IMG/VR virus record: IMGVR_UViG_3300045988_122987
DNA from: a virus
Length of the DNA: 42,285 nt
Direction: 5' to 3' (one strand)
Part shown: positions 1 to 42,285 of the stretch, piece by piece
Numbering within the stretch: the first letter of the stretch is position 1
Layout of the letters: the number at the start of each line of letters is the position of its first letter
Notes under the pieces: model-generated
What the model saw: only the letters and a program-made list of their open reading frames with translations
Told to the model about the DNA's origin: nothing
Databases searched by the model: none
Position numbers and translations under genes: made by a program

Positions 1-99
1 ACATAAGTGCAATATGAACGATTAGTATTTATGCCGCTTTGGTATCTATTGATATACTAAATTTATATCCGCTCGGCTGTGTTCGAGTCCGCGGCACCA
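1..99. repeat. Left copy of a 99-bp direct repeat, identical to 42187-42285. It is either an assembly overlap of a circular genome or a phage direct terminal repeat.
   Basis: Positions 1-99 match the last 99 bases of the window exactly. Position 100 (g) follows the repeat. The right copy sits immediately after a terminator. Confidence 0.9.
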
Positions 100-1582
100 G
101 ATATGCGCAAACATTTTGTGTAGAGAGTGTAACTTTTATCACAGTTCCAGTAACAGTTACATTAGTTACGAGGAGGTCTATCGCACGTTTGGCGTAGTCC
201 ATATTGTTCTTCACAAAAATTTCACTTTTAATAGTCGTCAAAAAGGCGACTATTTTTTTATTATCCAGACTTTCTACGGATTTCACAGAAGCTTCACAAA
301 TAGATTTATTGATTTCTCTCAGCTCCACCTTAATCTGGTTCAGCCGTTGGCGGTCAAACTCGTCTGCTTCGCCTTCTTCAAAAATTTTATAGATATTGTT
401 CAATTTCTTTTCGGCAGCGGCTTTACGTTTTGCAAGAGCTTCTTGTTCTGCAGCATGTCGGGATTCTTCTTCTTGGTAGCCTTTGGCAATGGCATCGGCT
501 ATCCTGCGCATACCGGACACAGTAAAGACAACGCGCTCTAATATCTGCATTACCCAGTGCTCTAATACTTCGGCACGGATCATGCGTTGCTGACACTTTG
601 AAGTAGGAGTCTGTTCTTTGCGCGTGCAGCCATAATAATAATAACGCTGGCGCACACGATGACCAACCATAGCACTTCCACACTCGCCGCAGAATACTTT
701 ACCGGAAAGCAGGTAATCATGTTTGGCTGTATATTTGGCGGCGTGGCAGCGGTTGCGTTCGCGTTTTGCTTGTACGATGAAGAAGTCTTCTTTGCTGATA
801 ATTGCTGGCAGGGCATCTTCGATAGAGATATAATCATCTGGCCTTTTTTGAGAGTGCATATTACGTTTCCCTTTACCTTTCGGAATTTTGTTGAATGTAT
901 ATGTGCCTATATATTTTTCGTTGCCGAGAATATCATACAGACTGTTTTTGCCGAACGGCTTGCCGCTTTTGGTGGTGAAGCCTTTGCTATCCAGCGCGCG
1001 GCAGATTTCAGCATACCCTTTGCCTGCAAGGTATAGCTCAAAAATAAGGCGCACAGCAGCAGCTTCGCTTTCATCAATAACATATTTTTTATCCACAATC
1101 TTATACCCAAGAGGTGGACAACCACCGTTAAAGAGTGCCTTGTAGGCGTTCTCGTTCAGCCCCTTCTTTGTTTCTTTGGACAGGTTGCGGGAATAATAAG
1201 CGGCCATACCAACCATAACAGTTTCCATCACCTGACCTTCGGGCGAATCGGTGTCGATAGGTTGGGCGGCGTATTCGTAGTTTATGCCCAGCCGCTCGAG
1301 CTTATCTTTAAATTTGAAATAGTTTAGCTCGTTCCTGGAATTGCGGTCAATCTTATGGAAGATGATAACATCAAATTTATCTTCCATGGCATCGGCCAGC
1401 ATCTGATTGTAAGCGTCACGCTTGGTAACATCGCGTCCGCTCTTTGCTTCATCAGCATAAGTATCGACAACGATGTAGCCTTTGTTTTTGGCGTAGGCCT
1501 TGCAGGCGCGGACCTGCGCGTCAATAGACTCTTCGCGCTGCATGTCGGAAGAGAAGCGCGCGTAGATAACTGCTCTTTGCAT
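29..1582 (-). CDS. int: Large serine recombinase (integrase), 517 aa.
   Basis: The N-terminal resolvase-type catalytic domain has the motif YARFSS, with the catalytic Ser in the Y-A-R-F-S-S context. A recombinase domain follows, then a zinc-ribbon segment (CGECGSAMVGH...YYYGCTRK) and a C-terminal coiled coil. The SD AAGGAG lies 9 nt upstream of the ATG at 1582 on the minus strand. Confidence 0.9.
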   Translation of the reverse strand: MQRAVIYARFSSDMQREESIDAQVRACKAYAKNKGYIVVDTYADEAKSGRDVTKRDAYNQMLADAMEDKFDVIIFHKIDRNSRNELNYFKFKDKLERLGINYEYAAQPIDTDSPEGQVMETVMVGMAAYYSRNLSKETKKGLNENAYKALFNGGCPPLGYKIVDKKYVIDESEAAAVRLIFELYLAGKGYAEICRALDSKGFTTKSGKPFGKNSLYDILGNEKYIGTYTFNKIPKGKGKRNMHSQKRPDDYISIEDALPAIISKEDFFIVQAKRERNRCHAAKYTAKHDYLLSGKVFCGECGSAMVGHRVRQRYYYYGCTRKEQTPTSKCQQRMIRAEVLEHWVMQILERVVFTVSGMRRIADAIAKGYQEEESRHAAEQEALAKRKAAAEKKLNNIYKIFEEGEADEFDRQRLNQIKVELREINKSICEASVKSVESLDNKKIVAFLTTIKSEIFVKNNMDYAKRAIDLLVTNVTVTGTVIKVTLSTQNVCAYLVPRTRTQPSGYKFSISIDTKAA

Positions 1583-1610
1583 AGAGTCATCTCCTTTTAA
1601 AATTATTGAG

Positions 1611-3215
1611 GTGTTTTGTATGGATTTTGTTATAATAACAGTGCTTTTAATATCTGTAATGGCAGCGTATAGCTATTGGAAAAAATCGAAAGAAAAAGAT
1701 AAGGATATAGCCAGGCTTATAGCTCAAAACAGTTCTTTGTATGACCAAGCGAATAAAAGCAAAAAACAATTAGAGCAAGAGAAGTTGAGGGTAATCAATG
1801 AGTATGGCAAGCTGAAAAGAGAGCTTGTCAGCCAATGTCAATTAGATAAGGCCTTATTGATTAGCGAACACAACCAAGCATTAGAAAATAATGAAAAAGA
1901 AAAAACAAAAGTAATAGATGAATATAGCCAGTTAAAAGCTAAGCTTACAAGTGACTATGAAGCTAAAAAGGCTAAGCTTATTTCCAAAAGTAATCAGTCA
2001 ATAAAAGATTACGAGATTAAAAAAGCAGATTTAATCAGAGATTATATTCAAACAAGAGATAATGTAATGCATGAATACCACAAGGCTCTGGAGGAATTTG
2101 AGCAAGAAAAGCAAGAGGCCATAGCAGAACGTAAAAAAGCTATTGATGATTGTCGCAAACATGAGGAACAGTTAAAAAGACAACATGATTTTAAAAATCA
2201 GGTGTTGAATGAACGCGAGAATCAACTGGCTGAAAGAGAAAAGCTAATGAAGCTGAAGGTAAAAAGCATACCGGTATTAGCCAAGTATTTTTCTGATTTA
2301 GAATTTCAGAAGGATAGCATCAGAGAAGCGTATTTGCTTCAGAAAGAGCGTCCTGCAGTAAAAGCGTCTGATGTTGTCAGTGAAATTCGCCGCGAAAAGC
2401 ACACATTAAATTTAAGGCTTAAAGAAGCAGAGTATCTAGTAAAGTATTATGAGCAAGCTGCTCCATGGCTTGCAGAAGCTGACGATGATTATATAGATCC
2501 GGAGTTAAATAAAACCGGCATCGAAGACTTTGACGAAAACAAAGATGCTGCCAGCTTCTGGCTTTCCAAAGATGAATTTACCCAGCTTACGAGTCAGGAA
2601 AAATATCAGTTAGCTTTAGAGCGATATAAAAAACGTGTTAAAACTAATGCTGAAATTGGACGTGACTATGAAAGATACGTCGGCTATCAATACGAAACCC
2701 AAGGATACGTTGTAGAGTATCGAGGCATAATAGATGGCTTTGAAGACAGAGGACGCGATCTGCTTTGCCATAAGGATGGCAAAACATTAGTTGTTCAATG
2801 TAAATATTGGTCTAAGAAAAAGACGATACACGAAAACCATATCAACCAGCTATTTGGTACAACCTTAAAATATTTTCTCGAACAGCATCCAAGGGCAACA
2901 TTCTATGATTTCTTTACTGCTTTAGAAAAACGGACAATAGCGCCGGTGCTTGTAACCTCAACGACATTATCCGAAACAGCTGCGGAGTTTGCTTCATCAC
3001 TCAATATAAGTGTTGTAGAAAATAAGAGCCTTGGCGATTACCCCATCATTAAATGCAACATCAATAAAACATCTGGCGAAAAGATTTATCATCTGCCATT
3101 TGACCAGCAATACGATAAAGTTAAAATCAGCGGCAAAGGCGAATGTTATGCTATGACTGTTGCAGAAGCAGAAGAAAAAGGTTTTCGCCGAGCTAAAAGA
3201 TGGCTAGGCGAATAG
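1611..3215 (+). CDS. Membrane-anchored coiled-coil protein with a C-terminal Mrr-type (Mrr_cat, PD-(D/E)xK) restriction-endonuclease-like domain, 534 aa. Candidate moron or defence/exclusion gene.
   Basis: The N-terminal hydrophobic helix is FVIITVLLISVMAAYSYW. It is followed by roughly 280 aa of heptad-like K/E-rich sequence. The C-terminal block YRGIIDGFEDRGRDLL...TLVVQCKYW...PVLVTSTTLSETAAEFA matches the Mrr_cat pattern (GxDGGID ... VQCKRY ... TTSxFTxxAxxFA). The gene is markedly AT-rich compared with its neighbours. The SD GAGGTG precedes the ATG. Confidence 0.7.
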   Translation: MFCMDFVIITVLLISVMAAYSYWKKSKEKDKDIARLIAQNSSLYDQANKSKKQLEQEKLRVINEYGKLKRELVSQCQLDKALLISEHNQALENNEKEKTKVIDEYSQLKAKLTSDYEAKKAKLISKSNQSIKDYEIKKADLIRDYIQTRDNVMHEYHKALEEFEQEKQEAIAERKKAIDDCRKHEEQLKRQHDFKNQVLNERENQLAEREKLMKLKVKSIPVLAKYFSDLEFQKDSIREAYLLQKERPAVKASDVVSEIRREKHTLNLRLKEAEYLVKYYEQAAPWLAEADDDYIDPELNKTGIEDFDENKDAASFWLSKDEFTQLTSQEKYQLALERYKKRVKTNAEIGRDYERYVGYQYETQGYVVEYRGIIDGFEDRGRDLLCHKDGKTLVVQCKYWSKKKTIHENHINQLFGTTLKYFLEQHPRATFYDFFTALEKRTIAPVLVTSTTLSETAAEFASSLNISVVENKSLGDYPIIKCNINKTSGEKIYHLPFDQQYDKVKISGKGECYAMTVAEAEEKGFRRAKRWLGE

Positions 3216-3235
3216 CTTGCTTGACTTTTGTACAC

Positions 3236-3286
3236 AAAAAGCAGTAACAGCTTGACTTCTAAAAGTAAAGTTGTTACTGCTTTTTT
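3236..3286. terminator. Bidirectional intrinsic terminator between the Mrr-like gene and the XRE gene.
   Basis: The stem is GCAGTAACA (3241-3249) paired with TGTTACTGC (3272-3280), flanked by an A-tract and a T-tract (AAAAA...TTTTTT). A nested inverted repeat CTTGACTT/AAGTCAAG is also present. Confidence 0.55.
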
Positions 3287-3307
3287 AGGTGAAAAGTCAA
3301 GTTCAGT

Positions 3308-3610
3308 TTACTCTGCAAGCGCACGTACTAACTGCAGTACTGCTTGCTGATTTTTTACGCTTAGTTTATTAAAGCTATTAACGATTTCGGGGGCCTCATC
3401 TGGACCCCAACCCACGATGTACGCAGGCGATACGCCGAAGACTTTGGCTAAAGTCTCTATTTTATCATATGGTATATTGAGTACCTTGCCCGTTTCATAT
3501 CGTTGATATAATGGTGTCTGTATACCGGTCATTCGGCTGACCTCTGGCTGGGTCATGTGATTTTTCTGACGCAGACGCTTTAATCTATCTCCGATCAGCA
3601 TCTTCACCAC
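3308..3610 (-). CDS. XRE-family HTH transcriptional regulator, 100 aa.
   Basis: The HTH motif is LKRLRQKNHMTQPEVSRMTGIQTPLYQRYETGK. On the minus strand the SD GGAGGTGGTGAAG lies directly upstream of the ATG. Confidence 0.8.
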   Translation of the reverse strand: MVKMLIGDRLKRLRQKNHMTQPEVSRMTGIQTPLYQRYETGKVLNIPYDKIETLAKVFGVSPAYIVGWGPDEAPEIVNSFNKLSVKNQQAVLQLVRALAE

Positions 3611-3627
3611 CTCCTTCTGTTGGCACT

Positions 3628-3656
3628 ATAATAACACTAAATGCAAATAAAATCAA
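3628..3656 (-). promoter_or_regulatory. Sigma70-like promoter for the 3308-3610 XRE gene, read on the minus strand as TTGATT-17-TATTAT.
   Basis: The -35 TTGATT is the reverse complement of 3651-3656. The -10 TATTAT is the reverse complement of 3628-3633. The spacer is 17 nt. The same TATAAT on the + strand (3627-3632) could serve a rightward transcript. Confidence 0.45.
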
Positions 3657-3751
3657 TTAAAATTTACAAATAGCGCAAATTTATGACACAAGATTCTGCT
3701 ACAATAAAAGTGTGATTTGAAGACGCGGACCTCATGGAAGGAGGACGCATC

Positions 3752-3850
3752 ATGCAGGAATTGATTTTAGCTGCCATCATCAAAATTGAAGACGAGCATA
3801 TATTGGAAGTTATATATGCCTTCATAACCGAACTTATATCAGATGAATAG
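3752..3850 (+). CDS. Small acidic ORF of 32 aa (MQELILAAIIKIEDEHILEVIYAFITELISDE), absent from the ORF track.
   Basis: A near-consensus SD GGAAGGAGG lies 7 nt upstream of the ATG. A GNRA-loop terminator follows at 3857-3888. Confidence 0.4.
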   Translation: MQELILAAIIKIEDEHILEVIYAFITELISDE

Positions 3851-3856
3851 CGGTGC

Positions 3857-3888
3857 AGCGGTAACGAAAGTTGCCGCTTATTTTTTTG
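3857..3888 (+). terminator. Intrinsic terminator on the + strand after the small ORF.
   Basis: The stem is AGCGGUAAC paired with GUUGCCGCU (9 bp, one G.U wobble) with a GAAA tetraloop, followed by UAUUUUUUUU. Confidence 0.6.
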
Positions 3889-3895
3889 CACAAGA

Positions 3896-3930
3896 AAAGC
3901 CCTGAGCATTAACGCTCAGGGCTTTTTCTT
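3896..3930. terminator. Bidirectional intrinsic terminator at the 3' end of the CI-like repressor gene.
   Basis: The stem is GCCCTGAGC (3899-3907) paired with GCTCAGGGC (3914-3922). It is flanked by AAAA on one side and TTTTT on the other. Confidence 0.7.
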
Positions 3931-4311
3931 TTACTCTTTTTTGTGTTCTTGATAAAGCTTGTCGACAAACTCTTCAAAAGCAGTTTTAAGTTCTGGTGGC
4001 AGTTTGAGATATTCCAGAACCAGACGTTTTGTGAAGTCATCGTCCGACTTGATAAGCCGTCCAACCTGGTGCGCCAGCTCAACATCCACATTAGTTTCCT
4101 GACGGAACATTTCGCCGCTTCCGGTACGCAACCACACTTCATTAACATTAAAAGCATTGCAAATGTCGAGAATAGTACGCTCAGGAATGTTCTTTTCCTT
4201 TTCGTAATCGGCTACAGTGTTTTGTGCACGATTAATTTTTTCTGCTAAGGCTGTTTGCGTTAGTCCTAGACGTTCGCGTAGCACCTTTATTCGCTCGTTT
4301 ATTTCAGCCAT
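3931..4311 (-). CDS. CI-like XRE-family repressor, 126 aa.
   Basis: The N-terminal HTH is IKVLRERLGLTQTALAEKINRAQNTVADYEKEKNIP. The gene is transcribed divergently from the early operon. The SD AGGTGA precedes the ATG on the minus strand. Confidence 0.8.
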   Translation of the reverse strand: MAEINERIKVLRERLGLTQTALAEKINRAQNTVADYEKEKNIPERTILDICNAFNVNEVWLRTGSGEMFRQETNVDVELAHQVGRLIKSDDDFTKRLVLEYLKLPPELKTAFEEFVDKLYQEHKKE

Positions 4312-4332
4312 ATAATCACCTCGCTTTATTCC

Positions 4333-4360
4333 ATTATAGCAGGAGAAAAGAAAAAAGCAA
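4333..4360 (-). promoter_or_regulatory. Leftward sigma70-like promoter for the repressor, TTGCTT-16-TATAAT on the minus strand.
   Basis: The -10 TATAAT is the reverse complement of 4333-4338. The -35 TTGCTT is the reverse complement of 4355-4360. Confidence 0.5.
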
Positions 4361-4365
4361 GAAAA

Positions 4366-4384
4366 TTTATCGAAAAAAGATAAA
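4366..4384. promoter_or_regulatory. Candidate operator: inverted repeat TTTATCG-aaaaaa-GATAAA lying between the divergent -35 elements.
   Basis: The palindrome is perfect (TTTATC/GATAAA). The half-site TTATCG recurs at 4418-4423 and its complement CGATAA at 4450-4455, flanking the rightward -10. Confidence 0.45.
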
Positions 4385-4389
4385 AAGCA

Positions 4390-4418
4390 TTGACGGTACG
4401 ATAACAGAAGAGTATAAT
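4390..4418 (+). promoter_or_regulatory. Rightward early promoter, TTGACG-17-TATAAT.
   Basis: The -35 TTGACG is at 4390-4395 and the -10 TATAAT at 4413-4418, with an exact 17-nt spacer. It sits upstream of the first early gene. Confidence 0.65.
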
Positions 4419-4477
4419 TATCGTAAAGAGCTAATAAAAAATCTTATAGCGATAAATCGGAAAGGCAGGTGAAGGTG

Positions 4478-4672
4478 ATGTATAGCTTTAATGAGCTGAG
4501 TGAAAAACACAATTTGACAGCGGAAGAAAAAAAGACCGCCAAACAAATTCTTGGTTTGCTTAACGGTCAGAATCAAGTAGCAGCAAAGCAGATGCTTGAC
4601 TTCTGCAGCTACGTAATTGAATGTAATTCTAACGTTGCTGTTGTTTTTGAAGAAGAGCGAGCAGAAGCTTGA
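4478..4672 (+). CDS. Hypothetical early protein, 64 aa, first gene of the rightward operon. Its start is adjusted from the GTG at 4469 to this ATG.
   Basis: The SD AGGTGA lies 6 nt upstream of the ATG at 4478. No recognisable HTH is present. Confidence 0.5.
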   Translation: MYSFNELSEKHNLTAEEKKTAKQILGLLNGQNQVAAKQMLDFCSYVIECNSNVAVVFEEERAEA

Positions 4673-4793
4673 TGTTGTTATCGGTAGAGATTATCCGGCA
4701 TTGCTTTTCTTGGTCAATATAAAAAGCGCAGCCTGGACAATCAATTTTAATACCGGTGGCCATACCTCCGGTAATAGGACATTTTTTAGGCAT
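4629..4793 (-). CDS. Possible small zinc-ribbon protein of 54 aa on the minus strand (MPKKCPITGG...DCPGCAF...QCR).
   Basis: Four Cys residues are arranged as CxxT...CPGC...C. Only a distant SD is present. The ORF overlaps the 3' end of 4478-4672 convergently. Confidence 0.2.
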   Translation of the reverse strand: MPKKCPITGGMATGIKIDCPGCAFYIDQEKQCRIISTDNNIKLLLALLQKQQQR

Positions 4794-4877
4794 TTCTATA
4801 AACATAATATCACCTCCGTTCTGTAATACCTATTATAGCACGGAGGGCGGAGTGAAGCGAAGAAAAGAGGATTTAAC

Positions 4878-5117
4878 ATGAAACTTGAGCTTAGCTATGA
4901 TGAGATTTCAACCATTGTCGCTGCTCTGCTGACTAAGGTTATGACCGCAGAGAGCAATGCGCTGAAATGTGCAAAGTATGGCATGGATAAAGATGTTGAG
5001 TTTTGGCAAGAAAGAGCTGAAATCTACAAAAAGGTCTATAAGGTGGTAGCGGCTCAATTCGGACAGGCTTGCAAGGAATGCGAGCAGGCAGATGCGGCGC
5101 TGAAGGAAAGCGAGTAA
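4878..5117 (+). CDS. Hypothetical protein, 79 aa.
   Basis: The SD AAAGAGGA lies 7 nt upstream of the ATG. Confidence 0.55.
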   Translation: MKLELSYDEISTIVAALLTKVMTAESNALKCAKYGMDKDVEFWQERAEIYKKVYKVVAAQFGQACKECEQADAALKESE

Positions 5118-5122
5118 AAGCC

Positions 5123-5404
5123 ATGATGATGATGAAAACCAAAAAGGTAAAACTGTACGGCGAGAAGCTGCGCAAACTGAACACCGCTATCCACGAGCGG
5201 GACAACAACTGCTGCATTATCTGCGGTAAGTACGTGGACCCTAACGAGAAGTTCCATCATGAACCTTGCGGGGCAATGAAGAGTGATGAAATTTCAAAAG
5301 GCGTAACACTCTGCTATGACTGCCACGCTGAACGCCATTTTGGCAAAAACAGTAATGCAGTCAGAGCACAGATTAAAGAATATCTGCAAAGCATTTATAG
5401 TTAA
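5123..5404 (+). CDS. Small Cys/His-rich protein of 93 aa, possibly an HNH-type nuclease or zinc-finger protein.
   Basis: The motifs are CCIICGKYVDPNEKFHHEPCG ... LCYDCHAERH (a C..C..HH...C..CH..H pattern). The start is set at the MMMM cluster just after the upstream stop. Confidence 0.45.
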   Translation: MMMMKTKKVKLYGEKLRKLNTAIHERDNNCCIICGKYVDPNEKFHHEPCGAMKSDEISKGVTLCYDCHAERHFGKNSNAVRAQIKEYLQSIYS

Positions 5405-5418
5405 AGGAGGGTAACACA

Positions 5419-5580
5419 ATGATTGTTGTAACTGATAAGCAGAAAGAAACCATCAAAAAAGTGGAGGATATGGGAAAGGCTGATATTGATGGCCTGAAAG
5501 CAGCCGCCATTTTTCTGAAGGGCCTGCAAACGGCGATGATTATTCTTGCGGAAGACAAGCAGGAAAACAAACCGGCATAA
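5419..5580 (+). CDS. Small ORF of 53 aa (MIVVTDKQKETIKKVEDMGKADIDGLKAAAIFLKGLQTAMIILAEDKQENKPA), absent from the track.
   Basis: A strong SD AAAGGAGGG lies 8 nt upstream of the ATG. It fills the gap between flanking genes. Confidence 0.5.
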   Translation: MIVVTDKQKETIKKVEDMGKADIDGLKAAAIFLKGLQTAMIILAEDKQENKPA

Positions 5581-5593
5581 GGGGCGAAGTGTT

Positions 5594-5752
5594 ATGAACA
5601 GACCTGAAGACTACACCATTGTAGTCGAAAACGAAGGCGAACTGAGCGACTACGCAGTGAATATGTTTGCAAAGTGGGCCTTGGAAATCGGGCGCAAGCA
5701 GGGCTTGTGCGATAAAGAGGGTGAAAAGAAATGTGTAAAGCAAAGCGCATGA
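5594..5752 (+). CDS. Hypothetical protein, 52 aa.
   Basis: The SD AAGGGG precedes the ATG at 5594. The longer track ORF that starts at 5546 has no SD. Confidence 0.45.
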   Translation: MNRPEDYTIVVENEGELSDYAVNMFAKWALEIGRKQGLCDKEGEKKCVKQSA

Positions 5753-5973
5753 CGTGTGCAGAGCTGGAAAACAAAATTGTTGACCATGCCAAACGCTGTA
5801 AAAAATATAAGCCTAACGCAGCAATCAGAGAGCATGAAGCCAGCATGAAATACGAGCGTTTTATGCGGGAGCGCCGGGCAAAGCTGGCGCGTGAAGCTGA
5901 TGAAAGAATGAAGGCCAGCGCTGCCTATGCACTGCGCTTTATCTTCAAGGAGAGATATAAAAATGGCCAATGA
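5731..5973 (+). CDS. Hypothetical basic protein, 80 aa.
   Basis: The SD GAGGGTG precedes the ATG. It is one of a run of small early genes. Confidence 0.45.
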   Translation: MCKAKRMTCAELENKIVDHAKRCKKYKPNAAIREHEASMKYERFMRERRAKLAREADERMKASAAYALRFIFKERYKNGQ

Positions 5974-6451
5974 AAAAACTGTTGTCTGGTATCGTCCAGG
6001 TAAACCGGTGAAGGCCGTGCGTGTTGAGCTTACTTTGGCCAATATGCAGAAGCTGGTGGGCGGTAAGATACAGATCGTACCGCTGGAAGCCAAAGGCAGC
6101 AGCCCGGAATATACGCTGATATGTAATGAGGACGGCAAGAACAAATATCACAATGACGCTTTGTTCCCCCTGCTGAACAATAATGGCAATATCGTAGACG
6201 TTATATTCGGCCCCTGCTTTATCGCCGGTAAGCTGATGACCGATGAGAACGGCGAAGAAACATTTGTCGACTTGCTGCGTGAAGACTATCTGAGAATAGT
6301 CCGCCGCTTTGGGAAAGGAGCTGTGAAGAATGAGAAGAAGGAAACTGCGGAAACTGAGGCTGCTGACCTTAGGCAGCTTACTGCTTGCCGTAATATGCTT
6401 GCTAGATTACGGGCCCGCAAGAATGGTAAGTGCAGCTTATCAGATGGTTAA
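5963..6451 (+). CDS. Hypothetical early protein, 162 aa. It contains the motif LVGGKIQIVPLE, possibly DUF3846-like.
   Basis: The ATG at 5963 has the SD-like GGAGAGAT upstream. The naming is a by-eye hint only. Confidence 0.45.
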   Translation: MANEKTVVWYRPGKPVKAVRVELTLANMQKLVGGKIQIVPLEAKGSSPEYTLICNEDGKNKYHNDALFPLLNNNGNIVDVIFGPCFIAGKLMTDENGEETFVDLLREDYLRIVRRFGKGAVKNEKKETAETEAADLRQLTACRNMLARLRARKNGKCSLSDG

Positions 6452-6671
6452 AGGCCAGGAAGTTACCGAGATTGTTGTACCTTACCATGTATTGGAAGAA
6501 GGAGACACTTTGGAAGGAATCTGCTGCAGATTAAAAGATGAATACGGCGATAAGCGCGACTGGCGCGAAATTGCTTTTTATGTCTGCAAGGATAACAACA
6601 AGAAAGACGGCTGGGTATATCTCGGGGAAAAAATCAATGTGCGCCTGCATGTACCGGTCGAAACAAAATAA
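6330..6671 (+). CDS. Membrane-anchored LysM-domain protein, 113 aa.
   Basis: The N-terminal TM segment is LLTLGSLLLAVICLL. The LysM-like motif is YHVLEEGDTLEGICCRL. A strong SD GGAAAGGAG lies upstream. The ORF overlaps the upstream gene by 122 nt in a different frame. Confidence 0.55.
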   Translation: MRRRKLRKLRLLTLGSLLLAVICLLDYGPARMVSAAYQMVKGQEVTEIVVPYHVLEEGDTLEGICCRLKDEYGDKRDWREIAFYVCKDNNKKDGWVYLGEKINVRLHVPVETK

Positions 6672-6704
6672 AAAAGCCGCCTGCAAAAAGCGCAGACGGC
6701 ATGG

Positions 6705-6747
6705 GGATGTATGAAGTTACCAGCATCCATACATCCCTATTTTAGCA
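6705..6747 (+). terminator. Intrinsic terminator after the LysM gene.
   Basis: A perfect 10-bp stem GGGATGTATG/CATACATCCC (6705-6714 paired with 6729-6738) is followed by TATTTTA. An upstream GC hairpin lies at 6677-6701. Confidence 0.6.
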
Positions 6748-6779
6748 TATAAGAGTGATGATAACAAGGAGGCAAAAAA

Positions 6780-7319
6780 ATGGATTATGACGTCAAATTT
6801 GTTGAATACAAAGGCGGCAATATCAAGGTAAGCTATACCGTCACTCCGCTTAACTCACATGAGGAAGCGAGTATAATCAGCCGCATTGACAAACCGCATG
6901 AAGATTTCATGCGTGCCTGGATGGAGCTGCCTGAAATAGCACGTAGACTGTTGGAGTTTCCGCTGGCCAACGAAGACGGCGAAGAGCTTGGCATTATGGT
7001 TACCAAGGTAAACTTTCTGACAAGCAAAAACTTTGGCAGAGGCATGCAGCTGGTGGCGCTGCTGCTGGGCTTCAAGAACTGCAAGCAGCCGCTGCAGGTA
7101 GTGACGCAAAAGTTTTATGAGAATGCCGTAGATCATAGCAAGAGATACACGGATGAACCGTTTCCTTTGCAACAGTTAACGCCGCGAGAAGCTGATGTTA
7201 TGTTCCTCATAAAGAAGGAAGCCTTTGACTATGCGTATCACTGCAAGCGTGAACAGCCAACAATAGATGAGGCGCAGGACGCCTACGAGAATGGCGGTTA
7301 TCCCGACGAAGAAGAATAA
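6780..7319 (+). CDS. Hypothetical protein, 179 aa.
   Basis: The SD AAGGAGG precedes the ATG. Confidence 0.6.
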   Translation: MDYDVKFVEYKGGNIKVSYTVTPLNSHEEASIISRIDKPHEDFMRAWMELPEIARRLLEFPLANEDGEELGIMVTKVNFLTSKNFGRGMQLVALLLGFKNCKQPLQVVTQKFYENAVDHSKRYTDEPFPLQQLTPREADVMFLIKKEAFDYAYHCKREQPTIDEAQDAYENGGYPDEEE

Positions 7320-7329
7320 AAGGAGTTGA

Positions 7330-8688
7330 ATGAAAATGGCTGTAGTAAATATGCCGGTAGAATGTCTTATCCCGCATCCGCAGAATCCAAGAAAAGACCT
7401 GGGCAATCTGGAAGAACTGACAGCGAGCATTAAAGAGAATGGCATCTACCAGAACCTTACCGTAATCCCGGTAAACGAAGCTATACCGGGTGAAGAGCCC
7501 AAGTATATGGTGGTTATTGGCCACCGTCGCCTGGAAGCTGCGAAACGCGCCGGGCTGCAGGAAGTGCCGTGCGCTATCGTAAGAGGCATGACGGAAACGC
7601 GGCAGCTGCAGACTATGCTGTTAGAGAATATGCAGCGTAGCGACCTGACAGTTTATGAACAGGCTCAAGGCTTCCAGCAGCTTCTGGACTTTGGTATGGA
7701 TATCGAAGATATCTCCCAGCAGAGCGGCTTCAGTAAAAGCACTATCAGACGGCGCTTGGAAATCGCTAAGCTGGACCAGAACAAGCTGAAGGAGCTAAGC
7801 TCTACCCGCCAGCTTAGTCTGAAAGAGTTTGATGCACTAGCCAAAATTAAAAACTTAGAAGCCAGAAATGAAGCAATGGAGAAGATTGGCACAAATGATT
7901 TTGCTCTAGCAGTCACACGCGCCGTGGAGGAAGAAAAGCTTGATGCTGCAATGCCGGTATTCCTGGCAGACATGGAACGCCTTGGCATCAAGAAATTCCC
8001 GGATGGTGCCAATAAATACAGCAGCAAATATAGACGTATCGGCAATATTAATCTTTACCAGTACGAGGAAACAAAAGAAAAAATTCCCAAGAAAACAGCA
8101 GGGGTGTATTATGAGGCCAACTATCCGAGAAACGTAGAGTTTTACGTAAAGGAAACAAAAAAAGGCAAGGCTAGAGAAAAAAGCGCTAAGGAGATTGAAA
8201 AAGAAAAATGTATAAAGGAAGCATGGTTTAAAGTCGATGCTATGGCTGCAACGCATTATGAGCTGCGCAAAGCATTTATGGAAAACTTTAAAGCTACCAC
8301 TAAACAGCATGAGCTCGTGCTGATGGGAGCCTATAGCGTGGCGGTATTGCAGGGAGTTACGTACATGGGATTGGGCAGCGTAGACAAAGAAGCTGGAATA
8401 GATAATAAATACTTTGATCCCAAGCAAGACGAGAAAGCAGTCAAGCTGGCCTTCGATGGTTACTTTGATATCCAGCAATGCGCAAATGTTATCTACAAAT
8501 TGTTCGGTGACAGTGAAAAAGAAAATTATGCCAACAATAGCCGCTTTGGATATCCTACATATAAAATCAATCCAAGACTTGAGGCGCTGTATCATTGGCT
8601 CGTTGCTCTTGGCTATCAGATGAGCAGCGAAGAAAAGCTTCTGGCAACTGGCCAGCATGAAGTATTTCAGCAGATTAAAGGAGCTTAA
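7330..8688 (+). CDS. ParB-like nuclease (ParB/Spo0J N-terminal) domain protein, 452 aa.
   Basis: The N-terminal segment IPHPQNPRK...VVIGHRRLEAAKRAGLQEVPCAIV has the ParBc signature (GHRR ... P). The SD AAGGAG precedes the ATG. Confidence 0.7.
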   Translation: MKMAVVNMPVECLIPHPQNPRKDLGNLEELTASIKENGIYQNLTVIPVNEAIPGEEPKYMVVIGHRRLEAAKRAGLQEVPCAIVRGMTETRQLQTMLLENMQRSDLTVYEQAQGFQQLLDFGMDIEDISQQSGFSKSTIRRRLEIAKLDQNKLKELSSTRQLSLKEFDALAKIKNLEARNEAMEKIGTNDFALAVTRAVEEEKLDAAMPVFLADMERLGIKKFPDGANKYSSKYRRIGNINLYQYEETKEKIPKKTAGVYYEANYPRNVEFYVKETKKGKAREKSAKEIEKEKCIKEAWFKVDAMAATHYELRKAFMENFKATTKQHELVLMGAYSVAVLQGVTYMGLGSVDKEAGIDNKYFDPKQDEKAVKLAFDGYFDIQQCANVIYKLFGDSEKENYANNSRFGYPTYKINPRLEALYHWLVALGYQMSSEEKLLATGQHEVFQQIKGA

Positions 8689-8690
8689 AA

Positions 8691-8792
8691 ATGGACACGG
8701 CAATAGATGAATTTACAATTAACCTGGCCATTACAATTATCGTTATGGTATGCGCATTGGCGCTGGTAGGAGGAAAAGATGATGAACGATAG
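8691..8792 (+). CDS. Small membrane peptide of 33 aa (MDTAIDEFTINLAITIIVMVCALALVGGKDDER), absent from the track.
   Basis: The SD AAAGGAG lies 7 nt upstream. There is one hydrophobic helix. Its 3' end overlaps the SD and start of the next gene. Confidence 0.4.
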   Translation: MDTAIDEFTINLAITIIVMVCALALVGGKDDER

Positions 8793-9366
8793 TGAAAGAA
8801 CAATCATGGACTACGTAAACAGAGCGCAGCTGGCCATCAATGACTGGCAGTGCAGCGGCGAGATTTATTATCTGGAGCAGGCAAAGGCAGAGCTTGCCGA
8901 AGCTGTTTTCTTGGCTGATGAACTGGCTAAGAAAAAACCAGTTTTTCTTCAATATAGCGCAGAGGTGCAGGGCTGCGTTGTTTCTAGCGATTTGTGCGAT
9001 ACTCCGGAGGAAGCCTTGGAAGATATTCGTCCCGACCTTATTGTGGGCGAATTGGTTATAGTCTATAAACAAAAAGAATCCCAATGGCAGCCTTATATTG
9101 ATATGGATGATTTGATTGAAGGATTTATAAGCCAAGCAGATGATGAGGCTGGCGAAGGTGCAGAAGCATGGTGCGATTTTATTTCCGGTAATGCGCTGGC
9201 GCAGGCGAGAAAAGAGCTTGATGAACAGCTCAACGATGTATTGGAGGCATGGCTCAGAAAACATAAAGTTGAAGCCGGTTGGTATGACAGAGCCGGCATT
9301 GAGGGAACGTATAGATTTTGCGGTGATAAGTTTATCCGTGTTAGCAAGGCTGGCGATGACGCATGA
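8779..9366 (+). CDS. Hypothetical acidic protein, 195 aa.
   Basis: The SD GGAGGA precedes the ATG. Confidence 0.6.
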   Translation: MMNDSERTIMDYVNRAQLAINDWQCSGEIYYLEQAKAELAEAVFLADELAKKKPVFLQYSAEVQGCVVSSDLCDTPEEALEDIRPDLIVGELVIVYKQKESQWQPYIDMDDLIEGFISQADDEAGEGAEAWCDFISGNALAQARKELDEQLNDVLEAWLRKHKVEAGWYDRAGIEGTYRFCGDKFIRVSKAGDDA

Positions 9367-9770
9367 GCCAGCTAAGAAAAATGGAACGCAGGAAGCAGAA
9401 GAAGCTGCATCTGCTGGGCGGTGAAGAGCGCCTGCAGGTAAAGGCCGGAGGCAATGAACCCTTTGGCATCAGTAAGGCCGGCTATAATGCTATCTACCAG
9501 GCGGGCTATGAAGCGGGTATGCAGGCAGAGCGTGATAAGATGATACCGTATTATGCCAAATACTTCACTCACCAGATATTGGCAGTCTGCTGCAAGATAC
9601 TCATGGAGAACTATGGCGAAATCCATGTACGCAATACAAGGCTAGAGAAATTCACGGAGCTTTACGGCCGCGGTCTTGAGATGCTGGGCGAAGATAAAAG
9701 CACAGAGCAGTATCTCGAGTACATCGAACAATATGGATTACATATAAATTGGAAGGAGCCGGAGACATGA
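9363..9770 (+). CDS. Hypothetical protein, 135 aa.
   Basis: An ATGA stop/start overlap with the upstream gene indicates translational coupling. Confidence 0.55.
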   Translation: MSQLRKMERRKQKKLHLLGGEERLQVKAGGNEPFGISKAGYNAIYQAGYEAGMQAERDKMIPYYAKYFTHQILAVCCKILMENYGEIHVRNTRLEKFTELYGRGLEMLGEDKSTEQYLEYIEQYGLHINWKEPET

Positions 9771-10009
9771 AATTTATGTTGACCTGCGAAGAAGCCTTAA
9801 AGAATATCAACAAAGGCAAGATGGGAATCTTTAATTTCGGCTATCAGGTGCTGGATGTAAAACCAATCCGGTATTCTCAGCATCTGGCCTGCATGAGAAG
9901 AAGCAAGCTCAGAAGCTACCTGAGCAAACACAGAAGCCTGCGTGACAAGTGCTTTCTGGAAGCACGGAAGCTGCCACGCTTCTGCAAGACAAAAAATAAC
10001 CATATATAA
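9767..10009 (+). CDS. Hypothetical basic protein, 80 aa. Its start is adjusted from 9749 to the ATG at 9767.
   Basis: The SD AAGGAG lies 8 nt upstream of the ATG at 9767. Confidence 0.5.
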   Translation: MKFMLTCEEALKNINKGKMGIFNFGYQVLDVKPIRYSQHLACMRRSKLRSYLSKHRSLRDKCFLEARKLPRFCKTKNNHI

Positions 10010-10018
10010 TAGTAGAAA

Positions 10019-10043
10019 TTGGGCAGGTGAAATACCTGCCCAA
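10019..10043. promoter_or_regulatory. Perfect 10-bp inverted repeat with a 5-nt loop, immediately upstream of the rep gene. It could be a replication-origin or nick-site hairpin, or an operator.
   Basis: TTGGGCAGGT-GAAAT-ACCTGCCCAA with no U-tract. A TATAAT-like hexamer sits at 10005-10010. Confidence 0.4.
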
Positions 10044-10063
10044 AGCTTGATAAAGCATATTAG

Positions 10064-10888
10064 TTGAGTGGCATATCAGTGCCGGAAAAAATAACAGCCA
10101 AAACAACTTGGGCAGAATGGAGCGGAAGAATGTATGTAAAACGGACATGGAGATGTGGTAAATGCATCGAAGTAGAAAAATACCAGACCTTCCGCTATAA
10201 GGGAAAGATGACAGTACGTGGTCCGCAAAGCAATCCTACTCCGGAAGCTATGGCCAAGGTGAACGAACGCAACAGCTACAAGAATCTTCGACGCCTGCTT
10301 AATACTAATTTTGGCAAAGGTGACCTGCATTGTGTATTGACTTATGCTCCGGATGAAAGAGCAACCAGTCCGCAGGAAGCAAAAAAAGACATTCAGAAAT
10401 TCTGCCGCAACGTGAAACAGAAATGCAAGCGTCGCGGCTCAAATTTCAAATATGTGGCCGTAGCCGAATACGGTAAGCGCTCTATGCATTTTCATATTGT
10501 TATCCATAGCGAGCTGAAGCTGCAGGAGCTTGGCGATATGTGGCCGCATGGACGTATTCATGCTACGGAGCTGGACGGCAGCGGAGATTATGACAGGCTG
10601 GCCAGCTATCTTATCAAGCAGACCAACAAGACCTACAACGATCCGGAACGCAGAGTGTTTGCCAGACGTTATGTTACGAGCCGTAACCTTGAGCAGCCGG
10701 AGTGTAAGATTGAGAAAGTCAAGGCTGACAGCTGGCGTGAGACGCCGTCTGCACCCAAAGGTTTTTACGTGCTGCAGGATACTATCGTCCAGGACGTCAG
10801 CGAGATTACCGGATATCCGTATCAGTATTACCGTTGCCTGGCACTAGGTGGCGGGAAACCATTGAAAACAAAAAGACTACGCAGGTAG
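10064..10888 (+). CDS. rep: Rolling-circle replication initiator (HUH endonuclease Rep), 274 aa. The start is uncertain: the TTG at 10064, or the ATG at 10130 with a GGAG upstream.
   Basis: The three RCR motifs occur in order: motif I HCVLTYAP, motif II (HUH) MHFHIVIH, and motif III YLIKQTNK (YxxK). An N-terminal CxxC pair (WRCGKC) is also present. Confidence 0.75.
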   Translation: MSGISVPEKITAKTTWAEWSGRMYVKRTWRCGKCIEVEKYQTFRYKGKMTVRGPQSNPTPEAMAKVNERNSYKNLRRLLNTNFGKGDLHCVLTYAPDERATSPQEAKKDIQKFCRNVKQKCKRRGSNFKYVAVAEYGKRSMHFHIVIHSELKLQELGDMWPHGRIHATELDGSGDYDRLASYLIKQTNKTYNDPERRVFARRYVTSRNLEQPECKIEKVKADSWRETPSAPKGFYVLQDTIVQDVSEITGYPYQYYRCLALGGGKPLKTKRLRR

Positions 10889-11002
10889 GTGTTTATATCA
10901 GCGGCGGAATCTGCCTCGGTAGTTATATACAAGCAAAAAAACGGACAGGCGCAAGAAGAAGTATATCCGCTGCTGCTATAAGCACGGAAAGGGGGAATAA
11001 GA

Positions 11003-11452
11003 TTGCTGGTAAAGCACTGGCAGCGCGTCGCAGAGACACGCTTTAAGTATCACAAAAAAATTCAGATGGCCGTGGATGAAGCACGTGCCTGCAGGCATCC
11101 GCATGGGCTGAAGGACGAGCTGAAGCCTAATCCTACCCAGCAGGACGCACTCAAGGGAATACTGCCGCTGAAAAAGGTTAGCGTATACATCGGACGTCGG
11201 AGCTATGAGCTTGTCATTGAGCAGCCGGAGGAGTGGCTGGCGGTGATAAGGGAGACGTATGCCTTATACAAAGACTCTCCTATTGGCCACGTCATGCACA
11301 AATACTATGACAACTACGAGGACAGGCACGTCCAGCCGGAGGTTATCAGCGGGCTGCAGGGAGTGAGCCGTCAGACGTTCTACGCCTGGCGCAATGAGTT
11401 TTTAAGTGACGCTGCTATTATTGCAGCGCAGCATGGAATAAAAAAATTTTAA
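11003..11452 (+). CDS. ArpU/RinA-like late transcriptional regulator, 149 aa, with a TTG start.
   Basis: The C-terminal sigma-region-4-like HTH is LQGVSRQTFYAWRNEFLSDAA. Its position directly upstream of terS is typical for this family. The SD AAGGGGGAA precedes the TTG. Confidence 0.5.
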   Translation: MLVKHWQRVAETRFKYHKKIQMAVDEARACRHPHGLKDELKPNPTQQDALKGILPLKKVSVYIGRRSYELVIEQPEEWLAVIRETYALYKDSPIGHVMHKYYDNYEDRHVQPEVISGLQGVSRQTFYAWRNEFLSDAAIIAAQHGIKKF

Positions 11453-11460
11453 GCATTGCC

Positions 11461-11501
11461 GTTTTGTACTTTACAAATCGGCACTTTTGACGTGGTAAAA
11501 T
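11461..11501 (+). promoter_or_regulatory. Late promoter element, copy 1: inverted repeat TTTGTA-CTT-TACAAA, then 9 nt after the CGGC motif, then extended -10 GTGGTAAAAT.
   Basis: The same architecture recurs at 22299-22341 and 34329-34371 with identical 9-nt spacing after the CGGC motif. The TGnTAAAAT extended -10 has no canonical -35 and sits upstream of terS. Confidence 0.6.
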
Positions 11502-11534
11502 AGTATTGTGCAAAATAGCAAGTAAAAACAAAGG

Positions 11535-11568
11535 CCCTGACGGAGCGTTCTGTCGGGGCTGTTTTTAT
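11535..11568 (+). terminator. Leader hairpin with U-tract between late promoter copy 1 and terS. Candidate antitermination or attenuation target.
   Basis: The stem is CCCUGACGG/CUGUCGGGG (two G.U wobbles) with a 7-nt loop, followed by UGUUUUUAU. Confidence 0.45.
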
Positions 11569-11596
11569 GTCAAAAAACAAAGGAGGTGAAGGCACT

Positions 11597-12067
11597 ATGG
11601 CAGAGGTAAAAAAAGCAGTCAAAAAAGCTGTTAAAAATTCCGGTAAAAAATCCACCCTGAAAGCGGGTAAAAAAACCACGTCGGAAACACTCAGTCCGGC
11701 GCAGGAGAAATTCTGCCTGGAATACCGCAAGCATGAGGGTAACGGCACTGCTGCAGCCATAGCTGCCGGGTACAGTGAGAGGACCGCCGCGCAGCAGGCT
11801 ACAAGGCTGTTAAGAAATGTTAACATTCTGAAGCGCATAAAAGAGCTGGCAGATGACGCTATCAGAAAGCAGATTATCGGGCTGGATAAACGCGCTCTGG
11901 TGCTCAGTAAAATTGCCGAAGATGACGCTGCTGATGTGCAGGCCAGAATCAGGGCGATTGACGTTCTGAACAAAATGGATGGCGTGTATGTTTTCAAGAC
12001 TGAAATCAAAGTAAGTGGTAACATCGGTGTAAGACTTAAACGGCGCAAGGAAGGTGCTAACGGATGA
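11597..12067 (+). CDS. terS: Terminase small subunit, 156 aa. The start is moved from 11567 to this ATG with a strong SD.
   Basis: The Terminase_2-type HTH block is LSPAQEKFCLEYRKHEGNGTAAAIAAGYSERTAAQQATRLLRN. The SD AAAGGAGGTG lies 8 nt upstream. Confidence 0.8.
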   Translation: MAEVKKAVKKAVKNSGKKSTLKAGKKTTSETLSPAQEKFCLEYRKHEGNGTAAAIAAGYSERTAAQQATRLLRNVNILKRIKELADDAIRKQIIGLDKRALVLSKIAEDDAADVQARIRAIDVLNKMDGVYVFKTEIKVSGNIGVRLKRRKEGANG

Positions 12068-13554
12068 AGTCTCAGCTGAGCCAGCAAGACTACGATGCTA
12101 TCATTGATTATCTGGAAGAGTGCCAACATGATCCGGAGCTTTTCGTAAAGCTGTCTTTTCCGTGGGGCGAACCTAATACTCCGTTGGAAAATCAACAAGG
12201 ACCGGAGGAATGGCAAAGGCAAATACTGCGTGAAATCAAGGACAACATCAAAACAGCTGAAAGTGCCATCCGCGAAGCGGTGGCCAGCGGACACGGCATT
12301 GGTAAATCGGCGCTGGTTTCTTGGATTATTCTCTGGGCGTTGGGAACATGTACTAATACGCGTGGTGTGGTTACGGCAAACACTGAGACACAGCTACGGA
12401 CCAAGACCTGGGCAGAGCTTAGCAAGTGGTACAACATGTGGGAAGCCAAATCACTGTTTGACTACACAGCAACGAGCATATTCTGCAATGCTGATAAGTA
12501 CGAAAAAACGTGGCGGATTGATGCTATACCGTGGAGCGAGACGAACTCCGAGGCTTTCGCCGGCTTACATAATCAGGGCAACAGAATTTTGATTATTTTC
12601 GACGAAGCATCAGCGATACATGACACCATCTGGGAAGTTACGGAAGGTGCACTGACTGACGCGGACACGGAAATCATTTGGTGCTGCTTTGGTAACCCGA
12701 CACGTTCCAGCGGCCGCTTTTATGATTGCTTTCACAAGCACAGAAATTATTGGCATACTCGCAGGGTAGACAGCCGCAGCGTACGCTTTTCTGATAAAAA
12801 GCAGATTGAAGAGTGGCGCGAAATTTGGGGCGAGGACAGCGACTTTTTCAAAGTCCGTGTGCGTGGCGAGTTCCCATCGGCCAGCGATAAGCAGTATATC
12901 TCTCAGGATATCGTGGATGAAGCACGGAAAAGGGTACTCAAGCCATATCAGTATAATTTCGCTCCGGTTATTATTGGCGTAGATCCTGCGTGGACCGGTG
13001 CGGATAAAATAAGCGCATACCTGCGTCAAGGCAATTACTGTAAGCTGCTCTTTGAATATCCGAAGAATGATAACGACCTGCAGCTTGCCGGCAAGATTGC
13101 GGCGCTGGAAGATGAATACCACGCTGATGCAGTCTTTATTGACCTTGGCTATGGTACCGGCATCAAGAGCATAGGCGATGCATGGGGCAGGAATTGGACG
13201 CTGGTGTCGTTTGGCAGCACTAAAGGCATACCGCCTAACTGTGTAAATAAGCGCGCTGCAATGTGGCAGGATATGCGGCACTGGGCTATGACAGGTGGAG
13301 CAATACCACCTGATGACAATGTGCTGGCTGATGACCTCGTAGGACCGGAGCTTGTTCCGCGTGACGATGGCAGAGTACAACTGGAAAGCAAGGAGAGCAT
13401 GAAAAAGCGCGGGCTTCCATCTCCTAACAGGGGAGATGCGTTGGCGCTGACCTTTGCTTTTCCGGTGCTGAGCAGAAAACAGGAACATGAATATGCCTGG
13501 AGCGTCGACAATGGCGCGCAGGAAGAATATGATCCGTTTCATGGAATGTGGTAG
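12064..13554 (+). CDS. terL: Terminase large subunit, 496 aa.
   Basis: Walker A is GHGIGKSALVS. The C-terminal RNaseH-like nuclease region includes VIIGVDPAW and VFIDLGYGTG. It is ATGA-coupled to terS. Confidence 0.85.
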   Translation: MKSQLSQQDYDAIIDYLEECQHDPELFVKLSFPWGEPNTPLENQQGPEEWQRQILREIKDNIKTAESAIREAVASGHGIGKSALVSWIILWALGTCTNTRGVVTANTETQLRTKTWAELSKWYNMWEAKSLFDYTATSIFCNADKYEKTWRIDAIPWSETNSEAFAGLHNQGNRILIIFDEASAIHDTIWEVTEGALTDADTEIIWCCFGNPTRSSGRFYDCFHKHRNYWHTRRVDSRSVRFSDKKQIEEWREIWGEDSDFFKVRVRGEFPSASDKQYISQDIVDEARKRVLKPYQYNFAPVIIGVDPAWTGADKISAYLRQGNYCKLLFEYPKNDNDLQLAGKIAALEDEYHADAVFIDLGYGTGIKSIGDAWGRNWTLVSFGSTKGIPPNCVNKRAAMWQDMRHWAMTGGAIPPDDNVLADDLVGPELVPRDDGRVQLESKESMKKRGLPSPNRGDALALTFAFPVLSRKQEHEYAWSVDNGAQEEYDPFHGMW

Positions 13555-13565
13555 GAGGTGAGACC

Positions 13566-13793
13566 ATGGAAGAAATCATTATGCAGCTGCATGGCGGCGG
13601 TGGTGGTGGCGGCGGAACACAGATTAAGCAGAACGCACCCGGAAGCCAGAGCGCCGCAACTATTGACAGCGCGACCGAAGGACAGCGTGAATCGCTGCGT
13701 GAAAAGCTGAGCAAGGCAAGAGGCCGTAACTTTACCAACAAGACCGGCGGCAGCATGGTAGATACAATCAAGAAAGCATTGCTGGGGGAATAG
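13566..13793 (+). CDS. Small hypothetical protein of 75 aa containing a Gly8 run.
   Basis: The SD GGAGGTG precedes the ATG. The sequence contains LHGGGGGGGGTQ. Confidence 0.5.
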   Translation: MEEIIMQLHGGGGGGGGTQIKQNAPGSQSAATIDSATEGQRESLREKLSKARGRNFTNKTGGSMVDTIKKALLGE

Positions 13794-13795
13794 CA

Positions 13796-15493
13796 ATGTT
13801 TGAAGAAATCTATCGAGACACAAAGCTGCTGAAGGATAAGCGCTTCGTCCTGGAGCAGATGTACCAGCGGCGCACGTCGTTTGAACCGACGTGGCAACTG
13901 CTGTCACGTTATATCGTTCCTTACCGAGGGCGCTTCCATGAACGCGGCGGCAGCATGGACGGAGAGCGGCGTGACCGCTATCTTATCGACCCTTATCCGA
14001 TGGATGCTGCAGGCAAGTGCGCTGCAGGCCTGCAAAGCGGATTGACGTCCCCAAGCCGTCCGTGGTTTGAGCTGTCTTTAGCCGATCAGGAAAAGGCTGA
14101 ATATCATCCGGTGCGTCAATGGCTGGATGATGTGCGTGACGTTATGATGGCCATATATGCACGTGGCAATACATACGCTATGCTGTACGATATCGAGGCT
14201 GAGCTTTGCCAATTTGGCACGGCGGCGGCGCTGATGATGCAGGACTATAATACCGCTCTCTGGCACCGCAGCTACACCTGCGGCGAATATGCAGGCGGTG
14301 TGGATGCAAGAGGCAGGCTTTATTCCTTTGGCAGGCGTTTTGAATTGACCGCTCCACAAATGGTAGCGGAATTTGGCATTGATAACGTGAGCGTGGCCGT
14401 AAAGACCGCGTACAACAACAATGACCATACACAGCGCTTTGAGGTTGAAATGCTCATCGTCAAAAACAATGAGTATAAGCCTGAGCTATTAAAGCCCGGT
14501 AACTTCCCTTGGCAGAGTTTTTATTGGGAGCGTGGCAATCAGCAGCAGTTCCTGCGTATCAGCGGTTACAAGGAGCAGCCTTTTATTATGCCGCGTTGGA
14601 CTAAGGTGGCCAACTGCGAATATGGTTATGGTCCTGGGCATAATGCCTTGGGTAACTGTATGCAGCTGCAGCGTATTGAAAAAGCAAAGCTCCGCTGCAT
14701 GGATAACGAGGCTGACCCGGCTATGATGTTCCCAGCAAGCTTGAAGAAAGTCAACCGCCAGCCAGGTGCGAATAACTTTATCCCCGATGGTACACAGATG
14801 AATGCTTATCCGATGATACCGCCGGGAGCAAAGCGCTACGAAGGCATGATAGCCTTGAGCAACGATAAACGCCAGCAGATAAGCGCTACGTTCTATAATG
14901 ACCTTATGGTAATGCTGACGCAGGCGCAGAACAATCCGCAGATGACCGCCAAGGAAGTCGCGGAACGTCACGAGGAGAAAATCCTTATGCTGGGGCCGGT
15001 GCTGGAGCAGTTCCATAATGAGGTTCTGGACCCGCTGACCTTGCGTACGTTTGGGCTCTGTATGCGCAACGAGCTTTTCCCGCCTATGCCGGAAGAGATT
15101 ACTGCAGACGAGCTGAAGGTTAATTTTGTGAGCCTTTTGGCGCAGGCGCAGAAGATGGTAAGTCTGCCGAGTGTACAGAATGTACTTGGCATGGTAGGTA
15201 ACGTAGCAGGTATCTATCCTGAAGCTGCCGATATTATCAACATCGACAACGTAATCCGTGAGGTTGGCGTTATCAGCGGTACGCCTGAGAAAATCATGCG
15301 CAGCGAAGACGAGGTGCAGCAGCTCAGAGAGCAACGCCAGCAGGCACAGGAAGCACAGATGCAGCAGGCGCAGATGGCACAGGGTGCAGAAGCGGCCAAG
15401 ACCGGTGCGGAAGCTGCAAGGCTTTTGAGTGAGGTGCCGTCCAATACGGATAATGCTCTGGATGATATGCTGAGCAGAATGGGGATGAGCTGA
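13796..15493 (+). CDS. Portal (head-to-tail connector) protein, T7 gp8-like, 565 aa.
   Basis: The size, its position after terL, and the Q/A-rich C-terminal tail (QQLREQRQQAQEAQMQQAQMAQGAEAAKTGAEAA) all resemble the T7 gp8 C-terminus. Confidence 0.7.
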   Translation: MFEEIYRDTKLLKDKRFVLEQMYQRRTSFEPTWQLLSRYIVPYRGRFHERGGSMDGERRDRYLIDPYPMDAAGKCAAGLQSGLTSPSRPWFELSLADQEKAEYHPVRQWLDDVRDVMMAIYARGNTYAMLYDIEAELCQFGTAAALMMQDYNTALWHRSYTCGEYAGGVDARGRLYSFGRRFELTAPQMVAEFGIDNVSVAVKTAYNNNDHTQRFEVEMLIVKNNEYKPELLKPGNFPWQSFYWERGNQQQFLRISGYKEQPFIMPRWTKVANCEYGYGPGHNALGNCMQLQRIEKAKLRCMDNEADPAMMFPASLKKVNRQPGANNFIPDGTQMNAYPMIPPGAKRYEGMIALSNDKRQQISATFYNDLMVMLTQAQNNPQMTAKEVAERHEEKILMLGPVLEQFHNEVLDPLTLRTFGLCMRNELFPPMPEEITADELKVNFVSLLAQAQKMVSLPSVQNVLGMVGNVAGIYPEAADIINIDNVIREVGVISGTPEKIMRSEDEVQQLREQRQQAQEAQMQQAQMAQGAEAAKTGAEAARLLSEVPSNTDNALDDMLSRMGMS

Positions 15494-15798
15494 TGGAAAA
15501 GCAAAGATTTGCTGAACTGCTCGTAAACGTCATGCAGACGCAGACGGGTAGGGAATTTATTTATGAGCTGCTCGACACAATGGAAGTGAATACCCCTAAC
15601 TATGTTGTCGGGCGTGAAAGTGTCATGGGGTACGAGATTGGCCGGCGCAGCGTTGGCGAAGAACTGCTCCGTATGCTGAGAGATGATACTGAGGAAGGCC
15701 TGCAGCTGGAGCTGCTGATGCGGCAGGAAGCGCTGGACCGTCCCAAAGAAAAACACAAAGATGAATTCTATGACCAATTTGAAGGAGGTAATGTATAA
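15493..15798 (+). CDS. Hypothetical protein, 101 aa.
   Basis: It is coupled to the portal stop by a one-nt overlap. Confidence 0.55.
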   Translation: MEKQRFAELLVNVMQTQTGREFIYELLDTMEVNTPNYVVGRESVMGYEIGRRSVGEELLRMLRDDTEEGLQLELLMRQEALDRPKEKHKDEFYDQFEGGNV

Positions 15799-16469
15799 TG
15801 CGAAAGAAATGGTTGTTCTTTCTGGCTCCTGACGGCGGCGATGCTGGCGGCGGTGAAGGCGGAGCTGGTGGCGATGGCGGCACCGGTGGTGACGGTGGTG
15901 CTGCAGGTGGCAGTAAAAGTATCTTTGATAATCCTGATGGCGGCAATTCCCATGGTGACGGTGGTGGCAATCCTGCTGGTGACGGCAGCGGCAATCCTGC
16001 TGATGCTGGCGGCGGCGCTGGCGAAGTACCGGAAAACTATGAGTTTAACCTGGGCGAAGGCCTTACAATCACCGATGAACAAAAAACAGCGTTTACCGCC
16101 ATAGCTAAGGATGCAAAGCTTTCGCAGGCACAGGCTGACAGCCTGCTGAAAATGCACAGCGAGATTATCAACGGCTATCTGCATGCTGCAGAAGATGCCG
16201 TTGAAAAAAATATCGCTGAATGTCAGAAGTTGGGGCTGACCAGTCAGGAAAACCTTGGCTTTGCCAGAACTGCTGTAAATACCTTTGGCGGCAGTGAGGC
16301 GATGCAGGTATTGATTGATACCGGTGCTATCAATCATCCGGCAGTCTGCAAGCTCTTTGTAACTATCGGCCAGCTTATCAGCGAAGATAAACCGGCAGAT
16401 ACTCATGTCGGCGGTGGCAAGGGAACCCCGCGGGCAGAAGATATCCTCTTCCCTAACAGCAAATACTAA
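15798..16469 (+). CDS. Putative scaffolding protein with a Gly/Asp-rich low-complexity N-terminus, 223 aa.
   Basis: The GG[DAE]GG repeats at aa 12-80 and its position between portal and capsid mirror T7 gene 9. Confidence 0.5.
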   Translation: MRKKWLFFLAPDGGDAGGGEGGAGGDGGTGGDGGAAGGSKSIFDNPDGGNSHGDGGGNPAGDGSGNPADAGGGAGEVPENYEFNLGEGLTITDEQKTAFTAIAKDAKLSQAQADSLLKMHSEIINGYLHAAEDAVEKNIAECQKLGLTSQENLGFARTAVNTFGGSEAMQVLIDTGAINHPAVCKLFVTIGQLISEDKPADTHVGGGKGTPRAEDILFPNSKY

Positions 16470-16482
16470 AGGAGTGAATTAA

Positions 16483-17490
16483 ATGGCACAAACCGGACTT
16501 TATAACAACACCGGCCTGGCAACTATGTATGATATTGCACAGCAGTATCGCTCTGCAGGCAATGAAGCAGCGGCGCAGGTCGTAGAGCTGCAGGCAAAAA
16601 CCAACCGGCTCTGGGAAGTATTCCCGATGAGAACCTGCAACAGCGGCAGCGTTGAAAAAGCGCTTATCAGAACCAGTCTGCCGGATGTAGCATGGCGTAT
16701 TATTAACCGTGGCGTAGCACCTACTAAATCCAGCACTGGCCAGGCAAGCTTTACTACCGGCGGTGTTGAGGCCATTGCACAGATTGATGAGCGACTGATG
16801 AAGCTCAACAAGAACAGCAATACCTATCGACTTAATGAAAACTACGCACATCAGGAAGCTATGAGCCAGAAGATGTCTACTACCTTCTTCTATGGTGATG
16901 AACAAATCAACCCTGCAGGCTTTACCGGCCTTGGCGCTTTTTACTATGATAAGGCTGGGCAGGATGAAATCTACGCCAATCAGATTGTTGACGCGGGCGG
17001 TACCGGTAATAATCTGACCTCCCTTTGGGTAGTGACCTTTGCACCTGATACTGTTTACGGCATCACTCCGGAAGGTGTGCCTGGCGGTTACAGCTATCGT
17101 GACAACGGACGTGTTAAAGTGAGAGATGAGAACAACCTTGAATACTGGGGCTATGAATCTCAGTACAACTGGGACGTAGGCCTCTGCGTACGTGACCCGC
17201 GCTATGTAGCACGTCTGGCCAACATTGATACTACCAATACCAGCAGCACTGACTTCATCGATAAACTGATTGAAGTATATGACTGCATTGAAAACCCTGA
17301 CCATGGCCGTACTGTTATCCTCTGTAACCGTAAGGTGCAGACCATGATCAATATCATTGCGCAGAAGAAAAATAATGTTAACCTTTCTCTGGAAGACTTT
17401 GGCGGTAAGCGTATCCAGCATTTCTGGGGCTCTCCCATCCTGCGCAACGATGCTATCCTGAGCACTGAATCTAAAGTGCCGGTAGAATAA
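16483..17490 (+). CDS. Putative major capsid protein, 335 aa.
   Basis: The call rests on size, position after the scaffold gene and the SD GGAGTGA. It is a positional assignment only. Confidence 0.55.
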   Translation: MAQTGLYNNTGLATMYDIAQQYRSAGNEAAAQVVELQAKTNRLWEVFPMRTCNSGSVEKALIRTSLPDVAWRIINRGVAPTKSSTGQASFTTGGVEAIAQIDERLMKLNKNSNTYRLNENYAHQEAMSQKMSTTFFYGDEQINPAGFTGLGAFYYDKAGQDEIYANQIVDAGGTGNNLTSLWVVTFAPDTVYGITPEGVPGGYSYRDNGRVKVRDENNLEYWGYESQYNWDVGLCVRDPRYVARLANIDTTNTSSTDFIDKLIEVYDCIENPDHGRTVILCNRKVQTMINIIAQKKNNVNLSLEDFGGKRIQHFWGSPILRNDAILSTESKVPVE

Positions 17491-17502
17491 GGAGGTAAGA
17501 AT

Positions 17503-17898
17503 ATGGCTGTAATGATTGATGCAAAGCTTATTCTTTGTGAAAATGTCGATACTGCAGCGACTGTCACCAGTAAGGCGCTTGATATCGGCCACAACAAATC
17601 TTTGAGACCGCTCTATGTTGATGTTAAACTGACTAAGGGCGTAACTGCCGGCCGCGTAAAAAGCGTAGAGCTGCAGTCCAGCGCTGACGAAAGCTTCTCT
17701 GCTCCGATCACTGAGATGGTGGTGACTATCGGCAAAACCGCTGAGCAGCAGAAGCACGCCTGCCAGCTGGCGCAATTCTTCGCGTCTATCCAACCGCAGG
17801 GCCGTTATGTCCGCGTAAAAATCACCGGTGATACTACCGTTCCGGCAGGTGGCAAGATTTGGGCATATCTGTCCCCAGATATTCAGGTACCGGTATGA
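17503..17898 (+). CDS. Hypothetical structural protein, 131 aa.
   Basis: The SD AGGAGG precedes the ATG. It lies in the structural block. Confidence 0.55.
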   Translation: MAVMIDAKLILCENVDTAATVTSKALDIGHNKSLRPLYVDVKLTKGVTAGRVKSVELQSSADESFSAPITEMVVTIGKTAEQQKHACQLAQFFASIQPQGRYVRVKITGDTTVPAGGKIWAYLSPDIQVPV

Positions 17899-18209
17899 GA
17901 TACAAAGTAATCCGCACCTGCTATTGGCAACACAGACTTTGGGAAAAGGGCGAAAAGGTGGAGCTGGAGGGGAATGTACCGGAGCATTTCAAACCGCTCT
18001 ATAATCCAGCCGAAAAATTGTCCCTGAACAAAAATGCTGAAGAACCTTCGGACGAAGTATCTGGCGATATGGAAAACCCGGATATCATGCCTTCTTCTTT
18101 GGAAGAAATGAATGTTGGCCAGCTGCAGAAGCTGGCACGTGCAAGCGGCCTGGAACCGCCGAAGAATGCAAAAAAACAAGAATTGATTTCCGCTCTGCGC
18201 GGAGAATAA
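17895..18209 (+). CDS. Hypothetical protein of 104 aa with a C-terminal HeH/SAP-like (Rho-N-like) motif.
   Basis: It is ATGA-coupled to the upstream gene. The C-terminal motif is MNVGQLQKLARASGLEPPKNAKKQELISAL. Confidence 0.5.
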   Translation: MRYKVIRTCYWQHRLWEKGEKVELEGNVPEHFKPLYNPAEKLSLNKNAEEPSDEVSGDMENPDIMPSSLEEMNVGQLQKLARASGLEPPKNAKKQELISALRGE

Positions 18210-18213
18210 CATC

Positions 18214-18243
18214 GGGCCGGAGCTTATTCCGGCCTTTTGTTTT
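18214..18243 (+). terminator. Strong intrinsic terminator.
   Basis: The stem is GGCCGGA-gcttat-TCCGGCC, followed by TTTTGTTTT. Confidence 0.75.
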
Positions 18244-18254
18244 AGGAGGAAACC

Positions 18255-18845
18255 ATGAACAACATTGAAATCTGCAACCTTGCGCTTGGCCGTATCGGCG
18301 TAGACGAAATCAACCGCATGGATGAGGCAAGCCAGCCTGCGAGAATCTGTACACGTTATTTCAATTTTACCCGTCAGAACGTATTGCGCCGCTTTCCTTG
18401 GACGTTCGCAACAAAACGTGTGCAGCTGGCACTGCTTAATGAAACGGCACCTGATTATAAATACGTCTATCAATATCCTTCTGATGCTCTGGCCATACGC
18501 CTTATGTACAATGATAGCTTTGTTGGCCTGCCTAAGGATAACTACTTCCGCATTATGAACGGTAACGGCGGACGCAAGATATACAGTAATATCTCTAACG
18601 CCTACGTGGAATATACTGCAGACGTAAAGGACAGCGAAACATTCGACAGCCAATTCATTGAAGCCTTCAGCTGGAAGCTGGCGGCGGAGATGGCATTCGC
18701 TTTGACCGGTAATATGAATCTTGCGACAAATGCTATCCAGGCATACAATGCTTACTTTACGGAAGCAGCTGGCGAGGATGCTGCAGAAGACAATCAGGAA
18801 GAAGCTGTACAGGATAGACTGGCCAACGCCAGATGGGAGGGCTGA
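18255..18845 (+). CDS. Tail tubular protein A, T7 gp11-like, 196 aa.
   Basis: The length is the same as T7 gp11. The N-terminal region NLALGRIG...ARICTRYFNFTRQNVLRRFPWTF aligns by eye with T7 ...ILASIGE...ARRILNKINRQIQSRGWTF. Confidence 0.6.
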   Translation: MNNIEICNLALGRIGVDEINRMDEASQPARICTRYFNFTRQNVLRRFPWTFATKRVQLALLNETAPDYKYVYQYPSDALAIRLMYNDSFVGLPKDNYFRIMNGNGGRKIYSNISNAYVEYTADVKDSETFDSQFIEAFSWKLAAEMAFALTGNMNLATNAIQAYNAYFTEAAGEDAAEDNQEEAVQDRLANARWEG

Positions 18846-18847
18846 CA

Positions 18848-21154
18848 ATGGGACTGTATCAACTGAAGCCCAGCTTTGCCGGCGGTGAATTGTCGGACAG
18901 CATGTACGGCCGCGTCGATATCAACAAATATGATAATGGCGCGGCGATGTTAAAAAACTTTATGGTGCAGCGTTACGGCGGCGCAAGGAACAGGAACGGC
19001 TTTAAACATATCGCTATGACGTATGGCGGCAAGCGTGCATTTTTAATTCCATTTACCTATTCCAACGAGCAGAGCTACGTCGTGGAATTAACGGCCGGAC
19101 ATTGTCGTTTCTTTCGCGATGGCGGCATAATCACTACAACGGATGGCCAGCCTTATACCATCAGCAACAATCTGACAGACGCAGATTTGGCAGGTGTGTG
19201 CAAAGTAAAACACGCTCAGAGCGCAGACGTTATGTTTATTGTGCATCCGAATCACCCACCTATTACCTTAACCCGCTATGGCGCAACTGATTGGCGCTGG
19301 GAACAGATGGCGGTAAGTGGAGGACCGTTTGAAGATTACAACACTACAAACACAAAGATAACGCCTAGCGGTATAAGCGGCAATATTACCTTGAGTGCTA
19401 CAGCTGACATTTTTAAAAGCTATCATGTCGGGACGTTAGTAGAACTCACCCACTATAAAGGCAGCGAATACCAAAAAGCTGTACCTAACGCCAGCGGTGA
19501 TAATTTAAAAGTAAACGTACTGCCTGGCAGCAGTGTATACGTCGAAAGCTTCGGCTTTTGGAACGGACATTTTATCCTTGAAAAATACAATACTGATAGC
19601 GGCCGCTGGGAGCAGGTGCGCCGTCAGGACGGCAACCATAGCCAGAACTATAACTTTACTGAAAAAAATGAAGATGATCATATCACGCAGTACCGCATAA
19701 CATCAACCGCTTTTGATACAACTATCTGGAAAGATGAAAACGAAAAGCAGACAGGCTTTGTTACTATCCAGTCTTTCGGCGATGACTACAGCGGAATAGC
19801 AAAAATTACCGGTGTAAGCAATGCAAGGACTGCGTCGGCGCAGGTTATCCGCACGCTTGGCAGTGCATCAGCAACAAGCAGCTGGGCGTTCGGGGCGTGG
19901 AACTCTAGCTATGGCTATCCTATGTCGGCAGGATTTTTTGAAGATCGCCTTATTTTTGCCGGAGACGCGAAAGCACCGCAAACGTTCTGGGGATCGAAAG
20001 TAGGCGATTATTATAATTTTGGCACAAGCACACCAATCGTGGATGATGATGCAATAACGGCCACACTAAACGGCGGCAGGATGAATGGTATTAAGGCGAT
20101 GGTGGCATTTGGCGAATTAATCCTTTTGACTGCTGGCGGCGAATATAAGGTAAGCGGCGGCCAAGGTAAAAGCATAGCACCTAGCAACATAATGAGCCAG
20201 CCACAGGAATACAGAGGTATATGTGATATTAACCCCGTAACTGTAGGCAGCAGGATAATCTACGTGCAGCAGCAGGGCAACATCGTGCGTGACTTGGCGT
20301 ATAGTTACGAGGCAGATAAATATACAGGCGATGATTTAAACCTTCTATGCTCACATCTTTTTGATGGACATAAGGTAACGGGTATGACATACCAGCAAGT
20401 ACCTGATAGCGTGGTGTGGTTCGTACGTGATGATGGCATTCTCTTAGGTATGACATACATTAAAGAGCAGGACATCTACGCATGGCATAGGCACACGATG
20501 GTTCATTCAAAATTTATCAATATTTGCAGCATCAACGGCGATATGGAAGACGAGCTGTACGCAGTTGTTGAAAGAAACGGAGTGCATTACATTGTGGTCA
20601 ACACCCATCAGACGGATAACGAATCACCAGCGGAGCAATATTATGTCGACGACGGCATTACCATACGTGGCGATGATTTGAAAGAGGTAAGCGGCCTGAC
20701 GTGGTTAGAAGGAGAGGCTGTTGCTATTTTGGCAGATGGTAATGTATTGCCACAGCAGAGAGTTACCAATGGCAAAGTAACGCTGGATGACAGGCGTGGC
20801 TACAGTGTGGTGCATATCGGTTTACCGATTGATGCGGAAATCCGTACCTTGCCTATTGAATTCCAGATGCAGGACGGTAGTTCTATCAGTCGCAAGAAAC
20901 ACATAGGCAATCTTTCCGTCCTCTTTAAAAACACGCGTGGCGGACTGTATGGCCTGAGCGAGGAAAAACTGGATGAAATCAAATGGCGCGATACCGAAGC
21001 ATATGGCCAGCCTACAAAACTTTTCACTGGCAAGAAAAAAATCGTCCTGCCTGCAGCAGGCTGGGACGAAACGCAGCAGCTTATCATTAAGCAGGATGCG
21101 CCGCTGCCGATGACGGTACTGGCCATTGTGCCGGAGATTGTGCCGGGAGGATAA
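18848..21154 (+). CDS. Tail tubular protein B, T7 gp12-like, about 768 aa. The start is adjusted to the ATG at 18848.
   Basis: Its size is close to T7 gp12 and it sits directly after the gp11-like gene. The SD GGGAGGG lies 6 nt upstream of 18848. Confidence 0.55.
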   Translation: MGLYQLKPSFAGGELSDSMYGRVDINKYDNGAAMLKNFMVQRYGGARNRNGFKHIAMTYGGKRAFLIPFTYSNEQSYVVELTAGHCRFFRDGGIITTTDGQPYTISNNLTDADLAGVCKVKHAQSADVMFIVHPNHPPITLTRYGATDWRWEQMAVSGGPFEDYNTTNTKITPSGISGNITLSATADIFKSYHVGTLVELTHYKGSEYQKAVPNASGDNLKVNVLPGSSVYVESFGFWNGHFILEKYNTDSGRWEQVRRQDGNHSQNYNFTEKNEDDHITQYRITSTAFDTTIWKDENEKQTGFVTIQSFGDDYSGIAKITGVSNARTASAQVIRTLGSASATSSWAFGAWNSSYGYPMSAGFFEDRLIFAGDAKAPQTFWGSKVGDYYNFGTSTPIVDDDAITATLNGGRMNGIKAMVAFGELILLTAGGEYKVSGGQGKSIAPSNIMSQPQEYRGICDINPVTVGSRIIYVQQQGNIVRDLAYSYEADKYTGDDLNLLCSHLFDGHKVTGMTYQQVPDSVVWFVRDDGILLGMTYIKEQDIYAWHRHTMVHSKFINICSINGDMEDELYAVVERNGVHYIVVNTHQTDNESPAEQYYVDDGITIRGDDLKEVSGLTWLEGEAVAILADGNVLPQQRVTNGKVTLDDRRGYSVVHIGLPIDAEIRTLPIEFQMQDGSSISRKKHIGNLSVLFKNTRGGLYGLSEEKLDEIKWRDTEAYGQPTKLFTGKKKIVLPAAGWDETQQLIIKQDAPLPMTVLAIVPEIVPGG

Positions 21155-21155
21155 T

Positions 21156-21638
21156 ATGGCGGAATATACTTTTGGTCGTCCGTCGGATGAAGATATTGAA
21201 TACATAGCTGCACATCTGCGGCAGGATAACAGGCAGGAGCTGGCGGCGTTGTATGGCGCTGGGCATGAGCTGGATGTTTTAAAAAGAAGCGTCAGATACA
21301 GCGAACTGATTGGCTGCTTTTATATTGACGGCGTGCCTGCAGCTATCTATGGAGTAAGAAGCCCGGCTGCAATATGTTCCGTAAAGTGCGTATGGCTGCT
21401 CATGACCGACGAAACATTGAAGCATAGGCTAGTAGTAGGGCGATATACCAAACGCTTTCTGAGGGCGATTGTGGCGGCCTATGGGCCTATGTCCAATAAG
21501 GTTGATGCTGGGAACGCAGAAATCCTGCGCTGGCTCAGATGGCTTGGCGCTGAGATATCGGAGCCGGTGCAATGCGGAATCTACAATCTGCCGCACAGGG
21601 AATTTTATTTTGACGAAAGAATTTTAAAGGAGGGATAG
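21156..21638 (+). CDS. Hypothetical protein of 160 aa in the position of T7 gp13. The start is adjusted.
   Basis: The SD GGGAGGA lies 6 nt upstream of the ATG at 21156. Confidence 0.5.
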   Translation: MAEYTFGRPSDEDIEYIAAHLRQDNRQELAALYGAGHELDVLKRSVRYSELIGCFYIDGVPAAIYGVRSPAAICSVKCVWLLMTDETLKHRLVVGRYTKRFLRAIVAAYGPMSNKVDAGNAEILRWLRWLGAEISEPVQCGIYNLPHREFYFDERILKEG

Positions 21639-21639
21639 C

Positions 21640-22293
21640 ATGGGCGTAGGAGTAATGATTGGTGCAACTCTCTTGGGCGGTTATCTGCAGGGACGTGCAG
21701 CACGTCAGCAGGCCAACGCGCAGGCGGCGCAGGCTCGGGCAAATGCTGATATCGCCTATAACAATGCGCAGAAGCTGCAGGAGCAGGCCGAGAAGCAGGC
21801 GCAGAACAATGAAATCAACGAGGAAAACAAACGCCGCAGACTGCTGCAGCTGCAGGGGCAGCAGAGAGCCAACATCGGCGCGGCCGGAATCACGGCAAGC
21901 GGCAGTGCACTGGCGGCGATGGCAGACAGCCAGTTTAACCAGGAGCAGGAGCTTGCCTTTGAAAGATACAATGCGCGTCAGCAGGTAGATAATATCTTCC
22001 AGCAGAGTACAGACAATGTGAACCAGGGCGATATCTATGCGTCGAGCGCTAGGGCATACCGCAAGGCCGGCAAGCGTGCTATGATGAACAGTATGCTGCA
22101 GGCAGGGTTGAGCGTGGCGGCTAATCTTTACACGGCCAAAAGCATGGGAGCATTGAAAAGCTCAGCCGGTAAAAGCGTAGGGCTGCAAAACTACAGTGTA
22201 CCCGGCTACACAGAAATGAAGGGACTGCCTGCTCATACCGGTGGTGGCATATCAAGCTACAGTAATGATGGCTGGGCAAAAGCAAAATGGTAA
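21640..22293 (+). CDS. Internal virion protein, T7 gp14-like, 217 aa.
   Basis: The N-terminus MGVGVMIGATLLGGYLQGRAARQQANAQAAQA is a hydrophobic segment followed by a Q/A-rich region, the same arrangement as the T7 gp14 N-terminus. The SD AAGGAGGG precedes the ATG. Confidence 0.55.
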   Translation: MGVGVMIGATLLGGYLQGRAARQQANAQAAQARANADIAYNNAQKLQEQAEKQAQNNEINEENKRRRLLQLQGQQRANIGAAGITASGSALAAMADSQFNQEQELAFERYNARQQVDNIFQQSTDNVNQGDIYASSARAYRKAGKRAMMNSMLQAGLSVAANLYTAKSMGALKSSAGKSVGLQNYSVPGYTEMKGLPAHTGGGISSYSNDGWAKAKW

Positions 22294-22298
22294 AAATG

Positions 22299-22341
22299 TC
22301 ATTTTGTACTTTACAAATCGGCAAAGGACGTGTGGTAAAAT
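22299..22341 (+). promoter_or_regulatory. Late promoter element, copy 2.
   Basis: GTCATTTTGTACTTTACAAATCGGC-9 nt-GTGGTAAAAT. It differs from copy 1 only in the 9-nt spacer. It begins directly after the gp14-like stop codon. Confidence 0.6.
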
Positions 22342-22396
22342 GATAGTGCGGAAGGGAAGCCATCCTCCCATTTTCATCATACTCTAAAAATTAGCA

Positions 22397-22426
22397 ACGT
22401 AGAAAGCATCTGAGGCTAAGCCTTGG
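22397..22426 (+). terminator. Leader hairpin with U-tract downstream of late promoter copy 2.
   Basis: The stem is GCAUCUGAGGC/GCCUUGGGUGC (11 bp including three G.U wobbles) with a UAA loop, followed by UUUUUGCG. Confidence 0.4.
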
Positions 22427-22459
22427 GTGCTTTTTGCGTATATAGGAAAGGAGCAGAAT

Positions 22460-24562
22460 ATGGCAGTAATTGATGTTTACGAGAACCAGGCAAAGCTAGG
22501 TACGCCTACAAGCCAGACGAGCGGTGTGCATCCTGATATGGGCGGGCAGATGGCGCTGGCAAGGGCAAATGCAAATCTTACCAATACGATGGTAGAGGGA
22601 GGACAGAAGCTCTATGAGCAAATAGCCATTGCGGACGTGATGAAGGCTAACAATGATTACAATATGCAGATGAGCAGGCTGCAGAATGAGCTGCTGCAGA
22701 ACAAGGAAGAAAATGCCAGGGATAACCTTACCAAGTACGAAAAAGGGCGCAAGAAGATTATCAATGGCATTATGCAAAAAGGACCGTCTACGTTGCGCGG
22801 CGTTCTGGGAAGCAAAGCCTTTTACAATACTATTGAGCGTGACTGGACCGGCCAGCGTGCCCAGATGGAACGTTATACCATGGGTGAGATGGAGAAGTAC
22901 CAGGATACGCAGCTTAACAATCAATACAAATTAGCTTTGAAGGACGTAGCTGTAAACTGGCACAACAATAATGATCTGGACGCTGTTATGCGCCGCGGCG
23001 ATTTTATGACTGCAGCAAGGTATGCCAATTATGGCCAGGAAAAGATTACTGAAGCAAGCAACAAATGGAAGGCTGCGGTAGCAGAGACAGCAGCGCAGGC
23101 TGCTATCAATTCAGACAGCAGCGAAGGATGGACGCGTGGCGGTGAGATACTGCAGGCCTACGGTTATCTTATGGACCCGCAGAAACGTATCCAATACGAT
23201 AAGATTATCAGCGCGAGGGAGAAAAGCAATAATCAGCTTAATACCTTTGCCGGCATCTATGCCAAGTATGGCAGTGATATAAACGGCGGTGTGCAGGCGC
23301 TCTTGTCTACGCAGACCGGTACGGCAGATATCGCCAAAGGTTTGGCATTTGCACAGGGAGAGGAAGGCAAGGCTTGGGGCAGCAATCAGTGCGCTAACTT
23401 TGTGAAAAAATATATTCAGACGGCTGGCGGTGATTATGACATCACCAGCAGCTTGGCTGATGGTACCTACCTTAACGCAGAACGTAAAGGGCTGACGTTT
23501 AATGACCGTAACCAATTAAGGGACGGAGATATCGTCTATTGGCAGGTAGATGGCAGCAAGTACGCTACGAGCGACAACCCGGATGATGTGCATTCTGACA
23601 CTAAGGCCTATAAGGGTATTACCCATGTCGGTATATACAATGCCAAGACCGGCAAGGTTATCCAGAGTGGTGAGCATGGAGTGAGTGAGCTGGCGCTGGA
23701 TGCTGCCGGATATCATACGGTAGGCTACAGCCATATCGGCGGCAGAGCTATGGACGCAACTGAGCGCGAAGAATTAAAAAAAGGTTATATGCAGTACGCG
23801 CTGCAGCAGGTGCAGCAGAAGCGTACAAGCACTAACCTTATGGTGGAAAGAGCTTCGGATGAAATGTTTGCTGCCTACAATAATGGCGTACGTGACCCGG
23901 CGTATTTTGAAAACATGGCCAAACAGATAGCAGGCAACGATTATAGCGCTTATAATACTTTGCACGCTGTAGCAAAGAGCTTTACATCTCCGGGTGTACA
24001 CAAATTAACTGTAGGTGAGGCTTTGGAAATAGAGGATGCCATAGACAAGGGCGGACTGTCGCAGGATGAGCTGATCCAGAAGTTGTCTGATGCAGGCTGC
24101 AGCACGGAAACTATTATGAAATACGTGCATATGAATAAGCAGGCGGCGAAAGCTGCAGCTAGGGGCGAAGGCAAGGCATCATTTGACTGGGACAGCGTTA
24201 TGGAAGCCTTTTACAGTAAGATGGGCGGAAGAAACAAGGTGCCGGAAGCGTGGCGTCCGGGATTGAAGCGGTACGCCAAAAGAGCAATAAACGAATACAT
24301 AGCTAAAGAAAACCGCACGCCTACAGTAGACTGGGTGATGGATATCATGGAACAGGGACTGGTTAAGGGTGTCGGCGGCGTTACGGTAGAAGGTGAGCAC
24401 TTCTGGAACAGTGATATATCATACAATATGGCACAACTTGGCAACCATGATATCTATCATATCAGTAATGCAGATGATGGTTACGTCAATGTATGGTTTT
24501 ATGGCAATGCTCAGCCGGTGCGCATGAGCAAGGCAGCGTTTAAGCAGACGATGGGAGAGTAA
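22460..24562 (+). CDS. Internal virion/ejection protein with a CHAP peptidoglycan-hydrolase domain, 700 aa, in the T7 gp15 position. The start is adjusted from 22427.
   Basis: The CHAP-like catalytic motifs are GSNQCANFV (Cys codon at 23390-23392) and GITHVGIY (His codon at 23624-23626). The SD GGAAAGGAG precedes the ATG at 22460. Confidence 0.6.
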   Translation: MAVIDVYENQAKLGTPTSQTSGVHPDMGGQMALARANANLTNTMVEGGQKLYEQIAIADVMKANNDYNMQMSRLQNELLQNKEENARDNLTKYEKGRKKIINGIMQKGPSTLRGVLGSKAFYNTIERDWTGQRAQMERYTMGEMEKYQDTQLNNQYKLALKDVAVNWHNNNDLDAVMRRGDFMTAARYANYGQEKITEASNKWKAAVAETAAQAAINSDSSEGWTRGGEILQAYGYLMDPQKRIQYDKIISAREKSNNQLNTFAGIYAKYGSDINGGVQALLSTQTGTADIAKGLAFAQGEEGKAWGSNQCANFVKKYIQTAGGDYDITSSLADGTYLNAERKGLTFNDRNQLRDGDIVYWQVDGSKYATSDNPDDVHSDTKAYKGITHVGIYNAKTGKVIQSGEHGVSELALDAAGYHTVGYSHIGGRAMDATEREELKKGYMQYALQQVQQKRTSTNLMVERASDEMFAAYNNGVRDPAYFENMAKQIAGNDYSAYNTLHAVAKSFTSPGVHKLTVGEALEIEDAIDKGGLSQDELIQKLSDAGCSTETIMKYVHMNKQAAKAAARGEGKASFDWDSVMEAFYSKMGGRNKVPEAWRPGLKRYAKRAINEYIAKENRTPTVDWVMDIMEQGLVKGVGGVTVEGEHFWNSDISYNMAQLGNHDIYHISNADDGYVNVWFYGNAQPVRMSKAAFKQTMGE

Positions 24563-24566
24563 CATT

Positions 24567-27500
24567 ATGGGAACTTTTAATTTCAGTAATATGCAAGGTG
24601 GCCAACAGCAGGAAACTCAGAACATTCCGCGTGAATTTCGTCCTGCTGTTGAGCAGGCGAAAACGGAACCGGTCGGCTCTTACGGTAACAACAAAACAGG
24701 CTTCTGGGACGAGGTGAAGAATTTTTTCTCCGGTGCAGATGTTGATACCAGTGCCGGCTTTATTGATGAAACAGGAACATGGAACAATGGCACTAAACAG
24801 GAGCTTGCTAAATACTATCCTACACAAAAGAGTGCGGAAGAACTCGAAAAGGACAGATTAGGCTCTTTGTGGGACAGAGCGTATAAAAAATATCATTACA
24901 GCAAAGACGATGTACTGCTTGAAGCAAAGAAAATCAGCGCGGCCACAAACATCCCTGAAAATGCTATCCTGGCTAACGCTGATAATCTGGCCAACGCACG
25001 CAATGTATATAATTATCAGCAGAAGGCTATGGACCCGCAGGAAGTGTTTAAGGCCTACCCTGAGCTGAGCGAGCTGGCCAAGCTGAGTGATACCGACGCT
25101 GCTATTGCTCTGCATAACTTAAAGAACGTGCGCCAGACTCAGGGCATTATTGAAGCAGCTAAGACCGGCTGGGAGCTTGATAACCTGATGAGTGAGCGCG
25201 GCCGTATGGGCAACGGCAAAGAGCTGACGGATGCCGACATTGCACGTTTGGGAGAAATTGAAAAAGCACAGAAAAATTCTAAGGAACTGCCGGGACTTTT
25301 TGAGGACCCGATGAGTGCTATTGTAGGCGGCACAGTGCAGAGTGGCAAGATGATGCTGCGTAATGCTCTTAATGGCCAGAAGATGGGCGTATATGGCGCT
25401 GGCTTCGGCGCGCTTCTCGGCGGTATTGCCGGCGGCGGTGCAACGCTGGGTGCCGGTACTGCTGCAGGCGCGACCGCAGGTGCCAAGATTGGTTATAGTG
25501 TCGGCAGCCGTATCGGTATGGCGCAGGATATGTATGACGAAATCGCCGGCAACAACTACCTTGATTATAAAGGCTATAAGGATAAGCAGGGCAGGCAGCT
25601 GCTGACAGATAACCAGGCGCGCAGCTATGCTGCTGTAGCAGCAGCACTGGAAACCGGCATTGAATTTGCTAACGCAGATAAAATCCTGAACGTCATCAAA
25701 GGCGGTGCAGGTGCGCAGAGCATCAAAGAGATTATCAGCAGTGCCAAAGACAGCACGGAGCTGCAGAGCCTGCTTGCCGCATATCTGCGTGACAGTGCCA
25801 AGAACATCGGAACAGTGGCCATCTCTGAGAGCGCGGAAGAAGGCGTGCAGGAGATGAGCAACAGAATTATTTCTGATATTGCTGCAGCAAACAATCCCGG
25901 CGGTGATATCCCGACATATACGGCAAAGGACGTTATCGTTGGCGGCCTAGAAGCAAGCTGGCAGGCATTGCCTGCGTCTATTGGCTTTGGCGCTGGCGCA
26001 CATGGAGCAAGCACTGTATCGTTTATGCGTCGTGCATCCGCGGCGCTGCAGCTGAAAAGTGAAGAGCAGAAAGCTAACCTGCGTGATGCTAACGGCATAT
26101 CTATGCTGAGAAGTCTTGCTGAGGATATCAAAAATAATGCTTTGTTTAAAAAAGCTCCGGAAGTATATAACGAGGTACTGAATAATCAGCTCAAAGGCAC
26201 GGAGCTGGAAACTATTAACATAGATACAGAGTACGTTCTTAATCAGCAGGGCGGCTATGAGCTTTTGAAATCTGCAGCAAAGGCAGCAGGCATAGGCGAA
26301 CAGTATCTTAAAGACATCATCGATACTAAGGCAGACTTGAAAATCAGTACAGCAGATTATGTATCTAAGCTGCTGCCGACTGAAATCGGTGCTCATCTGG
26401 AAGACTACATCACATTCAGCGATATCAGCGAATGCCTGGCACGCAACAGAGAATATGCCGGCAGGATGCGCCGCGAGATGGACCGCATATTGGCATATGA
26501 GAACCGCCAGCGTGAAGATGCTTTGAATACCTACCTTGACAATAACTTCCATACTCCGGAAACCCGTGAGATAGCAGAGGCAGTATTGCGCCGCTTCCCG
26601 GATAATCCTAAGGAAGGCGTAAAGGAAATCAGAAAATCGCTGCAGGCCAAGATTGACGAGCCGCTTAATCAGATTATCGAAGAGCTGGAAAAGGGTATGG
26701 GTAACGGCGTAGCTGTAGTAGAAATCCCGGAATATGATAATCAGATGCGTGGCCGTGGTATCAAGGTAAGCAATAATGACCCTTGGTATCAACGCTACTA
26801 TAAAGAGAATAAGCATAAGCCCTCTAAGATGGAGCTGCGTGAGCTGGCGCGTGAGATTTGGACCGGCCACAACGAGTATGGACTCTTTGGCTGGGAAAAC
26901 CGCACTCCGGAAGATAACCAATGGTATGAGAATAACAAGGCATCCATGGAAGCAACGGAAGAAGCCATCCGCAGATTGGATGCGCTGACGCCTGCTCTGG
27001 AAGAAATAGATCCGGGCGAACTCTCTATTACTGAAGGCCTGAGCGAAGAAGGCTTTGAGGTATATCGTAAGCTGCGTGGCAAGCTGGAAGGCGCTGAAAG
27101 CAAAGAAGTGCGGCAGGCAGCACAGAAGAGGGCTATCCTTGCCGCACGAATGGCAGACCGTATGGCTGAGCTGCATAGACAGGTTGGCCATACTAAATAC
27201 ACTGCGCTTGATTATGCGCGTAGTATTGGGCTTATCAGAAGTGAAAGTGAAGCTGCGGAGCAGAAGTTTAATCAGGCCGCTATGCGTAAGGAAAATAAGC
27301 GTTATGTATTAAATGAAGATGGTAACGTCGATTGGGGAAATGTCAATGAATTTGTTGCCGATGATGGTACAACAATAAAAAAAGCACCCGTAAGGATGCA
27401 GATTGGATATCAGGTTGGCGCCGGTGATGCTGGAGCAGGTTATATTCATATAAAGAATAGACATACTGGATTTATAGAAGGGAAAGGATATAAGAATGTA

Positions 27501-30500
27501 AGTGATATTGTATATGATGTTTTGGAAAATGCAGATTTTGCTGTCAAATCTATATCTGCAGATGGACGGGAAAGGATAGCTTTAATAAGAGATTTAACTC
27601 CACATACAAGCATATTATTAGCTCTTGATTATACTGAGGAGGGCAATGATAGCTATTACACTATAGTTAGCATTATGCCGCAGTCAAAGAAGCAAACAAA
27701 AGAAGCAAAAGAAAAAGCATTATCTTTTGATGGGAGCGTTCGCCCATCGCCCGCTACCGGCAGCGGTGCCTTTTTCACTCCAACCGAAACAAAGGCCGGA
27801 ATCGAAGGAGGTTCGTTCGCTGGCAAAGATAATGCTTTTGATACTGTAAGTTTATCAGATGCTGACCAGTATGTCAATGAGTACACATACGACCAGAAAG
27901 CATGGCATGGCACGCCTTACAATTTTGAAAGGTTTGATATTGGCAAAATCGGCGATGGCGTTGGTGACCAGGTACATGGCTGGGGCCTGTACTTTGCTAA
28001 GGATAGAAAAATATCAGAGGCATACAAGGAAGTGCTGGGGGCTGACGCTGGCGCAGTAATTGTAGATGGGGTTACGTACAAAATTGATGAGGAGGGAGAT
28101 TGGGCAACAGCAGCAGGACAGAAGCTCATTGACAATGATCCGTTAGAATTTGTACTGGATACGTTTGACGCAATGACCGGAAACAAGAATAAGGAAAGGG
28201 CAATAAAAAGCTTAAAGGAAAGAATTGCTGGAACCAAAAGAACGGCTAATACAGAAAGCTATATTGCTAAACTAGAAGAAGCGATAAACATTATTGAAAA
28301 AGCTGACGTGAAGTACGAAAATACTTCACGCCTGCTGAAAGTGGAGGTTCCAGAAAACGATGTATTGCTAGACGAACAAAAGACTTTCATTAATCAGAAC
28401 AAAAATGTACAAGCACTTTTGAAAAATACTATAGAATCTTTGGATGATGCGCAGTCAATGAAGTTCTGGGAAAATCTGCTGAACTTTAAATTAAGAGCTT
28501 TTGATAATGCTGGCAAGGTTCAGTTTAAGATTGATGGCTTCAATAAATTAGCAGATGGCATTGGTAAGATTTTAGAGAGCAATTCTAATACATTTGGCTA
28601 TAGAACGCTTGCAAGAAGCTTGGAAAGATACGGATATAGCAAAGAAGAAATCGAAAAGCTAAAGTCAGATGGCGAATATCGTAATCAGGAACAACAGAAG
28701 CTCAGAAGTCAGGCTGCTGCTTTAGAAGAAGAATTAGAGCGTGCTAAAGCAGAAGATGCTGCTGCAAAAGAGGAGGTTATCAATCAGGCAAAAGCTGATA
28801 TTTCCGGTACTTTGGGGGGCATGTTTTCCGGCAACAAGATTTACGATGCTCTGGCGAAGGCTATGGGCGAAGAGGATTATAATTGGCGTGGCGCGTCTGA
28901 GCTGCTTAATGAGCACGGAATTAAAGGCATAGCTTACGAAGGTATGAAAGATGGCCGCTGCTTTGTCGTCTTCGATGATAAAGCCGTAGATATCATAGAG
29001 CGCTACAACCAATCTGCAGGCGAACGTGCTATGACGGCCAACATGGAGAAGCTGAAGGAAGCAAAAGAAATGCTGGCCAAAGATGCGGATATGGAAACCA
29101 TCTACAAAAAGACCGGCTGGCATCGTGGCGCTGATGGTAAATGGCGTTTTGAGATACCGGATAATTTGGATGAGATAGATGCTGCTAAATTTCCGGAAGA
29201 AGGATATGCTATACCGTTAGGAGAGATATATAATAATCCTAAACTGTATGAAGCTTATCCGTGGCTAGCTGACGTCATGGTTCAGTCTGAAGCTATGGAA
29301 GAGCAGACCTTGGGAGTAGCTGCTGGTGAAGGCTACATTGGCATAAACAGCAATCTGCTAGGAGACGGCATCAAGCAGGAGATAACCATAAACGGCATAA
29401 AGTATAAACGCATAGTAAGCAAGGATGGGGCTAAGGCCGGTAAGTTCTTTTCTCATGGTGATGAGTTCGTAGAGTATGCGCTTAATCATGGTATTAAAAA
29501 CAATACGTTTGACAAACAGGCCGCAGTGAATAGTTTGAAGGAGCTGATACAAGAAAAAGAATCTGTTATAGAAAAACTTAAAAGCAAAAATAATAATGGG
29601 CAGTTTAATAAAGGCATATTGGACAGACAAAAAGAATTAAACAAGATAAGAGGAGCGGCAGAGTTTGTTGGCAGAGCGGATATTGATTTTAATGAAGTCA
29701 AAAAAGCTGACAGAGATGTAGCAGCAGCTCACAAGAATTTAGCTGAAACTCTCATCCATGAAATCCAGCATATCATCCAGAATGCAGAAGGCTTTGCTGG
29801 CGGCGGTACTCCGGCCAGAGTCAATGAACAGATGAAGCGTCAGCTGCAGAAGTACGATGAAGAAATAGAACGCCTACATCCAAAAGGCAAAGAATATGTT
29901 ACGGCTATGCTCGAATATGACATAGCTGACTTTGAACATGACACCGGTGAAATTTCCGATGAGGATTTTACTGATATCAAAAATAAGGTTAAAGAGCTGG
30001 AAGACCAGATACCTGAAGAAAAAGTAAAGCGCCTGCAGGAAATCAAGGAGCTGCAGACAGATTTGCAATGGCAAGCTGAAGATGAAAACTCTGGCGATTA
30101 TGAAAAATACTTCCGTCTGCATGGAGAGCAGGAATCCAGAGTAGCATCAATGAAAGCACGGCTCTATACCATGGGTGCAAGCCAGGAAAGAATTGATAAC
30201 GAAGTGCTGAACGCTATCGATAATCCTATCATTGTATTTGGCGGCAGAAGCTACAGCATGGACTCTGATCAGCGCGGCTTATGGCAGCTCAAAGGCCAGA
30301 CTGCCTTTAAAACTACCGGCGAGAAGGTTATTTCTCTGTTTAAGGCTGCAGACCAGTCGACATTTATGCATGAGATGGCTCATATCTATCTGCACGATAT
30401 GCTGGCGCTGGCAGAATTACCGAATGCTCCGAAGCAGCTGCTGGATGACGTGGCCACGATTAACCGGTGGGCTGCATGGAACGATACGCAATTTGTCAAA

Positions 30501-33500
30501 GAGTACAAAGGCACTGCTATGGAGAGTGAATTTAAAAAGCTCAATGAGCAGATGAAAACTGCAGTTGCCAAAGGCTCCGTTGAAATCGAAGGCAAGAAAA
30601 TGACCTTGGAACAGATGCAGCGGCTCTGGATGCAGGAACGCTTTGCCCGTGGCTTTGAAAATTATCTGAAGAGCGGTGACGCACCTACAGAAGCAACGCG
30701 CAGTATCTTCCGGCGCTTCAAGCAGTGGCTGACTAAAATCTATCGTGCAATCAGCCAGATTGGCGGTGCTCCGTCCAAAGAGGTTAAAGCAGTTATGGAC
30801 CGCATGATTGCCAGTGAAGATGAAATCGACATTGCTATGAGGAAAAAAGGCGTAGATGATTTTGCCGAAAGCGGCGGCATGGATTATCTGGAAGGAAGCG
30901 CGGGGGACGTATATCGCCGTATGGTAGAGCGCGCCAAGGCTGATGCTGAGGAAAAGGTGCTCAAAATAGCACTGAAGGACGTCAAGAAAGATTATCGGCA
31001 GCAGGAAAAGGAACTGTTTGCGCGTGAAGAAGCGGAATACCGAGAGAAGCTGGCCGCAGAACCGGTGTTTATTATCCAAGAACATATCAAGAACAACCCT
31101 GATATCAGCAGGTCTGATATTTGCGAAAGACTTGGCATGGACGTGGAAGATTATGTCAAGCAGCTTAAAGAGTATGGCAGCTTGGATGCTGCAGTAAAAG
31201 CTCATATGGAAGAGTTTAAGGAGGGGATAGATAACAGCGGCATAGATGCTAAGTATTTCCGCGAACGCGCGGAAGAAGTCGTGCAGGAAAGCAAATACCG
31301 TAAGCTGGCCACGGCGATGGAGCTGGAAGCGTTTGAGCGCATTGCCAAAAAGCAGCGTAACCTGACTACCCAAATAGAGGCCGACGGCAAGAATGATGCT
31401 GCAGAAAAAGGCGTCATTAAGACGGTAGACAAGATGACCAGGCAGAGCAAGCAGATAGAAGAGCTTACTGCAGAAACAAAGGGACTGAAGCAGGATAAAC
31501 GTGAACTGCTTGCTAATGTGCGTGGCCTGCGTGATGCAGCACTCAGTCATTACAAGGACTATGTGCAATTCGTTGAGATGAAGCTGGAGGTTATGCCTAT
31601 TGAGGACGCCAACAACTACCAGATGTGGCGCAGAAAGTCGGCGCAGGCGCAGTACAATTCTGAGCAATCTCTTGTAAAAGGCAACTGGGATAAGGCCGTC
31701 AAATACAAACAGGCTCAGCTGATCTATGACATGTTTGCTGACAGAGCTGTCCGCAACGCCAAGCAGATCAAGAAGATTGAAGATGGCCTGAAGCGTAAGC
31801 AGCAGACTATCAGCAAGGCGAAGAACATATCTGCAGATGAACGTTATGCGTATAATCATCTTATGTATGTGTTTGGCTTTTCTGACGCAGACGCGCCGGT
31901 ACCGCCGCATTATGAGGGCATCATGGAAGTGCTGATGAAAGCAGATGCTACAAGGGAAGAAGGCGGCCTGATGCTGGAGTCTCCGTTCTTCGGACCGGAT
32001 GGCCAGACAAATCTCCCTGAATGGTTCCTGCAGGCGGCGATGAACAGCAATAAACGTAAAGCAGGGCATAAGGATTTGAGCAATATGCAGGTTGATTTGG
32101 TGGCACAGGTTATGCATATCATCTATAAGCGCGGTATGGATAATATGAAGCTGGCCACGATAAAAACCAAGGACGGCAGAACCCTGACTGTTGACGAAGC
32201 AGTTGCTGAGATTGAAGGGCAAGTGCGCCAGCGTATGATAGAACTCGCTAACGCTGACCCGACTGGTGCCAATAAAAACAGATGGCAGGATGACGCTGCA
32301 AACTTTATAGACCAGGCTGACAAGTTACTGATTAAGCCGGAGGTGGAGCTGAAAAAGCTGGGTGATGTGGCGCTGCGGTATATCTACAACCCGCTGAAGG
32401 AAGCTGCAGACAAAGAGCTGAAGATGGCCGTGAATATGCAGAACAAATTAAAAGGACTGTTTGATGCTTACTCTCCCGAGGAACTGGCAGATATGCGTAA
32501 CAAACGCCGCTATAAATTTGGCTCATCGGTTATTACCAAGGAGCAGGCGATTATGATTGCGCTTAACTGGGGCACTGAAACGAACCAGCAGCGCGTTCTG
32601 GACGGCTATCACGTCAACGTAGCGCAGGTTAAAAATGTGCTGCAGTATCTGGATGAACGCGACTGGAACCTCGTCAACAGTATCTGGAAACTCTACGATA
32701 TACATTGGGACCAGATAAGAGAGATTGAAGCACGCATGACCGGTGCCGTGCTACAGAAGCAGGAAGCCAAAGGCTTTGTTGTTGTCGGGCAGGACAGAAA
32801 AATCTATACCTTGGATGGCGGCTACTTCCCTATTAAATACGACCTGCGGGATTTGCGTACGCAGGAGCAGGCTGATGCTGCACAGCAATCGGCAATGAGC
32901 AATATTGCAATGTCTTTAGGCAAGGGCTTTCTGAAAGAACGTACTCAGCATAAGGTTGAGCGCAGGCTGGATCTTAGGTTTGAAGTTATCAGCGGCAGCA
33001 TTACTGACGTTATCCATTTGGTAGCATTCCGTGAACCGGTACGCGACGTGCGCCGCATTGTACTCAATGAGAATTTCAAAAACCTTGTCTACAATTACCT
33101 CGGCCAGAACGCTTACAAAAATCTGAAAAAGTGGACCAGCGATTGTTGGGCGGAAGAACCGATACCGAGGACGGCCTACGAAAAGGGCATGGCCAAGCTG
33201 CGTAACGCTCAGACAATGGGAACCATGGGCTTCAGGGTAACAACAGCGCTGCTGAATATCGCTAACGTTCCGAGCGTAGCTCATTATATGGGCGCGGCTG
33301 AGCTGCTGCACTCGCTAAAAAAGTTTTACAGTGCCCCGCGTCGATATACGGACTTTGTTTTCCAACGCTCTGTATTCATGGCGGAACGTGCGGAAACCAT
33401 GGATGCCAGCATCCATGATGCGCTGAAAGGGCCTAATATCTTGGAAGGTATTCTGGGCATTGGTAAGGCTGGCGAGGTTATCAAAAACAACGCGTTTAAG

Positions 33501-34328
33501 ATGATAACCTGGACAGATCTGATGCTGGCATTGCCGCTTTGGCAGCACGAATACGAAAAGACCTACAATGCAGAGGTGGATGCAGGACGTTCGCCGCAGC
33601 AGGCGAGGGAAGCAGGCGTAAATGCCGGCGATGCTGCAGTGCGCTGGTGCTTCGGCAGTGGCCGTACGGTAGATAAAGCTGCTATTCAACGTAAGGGCAG
33701 CGAGCTGATGAAGCAGCTTACTATGTACTACAGCTATAACTCTACAGTATATAATGCTCTCAATTATAAATTATGGGAAGCAAAGGTAGGCTATAAGAAG
33801 GCTGTAGCGGCAAGCGCAAAGAATAAAAGCATGGCTCTGATGAAAGCTGTAGCTCATGCTGGCGATGCGCTGCTGATGTGGGTACTGCTGCCGGCAGTTA
33901 TCTCGGCGCTGCTGCGTGCTGGCGCAAGCGGTGACGATGATGACTGGAAGATTGAAAAGCTTATCAAGAGCATGGGACAGGAATCTCTTACAGGCATCGT
34001 CGGTGGCATACCAGTGCTGCGCGATGCTGTCCCTTACTTTATGGCAAAGGTGTTTGATGAGCATCAATTTGCTCCAAAAATTCCTATTCAGAATACCATT
34101 GAGCAGACAAACAGAGTTATCCAAAGCGCTGTTAGTGACAAGAAAACTATCAGCGATACGCTGCGGGAGATGGGCAAGCTGACAAGCCAGGTTACCGGAG
34201 CACCCAGCACGTTGATGGATAGCTTTACAACAACGCTGCAGTATCTGGAAAGTGGCTTCGATGAAAGCGTTGCGGATTATCTGCGCGCCTTGATCTTTGA
34301 TAAAAAGCTGAAGAAAAATCAAAAATAG
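24567..34328 (+). CDS. Giant polyvalent internal-virion/ejection protein, 3253 aa, in the T7 gp16 position.
   Basis: It is a single uninterrupted ORF. A glycine-zipper hydrophobic segment GVYGAGFGALLGGIAGGGATLGAGTAAGATAG lies at about 25383-25520. Two HExxH motifs are present, LIHEIQHII (about 29755) and FMHEMAHIYLHD (about 30369). Long coiled-coil stretches and a C-terminal hydrophobic segment LLMWVLLPAVISALL are also present. Several internal AT-rich islands occur. Confidence 0.75.
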   Translation: MGTFNFSNMQGGQQQETQNIPREFRPAVEQAKTEPVGSYGNNKTGFWDEVKNFFSGADVDTSAGFIDETGTWNNGTKQELAKYYPTQKSAEELEKDRLGSLWDRAYKKYHYSKDDVLLEAKKISAATNIPENAILANADNLANARNVYNYQQKAMDPQEVFKAYPELSELAKLSDTDAAIALHNLKNVRQTQGIIEAAKTGWELDNLMSERGRMGNGKELTDADIARLGEIEKAQKNSKELPGLFEDPMSAIVGGTVQSGKMMLRNALNGQKMGVYGAGFGALLGGIAGGGATLGAGTAAGATAGAKIGYSVGSRIGMAQDMYDEIAGNNYLDYKGYKDKQGRQLLTDNQARSYAAVAAALETGIEFANADKILNVIKGGAGAQSIKEIISSAKDSTELQSLLAAYLRDSAKNIGTVAISESAEEGVQEMSNRIISDIAAANNPGGDIPTYTAKDVIVGGLEASWQALPASIGFGAGAHGASTVSFMRRASAALQLKSEEQKANLRDANGISMLRSLAEDIKNNALFKKAPEVYNEVLNNQLKGTELETINIDTEYVLNQQGGYELLKSAAKAAGIGEQYLKDIIDTKADLKISTADYVSKLLPTEIGAHLEDYITFSDISECLARNREYAGRMRREMDRILAYENRQREDALNTYLDNNFHTPETREIAEAVLRRFPDNPKEGVKEIRKSLQAKIDEPLNQIIEELEKGMGNGVAVVEIPEYDNQMRGRGIKVSNNDPWYQRYYKENKHKPSKMELRELAREIWTGHNEYGLFGWENRTPEDNQWYENNKASMEATEEAIRRLDALTPALEEIDPGELSITEGLSEEGFEVYRKLRGKLEGAESKEVRQAAQKRAILAARMADRMAELHRQVGHTKYTALDYARSIGLIRSESEAAEQKFNQAAMRKENKRYVLNEDGNVDWGNVNEFVADDGTTIKKAPVRMQIGYQVGAGDAGAGYIHIKNRHTGFIEGKGYKNVSDIVYDVLENADFAVKSISADGRERIALIRDLTPHTSILLALDYTEEGNDSYYTIVSIMPQSKKQTKEAKEKALSFDGSVRPSPATGSGAFFTPTETKAGIEGGSFAGKDNAFDTVSLSDADQYVNEYTYDQKAWHGTPYNFERFDIGKIGDGVGDQVHGWGLYFAKDRKISEAYKEVLGADAGAVIVDGVTYKIDEEGDWATAAGQKLIDNDPLEFVLDTFDAMTGNKNKERAIKSLKERIAGTKRTANTESYIAKLEEAINIIEKADVKYENTSRLLKVEVPENDVLLDEQKTFINQNKNVQALLKNTIESLDDAQSMKFWENLLNFKLRAFDNAGKVQFKIDGFNKLADGIGKILESNSNTFGYRTLARSLERYGYSKEEIEKLKSDGEYRNQEQQKLRSQAAALEEELERAKAEDAAAKEEVINQAKADISGTLGGMFSGNKIYDALAKAMGEEDYNWRGASELLNEHGIKGIAYEGMKDGRCFVVFDDKAVDIIERYNQSAGERAMTANMEKLKEAKEMLAKDADMETIYKKTGWHRGADGKWRFEIPDNLDEIDAAKFPEEGYAIPLGEIYNNPKLYEAYPWLADVMVQSEAMEEQTLGVAAGEGYIGINSNLLGDGIKQEITINGIKYKRIVSKDGAKAGKFFSHGDEFVEYALNHGIKNNTFDKQAAVNSLKELIQEKESVIEKLKSKNNNGQFNKGILDRQKELNKIRGAAEFVGRADIDFNEVKKADRDVAAAHKNLAETLIHEIQHIIQNAEGFAGGGTPARVNEQMKRQLQKYDEEIERLHPKGKEYVTAMLEYDIADFEHDTGEISDEDFTDIKNKVKELEDQIPEEKVKRLQEIKELQTDLQWQAEDENSGDYEKYFRLHGEQESRVASMKARLYTMGASQERIDNEVLNAIDNPIIVFGGRSYSMDSDQRGLWQLKGQTAFKTTGEKVISLFKAADQSTFMHEMAHIYLHDMLALAELPNAPKQLLDDVATINRWAAWNDTQFVKEYKGTAMESEFKKLNEQMKTAVAKGSVEIEGKKMTLEQMQRLWMQERFARGFENYLKSGDAPTEATRSIFRRFKQWLTKIYRAISQIGGAPSKEVKAVMDRMIASEDEIDIAMRKKGVDDFAESGGMDYLEGSAGDVYRRMVERAKADAEEKVLKIALKDVKKDYRQQEKELFAREEAEYREKLAAEPVFIIQEHIKNNPDISRSDICERLGMDVEDYVKQLKEYGSLDAAVKAHMEEFKEGIDNSGIDAKYFRERAEEVVQESKYRKLATAMELEAFERIAKKQRNLTTQIEADGKNDAAEKGVIKTVDKMTRQSKQIEELTAETKGLKQDKRELLANVRGLRDAALSHYKDYVQFVEMKLEVMPIEDANNYQMWRRKSAQAQYNSEQSLVKGNWDKAVKYKQAQLIYDMFADRAVRNAKQIKKIEDGLKRKQQTISKAKNISADERYAYNHLMYVFGFSDADAPVPPHYEGIMEVLMKADATREEGGLMLESPFFGPDGQTNLPEWFLQAAMNSNKRKAGHKDLSNMQVDLVAQVMHIIYKRGMDNMKLATIKTKDGRTLTVDEAVAEIEGQVRQRMIELANADPTGANKNRWQDDAANFIDQADKLLIKPEVELKKLGDVALRYIYNPLKEAADKELKMAVNMQNKLKGLFDAYSPEELADMRNKRRYKFGSSVITKEQAIMIALNWGTETNQQRVLDGYHVNVAQVKNVLQYLDERDWNLVNSIWKLYDIHWDQIREIEARMTGAVLQKQEAKGFVVVGQDRKIYTLDGGYFPIKYDLRDLRTQEQADAAQQSAMSNIAMSLGKGFLKERTQHKVERRLDLRFEVISGSITDVIHLVAFREPVRDVRRIVLNENFKNLVYNYLGQNAYKNLKKWTSDCWAEEPIPRTAYEKGMAKLRNAQTMGTMGFRVTTALLNIANVPSVAHYMGAAELLHSLKKFYSAPRRYTDFVFQRSVFMAERAETMDASIHDALKGPNILEGILGIGKAGEVIKNNAFKMITWTDLMLALPLWQHEYEKTYNAEVDAGRSPQQAREAGVNAGDAAVRWCFGSGRTVDKAAIQRKGSELMKQLTMYYSYNSTVYNALNYKLWEAKVGYKKAVAASAKNKSMALMKAVAHAGDALLMWVLLPAVISALLRAGASGDDDDWKIEKLIKSMGQESLTGIVGGIPVLRDAVPYFMAKVFDEHQFAPKIPIQNTIEQTNRVIQSAVSDKKTISDTLREMGKLTSQVTGAPSTLMDSFTTTLQYLESGFDESVADYLRALIFDKKLKKNQK

Positions 34329-34371
34329 TCATTTTGTACTTTACAAAACGGCCTGAAAGCCGTGGTAAAAT
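34329..34371 (+). promoter_or_regulatory. Late promoter element, copy 3.
   Basis: GTCATTTTGTACTTTACAAAACGGC-9 nt-GTGGTAAAAT. It begins immediately after the stop of the giant gene. Confidence 0.6.
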
Positions 34372-34394
34372 ATTATTGTCAATAAGTATGTAAA

Positions 34395-34426
34395 AAGCCC
34401 TGGCTGATGCCGGGGCTTTTGCTTTA
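34395..34426 (+). terminator. Leader hairpin with U-tract downstream of late promoter copy 3.
   Basis: The stem is AGCCCUGGC-UGAU-GCCGGGGCU, followed by UUUGCUUUAU. Confidence 0.5.
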
Positions 34427-34442
34427 TGGAAAGGAGCAGAAG

Positions 34443-36050
34443 ATGACAGTACAGAAAGACGTTACTAAAAACATCTATGTTGGTAACGGCTCAACAAGGA
34501 CATTTCCGGTTACCTTTGAGTGTCCTGCAGAGCATCCGGAATATATTAAGGTATATCTGATGCAGGATGATGGAACGGCACTGGCCACAAGCGATTATCA
34601 GCTGGACATGGATGCAAGGCAGATAACATATCCTAGTAGCGGAACAGCGCTGCCGGAAGGCAAGAAACTGGTTATCATGCGCGAGCTGCCGTTGCAGCAA
34701 ATGATGAACCTTGTAAACAACGGGCCGTACTTCGCGGAAGATATTGAAACTGCGTTTGATGAATGCGTAATGGCTATGCAGCAGATAGCCGAAAAACTTA
34801 ACCGCAGTATTATCATGAGTGTTGATATAGATGGTGACACTTTTGTCAATGAAGTGCCGTTCGAGGCCGGCAAATCTTTCCGAATTGCGGATGATGGCAA
34901 GAGCATTGTTTTAACGGAAGACCCAGCGAGAGTAATTGGCGGGGCAAAGCAATTACTCGCTGAAACAACTACCAAGGCAGAGGAAACTGCGGCTAATACT
35001 GAAACGACCAAAACAAATACAGAAAAAGCCAAGCAATATGCAGAAGCTGCTAGCGATTCTAAAGATTTAGCTAAGCGGTGGGCAGAAGCTACCGACAGTC
35101 CCGACTATACAACATCTAAGTCTGCTAAGACATGGGCAGGAGAAGCTAAGGATGCAAGGGATGAAGCGAAAGATACTGCTGTGAATTTAGGAAATCCTGT
35201 TGTAAATATTACAGAGGATAAAGGTACAGTTACAGTTAGCAAAAGCGATGGCAGCAGTAGTAACTTTACTACGTTCCCTAAGTTTGTAGAGATTCCTGCA
35301 AATGCAGATTTAAATGATTATAAGCAGGAAGGCTTTTATATATGTAAGACAAATAGGGACGCTGCAACATTACAAAACTGCCCTATGAAAATAGGTTTTC
35401 TGATGGAAGTCTATACTACAACTTATGAATATGACGGTGCAACAGATAGTTGGATGCACCAACGTATTATCACCTTCAGTGATGCACTGATATATAGCCG
35501 TGCATATGGTACATGGGATGGTGGGAAATGGTATTCATGGCAGAGTACCCCTGCTATTGGCACAATTCTCCCCTTTGCTGGTGCTAATAGTATACCGGAA
35601 GGCTACTTAGTTTGTGATGGTTCTGCTATCAGTCGCACAACTTATGCACAGCTTTATGCTGTTATTGGTAACACATATGGAGCCGGTGACGGCAGTACAA
35701 CCTTTAATGTCCCTAACCTTAAAGGACGATATATTGAAGGACAAAATAATGCTGCTGTTGGTAAGGTGTGGGAAGCAGGACTGCCGAATATTACAGGTAG
35801 ATTATGTTCTCAAATGTTCAGCAATAAGAATGATATAGAAGGAGGGTTAAAGGATAATTTAGACTATTGGACCGGAGCTTTAAATACTCATGTGTGGAGC
35901 ACCATCACTACAGGTTATAATAGCTATTCCGGGGGTAATAGCTATGGAGGTCAAGTAAGGTTCGACGCATCCAAATCTAACGCCATCTACGGCAAGGCTG
36001 GCACTGTTCAGCCCCCTGCCGTAACCATGCGCTACATCATTAAATATTAA
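34443..36050 (+). CDS. Tail fiber protein, 535 aa, with a T7 gp17-like N-terminal adaptor, a coiled-coil shaft and a C-terminal tail-collar receptor-binding domain. The start is adjusted from 34407.
   Basis: The N-terminus IYVGNGSTRTFPVTFECPAEHPEYIKVYL matches the gp17 N-domain pattern YQLDGSNRDFNIPFEYL. The collar motif is PFAGANSIPEGYLVCDGSAISRTTYAQLYAVIGNTYGAGDGSTTFNVPNLKGRYIEG. The SD GGAAAGGAG precedes the ATG. Confidence 0.7.
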   Translation: MTVQKDVTKNIYVGNGSTRTFPVTFECPAEHPEYIKVYLMQDDGTALATSDYQLDMDARQITYPSSGTALPEGKKLVIMRELPLQQMMNLVNNGPYFAEDIETAFDECVMAMQQIAEKLNRSIIMSVDIDGDTFVNEVPFEAGKSFRIADDGKSIVLTEDPARVIGGAKQLLAETTTKAEETAANTETTKTNTEKAKQYAEAASDSKDLAKRWAEATDSPDYTTSKSAKTWAGEAKDARDEAKDTAVNLGNPVVNITEDKGTVTVSKSDGSSSNFTTFPKFVEIPANADLNDYKQEGFYICKTNRDAATLQNCPMKIGFLMEVYTTTYEYDGATDSWMHQRIITFSDALIYSRAYGTWDGGKWYSWQSTPAIGTILPFAGANSIPEGYLVCDGSAISRTTYAQLYAVIGNTYGAGDGSTTFNVPNLKGRYIEGQNNAAVGKVWEAGLPNITGRLCSQMFSNKNDIEGGLKDNLDYWTGALNTHVWSTITTGYNSYSGGNSYGGQVRFDASKSNAIYGKAGTVQPPAVTMRYIIKY

Positions 36051-36067
36051 TAAGGAGGAAACACCGA

Positions 36068-36727
36068 ATGAAATATGTGTATAAGTATGATGAAAAAACA
36101 AAAGAATACTTAGGCAAGGCAGAGGCACTTCTTGACCAATTGGAAACCCAACTGCAACAGAAAGAAATCTACTTATTACCTGCTGCTGCTACATTCATTG
36201 CCCCTGCTCTGCAAGAAGGTTATGTAAGTGTATTCCAAGATGGTGCTTGGGAAAATCTTGAAGATAACCGAGGTAAAGAATATTGGCTGCAGGATGATGC
36301 TTATGGTACACCTGCACGCAAGATGGAAACATTAGGGGCACTTCCTGCTAACGCTGTATTTACTCCACCGCAGAAAACACTTGAACAGGTAAAGCAAGAA
36401 AAAATTATAGAACTCAAAGCTATGCGTGATATGCGTGAGGTTGAGCCTATTGCCTACCAAGGTTACTCTTTTGATTATGATAGCAAGGCGAGGGACAGAA
36501 TCAGCGCTGCTATCATTGCTCTTGAAGCAGCAGGTGCTTCCGCTACCCTCACGTGGACTACCGCAGATAATCAAGATGTAAAAGTAACTGCGTCTGACCT
36601 GCGTGGTATCATTGCACAGGTTGCGGTACGTAGTGATAAGCTTCATACTGCTTATAGGAAAGCTAAGGAAAAAGTTGAAACTGCTGCAACTAAAGCAGAG
36701 GTTGAAACTGTTGAATTAGAAGTTTAA
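36068..36727 (+). CDS. Putative tail fiber assembly or chaperone protein, 219 aa.
   Basis: It lies immediately downstream of the fiber gene. The SD AAGGAGGA precedes the ATG. The motif KIIELKAMRDMREVEPIAYQGYSFDYDSKARDRISAAIIA resembles fiber-assembly C-domains. Confidence 0.4.
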   Translation: MKYVYKYDEKTKEYLGKAEALLDQLETQLQQKEIYLLPAAATFIAPALQEGYVSVFQDGAWENLEDNRGKEYWLQDDAYGTPARKMETLGALPANAVFTPPQKTLEQVKQEKIIELKAMRDMREVEPIAYQGYSFDYDSKARDRISAAIIALEAAGASATLTWTTADNQDVKVTASDLRGIIAQVAVRSDKLHTAYRKAKEKVETAATKAEVETVELEV

Positions 36728-36763
36728 GTATTAGTGACAAAATAAATAGGAATGAGGTGTTTT

Positions 36764-37108
36764 ATGATTGAATCAACTATACAAACTGTAATAAATATTA
36801 TTGCTGGTGCTGTTATTTCCTATCTTTTTGCTTTGTATCGCGCAAAGAAAAAAGAAAACAATGCTTTAAAGGCAGGCTTGCAAGCGTTGCTCCGCGATAG
36901 AATCATCCAGGCTTATAATCACTATGTCCAGGATAAAGGCTGGATACCAATCTACGCAAAAGAAAGTATCGACGCCTGCTATCGGAGTTACGAGGCGCTG
37001 GGCGACAATGGCGTGATTGACAGTCTGATGGAGCAGTTAAACGAGCTGCCTAACTATGACTTAAAAGGACATGATGAAAAATGCAAGGAGTGTAAGTGTC
37101 ATGCGTAA
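36764..37108 (+). CDS. Holin-like protein with one TM helix, 114 aa. The start is adjusted.
   Basis: The N-terminal TM segment is TVINIIAGAVISYLFALY, followed by a charged tail. The SD GAGGTG lies 5 nt upstream of the ATG at 36764. Confidence 0.4.
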   Translation: MIESTIQTVINIIAGAVISYLFALYRAKKKENNALKAGLQALLRDRIIQAYNHYVQDKGWIPIYAKESIDACYRSYEALGDNGVIDSLMEQLNELPNYDLKGHDEKCKECKCHA

Positions 37109-37334
37109 GATTTTGAATATGCTAAAGAAAGATGATAACACGCTGAGCATCGGCAGACTGTGTGCAGTGCTTGCGTTTATCGTTTTCTGCGTAATATCTA
37201 TTTACCTTGCGTACTTCGTTAAGACGTGGGGCAACTACGAAGCCTTTGCTATGGCGTGTGTATCTTTTATGTTGGCACAGCTTGGTAATAAATACGTCGA
37301 AACGAAAGCTATAAAAGTAAAGAATGACGAGTAA
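37101..37334 (+). CDS. Holin-like protein with two TM helices, 77 aa. The start is adjusted.
   Basis: The TM segments are LCAVLAFIVFCVISIYLAYFV and FAMACVSFMLAQL. The SD AAGGAGTG precedes the ATG. It overlaps the stop of the upstream gene. Confidence 0.45.
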   Translation: MRKILNMLKKDDNTLSIGRLCAVLAFIVFCVISIYLAYFVKTWGNYEAFAMACVSFMLAQLGNKYVETKAIKVKNDE

Positions 37335-37394
37335 CAACTTAACAAAACAATTAAAATGTGAAATTAAGAAGTGAAATTAAAGGAGTGAATAATA

Positions 37395-37664
37395 ATGATT
37401 ATTACAGGTATGGCGCACTTTGAGAGTGTATGCAAAAACAAATTAGTAGAGTGGTACAACCATAATAGCAAAGAGCAAATTACGCTTGAGAATGTGTTTG
37501 TGGTTTGGGCGTGCAAAACGCTGCAGAACTACAAGGCACTGCTGTCGACTACTATCAGCGGCGATGGCATTTATGCTGAATATACCTATAACGGCGACAA
37601 ACAAGAAATGTACGAAGACGTATACAAGAAGGCGTCCAATCGCTGCATCAGAAAGGAAGATTAA
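37395..37664 (+). CDS. Hypothetical protein, 89 aa.
   Basis: The SD AAAGGAGTGA precedes the ATG. Confidence 0.55.
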   Translation: MIITGMAHFESVCKNKLVEWYNHNSKEQITLENVFVVWACKTLQNYKALLSTTISGDGIYAEYTYNGDKQEMYEDVYKKASNRCIRKED

Positions 37665-37666
37665 CC

Positions 37667-38281
37667 ATGATTGGAGATTTATCTAAACGCTATGAGTCCA
37701 ACGGCGACGCCGGCTGCATTAGCAATGGCTATGGCGACGCCGGAGGAAAATCCTACGGCATGTATCAGCTGTCCAGCAACATGGGAGTTGTTGATGACTA
37801 CATCAGATGGCTGCGTAGAAATGGCTATTGGTTTGCAGAGAATTTGACAGAGCATCCGGTTGGTAGTCTTGCTTTTGATGAGGCCTGGCGCTGGCTTGCC
37901 TATAGTAACAACAAAGCTGACTTTGAAAAAAGCCAGCATGACTATATCTGCGATGCCTATTATAAGCCGGCCGTAGCTGCTCTCAAGCATAACAACTACA
38001 ACATCGAAAAGCATCATGAGGTTATGAAGGACGTTGTTTGGAGCCGCGCTGTACAATATGGCGTCGGCAACATTGGTGAGATGTTTGCGGAAGCCTGCGA
38101 GAAGCTGGGATATCCTAACCTTAGTTATGTTGATGACAGCAGTTTTGATGCTGATATGATCAAGGCGATTTACCTGAAGGTCTGCAGCACGTCTGCGTGG
38201 ACCAACGGCAGTCCTGCTTTAAGACAAGGGTTGTATAGTCGCTTTGAAAGAGAATGCGAAGAAGCACTGGAAAGAATTTAA
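37667..38281 (+). CDS. Putative endolysin, 204 aa, possibly a GH108-like muramidase.
   Basis: The N-terminal segment ESNGDAGCISNGYGDAGGKSYGMYQL resembles the GH108 pattern EGGyvnd..DpGGaTkyGI. It is positioned after the holin-like genes. Confidence 0.35.
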   Translation: MIGDLSKRYESNGDAGCISNGYGDAGGKSYGMYQLSSNMGVVDDYIRWLRRNGYWFAENLTEHPVGSLAFDEAWRWLAYSNNKADFEKSQHDYICDAYYKPAVAALKHNNYNIEKHHEVMKDVVWSRAVQYGVGNIGEMFAEACEKLGYPNLSYVDDSSFDADMIKAIYLKVCSTSAWTNGSPALRQGLYSRFERECEEALERI

Positions 38282-38326
38282 GGCTCATGCTTTAAATATA
38301 GTCACTGTACAATAGGAGGAAACATC

Positions 38327-38617
38327 ATGCTTGGATTTGTAGATACTATTGAATTAATGAACAGCAATAATTTTAAAGAACGTTTTATCGCAGAATATGT
38401 TCAGACGAAAATCCGTTACGATGCATTGCATAAAATGCTTGTTAAATATAAGGCTGGAACTTTATCGTTTACTCCGCAATGTAGCTATGAGTTGCTCACG
38501 GAACAGGCAGGATATATGGGTCAATATTTGCACTGCCTTGAAGTGCGTGCTGAAATCGAAGGCGTAAAATTGCCTGACAGTGAGCTTGTTTTTAGCAAGG
38601 TGTGTAAAAATGAGTAA
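38327..38617 (+). CDS. Hypothetical protein, 96 aa.
   Basis: The SD AGGAGGA precedes the ATG. Confidence 0.55.
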   Translation: MLGFVDTIELMNSNNFKERFIAEYVQTKIRYDALHKMLVKYKAGTLSFTPQCSYELLTEQAGYMGQYLHCLEVRAEIEGVKLPDSELVFSKVCKNE

Positions 38618-38631
38618 GGGGGGGTGACATT

Positions 38632-38730
38632 ATGGAAGAGTTAAAAGCTTTTGTTGCTGACAAGAGATTTTTAGTAGGCCTCATTATAGGCTTTACTCTT
38701 GGCGCGTTGCATCATTATTTTGGACTGTAA
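38632..38730 (+). CDS. Small membrane peptide of 32 aa (MEELKAFVADKRFLVGLIIGFTLGALHHYFGL), absent from the track.
   Basis: A strong SD GGGGGGGTGA lies 5 nt upstream of the ATG. There is one hydrophobic helix. Confidence 0.45.
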   Translation: MEELKAFVADKRFLVGLIIGFTLGALHHYFGL

Positions 38731-38742
38731 GATGGGGTTATA

Positions 38743-39153
38743 ATGACAGATGAAACAAGACGGAAAATTGACAAGGCTGTTAAAATCAGCCTTGTTATTG
38801 CTGGCATTCTGCTTATCTGCAATGACGTGTACAATCGATACGGCGGAAGCAGCAGAGCCGACGTGCATCAAGATACAACTAGAGCAGTGGAGAGAATTCA
38901 AGCAGAACACCAATCTGCTGCAAGCGAAATTAAGTCTGCTGGAATCAGCATTAACGACGCAGAAGGGCACGTCGAAAGAGCTGCTGATGCAGTTGGTAGA
39001 AGCGAAGAAGCAGCTCGGATTAACGCAGCAGGCGTTGACGAACTCCAAACGCTCGTTAGCGAGTGCCGAGGAATCGTTAAAAATCAGCGAGAGCTTATAC
39101 GAGAAATTGAAGCTGCAAATGGAATTGAAACGCCAGAAGGCAAAGAGGATTAA
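38743..39153 (+). CDS. Frame A of a dual-coding pair: a type-II membrane protein of 136 aa with an N-terminal TM and a helical periplasmic domain. Candidate i-spanin-like gene.
   Basis: The TM segment is ISLVIAGILLICN. Leu and Ala codon usage resembles the rest of the genome. The SD-like GGGG precedes the ATG. The ORF is open for 136 codons while frame B is fully open over the same DNA. Confidence 0.4.
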   Translation: MTDETRRKIDKAVKISLVIAGILLICNDVYNRYGGSSRADVHQDTTRAVERIQAEHQSAASEIKSAGISINDAEGHVERAADAVGRSEEAARINAAGVDELQTLVSECRGIVKNQRELIREIEAANGIETPEGKED

Positions 39154-39217
39154 GCGACAGCGTAATTTGTATGCCGGGTGCGTAATCTTTGCGGTTGTCT
39201 ATGCAGCTGCAAAATAA
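38750..39217 (+). CDS. Frame B of the dual-coding pair: 155 aa with an N-terminal signal/TM, a long coiled coil and a C-terminal TM. Candidate spanin-like gene.
   Basis: The N-terminus is LLKSALLLLAFCLSAMTC and the C-terminus is LYAGCVIFAVVYAAAK. It is strongly amphipathic K/E/L-rich. The +1 frame relative to frame A stays open for 155 codons. Confidence 0.4.
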   Translation: MKQDGKLTRLLKSALLLLAFCLSAMTCTIDTAEAAEPTCIKIQLEQWREFKQNTNLLQAKLSLLESALTTQKGTSKELLMQLVEAKKQLGLTQQALTNSKRSLASAEESLKISESLYEKLKLQMELKRQKAKRIKRQRNLYAGCVIFAVVYAAAK

Positions 39218-39232
39218 AACACGGATGGTGGA

Positions 39233-39373
39233 ATGATGGAAGAAAAGGAACTAGTCCCCGCCGGCCTAGTAACAATGCTGCTGACCGGTTATCTTAGAAC
39301 AATTTATATTATGGCAGCAGGCTGGGTGTTGACTACAGTTGCGTTGCTTGGTTACATACTTCTAAGTAGGTGA
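39233..39373 (+). CDS. Small membrane protein of 46 aa with two TM segments, absent from the track.
   Basis: The SD GGTGGA precedes an ATGATG start. The sequence is MMEEKELVPAGLVTMLLTGYLRTIYIMAAGWVLTTVALLGYILLSR. Confidence 0.4.
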   Translation: MMEEKELVPAGLVTMLLTGYLRTIYIMAAGWVLTTVALLGYILLSR

Positions 39374-39380
39374 TAACAAC

Positions 39381-39620
39381 ATGAATGAGATGCTACGAAA
39401 GACGCGCGAATGGCTGAACTGTTCAACGCGATGTTCTTTCAGTGCGGTTCTCCATGAAGCAAAAATTACGCCACGCCAGATGCAGATTTGTGAGCTGAAA
39501 TTTGTGAAAGGCTTGACCAATTACCAGATAGCAGCAGAGCTGAATGTATCTGACAAGACAATAGAAAAGGAATTAAACCGTGCTTATAAAAGCATTACAA
39601 ATGTTTTAAAATCCCTCTAA
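39381..39620 (+). CDS. Small sigma-70 region-4-like (LuxR/sigma-r4-type) HTH DNA-binding protein, 79 aa.
   Basis: The HTH is TPRQMQICELKFVKGLTNYQIAAELNVSDKTIEKELNRAYKSI. The SD AGGTGA precedes the ATG. Confidence 0.55.
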   Translation: MNEMLRKTREWLNCSTRCSFSAVLHEAKITPRQMQICELKFVKGLTNYQIAAELNVSDKTIEKELNRAYKSITNVLKSL

Positions 39621-39622
39621 TC

Positions 39623-39655
39623 AGCCGTCCCTTTGGGGGCGGCTTTTTGCTTTCT
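39623..39655 (+). terminator. Strong intrinsic terminator.
   Basis: The stem is AGCCGTCCC-TTTG-GGGGCGGCT (9 bp, one wobble), followed by TTTTTGCTTTCT. Confidence 0.75.
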
Positions 39656-39736
39656 AAAATAGGGAATGTATAGGGAATATCAAGGGAACATTTTCTCTCC
39701 GCTACCTTATAATAAAACTATAAGGAGTGAGCGGCT

Positions 39737-40117
39737 ATGAATATCACGGAACAAAAAACTACCAGTATCAATGTGCAACAGCCACAACAATTCCTGGCAC
39801 AGCTCGAAGGGCAGAACATCTATCAGCTTAACGGTTTTGGCTTTGGCAATAATAACCGCGTGCAGGTTGGCGTGAGTTTGCAGGCCTACAACGAGCTGAA
39901 AGGAATGTGCCAGCAGTATTATGATAAGCTTGTGGAAGTTGGCGTTATCCAGAAAGAGAAAACGCCTGCGGAATTGCAGGCTGAACAAACACAGATGATG
40001 GCTAATGTGTTAGCTGTTGTGAAGGATTTAAAGGCAGAAGTGGAGGCACTAAAAAATGAACGTAGGAACAATAGCGAAGTGGTTGAATCTGCCGCCGGAG
40101 AAGCAGACGGCGCTTGA
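39737..40117 (+). CDS. Hypothetical protein, 126 aa.
   Basis: The SD AAGGAGTGA precedes the ATG. Confidence 0.55.
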   Translation: MNITEQKTTSINVQQPQQFLAQLEGQNIYQLNGFGFGNNNRVQVGVSLQAYNELKGMCQQYYDKLVEVGVIQKEKTPAELQAEQTQMMANVLAVVKDLKAEVEALKNERRNNSEVVESAAGEADGA

Positions 40118-40427
40118 AAAGGCGTGGGAAGTAGCTAGCGTAGCGGCGCAGGGAGTCAATAGCAGAGAGGACGCTATGCGCGTTCTGGCGGAGAAAAATA
40201 TCGGTGCTGATATTCTTGATAAGGCCGCAGGCTATTTGAATAATCCAATCGCCAGCGTAGCGGCTCAGACTATGGGTATCAACCTTGATAAGATGAGACA
40301 AGACATTAACAGTCTGCGTAGTGCGACGGGTACTACATTTAATGCATCGCCGCAACAACAGCAGCAGACTAGTAGTTTGGATGCGCAAATGGATGCGCTA
40401 CGAAAAGGATTGCAGCAGCTCAAATGA
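40056..40427 (+). CDS. Hypothetical protein, 123 aa. Its start is uncertain: it overlaps the upstream gene by 62 nt, and an internal ATG at 40176 with GAGAGGA upstream is an alternative.
   Basis: The ORF is open. It ends with a Q-rich C-terminus. Confidence 0.4.
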   Translation: MNVGTIAKWLNLPPEKQTALEKAWEVASVAAQGVNSREDAMRVLAEKNIGADILDKAAGYLNNPIASVAAQTMGINLDKMRQDINSLRSATGTTFNASPQQQQQTSSLDAQMDALRKGLQQLK

Positions 40428-40468
40428 ACTGATGTAATAAAAACGTTCGAGGAAAGGAGATAAGTACC

Positions 40469-41014
40469 ATGAACGAAAATATGACTATTTCTAATTTCAG
40501 CGGTTGGGGCATTGTGATTTTCTTTATTATCATCATTGCTGCTTTCGCGTGGTTTGTTCGCGGCGACCGCGACCGTTACCCGATTTACGGCTGCAACACA
40601 GTGTCCAATTGCCAAGTGGAACGTCAAGGCCTGATTACGGCAGCTGATACCAACTACCGTATCATCGACGAGGCACGCAATACCCGTGAAACTCTGGGTG
40701 CGCAATTGAGGGCGCAGTGGGACGCTGCACAGGGCGAGAAGATTTTTGATTTGAAGATTAATGCACTGGCTATGCAGAACGAATCTAATCTGAAGCTCAT
40801 GCAGAAGGATGCTACCATTGAGCGTATGACTCTTGCAGCTAACCTGGATGCAAAACTGAACGCTCTTGCAGCAGCTATCGGCAATATCAATTGCCAGATG
40901 CTGAAGAAGCCTGAAGTCACTGGCGTTGGCGTATGCTGCCCGCCGCAGGCTATCTTGAACGGCCTTGGTGTGCAAAGTCTTGCTCAGTTACAGGGCTGCC
41001 AGACTGCTATGTAA
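40469..41014 (+). CDS. Hypothetical membrane protein, 181 aa.
   Basis: The SD AAAGGAG precedes the ATG. The N-terminal TM segment is WGIVIFFIIIIAAFAWFV. Confidence 0.55.
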   Translation: MNENMTISNFSGWGIVIFFIIIIAAFAWFVRGDRDRYPIYGCNTVSNCQVERQGLITAADTNYRIIDEARNTRETLGAQLRAQWDAAQGEKIFDLKINALAMQNESNLKLMQKDATIERMTLAANLDAKLNALAAAIGNINCQMLKKPEVTGVGVCCPPQAILNGLGVQSLAQLQGCQTAM

Positions 41015-41035
41015 TTCCGTCCTAACGGCGGCGCA

Positions 41036-41068
41036 GGGGACGGAGTAATCTGTCCCCTTTCTTCTTAT
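41036..41068 (+). terminator. Intrinsic terminator.
   Basis: The stem is AGGGGAC paired with GTCCCCT, with a 10-nt loop, followed by TTCTTCTTA. Confidence 0.55.
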
Positions 41069-41088
41069 ATGCGCGGAGGTATAGCGAT

Positions 41089-41271
41089 ATGAAACGGGAC
41101 GAATCTAATCTTGTTAGCTTGCTTATTGGTATAGGTATAGGCTGGCTAGGCTTTACCGCAGACGGCCAGCAAGTAGTACGGAACGTACTGCACACGGTAA
41201 AAACGAAGTATCAAGTCGTTGACGCTAACGAAAAGAAAGAAGGGAACAAAGATGTTAAAGAATCCGAATAA
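41089..41271 (+). CDS. Small membrane protein, 60 aa.
   Basis: The SD GGAGGT precedes the ATG. The TM segment is LVSLLIGIGIGWLGF. Confidence 0.45.
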   Translation: MKRDESNLVSLLIGIGIGWLGFTADGQQVVRNVLHTVKTKYQVVDANEKKEGNKDVKESE

Positions 41272-41677
41272 CTGTCATTACAAATCTAGCCTTGATGTAG
41301 CTGCTACTAATCAGGCAATTTTAGCTGACGGCCTTATCAGCTTTGATATTATCAACACCAATACTGGTGTGAGCATTGACTATTCCACCGGCAAGGTTGT
41401 AACCTTAAAACAACCTGGACTGTATCACGTAGACCTGCAAGCCACGGTTGAGCCGACGGCAGCAGGCCTGGTTACAATGAATCTGCTGAAAGGCGGCGTT
41501 GTTATCCCCGGCAAGAATCCTGCTGCGGCAGCGACTGCGGCAGGTAGTGCTGTAAGTTTAACAACTGCGGCTGACATTTATATTCCGTGCTGCGGCGTTC
41601 CCGCTACAATCAGTGCGCAAATTGATGTAGCAGGCACTGTTGCTAGTGCGACTATGGTAGTTACCAAAATGGCTTAA
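41252..41677 (+). CDS. Hypothetical protein of 141 aa, Ala/Thr/Val-rich and beta-rich. The start is adjusted from 41219.
   Basis: The SD GAAGGGAA precedes the ATG at 41252. Confidence 0.45.
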   Translation: MLKNPNNCHYKSSLDVAATNQAILADGLISFDIINTNTGVSIDYSTGKVVTLKQPGLYHVDLQATVEPTAAGLVTMNLLKGGVVIPGKNPAAAATAAGSAVSLTTAADIYIPCCGVPATISAQIDVAGTVASATMVVTKMA

Positions 41678-41692
41678 AGGCGGTGAGCTGCT

Positions 41693-42145
41693 ATGCACAA
41701 AAGATTTAAGCATTATTGGCACGAGGCCCAGGGCAACGAGGTTAAGCAGCAGGAGCTAGAGGACATTGTGTGTGATGCTCTCGACGAGCTGAAGATGCAC
41801 TGCCCTAAACTCTATTGGAACACCATGTATAAGATGCACTGTGCTGTGTATGGCCCGCATTTTGACGAGCATTTAGCAAAGAAAGCTGTTGCCAGAATGA
41901 AGAATGTTGACGGCTCTAGCGGTGAGCATTGGACGTATGAACAGACCAGCCAACTTGCGGACCAACAAGGCATAACGCAAAAAGCTGATTGGTACTATGT
42001 CATGAATATGCTGCACTCTGATTACTCTGCTATCTACGGCAACGACATTAATATGTATATCCGTGTAGCTAAGGCTTATATGGAAGACCCGGACGCGTCG
42101 GAAGGCAAGGTACTTGACGTGTGGCTGGCGCAGATGATAAAATAA
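41693..42145 (+). CDS. Hypothetical protein, 150 aa.
   Basis: The SD GGCGGTGAG precedes the ATG. It is the last gene before the terminal repeat. Confidence 0.55.
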   Translation: MHKRFKHYWHEAQGNEVKQQELEDIVCDALDELKMHCPKLYWNTMYKMHCAVYGPHFDEHLAKKAVARMKNVDGSSGEHWTYEQTSQLADQQGITQKADWYYVMNMLHSDYSAIYGNDINMYIRVAKAYMEDPDASEGKVLDVWLAQMIK

Positions 42146-42152
42146 CAAAAAA

Positions 42153-42182
42153 AGGCTGACACGATAAGGTGCCAGCCTTTTG
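42153..42182 (+). terminator. Intrinsic terminator immediately before the right terminal repeat.
   Basis: The stem is AGGCTGACAC-GATAAG-GTGCCAGCCT (one mismatch), followed by TTTTG. Confidence 0.65.
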
Positions 42183-42186
42183 TAAA

Positions 42187-42285
42187 ACATAAGTGCAATA
42201 TGAACGATTAGTATTTATGCCGCTTTGGTATCTATTGATATACTAAATTTATATCCGCTCGGCTGTGTTCGAGTCCGCGGCACCA
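42187..42285. repeat. Right copy of the 99-bp direct repeat, identical to 1-99.
   Basis: It matches positions 1-99 exactly. The window ends with the repeat, so the true repeat could be longer. Confidence 0.9.

What the first reader, a model, noticed from the sequence alone, without database searches (positions are those of the whole stretch)
1611..3215. AT-rich moron in the lysogeny module: membrane anchor, long coiled coil and Mrr-type nuclease domain
This 534-aa ORF is wedged between the integrase and the repressors, with terminators on its 3' side. It has much lower GC than its neighbours, which indicates horizontal acquisition. Its architecture is an N-terminal TM helix, then about 280 aa of K/E-rich coiled coil, then a C-terminal PD-(D/E)xK Mrr_cat-like domain (GIIDGFEDRGRD ... 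VVQCKYW ... VLVTSTTLSETAAEFA). A membrane-tethered nuclease expressed from a prophage is a plausible superinfection-exclusion, abortive-infection or anti-plasmid defence effector. This domain combination is not one of the standard named defence systems.
Basis: partly seen in the sequence, partly recalled or inferred. Interest (0 to 1): 0.75.

Follow-up and report, generated by a model that had tools for sequence, protein, structure and literature searches.

The report
Membrane-tethered Mrr nuclease, prophage cargo
A temperate phage of the gut bacterium Phascolarctobacterium carries, as a swapped-in cargo gene next to its integrase and repressors, a DNA-cutting enzyme anchored to the cell membrane on a long helical stalk. 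It belongs to a large unstudied family and probably destroys incoming foreign DNA, much like the recently described SNIPE defence but built from unrelated parts.

Summary
The ORF is real, but the true start is ATG 1620 (531 aa), not GTG 1611.

**Architecture**
- N-terminal TM helix.
- About 190 aa of variable amphipathic stalk.
- A conserved 134-aa helical domain with no known relatives.
Its only fold matches are to the DNA-binding N-terminal domain of Ada, and they are weak.

**Cargo status**
- Window 1597-3219 is a precise indel. It is absent from six phages with 93-98% identical integrases and the same repressors; three examined carry small membrane-protein genes instead.
- GC3 is 0.33 against 0.50 for the rest of the phage.

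**The family**
- It has at least 846 clusters at 50% identity and spans many phyla.
- It has no conserved partner gene and no methyltransferase.
- In 21 of 43 distinct viral contigs it lies directly downstream of a CI-like repressor.

**Known systems**
- It matches no PADLOC model.
- It is not a homologue of SNIPE, but it shares SNIPE's layout.

**Verdict**
The best reading is a lysogen-expressed, membrane-tethered defence nuclease that acts on entering DNA. Function is inferred, not shown.

The parts
1597..3219 (+). Cargo cassette (indel): -10-like TAAAAT, RBS, the whole CDS and 4 bp after the stop
   Evidence: blastn of the window against the nuclease-free phage L168. Window 1-1596 aligns at 96.6%, 3220-3303 at 80.7% and 3308-4679 at 93.1%. 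Only 9 bp lie at the junction in L168. The intergenic alignment shows that similarity to L168 ends right after the integrase RBS complement.
1609..1614 (+). Shine-Dalgarno GAGGTG, 5 nt upstream of ATG 1620
   Evidence: Read from the sequence. Conserved in four of the five nuclease-bearing phages aligned.
1620..3215 (+).
   Evidence: The exact 531-aa product is on record. Core dN/dS is 0.10-0.17 against four relatives.
1626..1679 (+). N-terminal transmembrane helix (F6-W23), predicted N-out/C-in
   Evidence: Mean hydropathy 2.43, no K/R before it and five K in the 15 residues after it. A comparable segment is present in 171 of 243 complete family members. The topology rests on the positive-inside rule only.
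1680..2252 (+). Variable K/E-rich amphipathic helical stalk (aa 24-214)
   Evidence: AF2 models helices 4-82 and 94-218. The 3.6-residue periodicity is reached by 1 of 2000 shuffles. The N-terminal region varies from 0 to 425 aa across the family. Stalk dN is 0.48-0.74 where core dN is 0.065-0.11.
1934..1980 (+). 33-nt (11-residue, hendecad) repeat unit KAK[LI]TS[DE][YC]EA[KE], bounded by AAA[AG]GCTAAGCTTA
   Evidence: Direct repeat D19, spaced 33 nt apart. Alleles of 531, 542 and 553 aa that are more than 95% identical differ by 1, 2 or 3 copies of this unit.
2253..2654 (+). Conserved helical central domain (aa 215-348) with no recognisable relatives
   Evidence: Conserved across the family. 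No significant hit in Pfam or among PDB sequences, and no DUF4041 match. pLDDT is mostly 83-94 with a disordered loop at aa 293-311.
2655..3020 (+). Mrr-type PD-(D/E)xK nuclease domain (aa 349-470); catalytic E354, D379/D383, Q396-x-K398
3021..3212 (+). C-terminal 'sunset' module (aa 471-534), a putative DNA-backbone-binding domain with an Ada-N-like fold
3220..3301 (.). Bidirectional terminator-like hairpin; part of the phage backbone, not of the cassette
   Evidence: It is retained at about 80% identity in nuclease-free relatives.
29..1582 (-). Large serine recombinase (integrase), divergent neighbour
   Evidence: Pfam Resolvase, Recombinase and Zn_ribbon_recom.
3308..3610 (-). XRE-type HTH regulator, convergent neighbour
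   Evidence: Pfam HTH_31 and HTH_3.
3931..4311 (-). Second XRE/CI-type HTH regulator
   Evidence: Pfam HTH_3 and HTH_19, with a weak Phage_CI_repr hit.

Best explanation
**What it is (shown)**
- The gene is a self-contained cargo cassette in the integrase-repressor interval of a temperate Phascolarctobacterium phage.
- It encodes a single-pass membrane protein.

**Inferred architecture**
- The first few residues face outwards. The rest is cytoplasmic, by the positive-inside rule.
- A stalk of about 190 residues carries a conserved head. If the stalk were one straight helix it would be up to about 29 nm long, at 1.5 A rise per residue.
- The head consists of a helical domain of unknown function, an Mrr-type PD-(D/E)xK DNase with an intact Mg-binding E...D...QxK site, and a small Ada-N-like module that probably grips the DNA backbone.

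**Inferred mechanism**
- The protein is made in the lysogen and acts as a single-gene defence.
- Because it is tethered to the membrane, it is kept off the nucleoid and placed where foreign DNA enters. It cuts incoming phage (or other mobile) DNA at or near the entry site.
- This would be nuclease-based superinfection exclusion, analogous to SNIPE.
- The variable stalk, including its 11-residue copy-number variation, would act as an exchangeable adapter or spacer.
For: **Active enzyme under selection**
- Mrr_cat profile hit and fold matches.
- Catalytic residues invariant in 248/248 sequences.
- Core dN/dS of 0.10-0.17.

**Membrane tether**
- Hydrophobic N-terminus followed by K-rich sequence.
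- Seen in 84/107 and 171/243 family members.

**Cargo status**
- Precise 1.62-kb indel relative to phages with 93-98% identical integrases.
- Deviant GC3.
- In three nuclease-free relatives examined (L168-L170), the same interval holds other small membrane or secreted proteins.
- The integrase-repressor interval is the documented place for Sie genes in lactococcal phages (PMC7693887).

**Link to lysogeny across unrelated phages**
- In 21/43 distinct IMG/VR loci a CI/XRE repressor gene lies immediately upstream on the same strand.
- 32/43 have an HTH gene within two genes, and 13/43 an integrase.
- The same slot is used in a phage with a tyrosine integrase.

**Single-gene, patchy accessory distribution**
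- 435 confirmed hits among 185,579 species genomes, across many phyla.
- No conserved partner and no methyltransferase.
- Neighbours include ToxN, AbiEii, DpnI and PIN TA genes.

**Functional precedent**
- SNIPE has the same layout: TM, variable N-region (66% with TM helices), conserved middle domain, C-terminal nuclease, N-out/C-in.
- SNIPE cleaves phage DNA during injection and is toxic when the TM is deleted.
Against: - No expression, localisation, nuclease or phage-challenge data exist for any member.
- No credible promoter was found. The sigma-70-like hits are no more frequent than in shuffles, and the cassette starts only 23 bp upstream of the ATG.
- In this window the gene is convergent with the repressors rather than co-transcribed with them.
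- About 30% of family members lack a TM-like segment. Most chromosomal copies show no prophage context (14/73 with an HTH gene, 9/73 with an integrase). Membrane tethering and phage linkage are therefore frequent but not universal.
- A stalk tens of nanometres long could place the nuclease away from the membrane rather than at it.
- The middle domain is not DUF4041 and the nuclease is not GIY-YIG. The SNIPE parallel is architectural only.
- Topology rests on the positive-inside rule alone.
Confidence: 0.5

Rival explanations
1. It is a type IV (modification-dependent) restriction enzyme of the Mrr kind. The conserved helical domain and/or the sunset module would read a DNA modification, and the nuclease would cut modified foreign DNA anywhere in the cell. 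The membrane anchor would be incidental or only regulatory.
For: - The catalytic domain is Mrr_cat with the D...QxK variant typical of Mrr.
- The best structural neighbours include the modification-dependent enzymes MspJI and AspBHI.
- It is a solitary nuclease with no methyltransferase partner.
- Sources name it 'restriction endonuclease'.
Against: - It has no recognisable modification-reader domain (winged helix, SRA or similar).
- About 70% of members carry a TM anchor, which is not a known feature of type IV enzymes (own knowledge).
- One nuclease-bearing prophage (L001) also encodes a C5 DNA methylase. That would be awkward for a 5mC-dependent enzyme, though it is not excluding.
Confidence: 0.2
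2. It is an abortive-infection or toxin-type effector. The nuclease is held inactive at the membrane and, on sensing infection (for example envelope perturbation transmitted along the stalk), degrades host and phage DNA indiscriminately, killing the infected lysogen.
For: - It is a tethered nuclease with an intact active site and a long helical stalk that could transmit a signal.
- Weak, coiled-coil-only resemblance to the ZorA tail.
- Chromosomal neighbours include Abi and TA genes.
- PD-(D/E)xK effectors of abortive systems (Cap4, Can2, Card1) are among the fold matches.
Against: - It has no sensor domain of a known type.
- It has no periplasmic part beyond about 3 residues.
- The PADLOC hits are insignificant (E = 0.16-0.18) and cover only the coil.
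- Bioinformatics alone does not separate this reading from the direct-cleavage model.
Confidence: 0.15
3. It has no defence role. It would be a DNA-processing enzyme used by the phage itself (host-DNA breakdown during lytic growth, or help with excision or replication), or a cellular housekeeping nuclease acting at the membrane that phages have picked up.
For: - Most chromosomal copies sit among ordinary genes without an obvious mobile-element context.
- The core is strongly conserved across phyla, at about 40-50% identity.
Against: - It is absent from near-identical, apparently complete phages, so it is dispensable for the phage life cycle.
- It is placed in the lysogeny module, usually behind the repressor gene, not among lytic genes.
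- Its occurrence is very patchy: 435 of 185,579 species genomes, a lower bound from pattern matching. That speaks against housekeeping.
Confidence: 0.1

Closest known systems
[quoted passage not shown]
   Same: - Single-gene system.
- An N-terminal TM helix with a very short outside part and the rest cytoplasmic.
- A poorly conserved N-terminal region of very variable length.
- A conserved middle domain followed by a C-terminal nuclease, forming an elongated helical protein.
- A similar share of homologues with a TM (66% in SNIPE, about 70% here).
- Sources.
   Different: - The nuclease is PD-(D/E)xK Mrr_cat, not GIY-YIG.
- The middle domain has no detectable similarity to DUF4041.
- It has an extra Ada-N-like C-terminal module.
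- It is found in lysogeny modules of temperate phages.
- There is no experimental evidence for any member. This is an analogue, not a homologue.
Mrr-family / type IV restriction endonucleases and the Mrr-like protein AF1548 (PDB 1y88)
   Different: - It has no N-terminal DNA-reader domain.
- Instead it has a TM anchor, a stalk, an unknown helical domain and a sunset module.
Prophage superinfection-exclusion proteins in the integrase-repressor interval (e.g. lactococcal Sie2009; PMC7693887)
   Same: - The same genomic slot.
- A hydrophobic N-terminus and predicted membrane association.
- Cargo that varies between related phages.
- Sources.
   Different: Known Sie proteins are small and have no enzymatic domain. 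This one is 531 aa and carries a nuclease.
Shedu (SduA, DUF4263 PD-(D/E)xK nuclease with variable N-terminal sensor domains)
   Same: Both are single-protein PD-(D/E)xK nucleases with a conserved C-terminal core and a highly variable N-terminal region.
   Different: It has no DUF4263 or PADLOC SduA match. It belongs to a different nuclease subfamily and has a different linker.
N-terminal domain of Ada (PDB 1u8b, 1eyf), compared with the sunset module only
   Different: - There is no sequence-level similarity by HMMER.
- The four Zn-binding cysteines are not conserved. The invariant residues here are C482, H494 and D498.
- The model confidence is low.

Membership tests
Mrr_cat (Pfam PF04471) / PD-(D/E)xK restriction-endonuclease-like superfamily | Profile match above the curated threshold | tested here: met
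   aa 344-470 alone scores 37.9 bits, E = 2.2e-9, against a cutoff of 21. On the full-length protein only Mrr_cat_2 hits, at 22.5 bits against 22.
Mrr_cat (Pfam PF04471) / PD-(D/E)xK restriction-endonuclease-like superfamily | Catalytic E ... D ... (Q/E)xK residues present and conserved | tested here: met
   E354, D383, Q396 and K398 are invariant in 248/248 sequences, and D379 in 247/248.
Mrr_cat (Pfam PF04471) / PD-(D/E)xK restriction-endonuclease-like superfamily | alpha-beta-beta-beta-alpha-beta core fold | tested here: met
Mrr_cat (Pfam PF04471) / PD-(D/E)xK restriction-endonuclease-like superfamily | Mg-dependent DNA cleavage | not testable with these tools
   Needs biochemistry.
Type IV restriction enzyme (Mrr-like) | A DNA-modification reader or DNA-binding domain N-terminal to the nuclease | tested here: not met
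   The N-terminal 348 aa are a TM helix, a helical stalk and a helical domain with no Pfam or PDB match.
Type IV restriction enzyme (Mrr-like) | Cleavage dependent on modified DNA | not testable with these tools
   Needs biochemistry or genetics.
Type II restriction-modification system | Cognate methyltransferase gene adjacent | tested here: not met
   There is none in the window's neighbourhood. No DNA-methyltransferase family is listed among the commonest Pfam families for 121 nearest neighbours of chromosomal copies, and none flanks the plasmid copy.
SNIPE | N-terminal transmembrane helix with a cytoplasmic C-terminal part | tested here: inconclusive
   A hydrophobic helix is present and the charge distribution predicts N-out/C-in. 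No dedicated topology predictor or experiment was available.
SNIPE | DUF4041 middle domain | tested here: not met
   No DUF4041 hit at E <= 1-10 for the query or for 26 family members.
SNIPE | GIY-YIG nuclease domain | tested here: not met
   The nuclease is PD-(D/E)xK.
SNIPE | [quoted passage not shown] | not testable with these tools
   Needs experiments as in PMC13190303.
Prophage superinfection-exclusion (Sie) genes | [quoted passage not shown] | tested here: met
   The precedent is PMC7693887.
Prophage superinfection-exclusion (Sie) genes | Blocks DNA entry of heterologous phages when expressed from the prophage | not testable with these tools
   Needs phage challenge.
Shedu | DUF4263 nuclease domain | tested here: not met
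   No Pfam DUF4263 hit and no PADLOC Shedu hit.
Zorya (ZorA) | MotA/ExbB-like multi-pass membrane domain plus a long tail | tested here: not met
   The PADLOC ZorA hits have E = 0.16-0.18 and cover only the coiled region. The protein has a single TM.
'sunset' domain (NCBIfam NF051437) | Profile match above the curated threshold | tested here: inconclusive
   23.6 bits against a cutoff of 27, E = 3.8e-5, covering the full model length 1-42. The PHROG 21287 C-terminus gives supporting evidence.
Ada N-terminal Zn-binding domain (for the sunset module) | Cys4 zinc site and a profile match | tested here: not met

The most novel reading that the evidence does not exclude
This would be a second, evolutionarily independent family of membrane-tethered nucleases that tells self from non-self by location, cutting DNA as it crosses the inner membrane.
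- It is built from an Mrr-type nuclease, an Ada-like backbone clamp and an unknown helical domain.
- An exchangeable hendecad stalk, whose length is tuned in 11-residue steps, would set reach or specificity.
- The family is spread across many phyla and is repeatedly captured by temperate phages as a repressor-linked superinfection-exclusion gene.
Probability: 0.35. Interest if true: 0.8.

Novelty: new variant of a known kind. Interest (0 to 1): 0.6.

Why it matters
**If the inferred mechanism holds**
- Nuclease-at-the-gate defence would not be a peculiarity of one family (SNIPE). It would be a convergent solution reached with unrelated nuclease folds.
- Temperate phages of gut anaerobes would be using it as superinfection exclusion.

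**A natural experimental design**
- The family has at least 846 clusters at 50% identity and is currently annotated only as 'restriction endonuclease'.
- Nuclease-free sister phages exist that differ by a clean 1.6-kb cassette.
- Alleles exist that differ only in stalk repeat number or in the whole stalk.
- Together these would let one test how tether length and the N-terminal adapter shape specificity.

**Annotation**
- The result flags the conserved 134-aa helical domain and the Ada-like 'sunset' module as unstudied parts likely to hold the regulatory logic.

Tried and rejected
**Searches that gave nothing useful**
- PADLOC-DB: only insignificant ZorA coiled-coil hits.
- PDB sequence search with the full protein and with profiles of the sunset and central domains: nothing meaningful.
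- Pfam on the central domain of 26 members: only low-complexity or coil noise (BLI1, SRP_TPR_like) and no DUF4041.
- AFDB50 fold library: unavailable.
- INPHARED phage genomes: no DNA match for the first 8 kb and no protein match for the core. No cultured phage reference exists.
- Tandem Repeats Finder on the gene: nothing. The 33-nt unit appeared only through allele comparison and the direct-repeat search.
- Rfam and tRNA scans of the window: nothing.
- Promoter scan: hits no more frequent than in shuffles.

**Literature**
- 'sunset domain' has no relevant paper.
- No paper combining an Mrr nuclease with a TM and coiled coil describes this family.
- The DefensePredictor paper and the metagenomic-selection paper do not mention it.

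**Ideas rejected**
- That low GC is merely a consequence of K/E-rich composition: rejected by GC3 and synonymous codon usage.
- That the terminator came with the cassette: rejected because it is kept in nuclease-free relatives.
- That the hydrophobic N-terminus is a cleavable signal peptide: unlikely. It has no positive n-region, a 18-19-residue hydrophobic stretch, and a strongly basic flank on the C-terminal side.
Full report
**1. Is it there?**

An ORF runs 1611..3215 on the + strand. The GTG at 1611 lies inside a GAGGTG Shine-Dalgarno sequence at 1609-1614. The ATG at 1620 follows it at the right distance. The closest relatives start at MDFVII, and the exact 531-aa product from ATG 1620 is on record on 7 contigs. 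The gene is therefore 1620..3215.

It diverges from a large serine recombinase (29..1582, -) across a 37-bp gap. It converges on two XRE-type HTH genes (3308..3610 and 3931..4311, both -).

The 92-bp gap at its 3' end is almost entirely one hairpin. Its arms are 3220-3258 and 3263-3301, dG is -35.9 kcal/mol and z is -5.85, with A-runs and T-runs on either side. That fits a bidirectional terminator.

GC is 0.370 against 0.464 for the window. GC3 is 0.333 against 0.498 +/- 0.057 for 16 other genes. This holds for both halves of the gene, and synonymous codon choice differs too. The composition signal is real and is not just a consequence of K/E-rich protein.

**2. Anatomy**

- **TM helix.** F6-W23 is an 18-residue hydrophobic helix with nothing basic before it and KKSKEKDKD after it. 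By the positive-inside rule this predicts N-out/C-in. That is an inference.
- **Stalk.** AlphaFold2, run with a 107-sequence alignment, gave mean pLDDT 83. It models residues 4-82 and 94-218 as two long helices. The stretch aa 24-214 is 50% K/E/Q/R/D with no proline. It has a 3.6-residue hydrophobic periodicity that only 1 of 2000 shuffles reaches.
- **Central domain.** A conserved helical domain spans aa 215-348.
- **Nuclease domain.** An alpha/beta domain spans aa 349-470.
- **C-terminal module.** A small beta-rich module spans aa 471-534.

The alpha/beta domain is a bona fide Mrr-type PD-(D/E)xK nuclease:
- Scanned alone, it hits Pfam Mrr_cat at 37.9 bits, E = 2.2e-9.
- Foldseek finds AF1548, MspJI, Cdn1, NucS and Hjc.
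- E354, D383, Q396 and K398 are invariant in 248 of 248 family sequences, and D379 in 247.
D383, K398 and E354 are the residues to target.

- It matches NCBIfam's 'sunset' domain just below threshold and the C-terminus of a PHROG labelled 'membrane associated protein'.
- It is the most conserved part of the family. C482, H494, D498 and Y501 are invariant.
- Its motif reminded me of the DNA-binding N-terminal domain of Ada, so I tested that.
- There is no sequence-level support.
- I take this as weak but specific support for a DNA-backbone-binding role. Ada's Cys4 zinc site is not conserved.

The central helical domain has no detectable relatives in Pfam or the PDB. In particular it has no similarity to DUF4041.

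**3. It is cargo**

I searched IMG/VR with the serine recombinase and found 17 related phages.
- Six of them have integrases 93-98% identical to this one and the same two repressors (76-98% identical). All six lack the nuclease.
- Three with more distant integrases (78-80%) carry it.

DNA alignment to one nuclease-free phage (L168) shows 96.6% identity over window 1-1596. Next comes the terminator at 80.7% (3220-3303), then 93.1% over 3308-4679. Only 9 bp sit at the junction. Window 1597-3219 is therefore a clean 1.62-kb indel. It holds a TAAAAT hexamer, the RBS, the CDS and 4 further bases. The terminator belongs to the backbone.

Among phages that carry the nuclease, the short intergenic sequence is conserved. 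Similarity to L168 stops right after the integrase RBS complement.

The three nuclease-free relatives examined hold different small genes in the same interval, directly behind the repressor gene:
- multi-pass membrane proteins;
- a signal-peptide protein;
- a small protein with a TM helix and a coil.

None of them has an informative annotation. The interval is a cargo hotspot for envelope-associated proteins. In lactococcal phages it is the documented location of superinfection-exclusion genes such as sie2009, which encodes a small membrane protein with a hydrophobic N-terminus (PMC7693887).

**4. The family**

- The conserved core (aa 215-534) finds 846 clusters at 50% identity with E <= 1e-30, and 2018 with E <= 1e-3, among 1.84 billion representatives. 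The core is at the C-terminus of the protein in the 150 best matches listed.
- The region in front of the core varies from 0 to 425 residues, with a median of 163. A TM-like N-terminus is present in 171 of 243 complete members, and more often where the stalk is long.
- A pattern scan of one genome per species confirmed 435 copies among 185,579 species. They include Bacillota, Bacteroidota (many Hymenobacter), Chloroflexota, Patescibacteria, Proteobacteria, Planctomycetota, Acidobacteriota and one archaeal MAG. Core identity is typically 40-50%. This is a patchy, accessory distribution.
- The immediate neighbours of chromosomal copies are heterogeneous. The most frequent Pfam family, Zn_ribbon_Top1, appears only 4 times in 121 neighbours. 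No DNA-methyltransferase family is listed among the commonest Pfam families. There are scattered ToxN, AbiEii, DpnI and PLD genes.
- One copy sits among TA genes, another among ordinary genes, and four on Hymenobacter plasmids as a lone 'restriction endonuclease'.
- IMG/VR holds at least 158 copies. Among 43 distinct viral loci:
  - 21 have a CI/XRE-type HTH gene immediately upstream on the same strand;
  - 28 have one within two genes upstream;
  - 32 have one within two genes on either side;
  - 13 have an integrase within two genes, and in 11 of those it lies downstream.

  The usual viral arrangement is thus repressor, then nuclease, then integrase. That position implies co-expression with the repressor in the lysogen. 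This is an inference by analogy with cI-linked exclusion genes.
- The gene also occupies the integrase-repressor slot in a phage with a tyrosine integrase.
- No deposited phage genome carries it.

**5. Evolutionary behaviour**

Core dN/dS is 0.10-0.17 in four comparisons, so the gene is under purifying selection. In the same pairs the stalk is far more diverged, with dN of 0.48-0.74 against 0.065-0.11 in the core. In the P. succinatutens allele the stalk is effectively a different sequence joined to a nearly identical core. The N-terminal part behaves as an exchangeable module.

Within the >90%-identity cluster, alleles of 531, 542 and 553 aa differ by one, two or three copies of an 11-residue unit, KAK[LI]TS[DE][YC]EA[KE]. 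At the DNA level the unit is bounded by a 14-nt repeat spaced 33 nt apart. Eleven residues is three helical turns, so these changes alter stalk length without changing the helical phase.

**6. How it most likely works**

Shown:
- a conserved, selected Mrr-type active site;
- a hydrophobic N-terminus;
- a long helical linker;
- cargo status;
- recurrent placement next to phage repressors;
- solitary occurrence without a methyltransferase.

Inferred:
- The protein sits in the inner membrane with its head in the cytoplasm.
- It is made in the lysogen.
- It cuts DNA that enters the cell.
- Tethering keeps it away from the chromosome.

The precedent is SNIPE (PMC13190303). SNIPE is a single protein with an N-terminal TM (N-terminus periplasmic), a variable N-region, the DUF4041 middle domain (called a central coiled-coil domain in PMC9519451) and a GIY-YIG nuclease. 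It cleaves lambda DNA during injection, and it becomes a chromosome-cutting toxin when the TM is removed. 66% of SNIPE homologues have TM helices, against about 70% here.

The two families share layout and evolutionary pattern but no homologous domain. This is convergence, not membership.

I put 0.5 on the tethered defence nuclease acting on entering DNA. The rivals are:
- a type IV, modification-dependent enzyme whose anchor is secondary (0.2);
- an abortive-infection effector (0.15);
- a non-defence role (0.1).

The main weaknesses are:
- no identifiable promoter;
- the convergent orientation in this particular phage;
- the 30% of members without a TM;
- a stalk that could hold the head up to tens of nanometres from the membrane;
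- the complete lack of experimental data.

**7. Novelty and verdict**

The functional claim stays open.

The family is not in PADLOC v2, and I found no paper that describes it. Public annotation is only 'restriction endonuclease' or 'hypothetical protein'.

The catalytic domain is well known, and the strategy now has a published analogue. I therefore rate it a new variant of a known kind, with moderate-to-high interest (0.6).

Noticed in passing
window 24567-34328 (+): A giant 3253-aa ORF. Its only Pfam hit is LPD23, a 'large polyvalent protein-associated domain', at aa 1483-1533 (E = 8e-21). It is probably a polyvalent, possibly injected, protein of this phage.
   Followed up: partly
window 1934-1980; proteins P0248, P0249, P0259: The stalk holds an 11-residue (33-nt) hendecad unit. 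Its copy number is 1, 2 or 3 among alleles more than 95% identical, giving lengths of 531, 542 and 553 aa. This is in-phase variation of stalk length.
   Followed up: yes
L168:5496-5894, L170:5166-5892, L169:4891-5900 (equivalent to the window's 3304-3307 junction): Three examined sister phages that lack the nuclease carry other small genes directly behind the repressor gene in the same interval. These encode multi-pass membrane proteins, a signal-peptide protein and a TM-plus-coil protein. None has an informative family hit. The interval is a cargo hotspot.
   Followed up: partly
L001/L002 8001-9620 compared with window 1620-3215: The alleles are mosaic. The P. succinatutens allele has a nearly identical core (dN 0.065) but an essentially unrelated stalk (dN 0.61). 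This suggests recombinational exchange of the N-terminal module.
   Followed up: partly
window 1632-1660 (-): A promoter-like site on the minus strand (ATTACA-17-TATTAT, with an extended -10 TG) lies inside the nuclease's TM-coding region and points at the integrase start. The cassette separates the integrase from its former upstream sequence, so it may supply the integrase promoter. This is unverified, and promoter-like hits are at chance level.
   Followed up: no
window 3857-3927 (+): Two strong terminator-like hairpins (9 and 14 bp stems) lie between the two HTH genes on the + strand, although both genes are on the - strand. A 246-nt minus-strand ORF (3664-3909) overlaps them. What they terminate is unclear.
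   Followed up: no
window 7330-8688, 10064-10888: The phage has a ParB-like protein and a rolling-circle-type replication initiator (REP_ORF2-G2P). In the sister prophage L001, a C5 DNA methylase replaces the ParB-like gene at the same position.
   Followed up: no
window 1-8000 and whole window: There is no nucleotide match to any of 50,697 deposited phage genomes. No tape-measure-like gene was recognised among the large ORFs scanned. This is an uncultured phage lineage of Phascolarctobacterium (Negativicutes).
   Followed up: partly
window 34407-36050 (+): The tail-fibre gene also has low GC3 (0.38 against 0.50), which suggests a second recently exchanged module.
   Followed up: no
L004:7575-7982 and three other genome loci: A small Zn_ribbon_Top1 protein is encoded immediately upstream of the nuclease, on the same strand, in the Schekmanbacteria locus L004. 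It is the commonest neighbour family of chromosomal copies overall (4 of 121 neighbours). It may be an occasional partner.
   Followed up: no
window 5069-5404 (+): A 111-aa ORF has a CxxC ... HH ... CxxCH motif reminiscent of HNH endonucleases, but it has no Pfam hit.
   Followed up: no

What the first reader, a model, noticed from the sequence alone, without database searches (positions are those of the whole stretch)
11461..11568. Conserved three-copy late promoter element with a leader terminator (copy 1, upstream of terS)
A roughly 45-bp element occurs three times on the + strand, each directly after a stop codon and before a late gene block. The copies are at 11461-11501 (terS, terL, portal, capsid, tail tube), 22299-22341 (CHAP protein and giant protein) and 34329-34371 (tail fiber and lysis genes). 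Each has the inverted repeat TTTGTA-CTT-TACAAA, then [T/A]CGGC, then exactly 9 variable nt, then the extended -10 GTGGTAAAAT, with no -35. This is the signature of an activator-dependent promoter. Each copy is followed 25-55 nt later by a stable hairpin plus U-tract (11535-11568, 22397-22426, 34395-34426), and then by a near-identical SD and start GGAAAGGAGCAGAA[T/G]ATG (AAAGGAGGTGAAGGCACTATG in copy 1). A promoter followed by a terminator before the first gene is the classic layout for processive antitermination (lambda Q/qut/tR'-like) or attenuation. The activator or antiterminator is unknown. Candidates are the ArpU-like protein (11003-11452) and the small sigma-r4-like protein (39381-39620).
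Basis: seen in the sequence. Interest (0 to 1): 0.78.

Follow-up and report, generated by a model that had tools for sequence, protein, structure and literature searches.

The report
Phage late-gene switch: promoter plus leader terminator
A gut-bacterium phage carries three copies of a conserved control cassette (a palindromic protein-binding site, a promoter lacking its usual upstream half, then a transcription stop signal) in front of its particle and lysis genes, and it probably works like the lambda Q late switch using a regulator family that has not been described.

Summary
A 40-nt element occurs exactly three times on the + strand (11462-11501, 22302-22341, 34332-34371), with none expected by chance. 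Each copy follows a stop codon and is followed by a strong hairpin plus U-run, then an SD and start codon.

Two details change. A second TA-containing hexamer lies 2 nt after the -10.

The layout dyad / TGn-extended -10 / leader terminator / SD recurs in 17 cassettes from Negativicutes prophages and phage contigs. The dyad sequence differs between lineages but keeps a GT-N5-AC core and a fixed spacing, centred about -38.

The 149-aa gene just upstream of copy 1 is not ArpU or RinA by sequence. It belongs to an unannotated family with a sigma-region-4-like fold and always accompanies the dyad. A relative with a RinA-like gene in that slot has direct repeats instead.

The 79-aa sigma-r4 protein seems to have its own target, AGGGAA repeats just downstream of it.

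Best reading: a Q-like promoter-loaded antitermination cassette, possibly with activation as well. An activator-only mechanism is the main rival. No transcript data exist. I rate it a new variant of a known kind.

The parts
11003..11452 (+). Gene for a 149-aa protein (TTG start, SD GGAAAGGGGGA). It is the candidate regulator, with a sigma-region-4-like C-terminal domain, and sits immediately upstream of cassette 1.
11458..11482 (+). Cassette 1 dyad GCCGTTTTGTA-CTT-TACAAATCGGC, 10/11 arm positions complementary. The centre at 11470 is about -38. It is followed by ACTTTTG.
   Evidence: Relatives keep a perfect 12+3+12 or 11+3+11 palindrome with compensatory changes in the outer arms.
11493..11501 (+). 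Cassette 1 extended -10, TGGTAAAAT (hexamer 11496-11501). Predicted start is G at 11508.
   Evidence: TGn plus TAWAAT is present in all 17 cassettes.
11504..11509 (+). Second -10-like hexamer TATTGT, 2 nt after the -10 (about -4 to +2). Its role is unexplained.
   Evidence: TA at these positions in 16/16 cassettes listed and a purine at the predicted +1 in 16/16.
11533..11567 (+). Cassette 1 leader intrinsic terminator: 12-bp GC-rich stem, GCGT loop, GTTTTTAT tail. The SD is at 11580-11588 and the terS ATG at 11597.
   Evidence: The hairpin is kept with compensatory changes at 5 of 14 predicted pairs (4 of them in the 10-pair terminator stem) in 11 variants.
22298..22322 (+). Cassette 2 dyad GTCATTTTGTA-CTT-TACAAATCGGC, centre 22310.
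22333..22341 (+). Cassette 2 extended -10, TGGTAAAAT.
22397..22439 (+). Cassette 2 leader terminator: 20-bp stem including the A-tract/U-tract, T-run at 22431-22435. SD at 22446-22454; ATG at 22460 for the gp15-like internal virion protein.
34328..34352 (+). Cassette 3 dyad GTCATTTTGTA-CTT-TACAAAACGGC, centre 34340, 9/11.
34363..34371 (+). Cassette 3 extended -10, TGGTAAAAT.
34393..34425 (+). Cassette 3 leader terminator (AAAAGCCCTGGC-TGAT-GCCGGGGCTTTT, then GCTTT). SD at 34428-34436; ATG at 34443 for the tail fibre with collar domain.
18214..18235 (+). Further intrinsic-terminator-like hairpin inside the first late operon, between ORFs 17859-18209 and 18255-18845. Late transcription must also pass it.
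   Evidence: 9 pairs, 6 GC, tail TTTGTTTTAG.

Best explanation
The three elements are copies of one late-transcription control cassette of a temperate podovirus of Phascolarctobacterium (Negativicutes).

Each cassette has four parts:
- A 25-bp dyad-symmetric site centred about 38 bp upstream of the predicted start. It covers the place where a -35 would be.
- A TGn-extended -10 for the host primary sigma factor.
- A 65-112-nt leader ending in an intrinsic terminator.
- An SD and the first gene of a late block.

Shown: the parts exist, they keep their order and spacing, and they are conserved across diverged relatives.

Inferred:
- The dyad is bound, probably as a dimer, by the 149-aa sigma-region-4-like protein encoded just upstream of cassette 1.
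- Polymerase that starts at a cassette promoter with this protein in place becomes able to pass the leader terminator, the internal terminator at 18214 and the downstream cassette terminators. This would be a lambda-Q-like, promoter-loaded processive antitermination.
- Polymerase arriving from the early operon without the factor is stopped.
- The protein may also stimulate initiation, because its right half-site lies where sigma region 4 normally sits.
For: - The three copies are exact and non-random, and the terminators are strong.
- Between U-run and SD there are only 10-25 nt, so read-through is obligatory.
- The order dyad / extended -10 / terminator / SD holds in 17 cassettes of at least 9 sequence types, from relatives whose capsid is down to about 55% identical.
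- The dyad differs between lineages: TTTGTA-CTT-TACAAA, AATGTA-AAT-TACATT, AAAATGT-AATAC-ACATTTT, AAAAGTT-GCA-AACTTTT. All keep symmetry, a GT-N5-AC core, and a centre exactly 26 nt before the -10 hexamer.
- Outer-arm changes are compensatory: CGGC/GCCG, TTGGC/GCCAA, TTGAC/GTCAA.
- The 145-151-aa regulator family (54%, 35% and 28% identity) always sits immediately before cassette 1.
- In a Selenomonas prophage the slot holds a RinA-like protein instead. There the dyad is replaced by three 11-nt direct repeats, while the extended -10 and terminator remain.
- The regulator fold is sigmaR4-like, as is Q21.
- The gene order RusA-regulator-promoter-terminator-late genes matches the published Q cassette.
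- The three leaders share no RNA motif other than the terminator, and Rfam finds nothing. This argues for a protein-based mechanism acting on DNA and polymerase.
- A ParB-like gene is not among the genes listed for the early regions of three dyad-bearing relatives.
Against: - No transcript, binding or reporter data exist. The start site, terminator efficiency and regulator-DNA binding are all inferred.
- The canonical sigma-dependent pause element of Q systems lies at +1..+6 in lambda. It is not present in that register here. The conserved second hexamer lies at about -4..+2.
- Known Q sites are not 25-bp palindromes; Q21 uses direct repeats.
- There is no sequence relationship to any Q family.
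- Processive antitermination from cassette 1 would make cassettes 2 and 3 dispensable, and copy 2 is indeed absent in more distant relatives.
- A dyad overlapping the -35 with a good -10 is equally the classic layout of a class II activator.
Confidence: 0.5

Rival explanations
1. Activator only. The 149-aa protein is a class II activator, functionally like the Ltr proteins (RinA/ArpU), LuxR or Mu C/Mor. It binds the dyad overlapping the -35 and recruits host polymerase. The leader hairpins are partial terminators that insulate late genes from early read-through and set expression levels. No polymerase modification is involved.
For: The dyad is centred near -38 with no -35 and a good -10. The regulator sits in the slot that Ltr activators occupy before terS (PMC3753634). 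A RinA-like protein replaces it in a related prophage. The fold is sigma-4/HTH-like. Three separate promoters are easier to explain if each block needs its own initiation.
Against: The terminator lies after the promoter in all 17 cassettes. It would therefore stop the activated transcripts as efficiently as read-through transcripts. In the characterised Ltr systems the terminator lies between the regulator gene and the promoter. The stems are long and GC-rich with U-runs. A TGn-extended -10 may not need an activator.
Confidence: 0.3
2. Repressor operator. The extended -10 promoters are constitutive and the dyad is the site of a repressor, for example a KorB-like action of the ParB-like protein at 7330-8688, or a lysogeny repressor. 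This repressor would keep late genes off.
For: A dimer bound from about -50 to -26 would occlude polymerase. TGn-extended -10 promoters can work without a -35. A ParB-like HTH protein is encoded in the window.
Against: ParB-like genes are not among the genes listed for L291, L293 and L296, which still have dyads. The dyad type tracks the 149-aa family instead. This model does not explain the obligatory leader terminator.
Confidence: 0.07
3. The 79-aa sigma-r4-like protein (39381-39620) is the factor acting at the cassettes, as activator or Q-like antiterminator.
For: It matches Sigma70_r4_2 (1e-8) and gives a sub-threshold hit to Phage_antitermQ (23 vs 26 bits) and to a PHROG Q-like family.
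Against: It is the last gene of the late block, behind cassette 3, so it would be made only after late transcription has begun. In relatives it is always at the prophage right end before variable cargo. Three to four AGGGAA(Y) repeats at 11-nt period plus a -10 lie directly downstream of it in 4 of 6 genomes. These repeats contain GGAAC, which I recall as the ECF-type -35 motif, and they look like its own target.
Confidence: 0.06
4. The cassettes are chiefly small-RNA genes. Constitutive promoters terminated after about 40-95 nt would give three short RNAs in lysogens, and these have functions of their own, like StxS from Shiga-toxin phage PR'. This does not exclude the main explanation.
For: Promoter plus terminator defines a short transcript. 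There is precedent in PMC7547250.
Against: The three leaders share no sequence apart from the terminator, and leader sequences drift between relatives. There is no Rfam match.
Confidence: 0.07

Closest known systems
Lambdoid Q-dependent late cassette (Q gene, PR' with Q-binding element, sigma-dependent pause, tR', late genes; Q-lambda, Q21, Q82)
   Same: The regulator gene lies immediately upstream (after RusA in some relatives). There is a protein-site-bearing promoter and an intrinsic terminator before the first late gene. Late genes are reachable only by read-through. The regulator fold is sigmaR4-like, as reported for Q21.
   Different: There is no sequence homology to any Q family. The site is a 25-bp palindrome over the -35 position, not a site between -35 and -10 or direct repeats. 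There is no -35 and no pause element in the +1..+6 register. There are three cassettes per genome. The host is a Negativicute and the first late gene is terS rather than lysis genes.
Ltr superfamily of late activators of Gram-positive phages (RinA, ArpU, LtrA/Sigma70_r4, LtrB/DUF1492, LtrC; PMC3753634)
   Same: A small protein (about 140-150 aa) with a sigma-4-like HTH is encoded directly before terS and controls packaging, morphogenesis and lysis genes. A RinA-like protein occupies the same slot in a related Selenomonas prophage.
   Different: There is no hit to the ArpU, RinA or DUF1492 models. In the characterised systems the terminator precedes the promoter and the binding regions contain direct repeats. 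Here the site is a dyad and the terminator follows the promoter.
Class II dyad activators at -35-less promoters (LuxR at the lux box; phage Mu C and Mor at late/middle promoters). Cited from my own knowledge, not tested here.
   Same: An inverted repeat overlaps the -35 region, the -10 is good and the -35 is poor. Several late promoters per phage share the site.
   Different: The centre is near -38 rather than -42 to -43.5. There are no Mor/C or GerE family hits for the 149-aa protein. Those systems have no obligatory leader terminator.
Other promoter-loaded antiterminators: AlpA of Pseudomonas (PMC7969949) and GafZ with GafY of the Caulobacter GTA cluster (PMC11150451)
   Same: A small DNA-binding factor acts at a site in the promoter region and lets polymerase bypass terminators. 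In the GTA case activation and antitermination are combined.
   Different: The protein families, hosts and site architectures are unrelated.

Membership tests
Lambdoid Q-type antitermination cassette | Regulator gene directly upstream of the late promoter | tested here: met
   11003-11452 ends 5 nt before the dyad. The arrangement is the same in L082, L085, L087, L158, L291, L293 and L296.
Lambdoid Q-type antitermination cassette | Intrinsic terminator between the promoter and the first late gene, with no promoter after it | tested here: met
   Hairpin plus U-run in 3/3 copies and all 17 cassettes. Only 10-25 nt separate it from the SD.
Lambdoid Q-type antitermination cassette | Sigma-dependent pause element (-10-like) in the initially transcribed region (+1..+6 in lambda) | tested here: inconclusive
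   A conserved TAnnnT hexamer exists but at about -4..+2, 8 bp start-to-start from the -10 rather than 12 bp. No consistent -10-like element lies further downstream.
Lambdoid Q-type antitermination cassette | Regulator belongs to a Q protein family | tested here: not met
Lambdoid Q-type antitermination cassette | Factor-dependent read-through of terminators | not testable with these tools
   Needs transcription assays.
Ltr superfamily (RinA/ArpU/LtrA-C) | Sequence membership in one of the families | tested here: not met
   Zero hits for the 149-aa protein at E<=1 in NCBIfam, which includes TIGR01637 ArpU and TIGR01636 RinA. Of 47 family members, one gave a marginal DUF1492 hit at 0.0095. hhalign to a RinA-like protein gave probability 60% over the HTH domain only.
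Ltr superfamily (RinA/ArpU/LtrA-C) | Gene immediately upstream of terS; small protein with a sigma-4-like HTH | tested here: met
Ltr superfamily (RinA/ArpU/LtrA-C) | Required and sufficient for activation of the terS promoter | not testable with these tools
   Needs reporter assays.
Extended -10 promoter of the primary sigma factor | TG one base upstream of a TATAAT-like hexamer; purine about 7 nt downstream | tested here: met
   TGGTAAAAT three times in the window. TGn plus TAWAAT/TATGAT/TATACT in 17/17 cassettes and a purine at +7 in 16/16. The start site itself was not measured.
Intrinsic (Rho-independent) terminator | GC-rich stem-loop followed by a U-run | tested here: met
RNA-based antitermination or attenuation (put, EAR, riboswitch, T-box) | Conserved leader RNA structure or alternative antiterminator pairing | tested here: not met
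   No Rfam family reaches threshold in the window. The leaders of the three copies share only the terminator.

The most novel reading that the evidence does not exclude
The 145-151-aa sigma-4-like proteins would be a new, structurally minimal family of promoter-loaded processive antiterminators in phages of diderm Firmicutes. They would load from a palindrome at the -35 position of a -35-less extended -10 promoter, in effect replacing sigma region 4 at initiation and then travelling with the polymerase. They would do this without the canonical sigma-dependent pause. The Ltr-type 'late activators' of Gram-positive phages may then work the same way.
Probability: 0.3. Interest if true: 0.75.

Novelty: new variant of a known kind. 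Interest (0 to 1): 0.55.

Why it matters
Late-gene switches are well understood in only a few model phages. Here comparison alone defines a complete, compact and easily testable switch for an uncultured but common group of human-gut prophages. The components are a regulator gene, a 25-bp operator, a promoter and a terminator.

If the regulator is an antiterminator, Q-type control would extend to a new protein family and to Firmicutes-lineage hosts. That would also prompt a re-examination of how Ltr-type regulators act. The diverged cognate operator/regulator pairs could serve as orthogonal parts for engineering anaerobic gut bacteria.

If the regulator is only an activator, the finding is a routine new member of the late-activator class with an odd terminator placement.

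Tried and rejected
- **Close phage relatives in GenBank phages:** none found by DNA or by the regulator protein.
- **Exact 20-mer scan of genomes:** found three copies in one Phascolarctobacterium succinatutens MAG, plus single copies in two Runella genomes that lack the -10. About two such hits are my own estimate of the chance expectation in 596 Gb, so I treat the Runella copies as chance.
- **Scan for the alternative palindrome AAATGTAAATTACATTT in viral contigs:** returned almost only unrelated AT-rich hits.
- **Single-protein scans with terL and the tail-fibre N-terminus:** reached only close relatives, so cassette 3 could not be examined in distant lineages.
- **Alternative -35 for copy 1:** TTGACG at 11487 with CAAAAT. 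Rejected because it is not conserved in the other copies.
- **N4-like hairpin promoter for a virion RNA polymerase:** the 6-bp stem with a 3-nt loop is reminiscent. Rejected because the element is phased to a sigma-type extended -10 and precedes late genes. The 3253-aa virion protein shows only LPD23 and a weak ART-PolyVal hit and no polymerase domain in Pfam, though that check is not exhaustive.
- **ParB/KorB-like binding of the dyad:** disfavoured, because no ParB-like gene is listed in three dyad-bearing relatives.
- **Palindrome rarity on its own:** not significant (11 such palindromes vs 5.7 in shuffles). The signal comes from repetition and conservation.
- **Palindrome as RNA hairpin or terminator:** plausible only for copy 1, which has a T-run after it (-12 kcal/mol). 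Copies 2 and 3 do not fold this way.
- **Sequence-profile searches of the regulator family against PDB:** nothing found.

Full report
**1. Observation**

The 40-nt pattern TTTTGTACTTTACAAAWCGGC-N9-GTGGTAAAAT occurs exactly three times, all on the + strand, at 11462-11501, 22302-22341 and 34332-34371. There are no mismatches even when three are allowed, and none of 100 dinucleotide shuffles gives a match.

Each copy begins a few nucleotides after a stop codon. The preceding ORFs end at 11452, 22293 and 34328.

Each copy is followed by a strong hairpin with a U-run. Energies and z-scores below are for the whole folded leader.

| Copy | Hairpin + U-run | Stem | Whole-leader energy | z |
|---|---|---|---|---|
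| 1 | 11533-11567 | 12 bp | -30.5 kcal/mol | -4.0 |
| 2 | 22397-22439 | 20 bp | -41.6 kcal/mol | -4.4 |
| 3 | 34393-34425 | 12 bp | -25.4 kcal/mol | -3.8 |

After the hairpin come an SD and a start codon, at 11597, 22460 and 34443. Only 10-25 nt separate the U-run from the SD, so no further promoter fits there.

The downstream blocks are:
- terS (Terminase_2), terL, portal, capsid, nozzle and a T7 gp14-like protein.
- A 711-aa gp15-like protein and a 3253-aa polyvalent protein.
- A tail fibre with a collar domain, an endolysin-like protein and small membrane proteins.

**2. Corrections to the anatomy**

The inverted repeat is a 25-bp dyad. In copy 1 it reads GCCGTTTTGTA-CTT-TACAAATCGGC (11458-11482), with 10 of 11 arm positions complementary.

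Copies 2 and 3 have a weaker left outer arm, GTCA.

If TAAAAT is -12 to -7, the dyad centre is at about -38 and the site spans about -50 to -26. The right half-site TACAAA then sits exactly where a -35 hexamer would, with an 18-nt spacer.

TGGTAAAAT is a proper TGn-extended -10. The 7th base after it is a purine in every cassette.

Two nucleotides after the -10 there is a second hexamer (TATTGT, TAGTGC, TATTGT). Its TA is invariant in all 16 cassettes tabulated. I cannot explain this feature.

**3. Relatives**

The 20-nt core occurs in 76 loci from 32 IMG/VR contigs. Sixteen contigs have three copies and none has more. It also occurs three times in one contig of a Phascolarctobacterium succinatutens MAG, which identifies the likely host.

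These relatives are close, but they already show two things:
- Compensatory changes in the terminator stems.
- One recombinant in which the copy-3 position carries a copy-1 spacer and leader (L036). The cassettes are therefore interchangeable.

More distant genomes were reached through homologues of the 149-aa protein, the gp14-like protein and the capsid. The same order holds in all 17 cassettes tabulated, representing at least 9 sequence types. That order is site, TGn-extended -10, TA-containing second hexamer, leader hairpin with U-run, then SD.

The upstream site differs between lineages:

| Lineage | Site |
|---|---|
| Window, L085, L087, L158 | TTTGTA-CTT-TACAAA |
| L121 | AATGTA-AAT-TACATT |
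| L293/L296 copy 1 | AAAATGT-AATAC-ACATTTT |
| L291 | AAAAGTT-GCA-AACTTTT |
| L082 | TGCAA-AAAGTCTTGAACAAA-TTGCA (outer arms paired) |

The second cassette of L293 and L296, before the gp15-like gene, keeps only the GT/AC core of this symmetry.

In every case the centre is 26 nt before the first base of the -10 hexamer, and a GT-N5-AC core is kept. Changes in the outer arm are matched on both sides: CGGC/GCCG, TTGGC/GCCAA, TTGAC/GTCAA.

Symmetry maintained through sequence change at a fixed phase to the -10 is what a dimeric DNA-binding protein acting on the promoter would produce.

Cassette 2 is lineage-specific. In L119/120, L123-133, L292, L294 and L295 the gp14-like and gp15-like genes are adjacent. 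Cassette 3 could not be examined in distant lineages.

**4. The regulator**

The 149-aa ORF at 11003-11452 has no Pfam, PHROG or NCBIfam hit, even at E<=1. ArpU (TIGR01637) and RinA (TIGR01636) are among the models that do not hit.

It belongs to a modest family. In 1.84 billion representatives, 94 clusters match at E<=1e-3, nearly all of 140-160 aa. P75, E76 and W78 and a C-terminal G-(I/V)-S-R-x-T-(F/Y)-Y motif are conserved. Members give only scattered marginal HTH hits, and no solved structure matches by sequence.

- Many further sigma-4 domains.

Q21 itself is described as sigmaR4-like with the same 2H27 reference (bioRxiv 10.1101/651190). The fold therefore does not separate "activator" from "antiterminator".

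Foldseek against viral models finds uncharacterised phage "transcriptional regulators". More weakly, it finds Sigma70_r4 and DUF1492 (LtrB) proteins.

Homologues at 54%, 35% and 28% identity occupy the slot immediately before cassette 1 in every dyad-bearing lineage. In some they come right after RusA.

In a Selenomonas noxia prophage with the same structural module, the slot holds a RinA-like/DUF722 protein. There the dyad is replaced by three GTTTTACTTCC-like direct repeats at 11-nt period. The extended -10, the second hexamer and a terminator remain. This swap of regulator family together with operator type is the best comparative evidence that the slot protein is the factor that reads the site.

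A ParB-like protein in the window is an unlikely alternative. No ParB-like gene is listed in the early regions of L291, L293 and L296.

**5. The 79-aa protein**

The ORF at 39381-39620 is a bare sigma-region-4/GerE-like HTH, with sub-threshold Q-like hits. It is the last gene of the late block, after a roughly 47-aa membrane ORF, and is followed by a strong terminator at 39623-39644.

In relatives it keeps this position at the prophage right end, before variable cargo.

Directly downstream there are three AGGGAA(Y) repeats at 11-nt period (39661-39688). The last one sits at the -35 position of a TATAAT at 39708-39713. The pair pattern AGGGAA-N(4-7)-AGGGAA matches twice there, against 0.03 matches expected by chance. 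The repeats are conserved in 4 of 6 genomes that carry the gene.

The last repeat contains GGAAC, which from my own knowledge is the -35 motif read by ECF sigma region 4. This protein therefore probably has its own target, and it is a poor candidate for the TGTA dyad.

**6. Mechanism**

The following is shown: the parts, their order and spacing, their conservation, and the fact that late genes lie behind a terminator with no intervening promoter. The rest is inferred.

The placement of the terminator after the promoter, in every cassette, is the key point. Such a terminator would stop transcripts from an activated promoter just as well as read-through from upstream. The arrangement only makes sense if polymerase starting at the cassette promoter is specifically made terminator-resistant, or if the terminators are weak.

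The first option is the logic of the published Q cassette: Q gene, PR', pause element, terminator, late genes. It also explains the extra terminator-like hairpin inside late operon 1 at 18214-18235. The lack of any shared leader RNA motif and of any Rfam hit argues against RNA-based mechanisms.

Several points count against strict Q membership:
- There is no sequence homology.
- The site is palindromic rather than a direct repeat.
- There is no -35.
- The -10-like second hexamer is 8 bp start-to-start from the -10, not 12 bp as in lambda.

The main rival is an Ltr/LuxR/Mu-C-like class II activator with leaky terminators. In the characterised Ltr systems the terminator lies between the regulator gene and the promoter (PMC3753634), which is the opposite order.

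My estimates are:
- About 0.5 for Q-like antitermination, possibly combined with activation as in the GafYZ system (PMC11150451).
- About 0.3 for activation only.
- The remainder for the minor rivals.
- About 0.8 for the general statement that these are regulator-controlled late promoter cassettes with a functional leader terminator.

**7. Novelty and verdict**

The kind of system is known, as late-gene switches of the Q or Ltr type. The new elements are:
- The regulator family.
- The 25-bp dyad at the -35 position of a -35-less extended -10 promoter.
- The obligatory leader terminator in a Firmicutes-lineage phage.
- The presence of up to three cassettes per genome.

I rate it a new variant of a known kind, of moderate interest. 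It is readily testable with reporter fusions and transcript-end mapping.

Noticed in passing
window 39381-39736: A second regulatory cassette. The 79-aa sigma-r4-like gene is followed by a terminator (39623-39644). Next come three AGGGAA(Y) direct repeats at 11-nt period (39661-39688), with the last at the -35 position of TATAAT (39708-39713), and then ORF 39737-40117. The repeats are conserved in L007, L036 (four repeats) and L320. They are absent in L062 and L319, where the downstream cargo differs.
   Followed up: partly
window 11502-11509, 22342-22349, 34372-34379 and all related cassettes: An invariant TA lies 3-4 nt after the -10 hexamer, usually forming a second TAnnnT hexamer 2 nt after the -10. 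It would span about -4..+2. It does not match the known register of sigma-dependent pause elements, and its role is unexplained.
   Followed up: partly
window 18214-18235 (+): A terminator-like hairpin (GGGCCGGAGCTTATTCCGGCCT plus TTTGTTTTAG) lies inside the first late operon, between two structural genes. It also scores on the minus strand.
   Followed up: no
L036 (IMGVR_UViG_3300045988_080403), cassette before the tail-fibre gene: A chimeric cassette. The flanks are copy-3 type, but the 9-nt spacer, leader and terminator stem are copy-1 type, joined to the copy-2/3 SD region. This indicates recombination or gene conversion between cassettes within a genome.
   Followed up: partly
window 11458-11489 and the same site in L085, L087, L158, L160: Only in cassette 1 is the palindrome followed by a T-run (ACTTTTG or GTTTTGG). 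As RNA it would fold at -12 kcal/mol, so it may also act as a weak terminator of the early operon.
   Followed up: partly
window 22348-22464; L113, L114: In minimum-energy folds of the cassette 2 leader, the 5' part pairs with the SD and AUG region of the gp15-like gene, across the terminator hairpin. This could be translational control or chance.
   Followed up: no
window 24567-34328: A 3253-aa polyvalent virion protein in the T7 gp16 position, with an LPD23 domain and a weak ADP-ribosyltransferase (ART-PolyVal) hit. Relatives carry versions of at least 1,579 and up to 3,431 aa, with LPD3 and LPD22 domains.
   Followed up: no
window 29-4418: The lysogeny end of the element. It holds a serine recombinase (29-1582, minus strand), an Mrr-like restriction endonuclease domain protein (1611-3215), two CI/Cro-type HTH genes on the minus strand (3308-3610, 3931-4311) and a near-consensus early promoter, TTGACG-17-TATAAT, at 4390-4418.
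   Followed up: no
L293 15727-17346 and L296 15775-17026: In these relatives the gp14/gp15 junction holds inserted genes: one on the opposite strand and a pRha-domain regulator. A cassette with the lineage's own site (AAAAGTAATACACAAAT) follows. The junction appears to be a hotspot for insertions.
   Followed up: no
L319 1416-3334: Downstream of the 79-aa homologue the cargo is an AAA_21 ATPase plus a 268-aa protein. This looks like a defence-type gene pair at the prophage end.
   Followed up: no

Follow-up and report, generated by a model that had tools for sequence, protein, structure and literature searches.

A probable ejection protein of polyvalent type with exchangeable cassettes in a podovirus-type prophage of Phascolarctobacterium succinatutens

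Overview

A giant open reading frame (24567..34328, + strand; 3,253 aa plus stop) in the 42,285-nt stretch of viral DNA analysed here, referred to below as the window, probably encodes an internal virion or ejection protein of IVP-D type that is built as a phage-type polyvalent protein and belongs to a temperate podovirus-type prophage of Phascolarctobacterium succinatutens. Phage-type polyvalent proteins have been described previously (Iyer, Burroughs, Anand, de Souza & Aravind, 2017, J Bacteriol, PMC5512222), and the giant protein is a further member of this well-populated class and not a new kind of system. As delineated by sequence comparison, it consists of a three-part chassis (the first ∼905 aa, a HEMAH domain that is invariant and a helical C-module of ∼1,160 aa) and of three cassettes inserted between the N-terminal region and the HEMAH domain. 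The chassis is common to the whole BPP-1/AF lineage and to thousands of metagenomic relatives. It would form part of the capsid core, leave through the nozzle when the phage infects and help to form or extend a trans-envelope conduit; the cassettes would enter the cell together with it and act on host targets at the very start of infection, and one or both of the zincin-like domains may cleave the polyprotein into working parts. The overall interpretation given in a preliminary description of this DNA, that of an ejection protein expanded into a multidomain protein, is supported.

Open reading frame and gene neighbourhood

The frame starts with ATG, continues for 3,253 codons without an internal stop and accounts for 9,762 of the 42,285 nt (23.1%), in agreement with the single uninterrupted frame covering 23 percent that had been reported, and it is a genuine gene. 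An intact 3,290-aa orthologue is found at the same locus in a P. succinatutens MAG (L009; 96% identity outside one cassette) and several metagenomic proteins align collinearly along the giant ORF, so the frame does not stem from an assembly error. One closely related contig, L005, carries two overlapping genes here (1,174 and 2,074 aa), as might be expected if a sequencing or assembly error had fused neighbouring genes in the window and the real products were at least two smaller proteins. However, the split in L005 results from a +5-nt slip relative to the window: the repeat (ATGGC)x2 within the AWHG codons (27902..27911, + strand) is x3 in L005, and the resulting frameshift divides the ORF. 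The frame is unbroken in the window, in MAG L009 and in the 60 of 146 representative relatives that have at least 3,000 aa. The artefact explanation, to which only a minute probability is assigned, is effectively already refuted, and the earlier concern about frameshifts dividing the ORF does not apply to the window copy. Given the split in L005, the protein may not have to be made as one polypeptide.

The window is a podovirus-type prophage of the BPP-1/epsilon15 lineage; its host is the gut bacterium P. succinatutens and the phage is temperate, with an integrase encoded within the window. Genes for portal, capsid, nozzle and internal virion proteins lie upstream of the giant ORF and a tail-fibre gene lies downstream. 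The order immediately before the giant ORF is tail tubular A, nozzle, two small internal virion proteins (21126..22293, + strand; 170 aa, phrog_308, and 217 aa, T7_gp14 family) and then, in the gp15 (IVP-C) position, a protein of 711 aa (22427..24562, + strand). The giant ORF occupies the T7 gp16 (IVP-D) slot, downstream of tubular tail B and IVP-A/B/C-type genes, which confirms the position proposed for it previously, and the gene order at this locus is identical in phages AF and BPP-1. The assignment of a CHAP domain to the upstream neighbour was not borne out: the 711-aa protein has no family assignment, CHAP, NlpC and SLT being absent from its Pfam (E ≤ 0.1) and PHROGs results, and shows no similarity to the AF gp15 'endolysin' by BLASTP, while a PDB sequence/profile search gave nothing or coiled-coil noise only. 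An NlpC/P60-like string ('GDIVYW...THVGIY') is visible in its sequence by eye only.

Conserved chassis

The N-terminal chassis region (aa 1-905; 24567..27281, + strand) is 96-98% identical in close relatives and 25-37% identical in distant ones, and its segments N1, N2 and N3 match 43, 61 and 99 of 209 related proteins, respectively. It contains a weak LPD22-like segment (aa 112-197; 24900..25157, + strand; Pfam E 0.24). Pfam searches give significant LPD22 matches in AF gp16 and Bbp10, the window segment aligns with the LPD22 of these two proteins at E 6.5e-4 (hhalign, local mode), and the family is matched by two homologous segments (best E 3.5e-4). A Gly/Ala-rich hydrophobic segment, noted previously as a glycine zipper at aa 270-320, is present at aa ∼270-312 (25374..25502, + strand; 55% G+A, KD19 1.25) and is a candidate membrane-active element; 33 homologues retain it, with a median G+A of 45%, and AF gp16 has an analogous stretch.

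The conserved C-terminal half opens with the G domain, a zincin-like hub carrying the HEMAH motif (aa 1900-2095; 30264..30851, + strand). The motif starts at aa 1935 (nt 30369), and His1935, Glu1936, His1939, Glu2024 and Glu2031 are invariant. This domain is found in 168 of the 209 related proteins, its aligned counterpart being HESGH in Bbp10 and HELGH in AF gp16.

The remainder of the protein is the C-module (aa 2096-3253; 30852..34325, + strand), a mostly α-helical conserved part of the chassis that corresponds to PHROG 9880 (E 4e-134). It shows tblastn similarity to 48 phage records, and the C-terminal ∼1,300 aa match AF gp16 and Bbp10 with an HMM E of ∼1e-120 (∼1e-119 for Bbp10). An AF2 model of aa 2060-3253 is nearly all helical (pLDDT 71.9), and all 77 structural matches of the C-module in BFVD are C-terminal pieces of long proteins with differing PolyVal domains; no protein named gp16 occurs among the top 50. 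Near the C-terminus, a hydrophobic helix ('...LLPAVISALL'; aa 3089-3123; 33831..33935, + strand; KD19 1.98), also recognized in the preliminary description, is a candidate transmembrane segment, with a 'PAV(I/L)' core that is kept in AF gp16 and Bbp10 and a median KD of 1.55 in 54 homologues. Both hydrophobic segments of the giant protein are only moderately hydrophobic. Long helices are present in both AlphaFold models, consistent with the extensive coiled coils noted before, and PDB sequence/profile searches with the whole protein gave no match or coiled-coil noise only.

Exchangeable cassettes

Close relatives (75-98% identity) swap single cassettes at the same junctions, so that cassettes vary among related phages while the chassis is conserved, and the GC content of the cassettes is 41.6%, compared with 49.3% for the chassis. 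These observations are best explained by the cassettes being horizontally exchanged, low-GC units, and they agree with the view that an ejection protein has been expanded by insertion. The length excess over Bbp10 is explained by the cassettes lying between the N-terminal region and the HEMAH domain. An exhaustive search gave 17,297 related clusters, and the best representatives of the metagenomic relatives have a median length of 2,880 aa, so that the size of the giant protein is typical and not exceptional for its class. The earlier comparison with T7 gp16 (2.5 times larger) is arithmetically correct (3,253/1,318), but a more fitting baseline is the 2,050-2,200 aa of the BPP-1 and AF proteins or the metagenomic median.

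Cassette B (aa 906-1108; 27282..27890, + strand; GC 39%, GC3 28%) is a PBECR3-like putative RNase. It matches Pfam PBECR3 with E 0.0008-0.0015 (19-20 bits, under the cut-off of 30), and its 'GYIHIKNRH' motif aligns with 'DMRHIKNDH' of a valid PBECR3 (hhalign E 0.003). The cassette is exchanged for an unrelated 226-aa cassette in four relatives (L009, L005, P0010 and P0011).

Cassette C (aa 1109-1485; 27891..29021, + strand) comprises an ART-PolyVal-like domain (aa ∼1109-1285) and a helical tail with 'GRCFVVFDD'. Conserved residues of the former include His1114 (AWHG) and Tyr1142 (GLYFA), and the catalytic Asp of H-Y-D may be provided by a conserved acidic 'VLLDEQK'. The cassette scores 17.7-23.2 bits against Pfam ART-PolyVal (PF18760), under the cut-off of 31.2 and over profile positions 10-50 only. 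Nine homologous segments match PF18760 (best E 1e-6), and the module family aligns with aa 721-880 of relative P0035 (hhalign 100%, E 4.8e-40, 151 columns, global mode), which has a Pfam-valid ART-PolyVal domain (E 1.8e-15). The assignment of the N-terminal part of cassette C as a putative ADP-ribosyltransferase-like (ART-PolyVal) domain is thus supported. In the window protein itself, ART-PolyVal, PBECR3 and LPD22 each fall below the Pfam gathering score; the LPD22 and PBECR3 matches are weak, yet these are the sole families matched by their segments, and homologous segments match only PolyVal families.

Cassette D-F (aa 1486-1899; 29022..30263, + strand) contains LPD23 (Pfam E 8e-21; 74 bits, compared with a cut-off of 27) followed by a zincin-like domain with a HEIQH motif at aa 1731 (nt 29757). 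In relative P0009, LPD3 takes its place. The HEIQH motif lies 204 aa before HEMAH, in accord with the two HExxH motifs about 200 aa apart that had been reported, and the invariant residues of its domain are His1731, Glu1732, His1735, Glu1741, Glu1854 and Glu1856. Since an HExQH motif follows LPD23 in 54 of 54 cases, LPD23 is likely to be the N-terminal lobe of the HExQH zincin-like domain rather than a stand-alone domain of unknown function. An insert of a β-hairpin plus helices (insert E, aa 1599-1722; 29361..29732, + strand) interrupts the HEIQH domain; it is akin to an insert in the ART domain (aa 1161-1262; hhalign 86%, E 4.6e-6) and is swapped in P0001 and P0004.

The proposal that the two HExxH domains are zinc-peptidase-like stands in part. 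Both motifs are invariant across diverse homologues, and in an AF2 model of the HExxH modules (pLDDT 85.5, with the HEIQH cassette mostly above 85) both are located in long helices within the order strands, HExxH helix, Glu helix, an arrangement consistent with the description of the MPTase core in PMC5512222. Each HExxH helix is preceded by strands, and the residue pairs Glu1854/Glu1856 and Glu2024/Glu2031, as candidates for the third ligand, are on later helices. Fold searches with the HExxH modules, however, returned no zincin fold but helical-bundle noise only, PDB sequence/profile searches with the two modules gave no match or coiled-coil noise only, and Pfam MPTase-PolyVal recognizes neither domain. 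The two domains are not mutual duplicates, as their similarity is limited to ∼22 residues around the motif (E 0.002). The W-H-G...F-E motifs listed earlier are indeed present, with AWHGTPYNFERFD at aa 1112 and GWHRGADGKWRFEIPD at aa 1517, but they are not copies of one repeat: AWHG...FERFD and GWHR...WRFEIPD align with an hhalign probability of 1.6%, the one being ART strand 1 and the other the LPD23 hairpin.

Comparison with known systems

Domains predicted to have at least two disparate activities (PBECR3-like, ART-PolyVal-like, LPD23 and two HExxH domains) are combined in one 3,253-aa frame, and the polyvalent character proposed previously is supported by the LPD23 (E 8e-21) and ART (hhalign 100%, E 5e-40) matches. 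The giant protein resembles the polyvalent proteins of Iyer et al. (2017) in that it is one very long polypeptide whose gene lies among those for the virion, brings together LPD, ART-PolyVal-type, PBECR-type nuclease-like and HExxH zincin-like domains and has relatives with mosaic domain content. It differs in that its HExxH domains fall outside Pfam MPTase-PolyVal and its long conserved C-module has no named Pfam domain.

The closest described counterparts are BPP-1 Bbp10 (2,052 aa), listed as a T7 IVP-D (gp16) homologue by Hardies et al. (2016; PMC4819975), who also state that IVPs host domains destined for the cytoplasm, and Pseudomonas phage AF gp16 (2,213 aa). They share with the window protein the locus and gene order, an LPD22 N-terminal region, the HExxH hub and a ∼1,200-aa C-module with the 'PAV(I/L)' hydrophobic helix, at 24-25% identity over ∼1,300-1,500 aa. 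Pfam domains are LPD22 and LPD23 in AF gp16 and LPD22 and PBECR1 in Bbp10. The window protein is 1,000-1,200 aa longer and has three cassettes, whereas Bbp10 has one (PBECR1) and AF gp16 has one (LPD23 plus HEVQH); its host is a diderm Firmicute (Negativicutes) and theirs is a proteobacterium.

Like T7 gp16, the window protein is large and mostly α-helical, with gp14- and gp15-type genes preceding its gene and the tail-fibre gene following it, and by analogy it is presumed to be encapsidated and ejected. Unlike T7 gp16, it is without an N-terminal lytic transglycosylase domain, is 2.5 times longer and carries putative enzyme cassettes. No significant match of the C-module or the HExxH modules to T7 gp16, epsilon15 gp17 or N4 gp50 was obtained with hmmsearch or hhalign. 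Precedents for delivery include phi24B gp47, a 2,811-aa polyvalent protein of an Stx podovirus that was found in virions by proteomics (bioRxiv 10.64898/2026.04.10.717836), and N4 gp50, which is packaged and injected, with the P1 Dar proteins as a likewise relevant case (as cited in PMC5512222). Both phi24B gp47 and N4 gp50 are giant podovirus proteins with cytoplasm-directed domains and a metallopeptidase-type domain, but their cargo (LPD5/LPD1/LPD38/MuF-C and an RNA polymerase, respectively) is unlike that of the window protein, and tblastn found no similarity of the giant protein to Stx and N4 phages. Identity as an N4-like virion RNA polymerase was rejected, given that no RNAP family is matched in Pfam or PHROGs and HMM and hhalign comparisons with N4 gp50 were negative. 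A weak in-register match is observed around the N4 HELVH motif (E 0.005).

Functional implications

The zincin-like domains, and possibly other cassettes, could instead be directed at the phage's own proteins or at the cell envelope, for example in autoprocessing or maturation within the capsid or in the cleavage of peptidoglycan peptides during penetration, which would make the giant protein a self-processing structural component of the ejectosome and not an effector carrier. A housekeeping role would suit HEMAH, which forms part of the invariant chassis, is more widespread than any other module and occurs even in Bbp10; autoproteolysis is discussed by Iyer et al. as a likely role of MPTase (PMC5512222), peptidoglycan degradation by the metallopeptidase has been proposed for phi24B (bioRxiv 10.64898/2026.04.10.717836), and the lack of an SLT or CHAP match in the neighbouring 711-aa protein leaves a wall-degrading activity otherwise unaccounted for. 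However, it is not obvious what ART-PolyVal and PBECR-type domains would contribute to assembly or to penetration of the wall, and rapid cassette swapping between near-identical phages together with foreign GC content is expected of conflict effectors rather than of assembly functions. Self-processing is considered unlikely as the full account; it explains HEMAH better than it explains the cassettes and can partly coexist with the preferred reading of a polyvalent ejection protein. That the enzyme-like motifs are relics in a purely structural, long helical ejection or 'ruler' protein, with inserts adding only length or bulk, would agree with the largely α-helical character of the protein, with the position of most of its domain matches under the Pfam cut-offs and with the helical-bundle noise from the fold searches. 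This is very improbable, since the HExxH motifs, the downstream Glu residues, the ART strands with His and Tyr and 'VLLDE' are invariant or more than 80% conserved across homologues of 25-45% identity, suggesting selection on catalytic residues, and LPD23 is coupled to HExQH without exception.

If the polyvalent ejection-protein reading holds, the locus offers a clean dissection of a podovirus ejection protein as a delivery vehicle, in which a conserved chassis receives foreign, lower-GC enzyme cassettes at a defined zone of insertion, one cassette at a time being exchanged among prophages that are otherwise 96-98% identical and belong to a common human-gut bacterium. The phage group would constitute a natural experiment that allows the cassettes present to be related to the defence repertoires of the hosts, and the predicted injected effectors (ART, RNase-like and zincins) can be selected as biochemical candidates. 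For annotation, LPD23 can be viewed as the probable front half of an HExQH zincin-like domain, and the HEMAH domain shows where the conserved IVP-D-type module of the BPP-1 lineage begins.

Cassette junctions

A more speculative and rather doubtful extension is that the giant protein is a self-cleaving, cassette-shuffling polyprotein with sequence punctuation. Junction motifs would serve as cut sites for the built-in zincin-like domains, so that the RNase-like and ART cassettes are set free inside the cell, and at the DNA level would act as microhomologies for cassette exchange between prophages, while the ∼100-aa insert shared by the ART and HEIQH domains might be a regulatory or latch element. 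A '[FY]-[N/D]-Q-x-A' motif is found at the cassette starts (aa 901, 1108 and 1480); the protein contains four copies, compared with 0.41 expected, and three of these are located exactly on mosaic junctions. In addition, an 'hVVFxG/D' strand closes at least two of the modules.

Genome context and reading frame

The window is a temperate podovirus-type genome that encodes a serine integrase (29–1582, minus strand), a large terminase (12064–13554), a portal (13796–15493), an epsilon15-type major capsid protein (16483–17490), tail tubular A (18255–18845), a nozzle (18833–21154) and two small internal virion proteins (21126–21638, phrog_308; 21640–22293, T7_gp14 family). These are followed by a 711-residue protein with no family assignment (22427–24562), the giant ORF (24567–34328, plus strand) and a tail-collar fibre (34407–36050). 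The T7 gp16 position given to the giant ORF in the preliminary description agrees with this placement after the gp14- and gp15-position genes and before the fibre. The order is shared with Pseudomonas phage AF and Bordetella phage BPP-1, where the equivalents are gp16 (2213 residues) and Bbp10 (bbp10; 2052 residues). The CHAP domain attributed to the upstream neighbour was not recovered: searches of Pfam, PHROG and PDB with the 711-residue protein gave no match, nor was it similar to the 'endolysin' gp15 of AF. Its sole visible clue is an NlpC/P60-like 'GDIVYW...THVGIY' string. We infer from the sources named for the closest proteins, and from a related metagenome-assembled genome (MAG) locus, L009, that the host is Phascolarctobacterium succinatutens, a diderm gut Firmicute.

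The giant ORF runs uninterrupted from an ATG through 3253 codons and occupies 23.1% of the 42 285 nt, as previously described, and all of the motifs listed for it are present: HEIQH at residue 1731 (nt 29757), HEMAH at residue 1935 (nt 30369), AWHGTPYNFERFD at residue 1112, GWHRGADGKWRFEIPD at residue 1517, a Gly/Ala-rich hydrophobic stretch at residues ∼270–312 and a hydrophobic helix near the C-terminus (residues 3089–3123). The reading frame does not result from misassembly: L009, a 128 kb contig of a P. succinatutens MAG, carries an intact 3290-residue ORF at the same locus, and numerous metagenomic proteins align collinearly with the giant ORF.

Domain organization

A domain map combined from Pfam, PHROGs, BLAST against relatives and module-wise phmmer divides the protein into a chassis and inserted cassettes. 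The N-region (residues 1–905) holds a conserved Gly/Ala-rich segment and an LPD22-like segment (residues 112–197) that is weak here but significant in AF gp16 and Bbp10. Cassette B (residues 906–1108) is PBECR3-like at a sub-threshold level. The first ∼180 residues of cassette C (residues 1109–1485) form an ART-PolyVal-type domain; the match to Pfam ART-PolyVal (23 bits) lies below the cut-off of 31, and the cassette family aligns with a Pfam-validated ART-PolyVal domain (hhalign 100%, E 5 × 10−40), with a His in the AWHG strand, a Tyr in the GLYFA strand and a 'VLLDEQK' element conserved. Cassette D–F (residues 1486–1899) comprises LPD23 (Pfam E 8 × 10−21), a 124-residue insert (residues 1599–1722) and the HEIQH helix. 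The G domain (residues 1900–2095) carries HEMAH and the C-module (residues 2096–3253) matches PHROG 9880, of unknown function (E 4 × 10−134). The polyvalent features proposed earlier are thus borne out by LPD23 and the ART family, with PBECR3 and LPD22 weaker. An insert in the ART-like domain (residues 1161–1262; 28047–28352) is related to that in the HEIQH domain (29361–29732; hhalign 86%, E 4.6 × 10−6), the paired ∼100-residue sub-domain consisting of a β-hairpin ('xIxhxGxxYK') and helices with 'AIxSLKExI'.

The HEMAH domain and C-module align with AF gp16 and Bbp10 at E ∼10−120, HEMAH being aligned with HELGH and HESGH, and the 'PAV(I/L)' core of the C-terminal hydrophobic helix is common to all three proteins. 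The predicted model of the C-module is almost entirely α-helical (pLDDT 71.9) and matches 77 BFVD models at E ≤ 10−3, all 77 of which represent the C-terminal portions of long phage proteins with differing PolyVal-type domains (annotated as ART, MuF_C, nuclease, acetyltransferase and LPDs). These model matches point to the C-module as a common carrier for many different loads.

Zincin-like domains

Among homologues of 22–70% identity, His1731, Glu1732, His1735, Glu1741, Glu1854 and Glu1856 are invariant with HEIQH, and His1935, Glu1936, His1939, Glu2024 and Glu2031 with HEMAH. In a confident AlphaFold2 model of residues 1480–2100 (mean pLDDT 85.5), each HExxH lies on a long helix preceded by β-strands, with the invariant Glu residues on a later helix, the element order given for the zincin-like MPTase core by Iyer et al. 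(PMC5512222). Pfam MPTase-PolyVal did not match the giant ORF and PDB profile searches with the HExxH modules were empty; the two motifs described as zinc-peptidase-like are therefore termed 'zincin-like' by motif conservation and predicted topology rather than by a confirmed fold match. In 54 of 54 family occurrences LPD23 is followed by HE(I/V/L)QH 11–146 residues downstream (median gap 30 residues; background 19%). Because of this coupling, LPD23, a Pfam family listed as elusive in function, is probably the N-terminal lobe of the zincin-like domain.

Cassette exchange

Bbp10 passes from the N-region through one PBECR1 domain directly to the HExxH hub and AF gp16 has LPD23 and HEVQH at the cassette site, whereas the giant ORF has three cassettes there. 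These account for its extra ∼1000–1200 residues, consistent with the proposed expansion of an ejection protein into a multi-domain form. The earlier suggestion to look for variable segments among related phages was productive: close relatives differ by entire cassettes with fixed junctions. Cassette B alone is swapped in L009, the related contig L005 and two related proteins (P0010 and P0011), LPD3 replaces cassette D–F in P0009, and in P0001 and P0004 the swap is limited to the insert at residues 1599–1722. The cassette zone (27282–30263) has a GC content of 41.6% and a GC3 of 38% (28% in cassette B) versus 49.3% and 51–56% in the chassis. Within the giant ORF this sharp trough is found in no other part, indicating a compositionally foreign zone of horizontally acquired cassettes.

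The three cassette starts carry the motif [FY][NDSHEQ]Q[ASTQEKP][AVMG] as FNQAA, YDQKA and YNQSA (residues 901–905, 1108–1112 and 1480–1484; nt 27267–27281, 27888–27902 and 29004–29018), and an 'FVVFDD' or 'IIVFGG' strand lies ahead of two junctions. The motif occurs four times in the giant ORF versus 0.41 expected by shuffling, and 0.92 versus 0.36 times per protein in 107 relatives, a modest enrichment. It may be a punctuation mark for processing or recombination.

A frameshift splitting the ORF, a risk raised in the preliminary description, is found in L005 but not in the window: the L005 gene is in two pieces (1174 and 2074 residues) because (ATGGC)x3 at ∼9855–9880 replaces the x2 of window 27902–27911 (+5 nt), in the stretch of the ART module that encodes AWHG. 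The split coincides exactly with a cassette junction, and the L005 contig is near-identical to the window. The third copy could reflect an error in assembly, a defunct prophage or a site prone to slippage. The protein P0003 is reported on two contigs.

Relation to published systems and possible function

An exhaustive phmmer search with residues 905–2100 gave 17 297 representative clusters at E ≤ 10−3 and 374 at E ≤ 10−30. The best representatives have a median length of 2880 residues; 60 of 146 have at least 3000 and the longest has 7242, so that the giant ORF is of ordinary size for its class; ∼75 end in a full C-module. No close relative of its N-half was found in the isolated-phage collection. 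The giant ORF belongs to a known, very populous kind of protein. The polyvalent class, together with the LPD, ART-PolyVal, PBECR and MPTase families, was defined by Iyer et al. (2017; PMC5512222), who argued that such proteins are packaged and injected. Hardies et al. (2016; PMC4819975) traced homologues of the internal virion protein IVP-D (T7 gp16) across podovirus lineages by HMM–HMM matching and listed Bbp10 among them. The 2811-residue polyvalent protein gp47 of phi24B was detected in virions by proteomics and proposed as an ejection protein (bioRxiv 10.64898/2026.04.10.717836, 2026 preprint). The additions made here are small: the precise chassis/cassette map with its GC break, single-cassette swaps among gut prophages that are near-identical, the consistent pairing of LPD23 with HExQH, the related inserts in two distinct enzyme domains and the modestly enriched junction motif at cassette starts.

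A direct link to T7 gp16, epsilon15 gp17 or N4 gp50 was not reproduced; the gp16-type assignment made earlier is based on synteny, helical character and the published assignment of the homologous Bbp10, which suggest family membership. The observation in the preliminary description is confirmed and its interpretation supported.

The most likely mechanism, which we regard as probable, is that of a packaged and ejected protein carrying its cassettes into the cell; we infer its packaging, ejection, activity, targets and processing. The capsid core would contain the protein alongside those from the gp14 and gp15 positions until its ejection at infection, the Gly/Ala-rich and C-terminal hydrophobic segments would insert into a membrane or form a conduit, and RNase-like, ART and zincin-like cassettes would thereby enter the cell. 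Processing of the polyprotein may fall to one or both zincins. That the zincin domains instead serve autoprocessing or wall penetration and not host modification, the main rival, fits the chassis-resident HEMAH domain well but the swappable cassettes poorly, and is considered unlikely overall.

Other observations

A stand-alone 947-residue gene (P0008; 10001–12844 of L003, a 217 kb bacterial contig) joins window residues 794–1117, an LPD3 insert and residues 1104–1509 at 93–97% identity. Its neighbours are PIN and DUF4325 genes and resolvases, outside any virion module, and it may represent a piece of a polyvalent protein, captured or left behind, within a host island. In the window, a 534-residue protein adjoining the integrase (1611–3215) has a weak Mrr-type restriction endonuclease domain, and a ParB-like protein of 452 residues (7330–8688) and a rolling-circle/replication-initiation-type protein (10064–10888) are also encoded. 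At 19564–20514 of L005 (window ∼37667–38617), 3′ of the tail fibre, lie T6SS_VgrG3-like_C (lysozyme-like) and 'Sequestin' family proteins, which window ORFs of 204 and 96 residues match in size and position.
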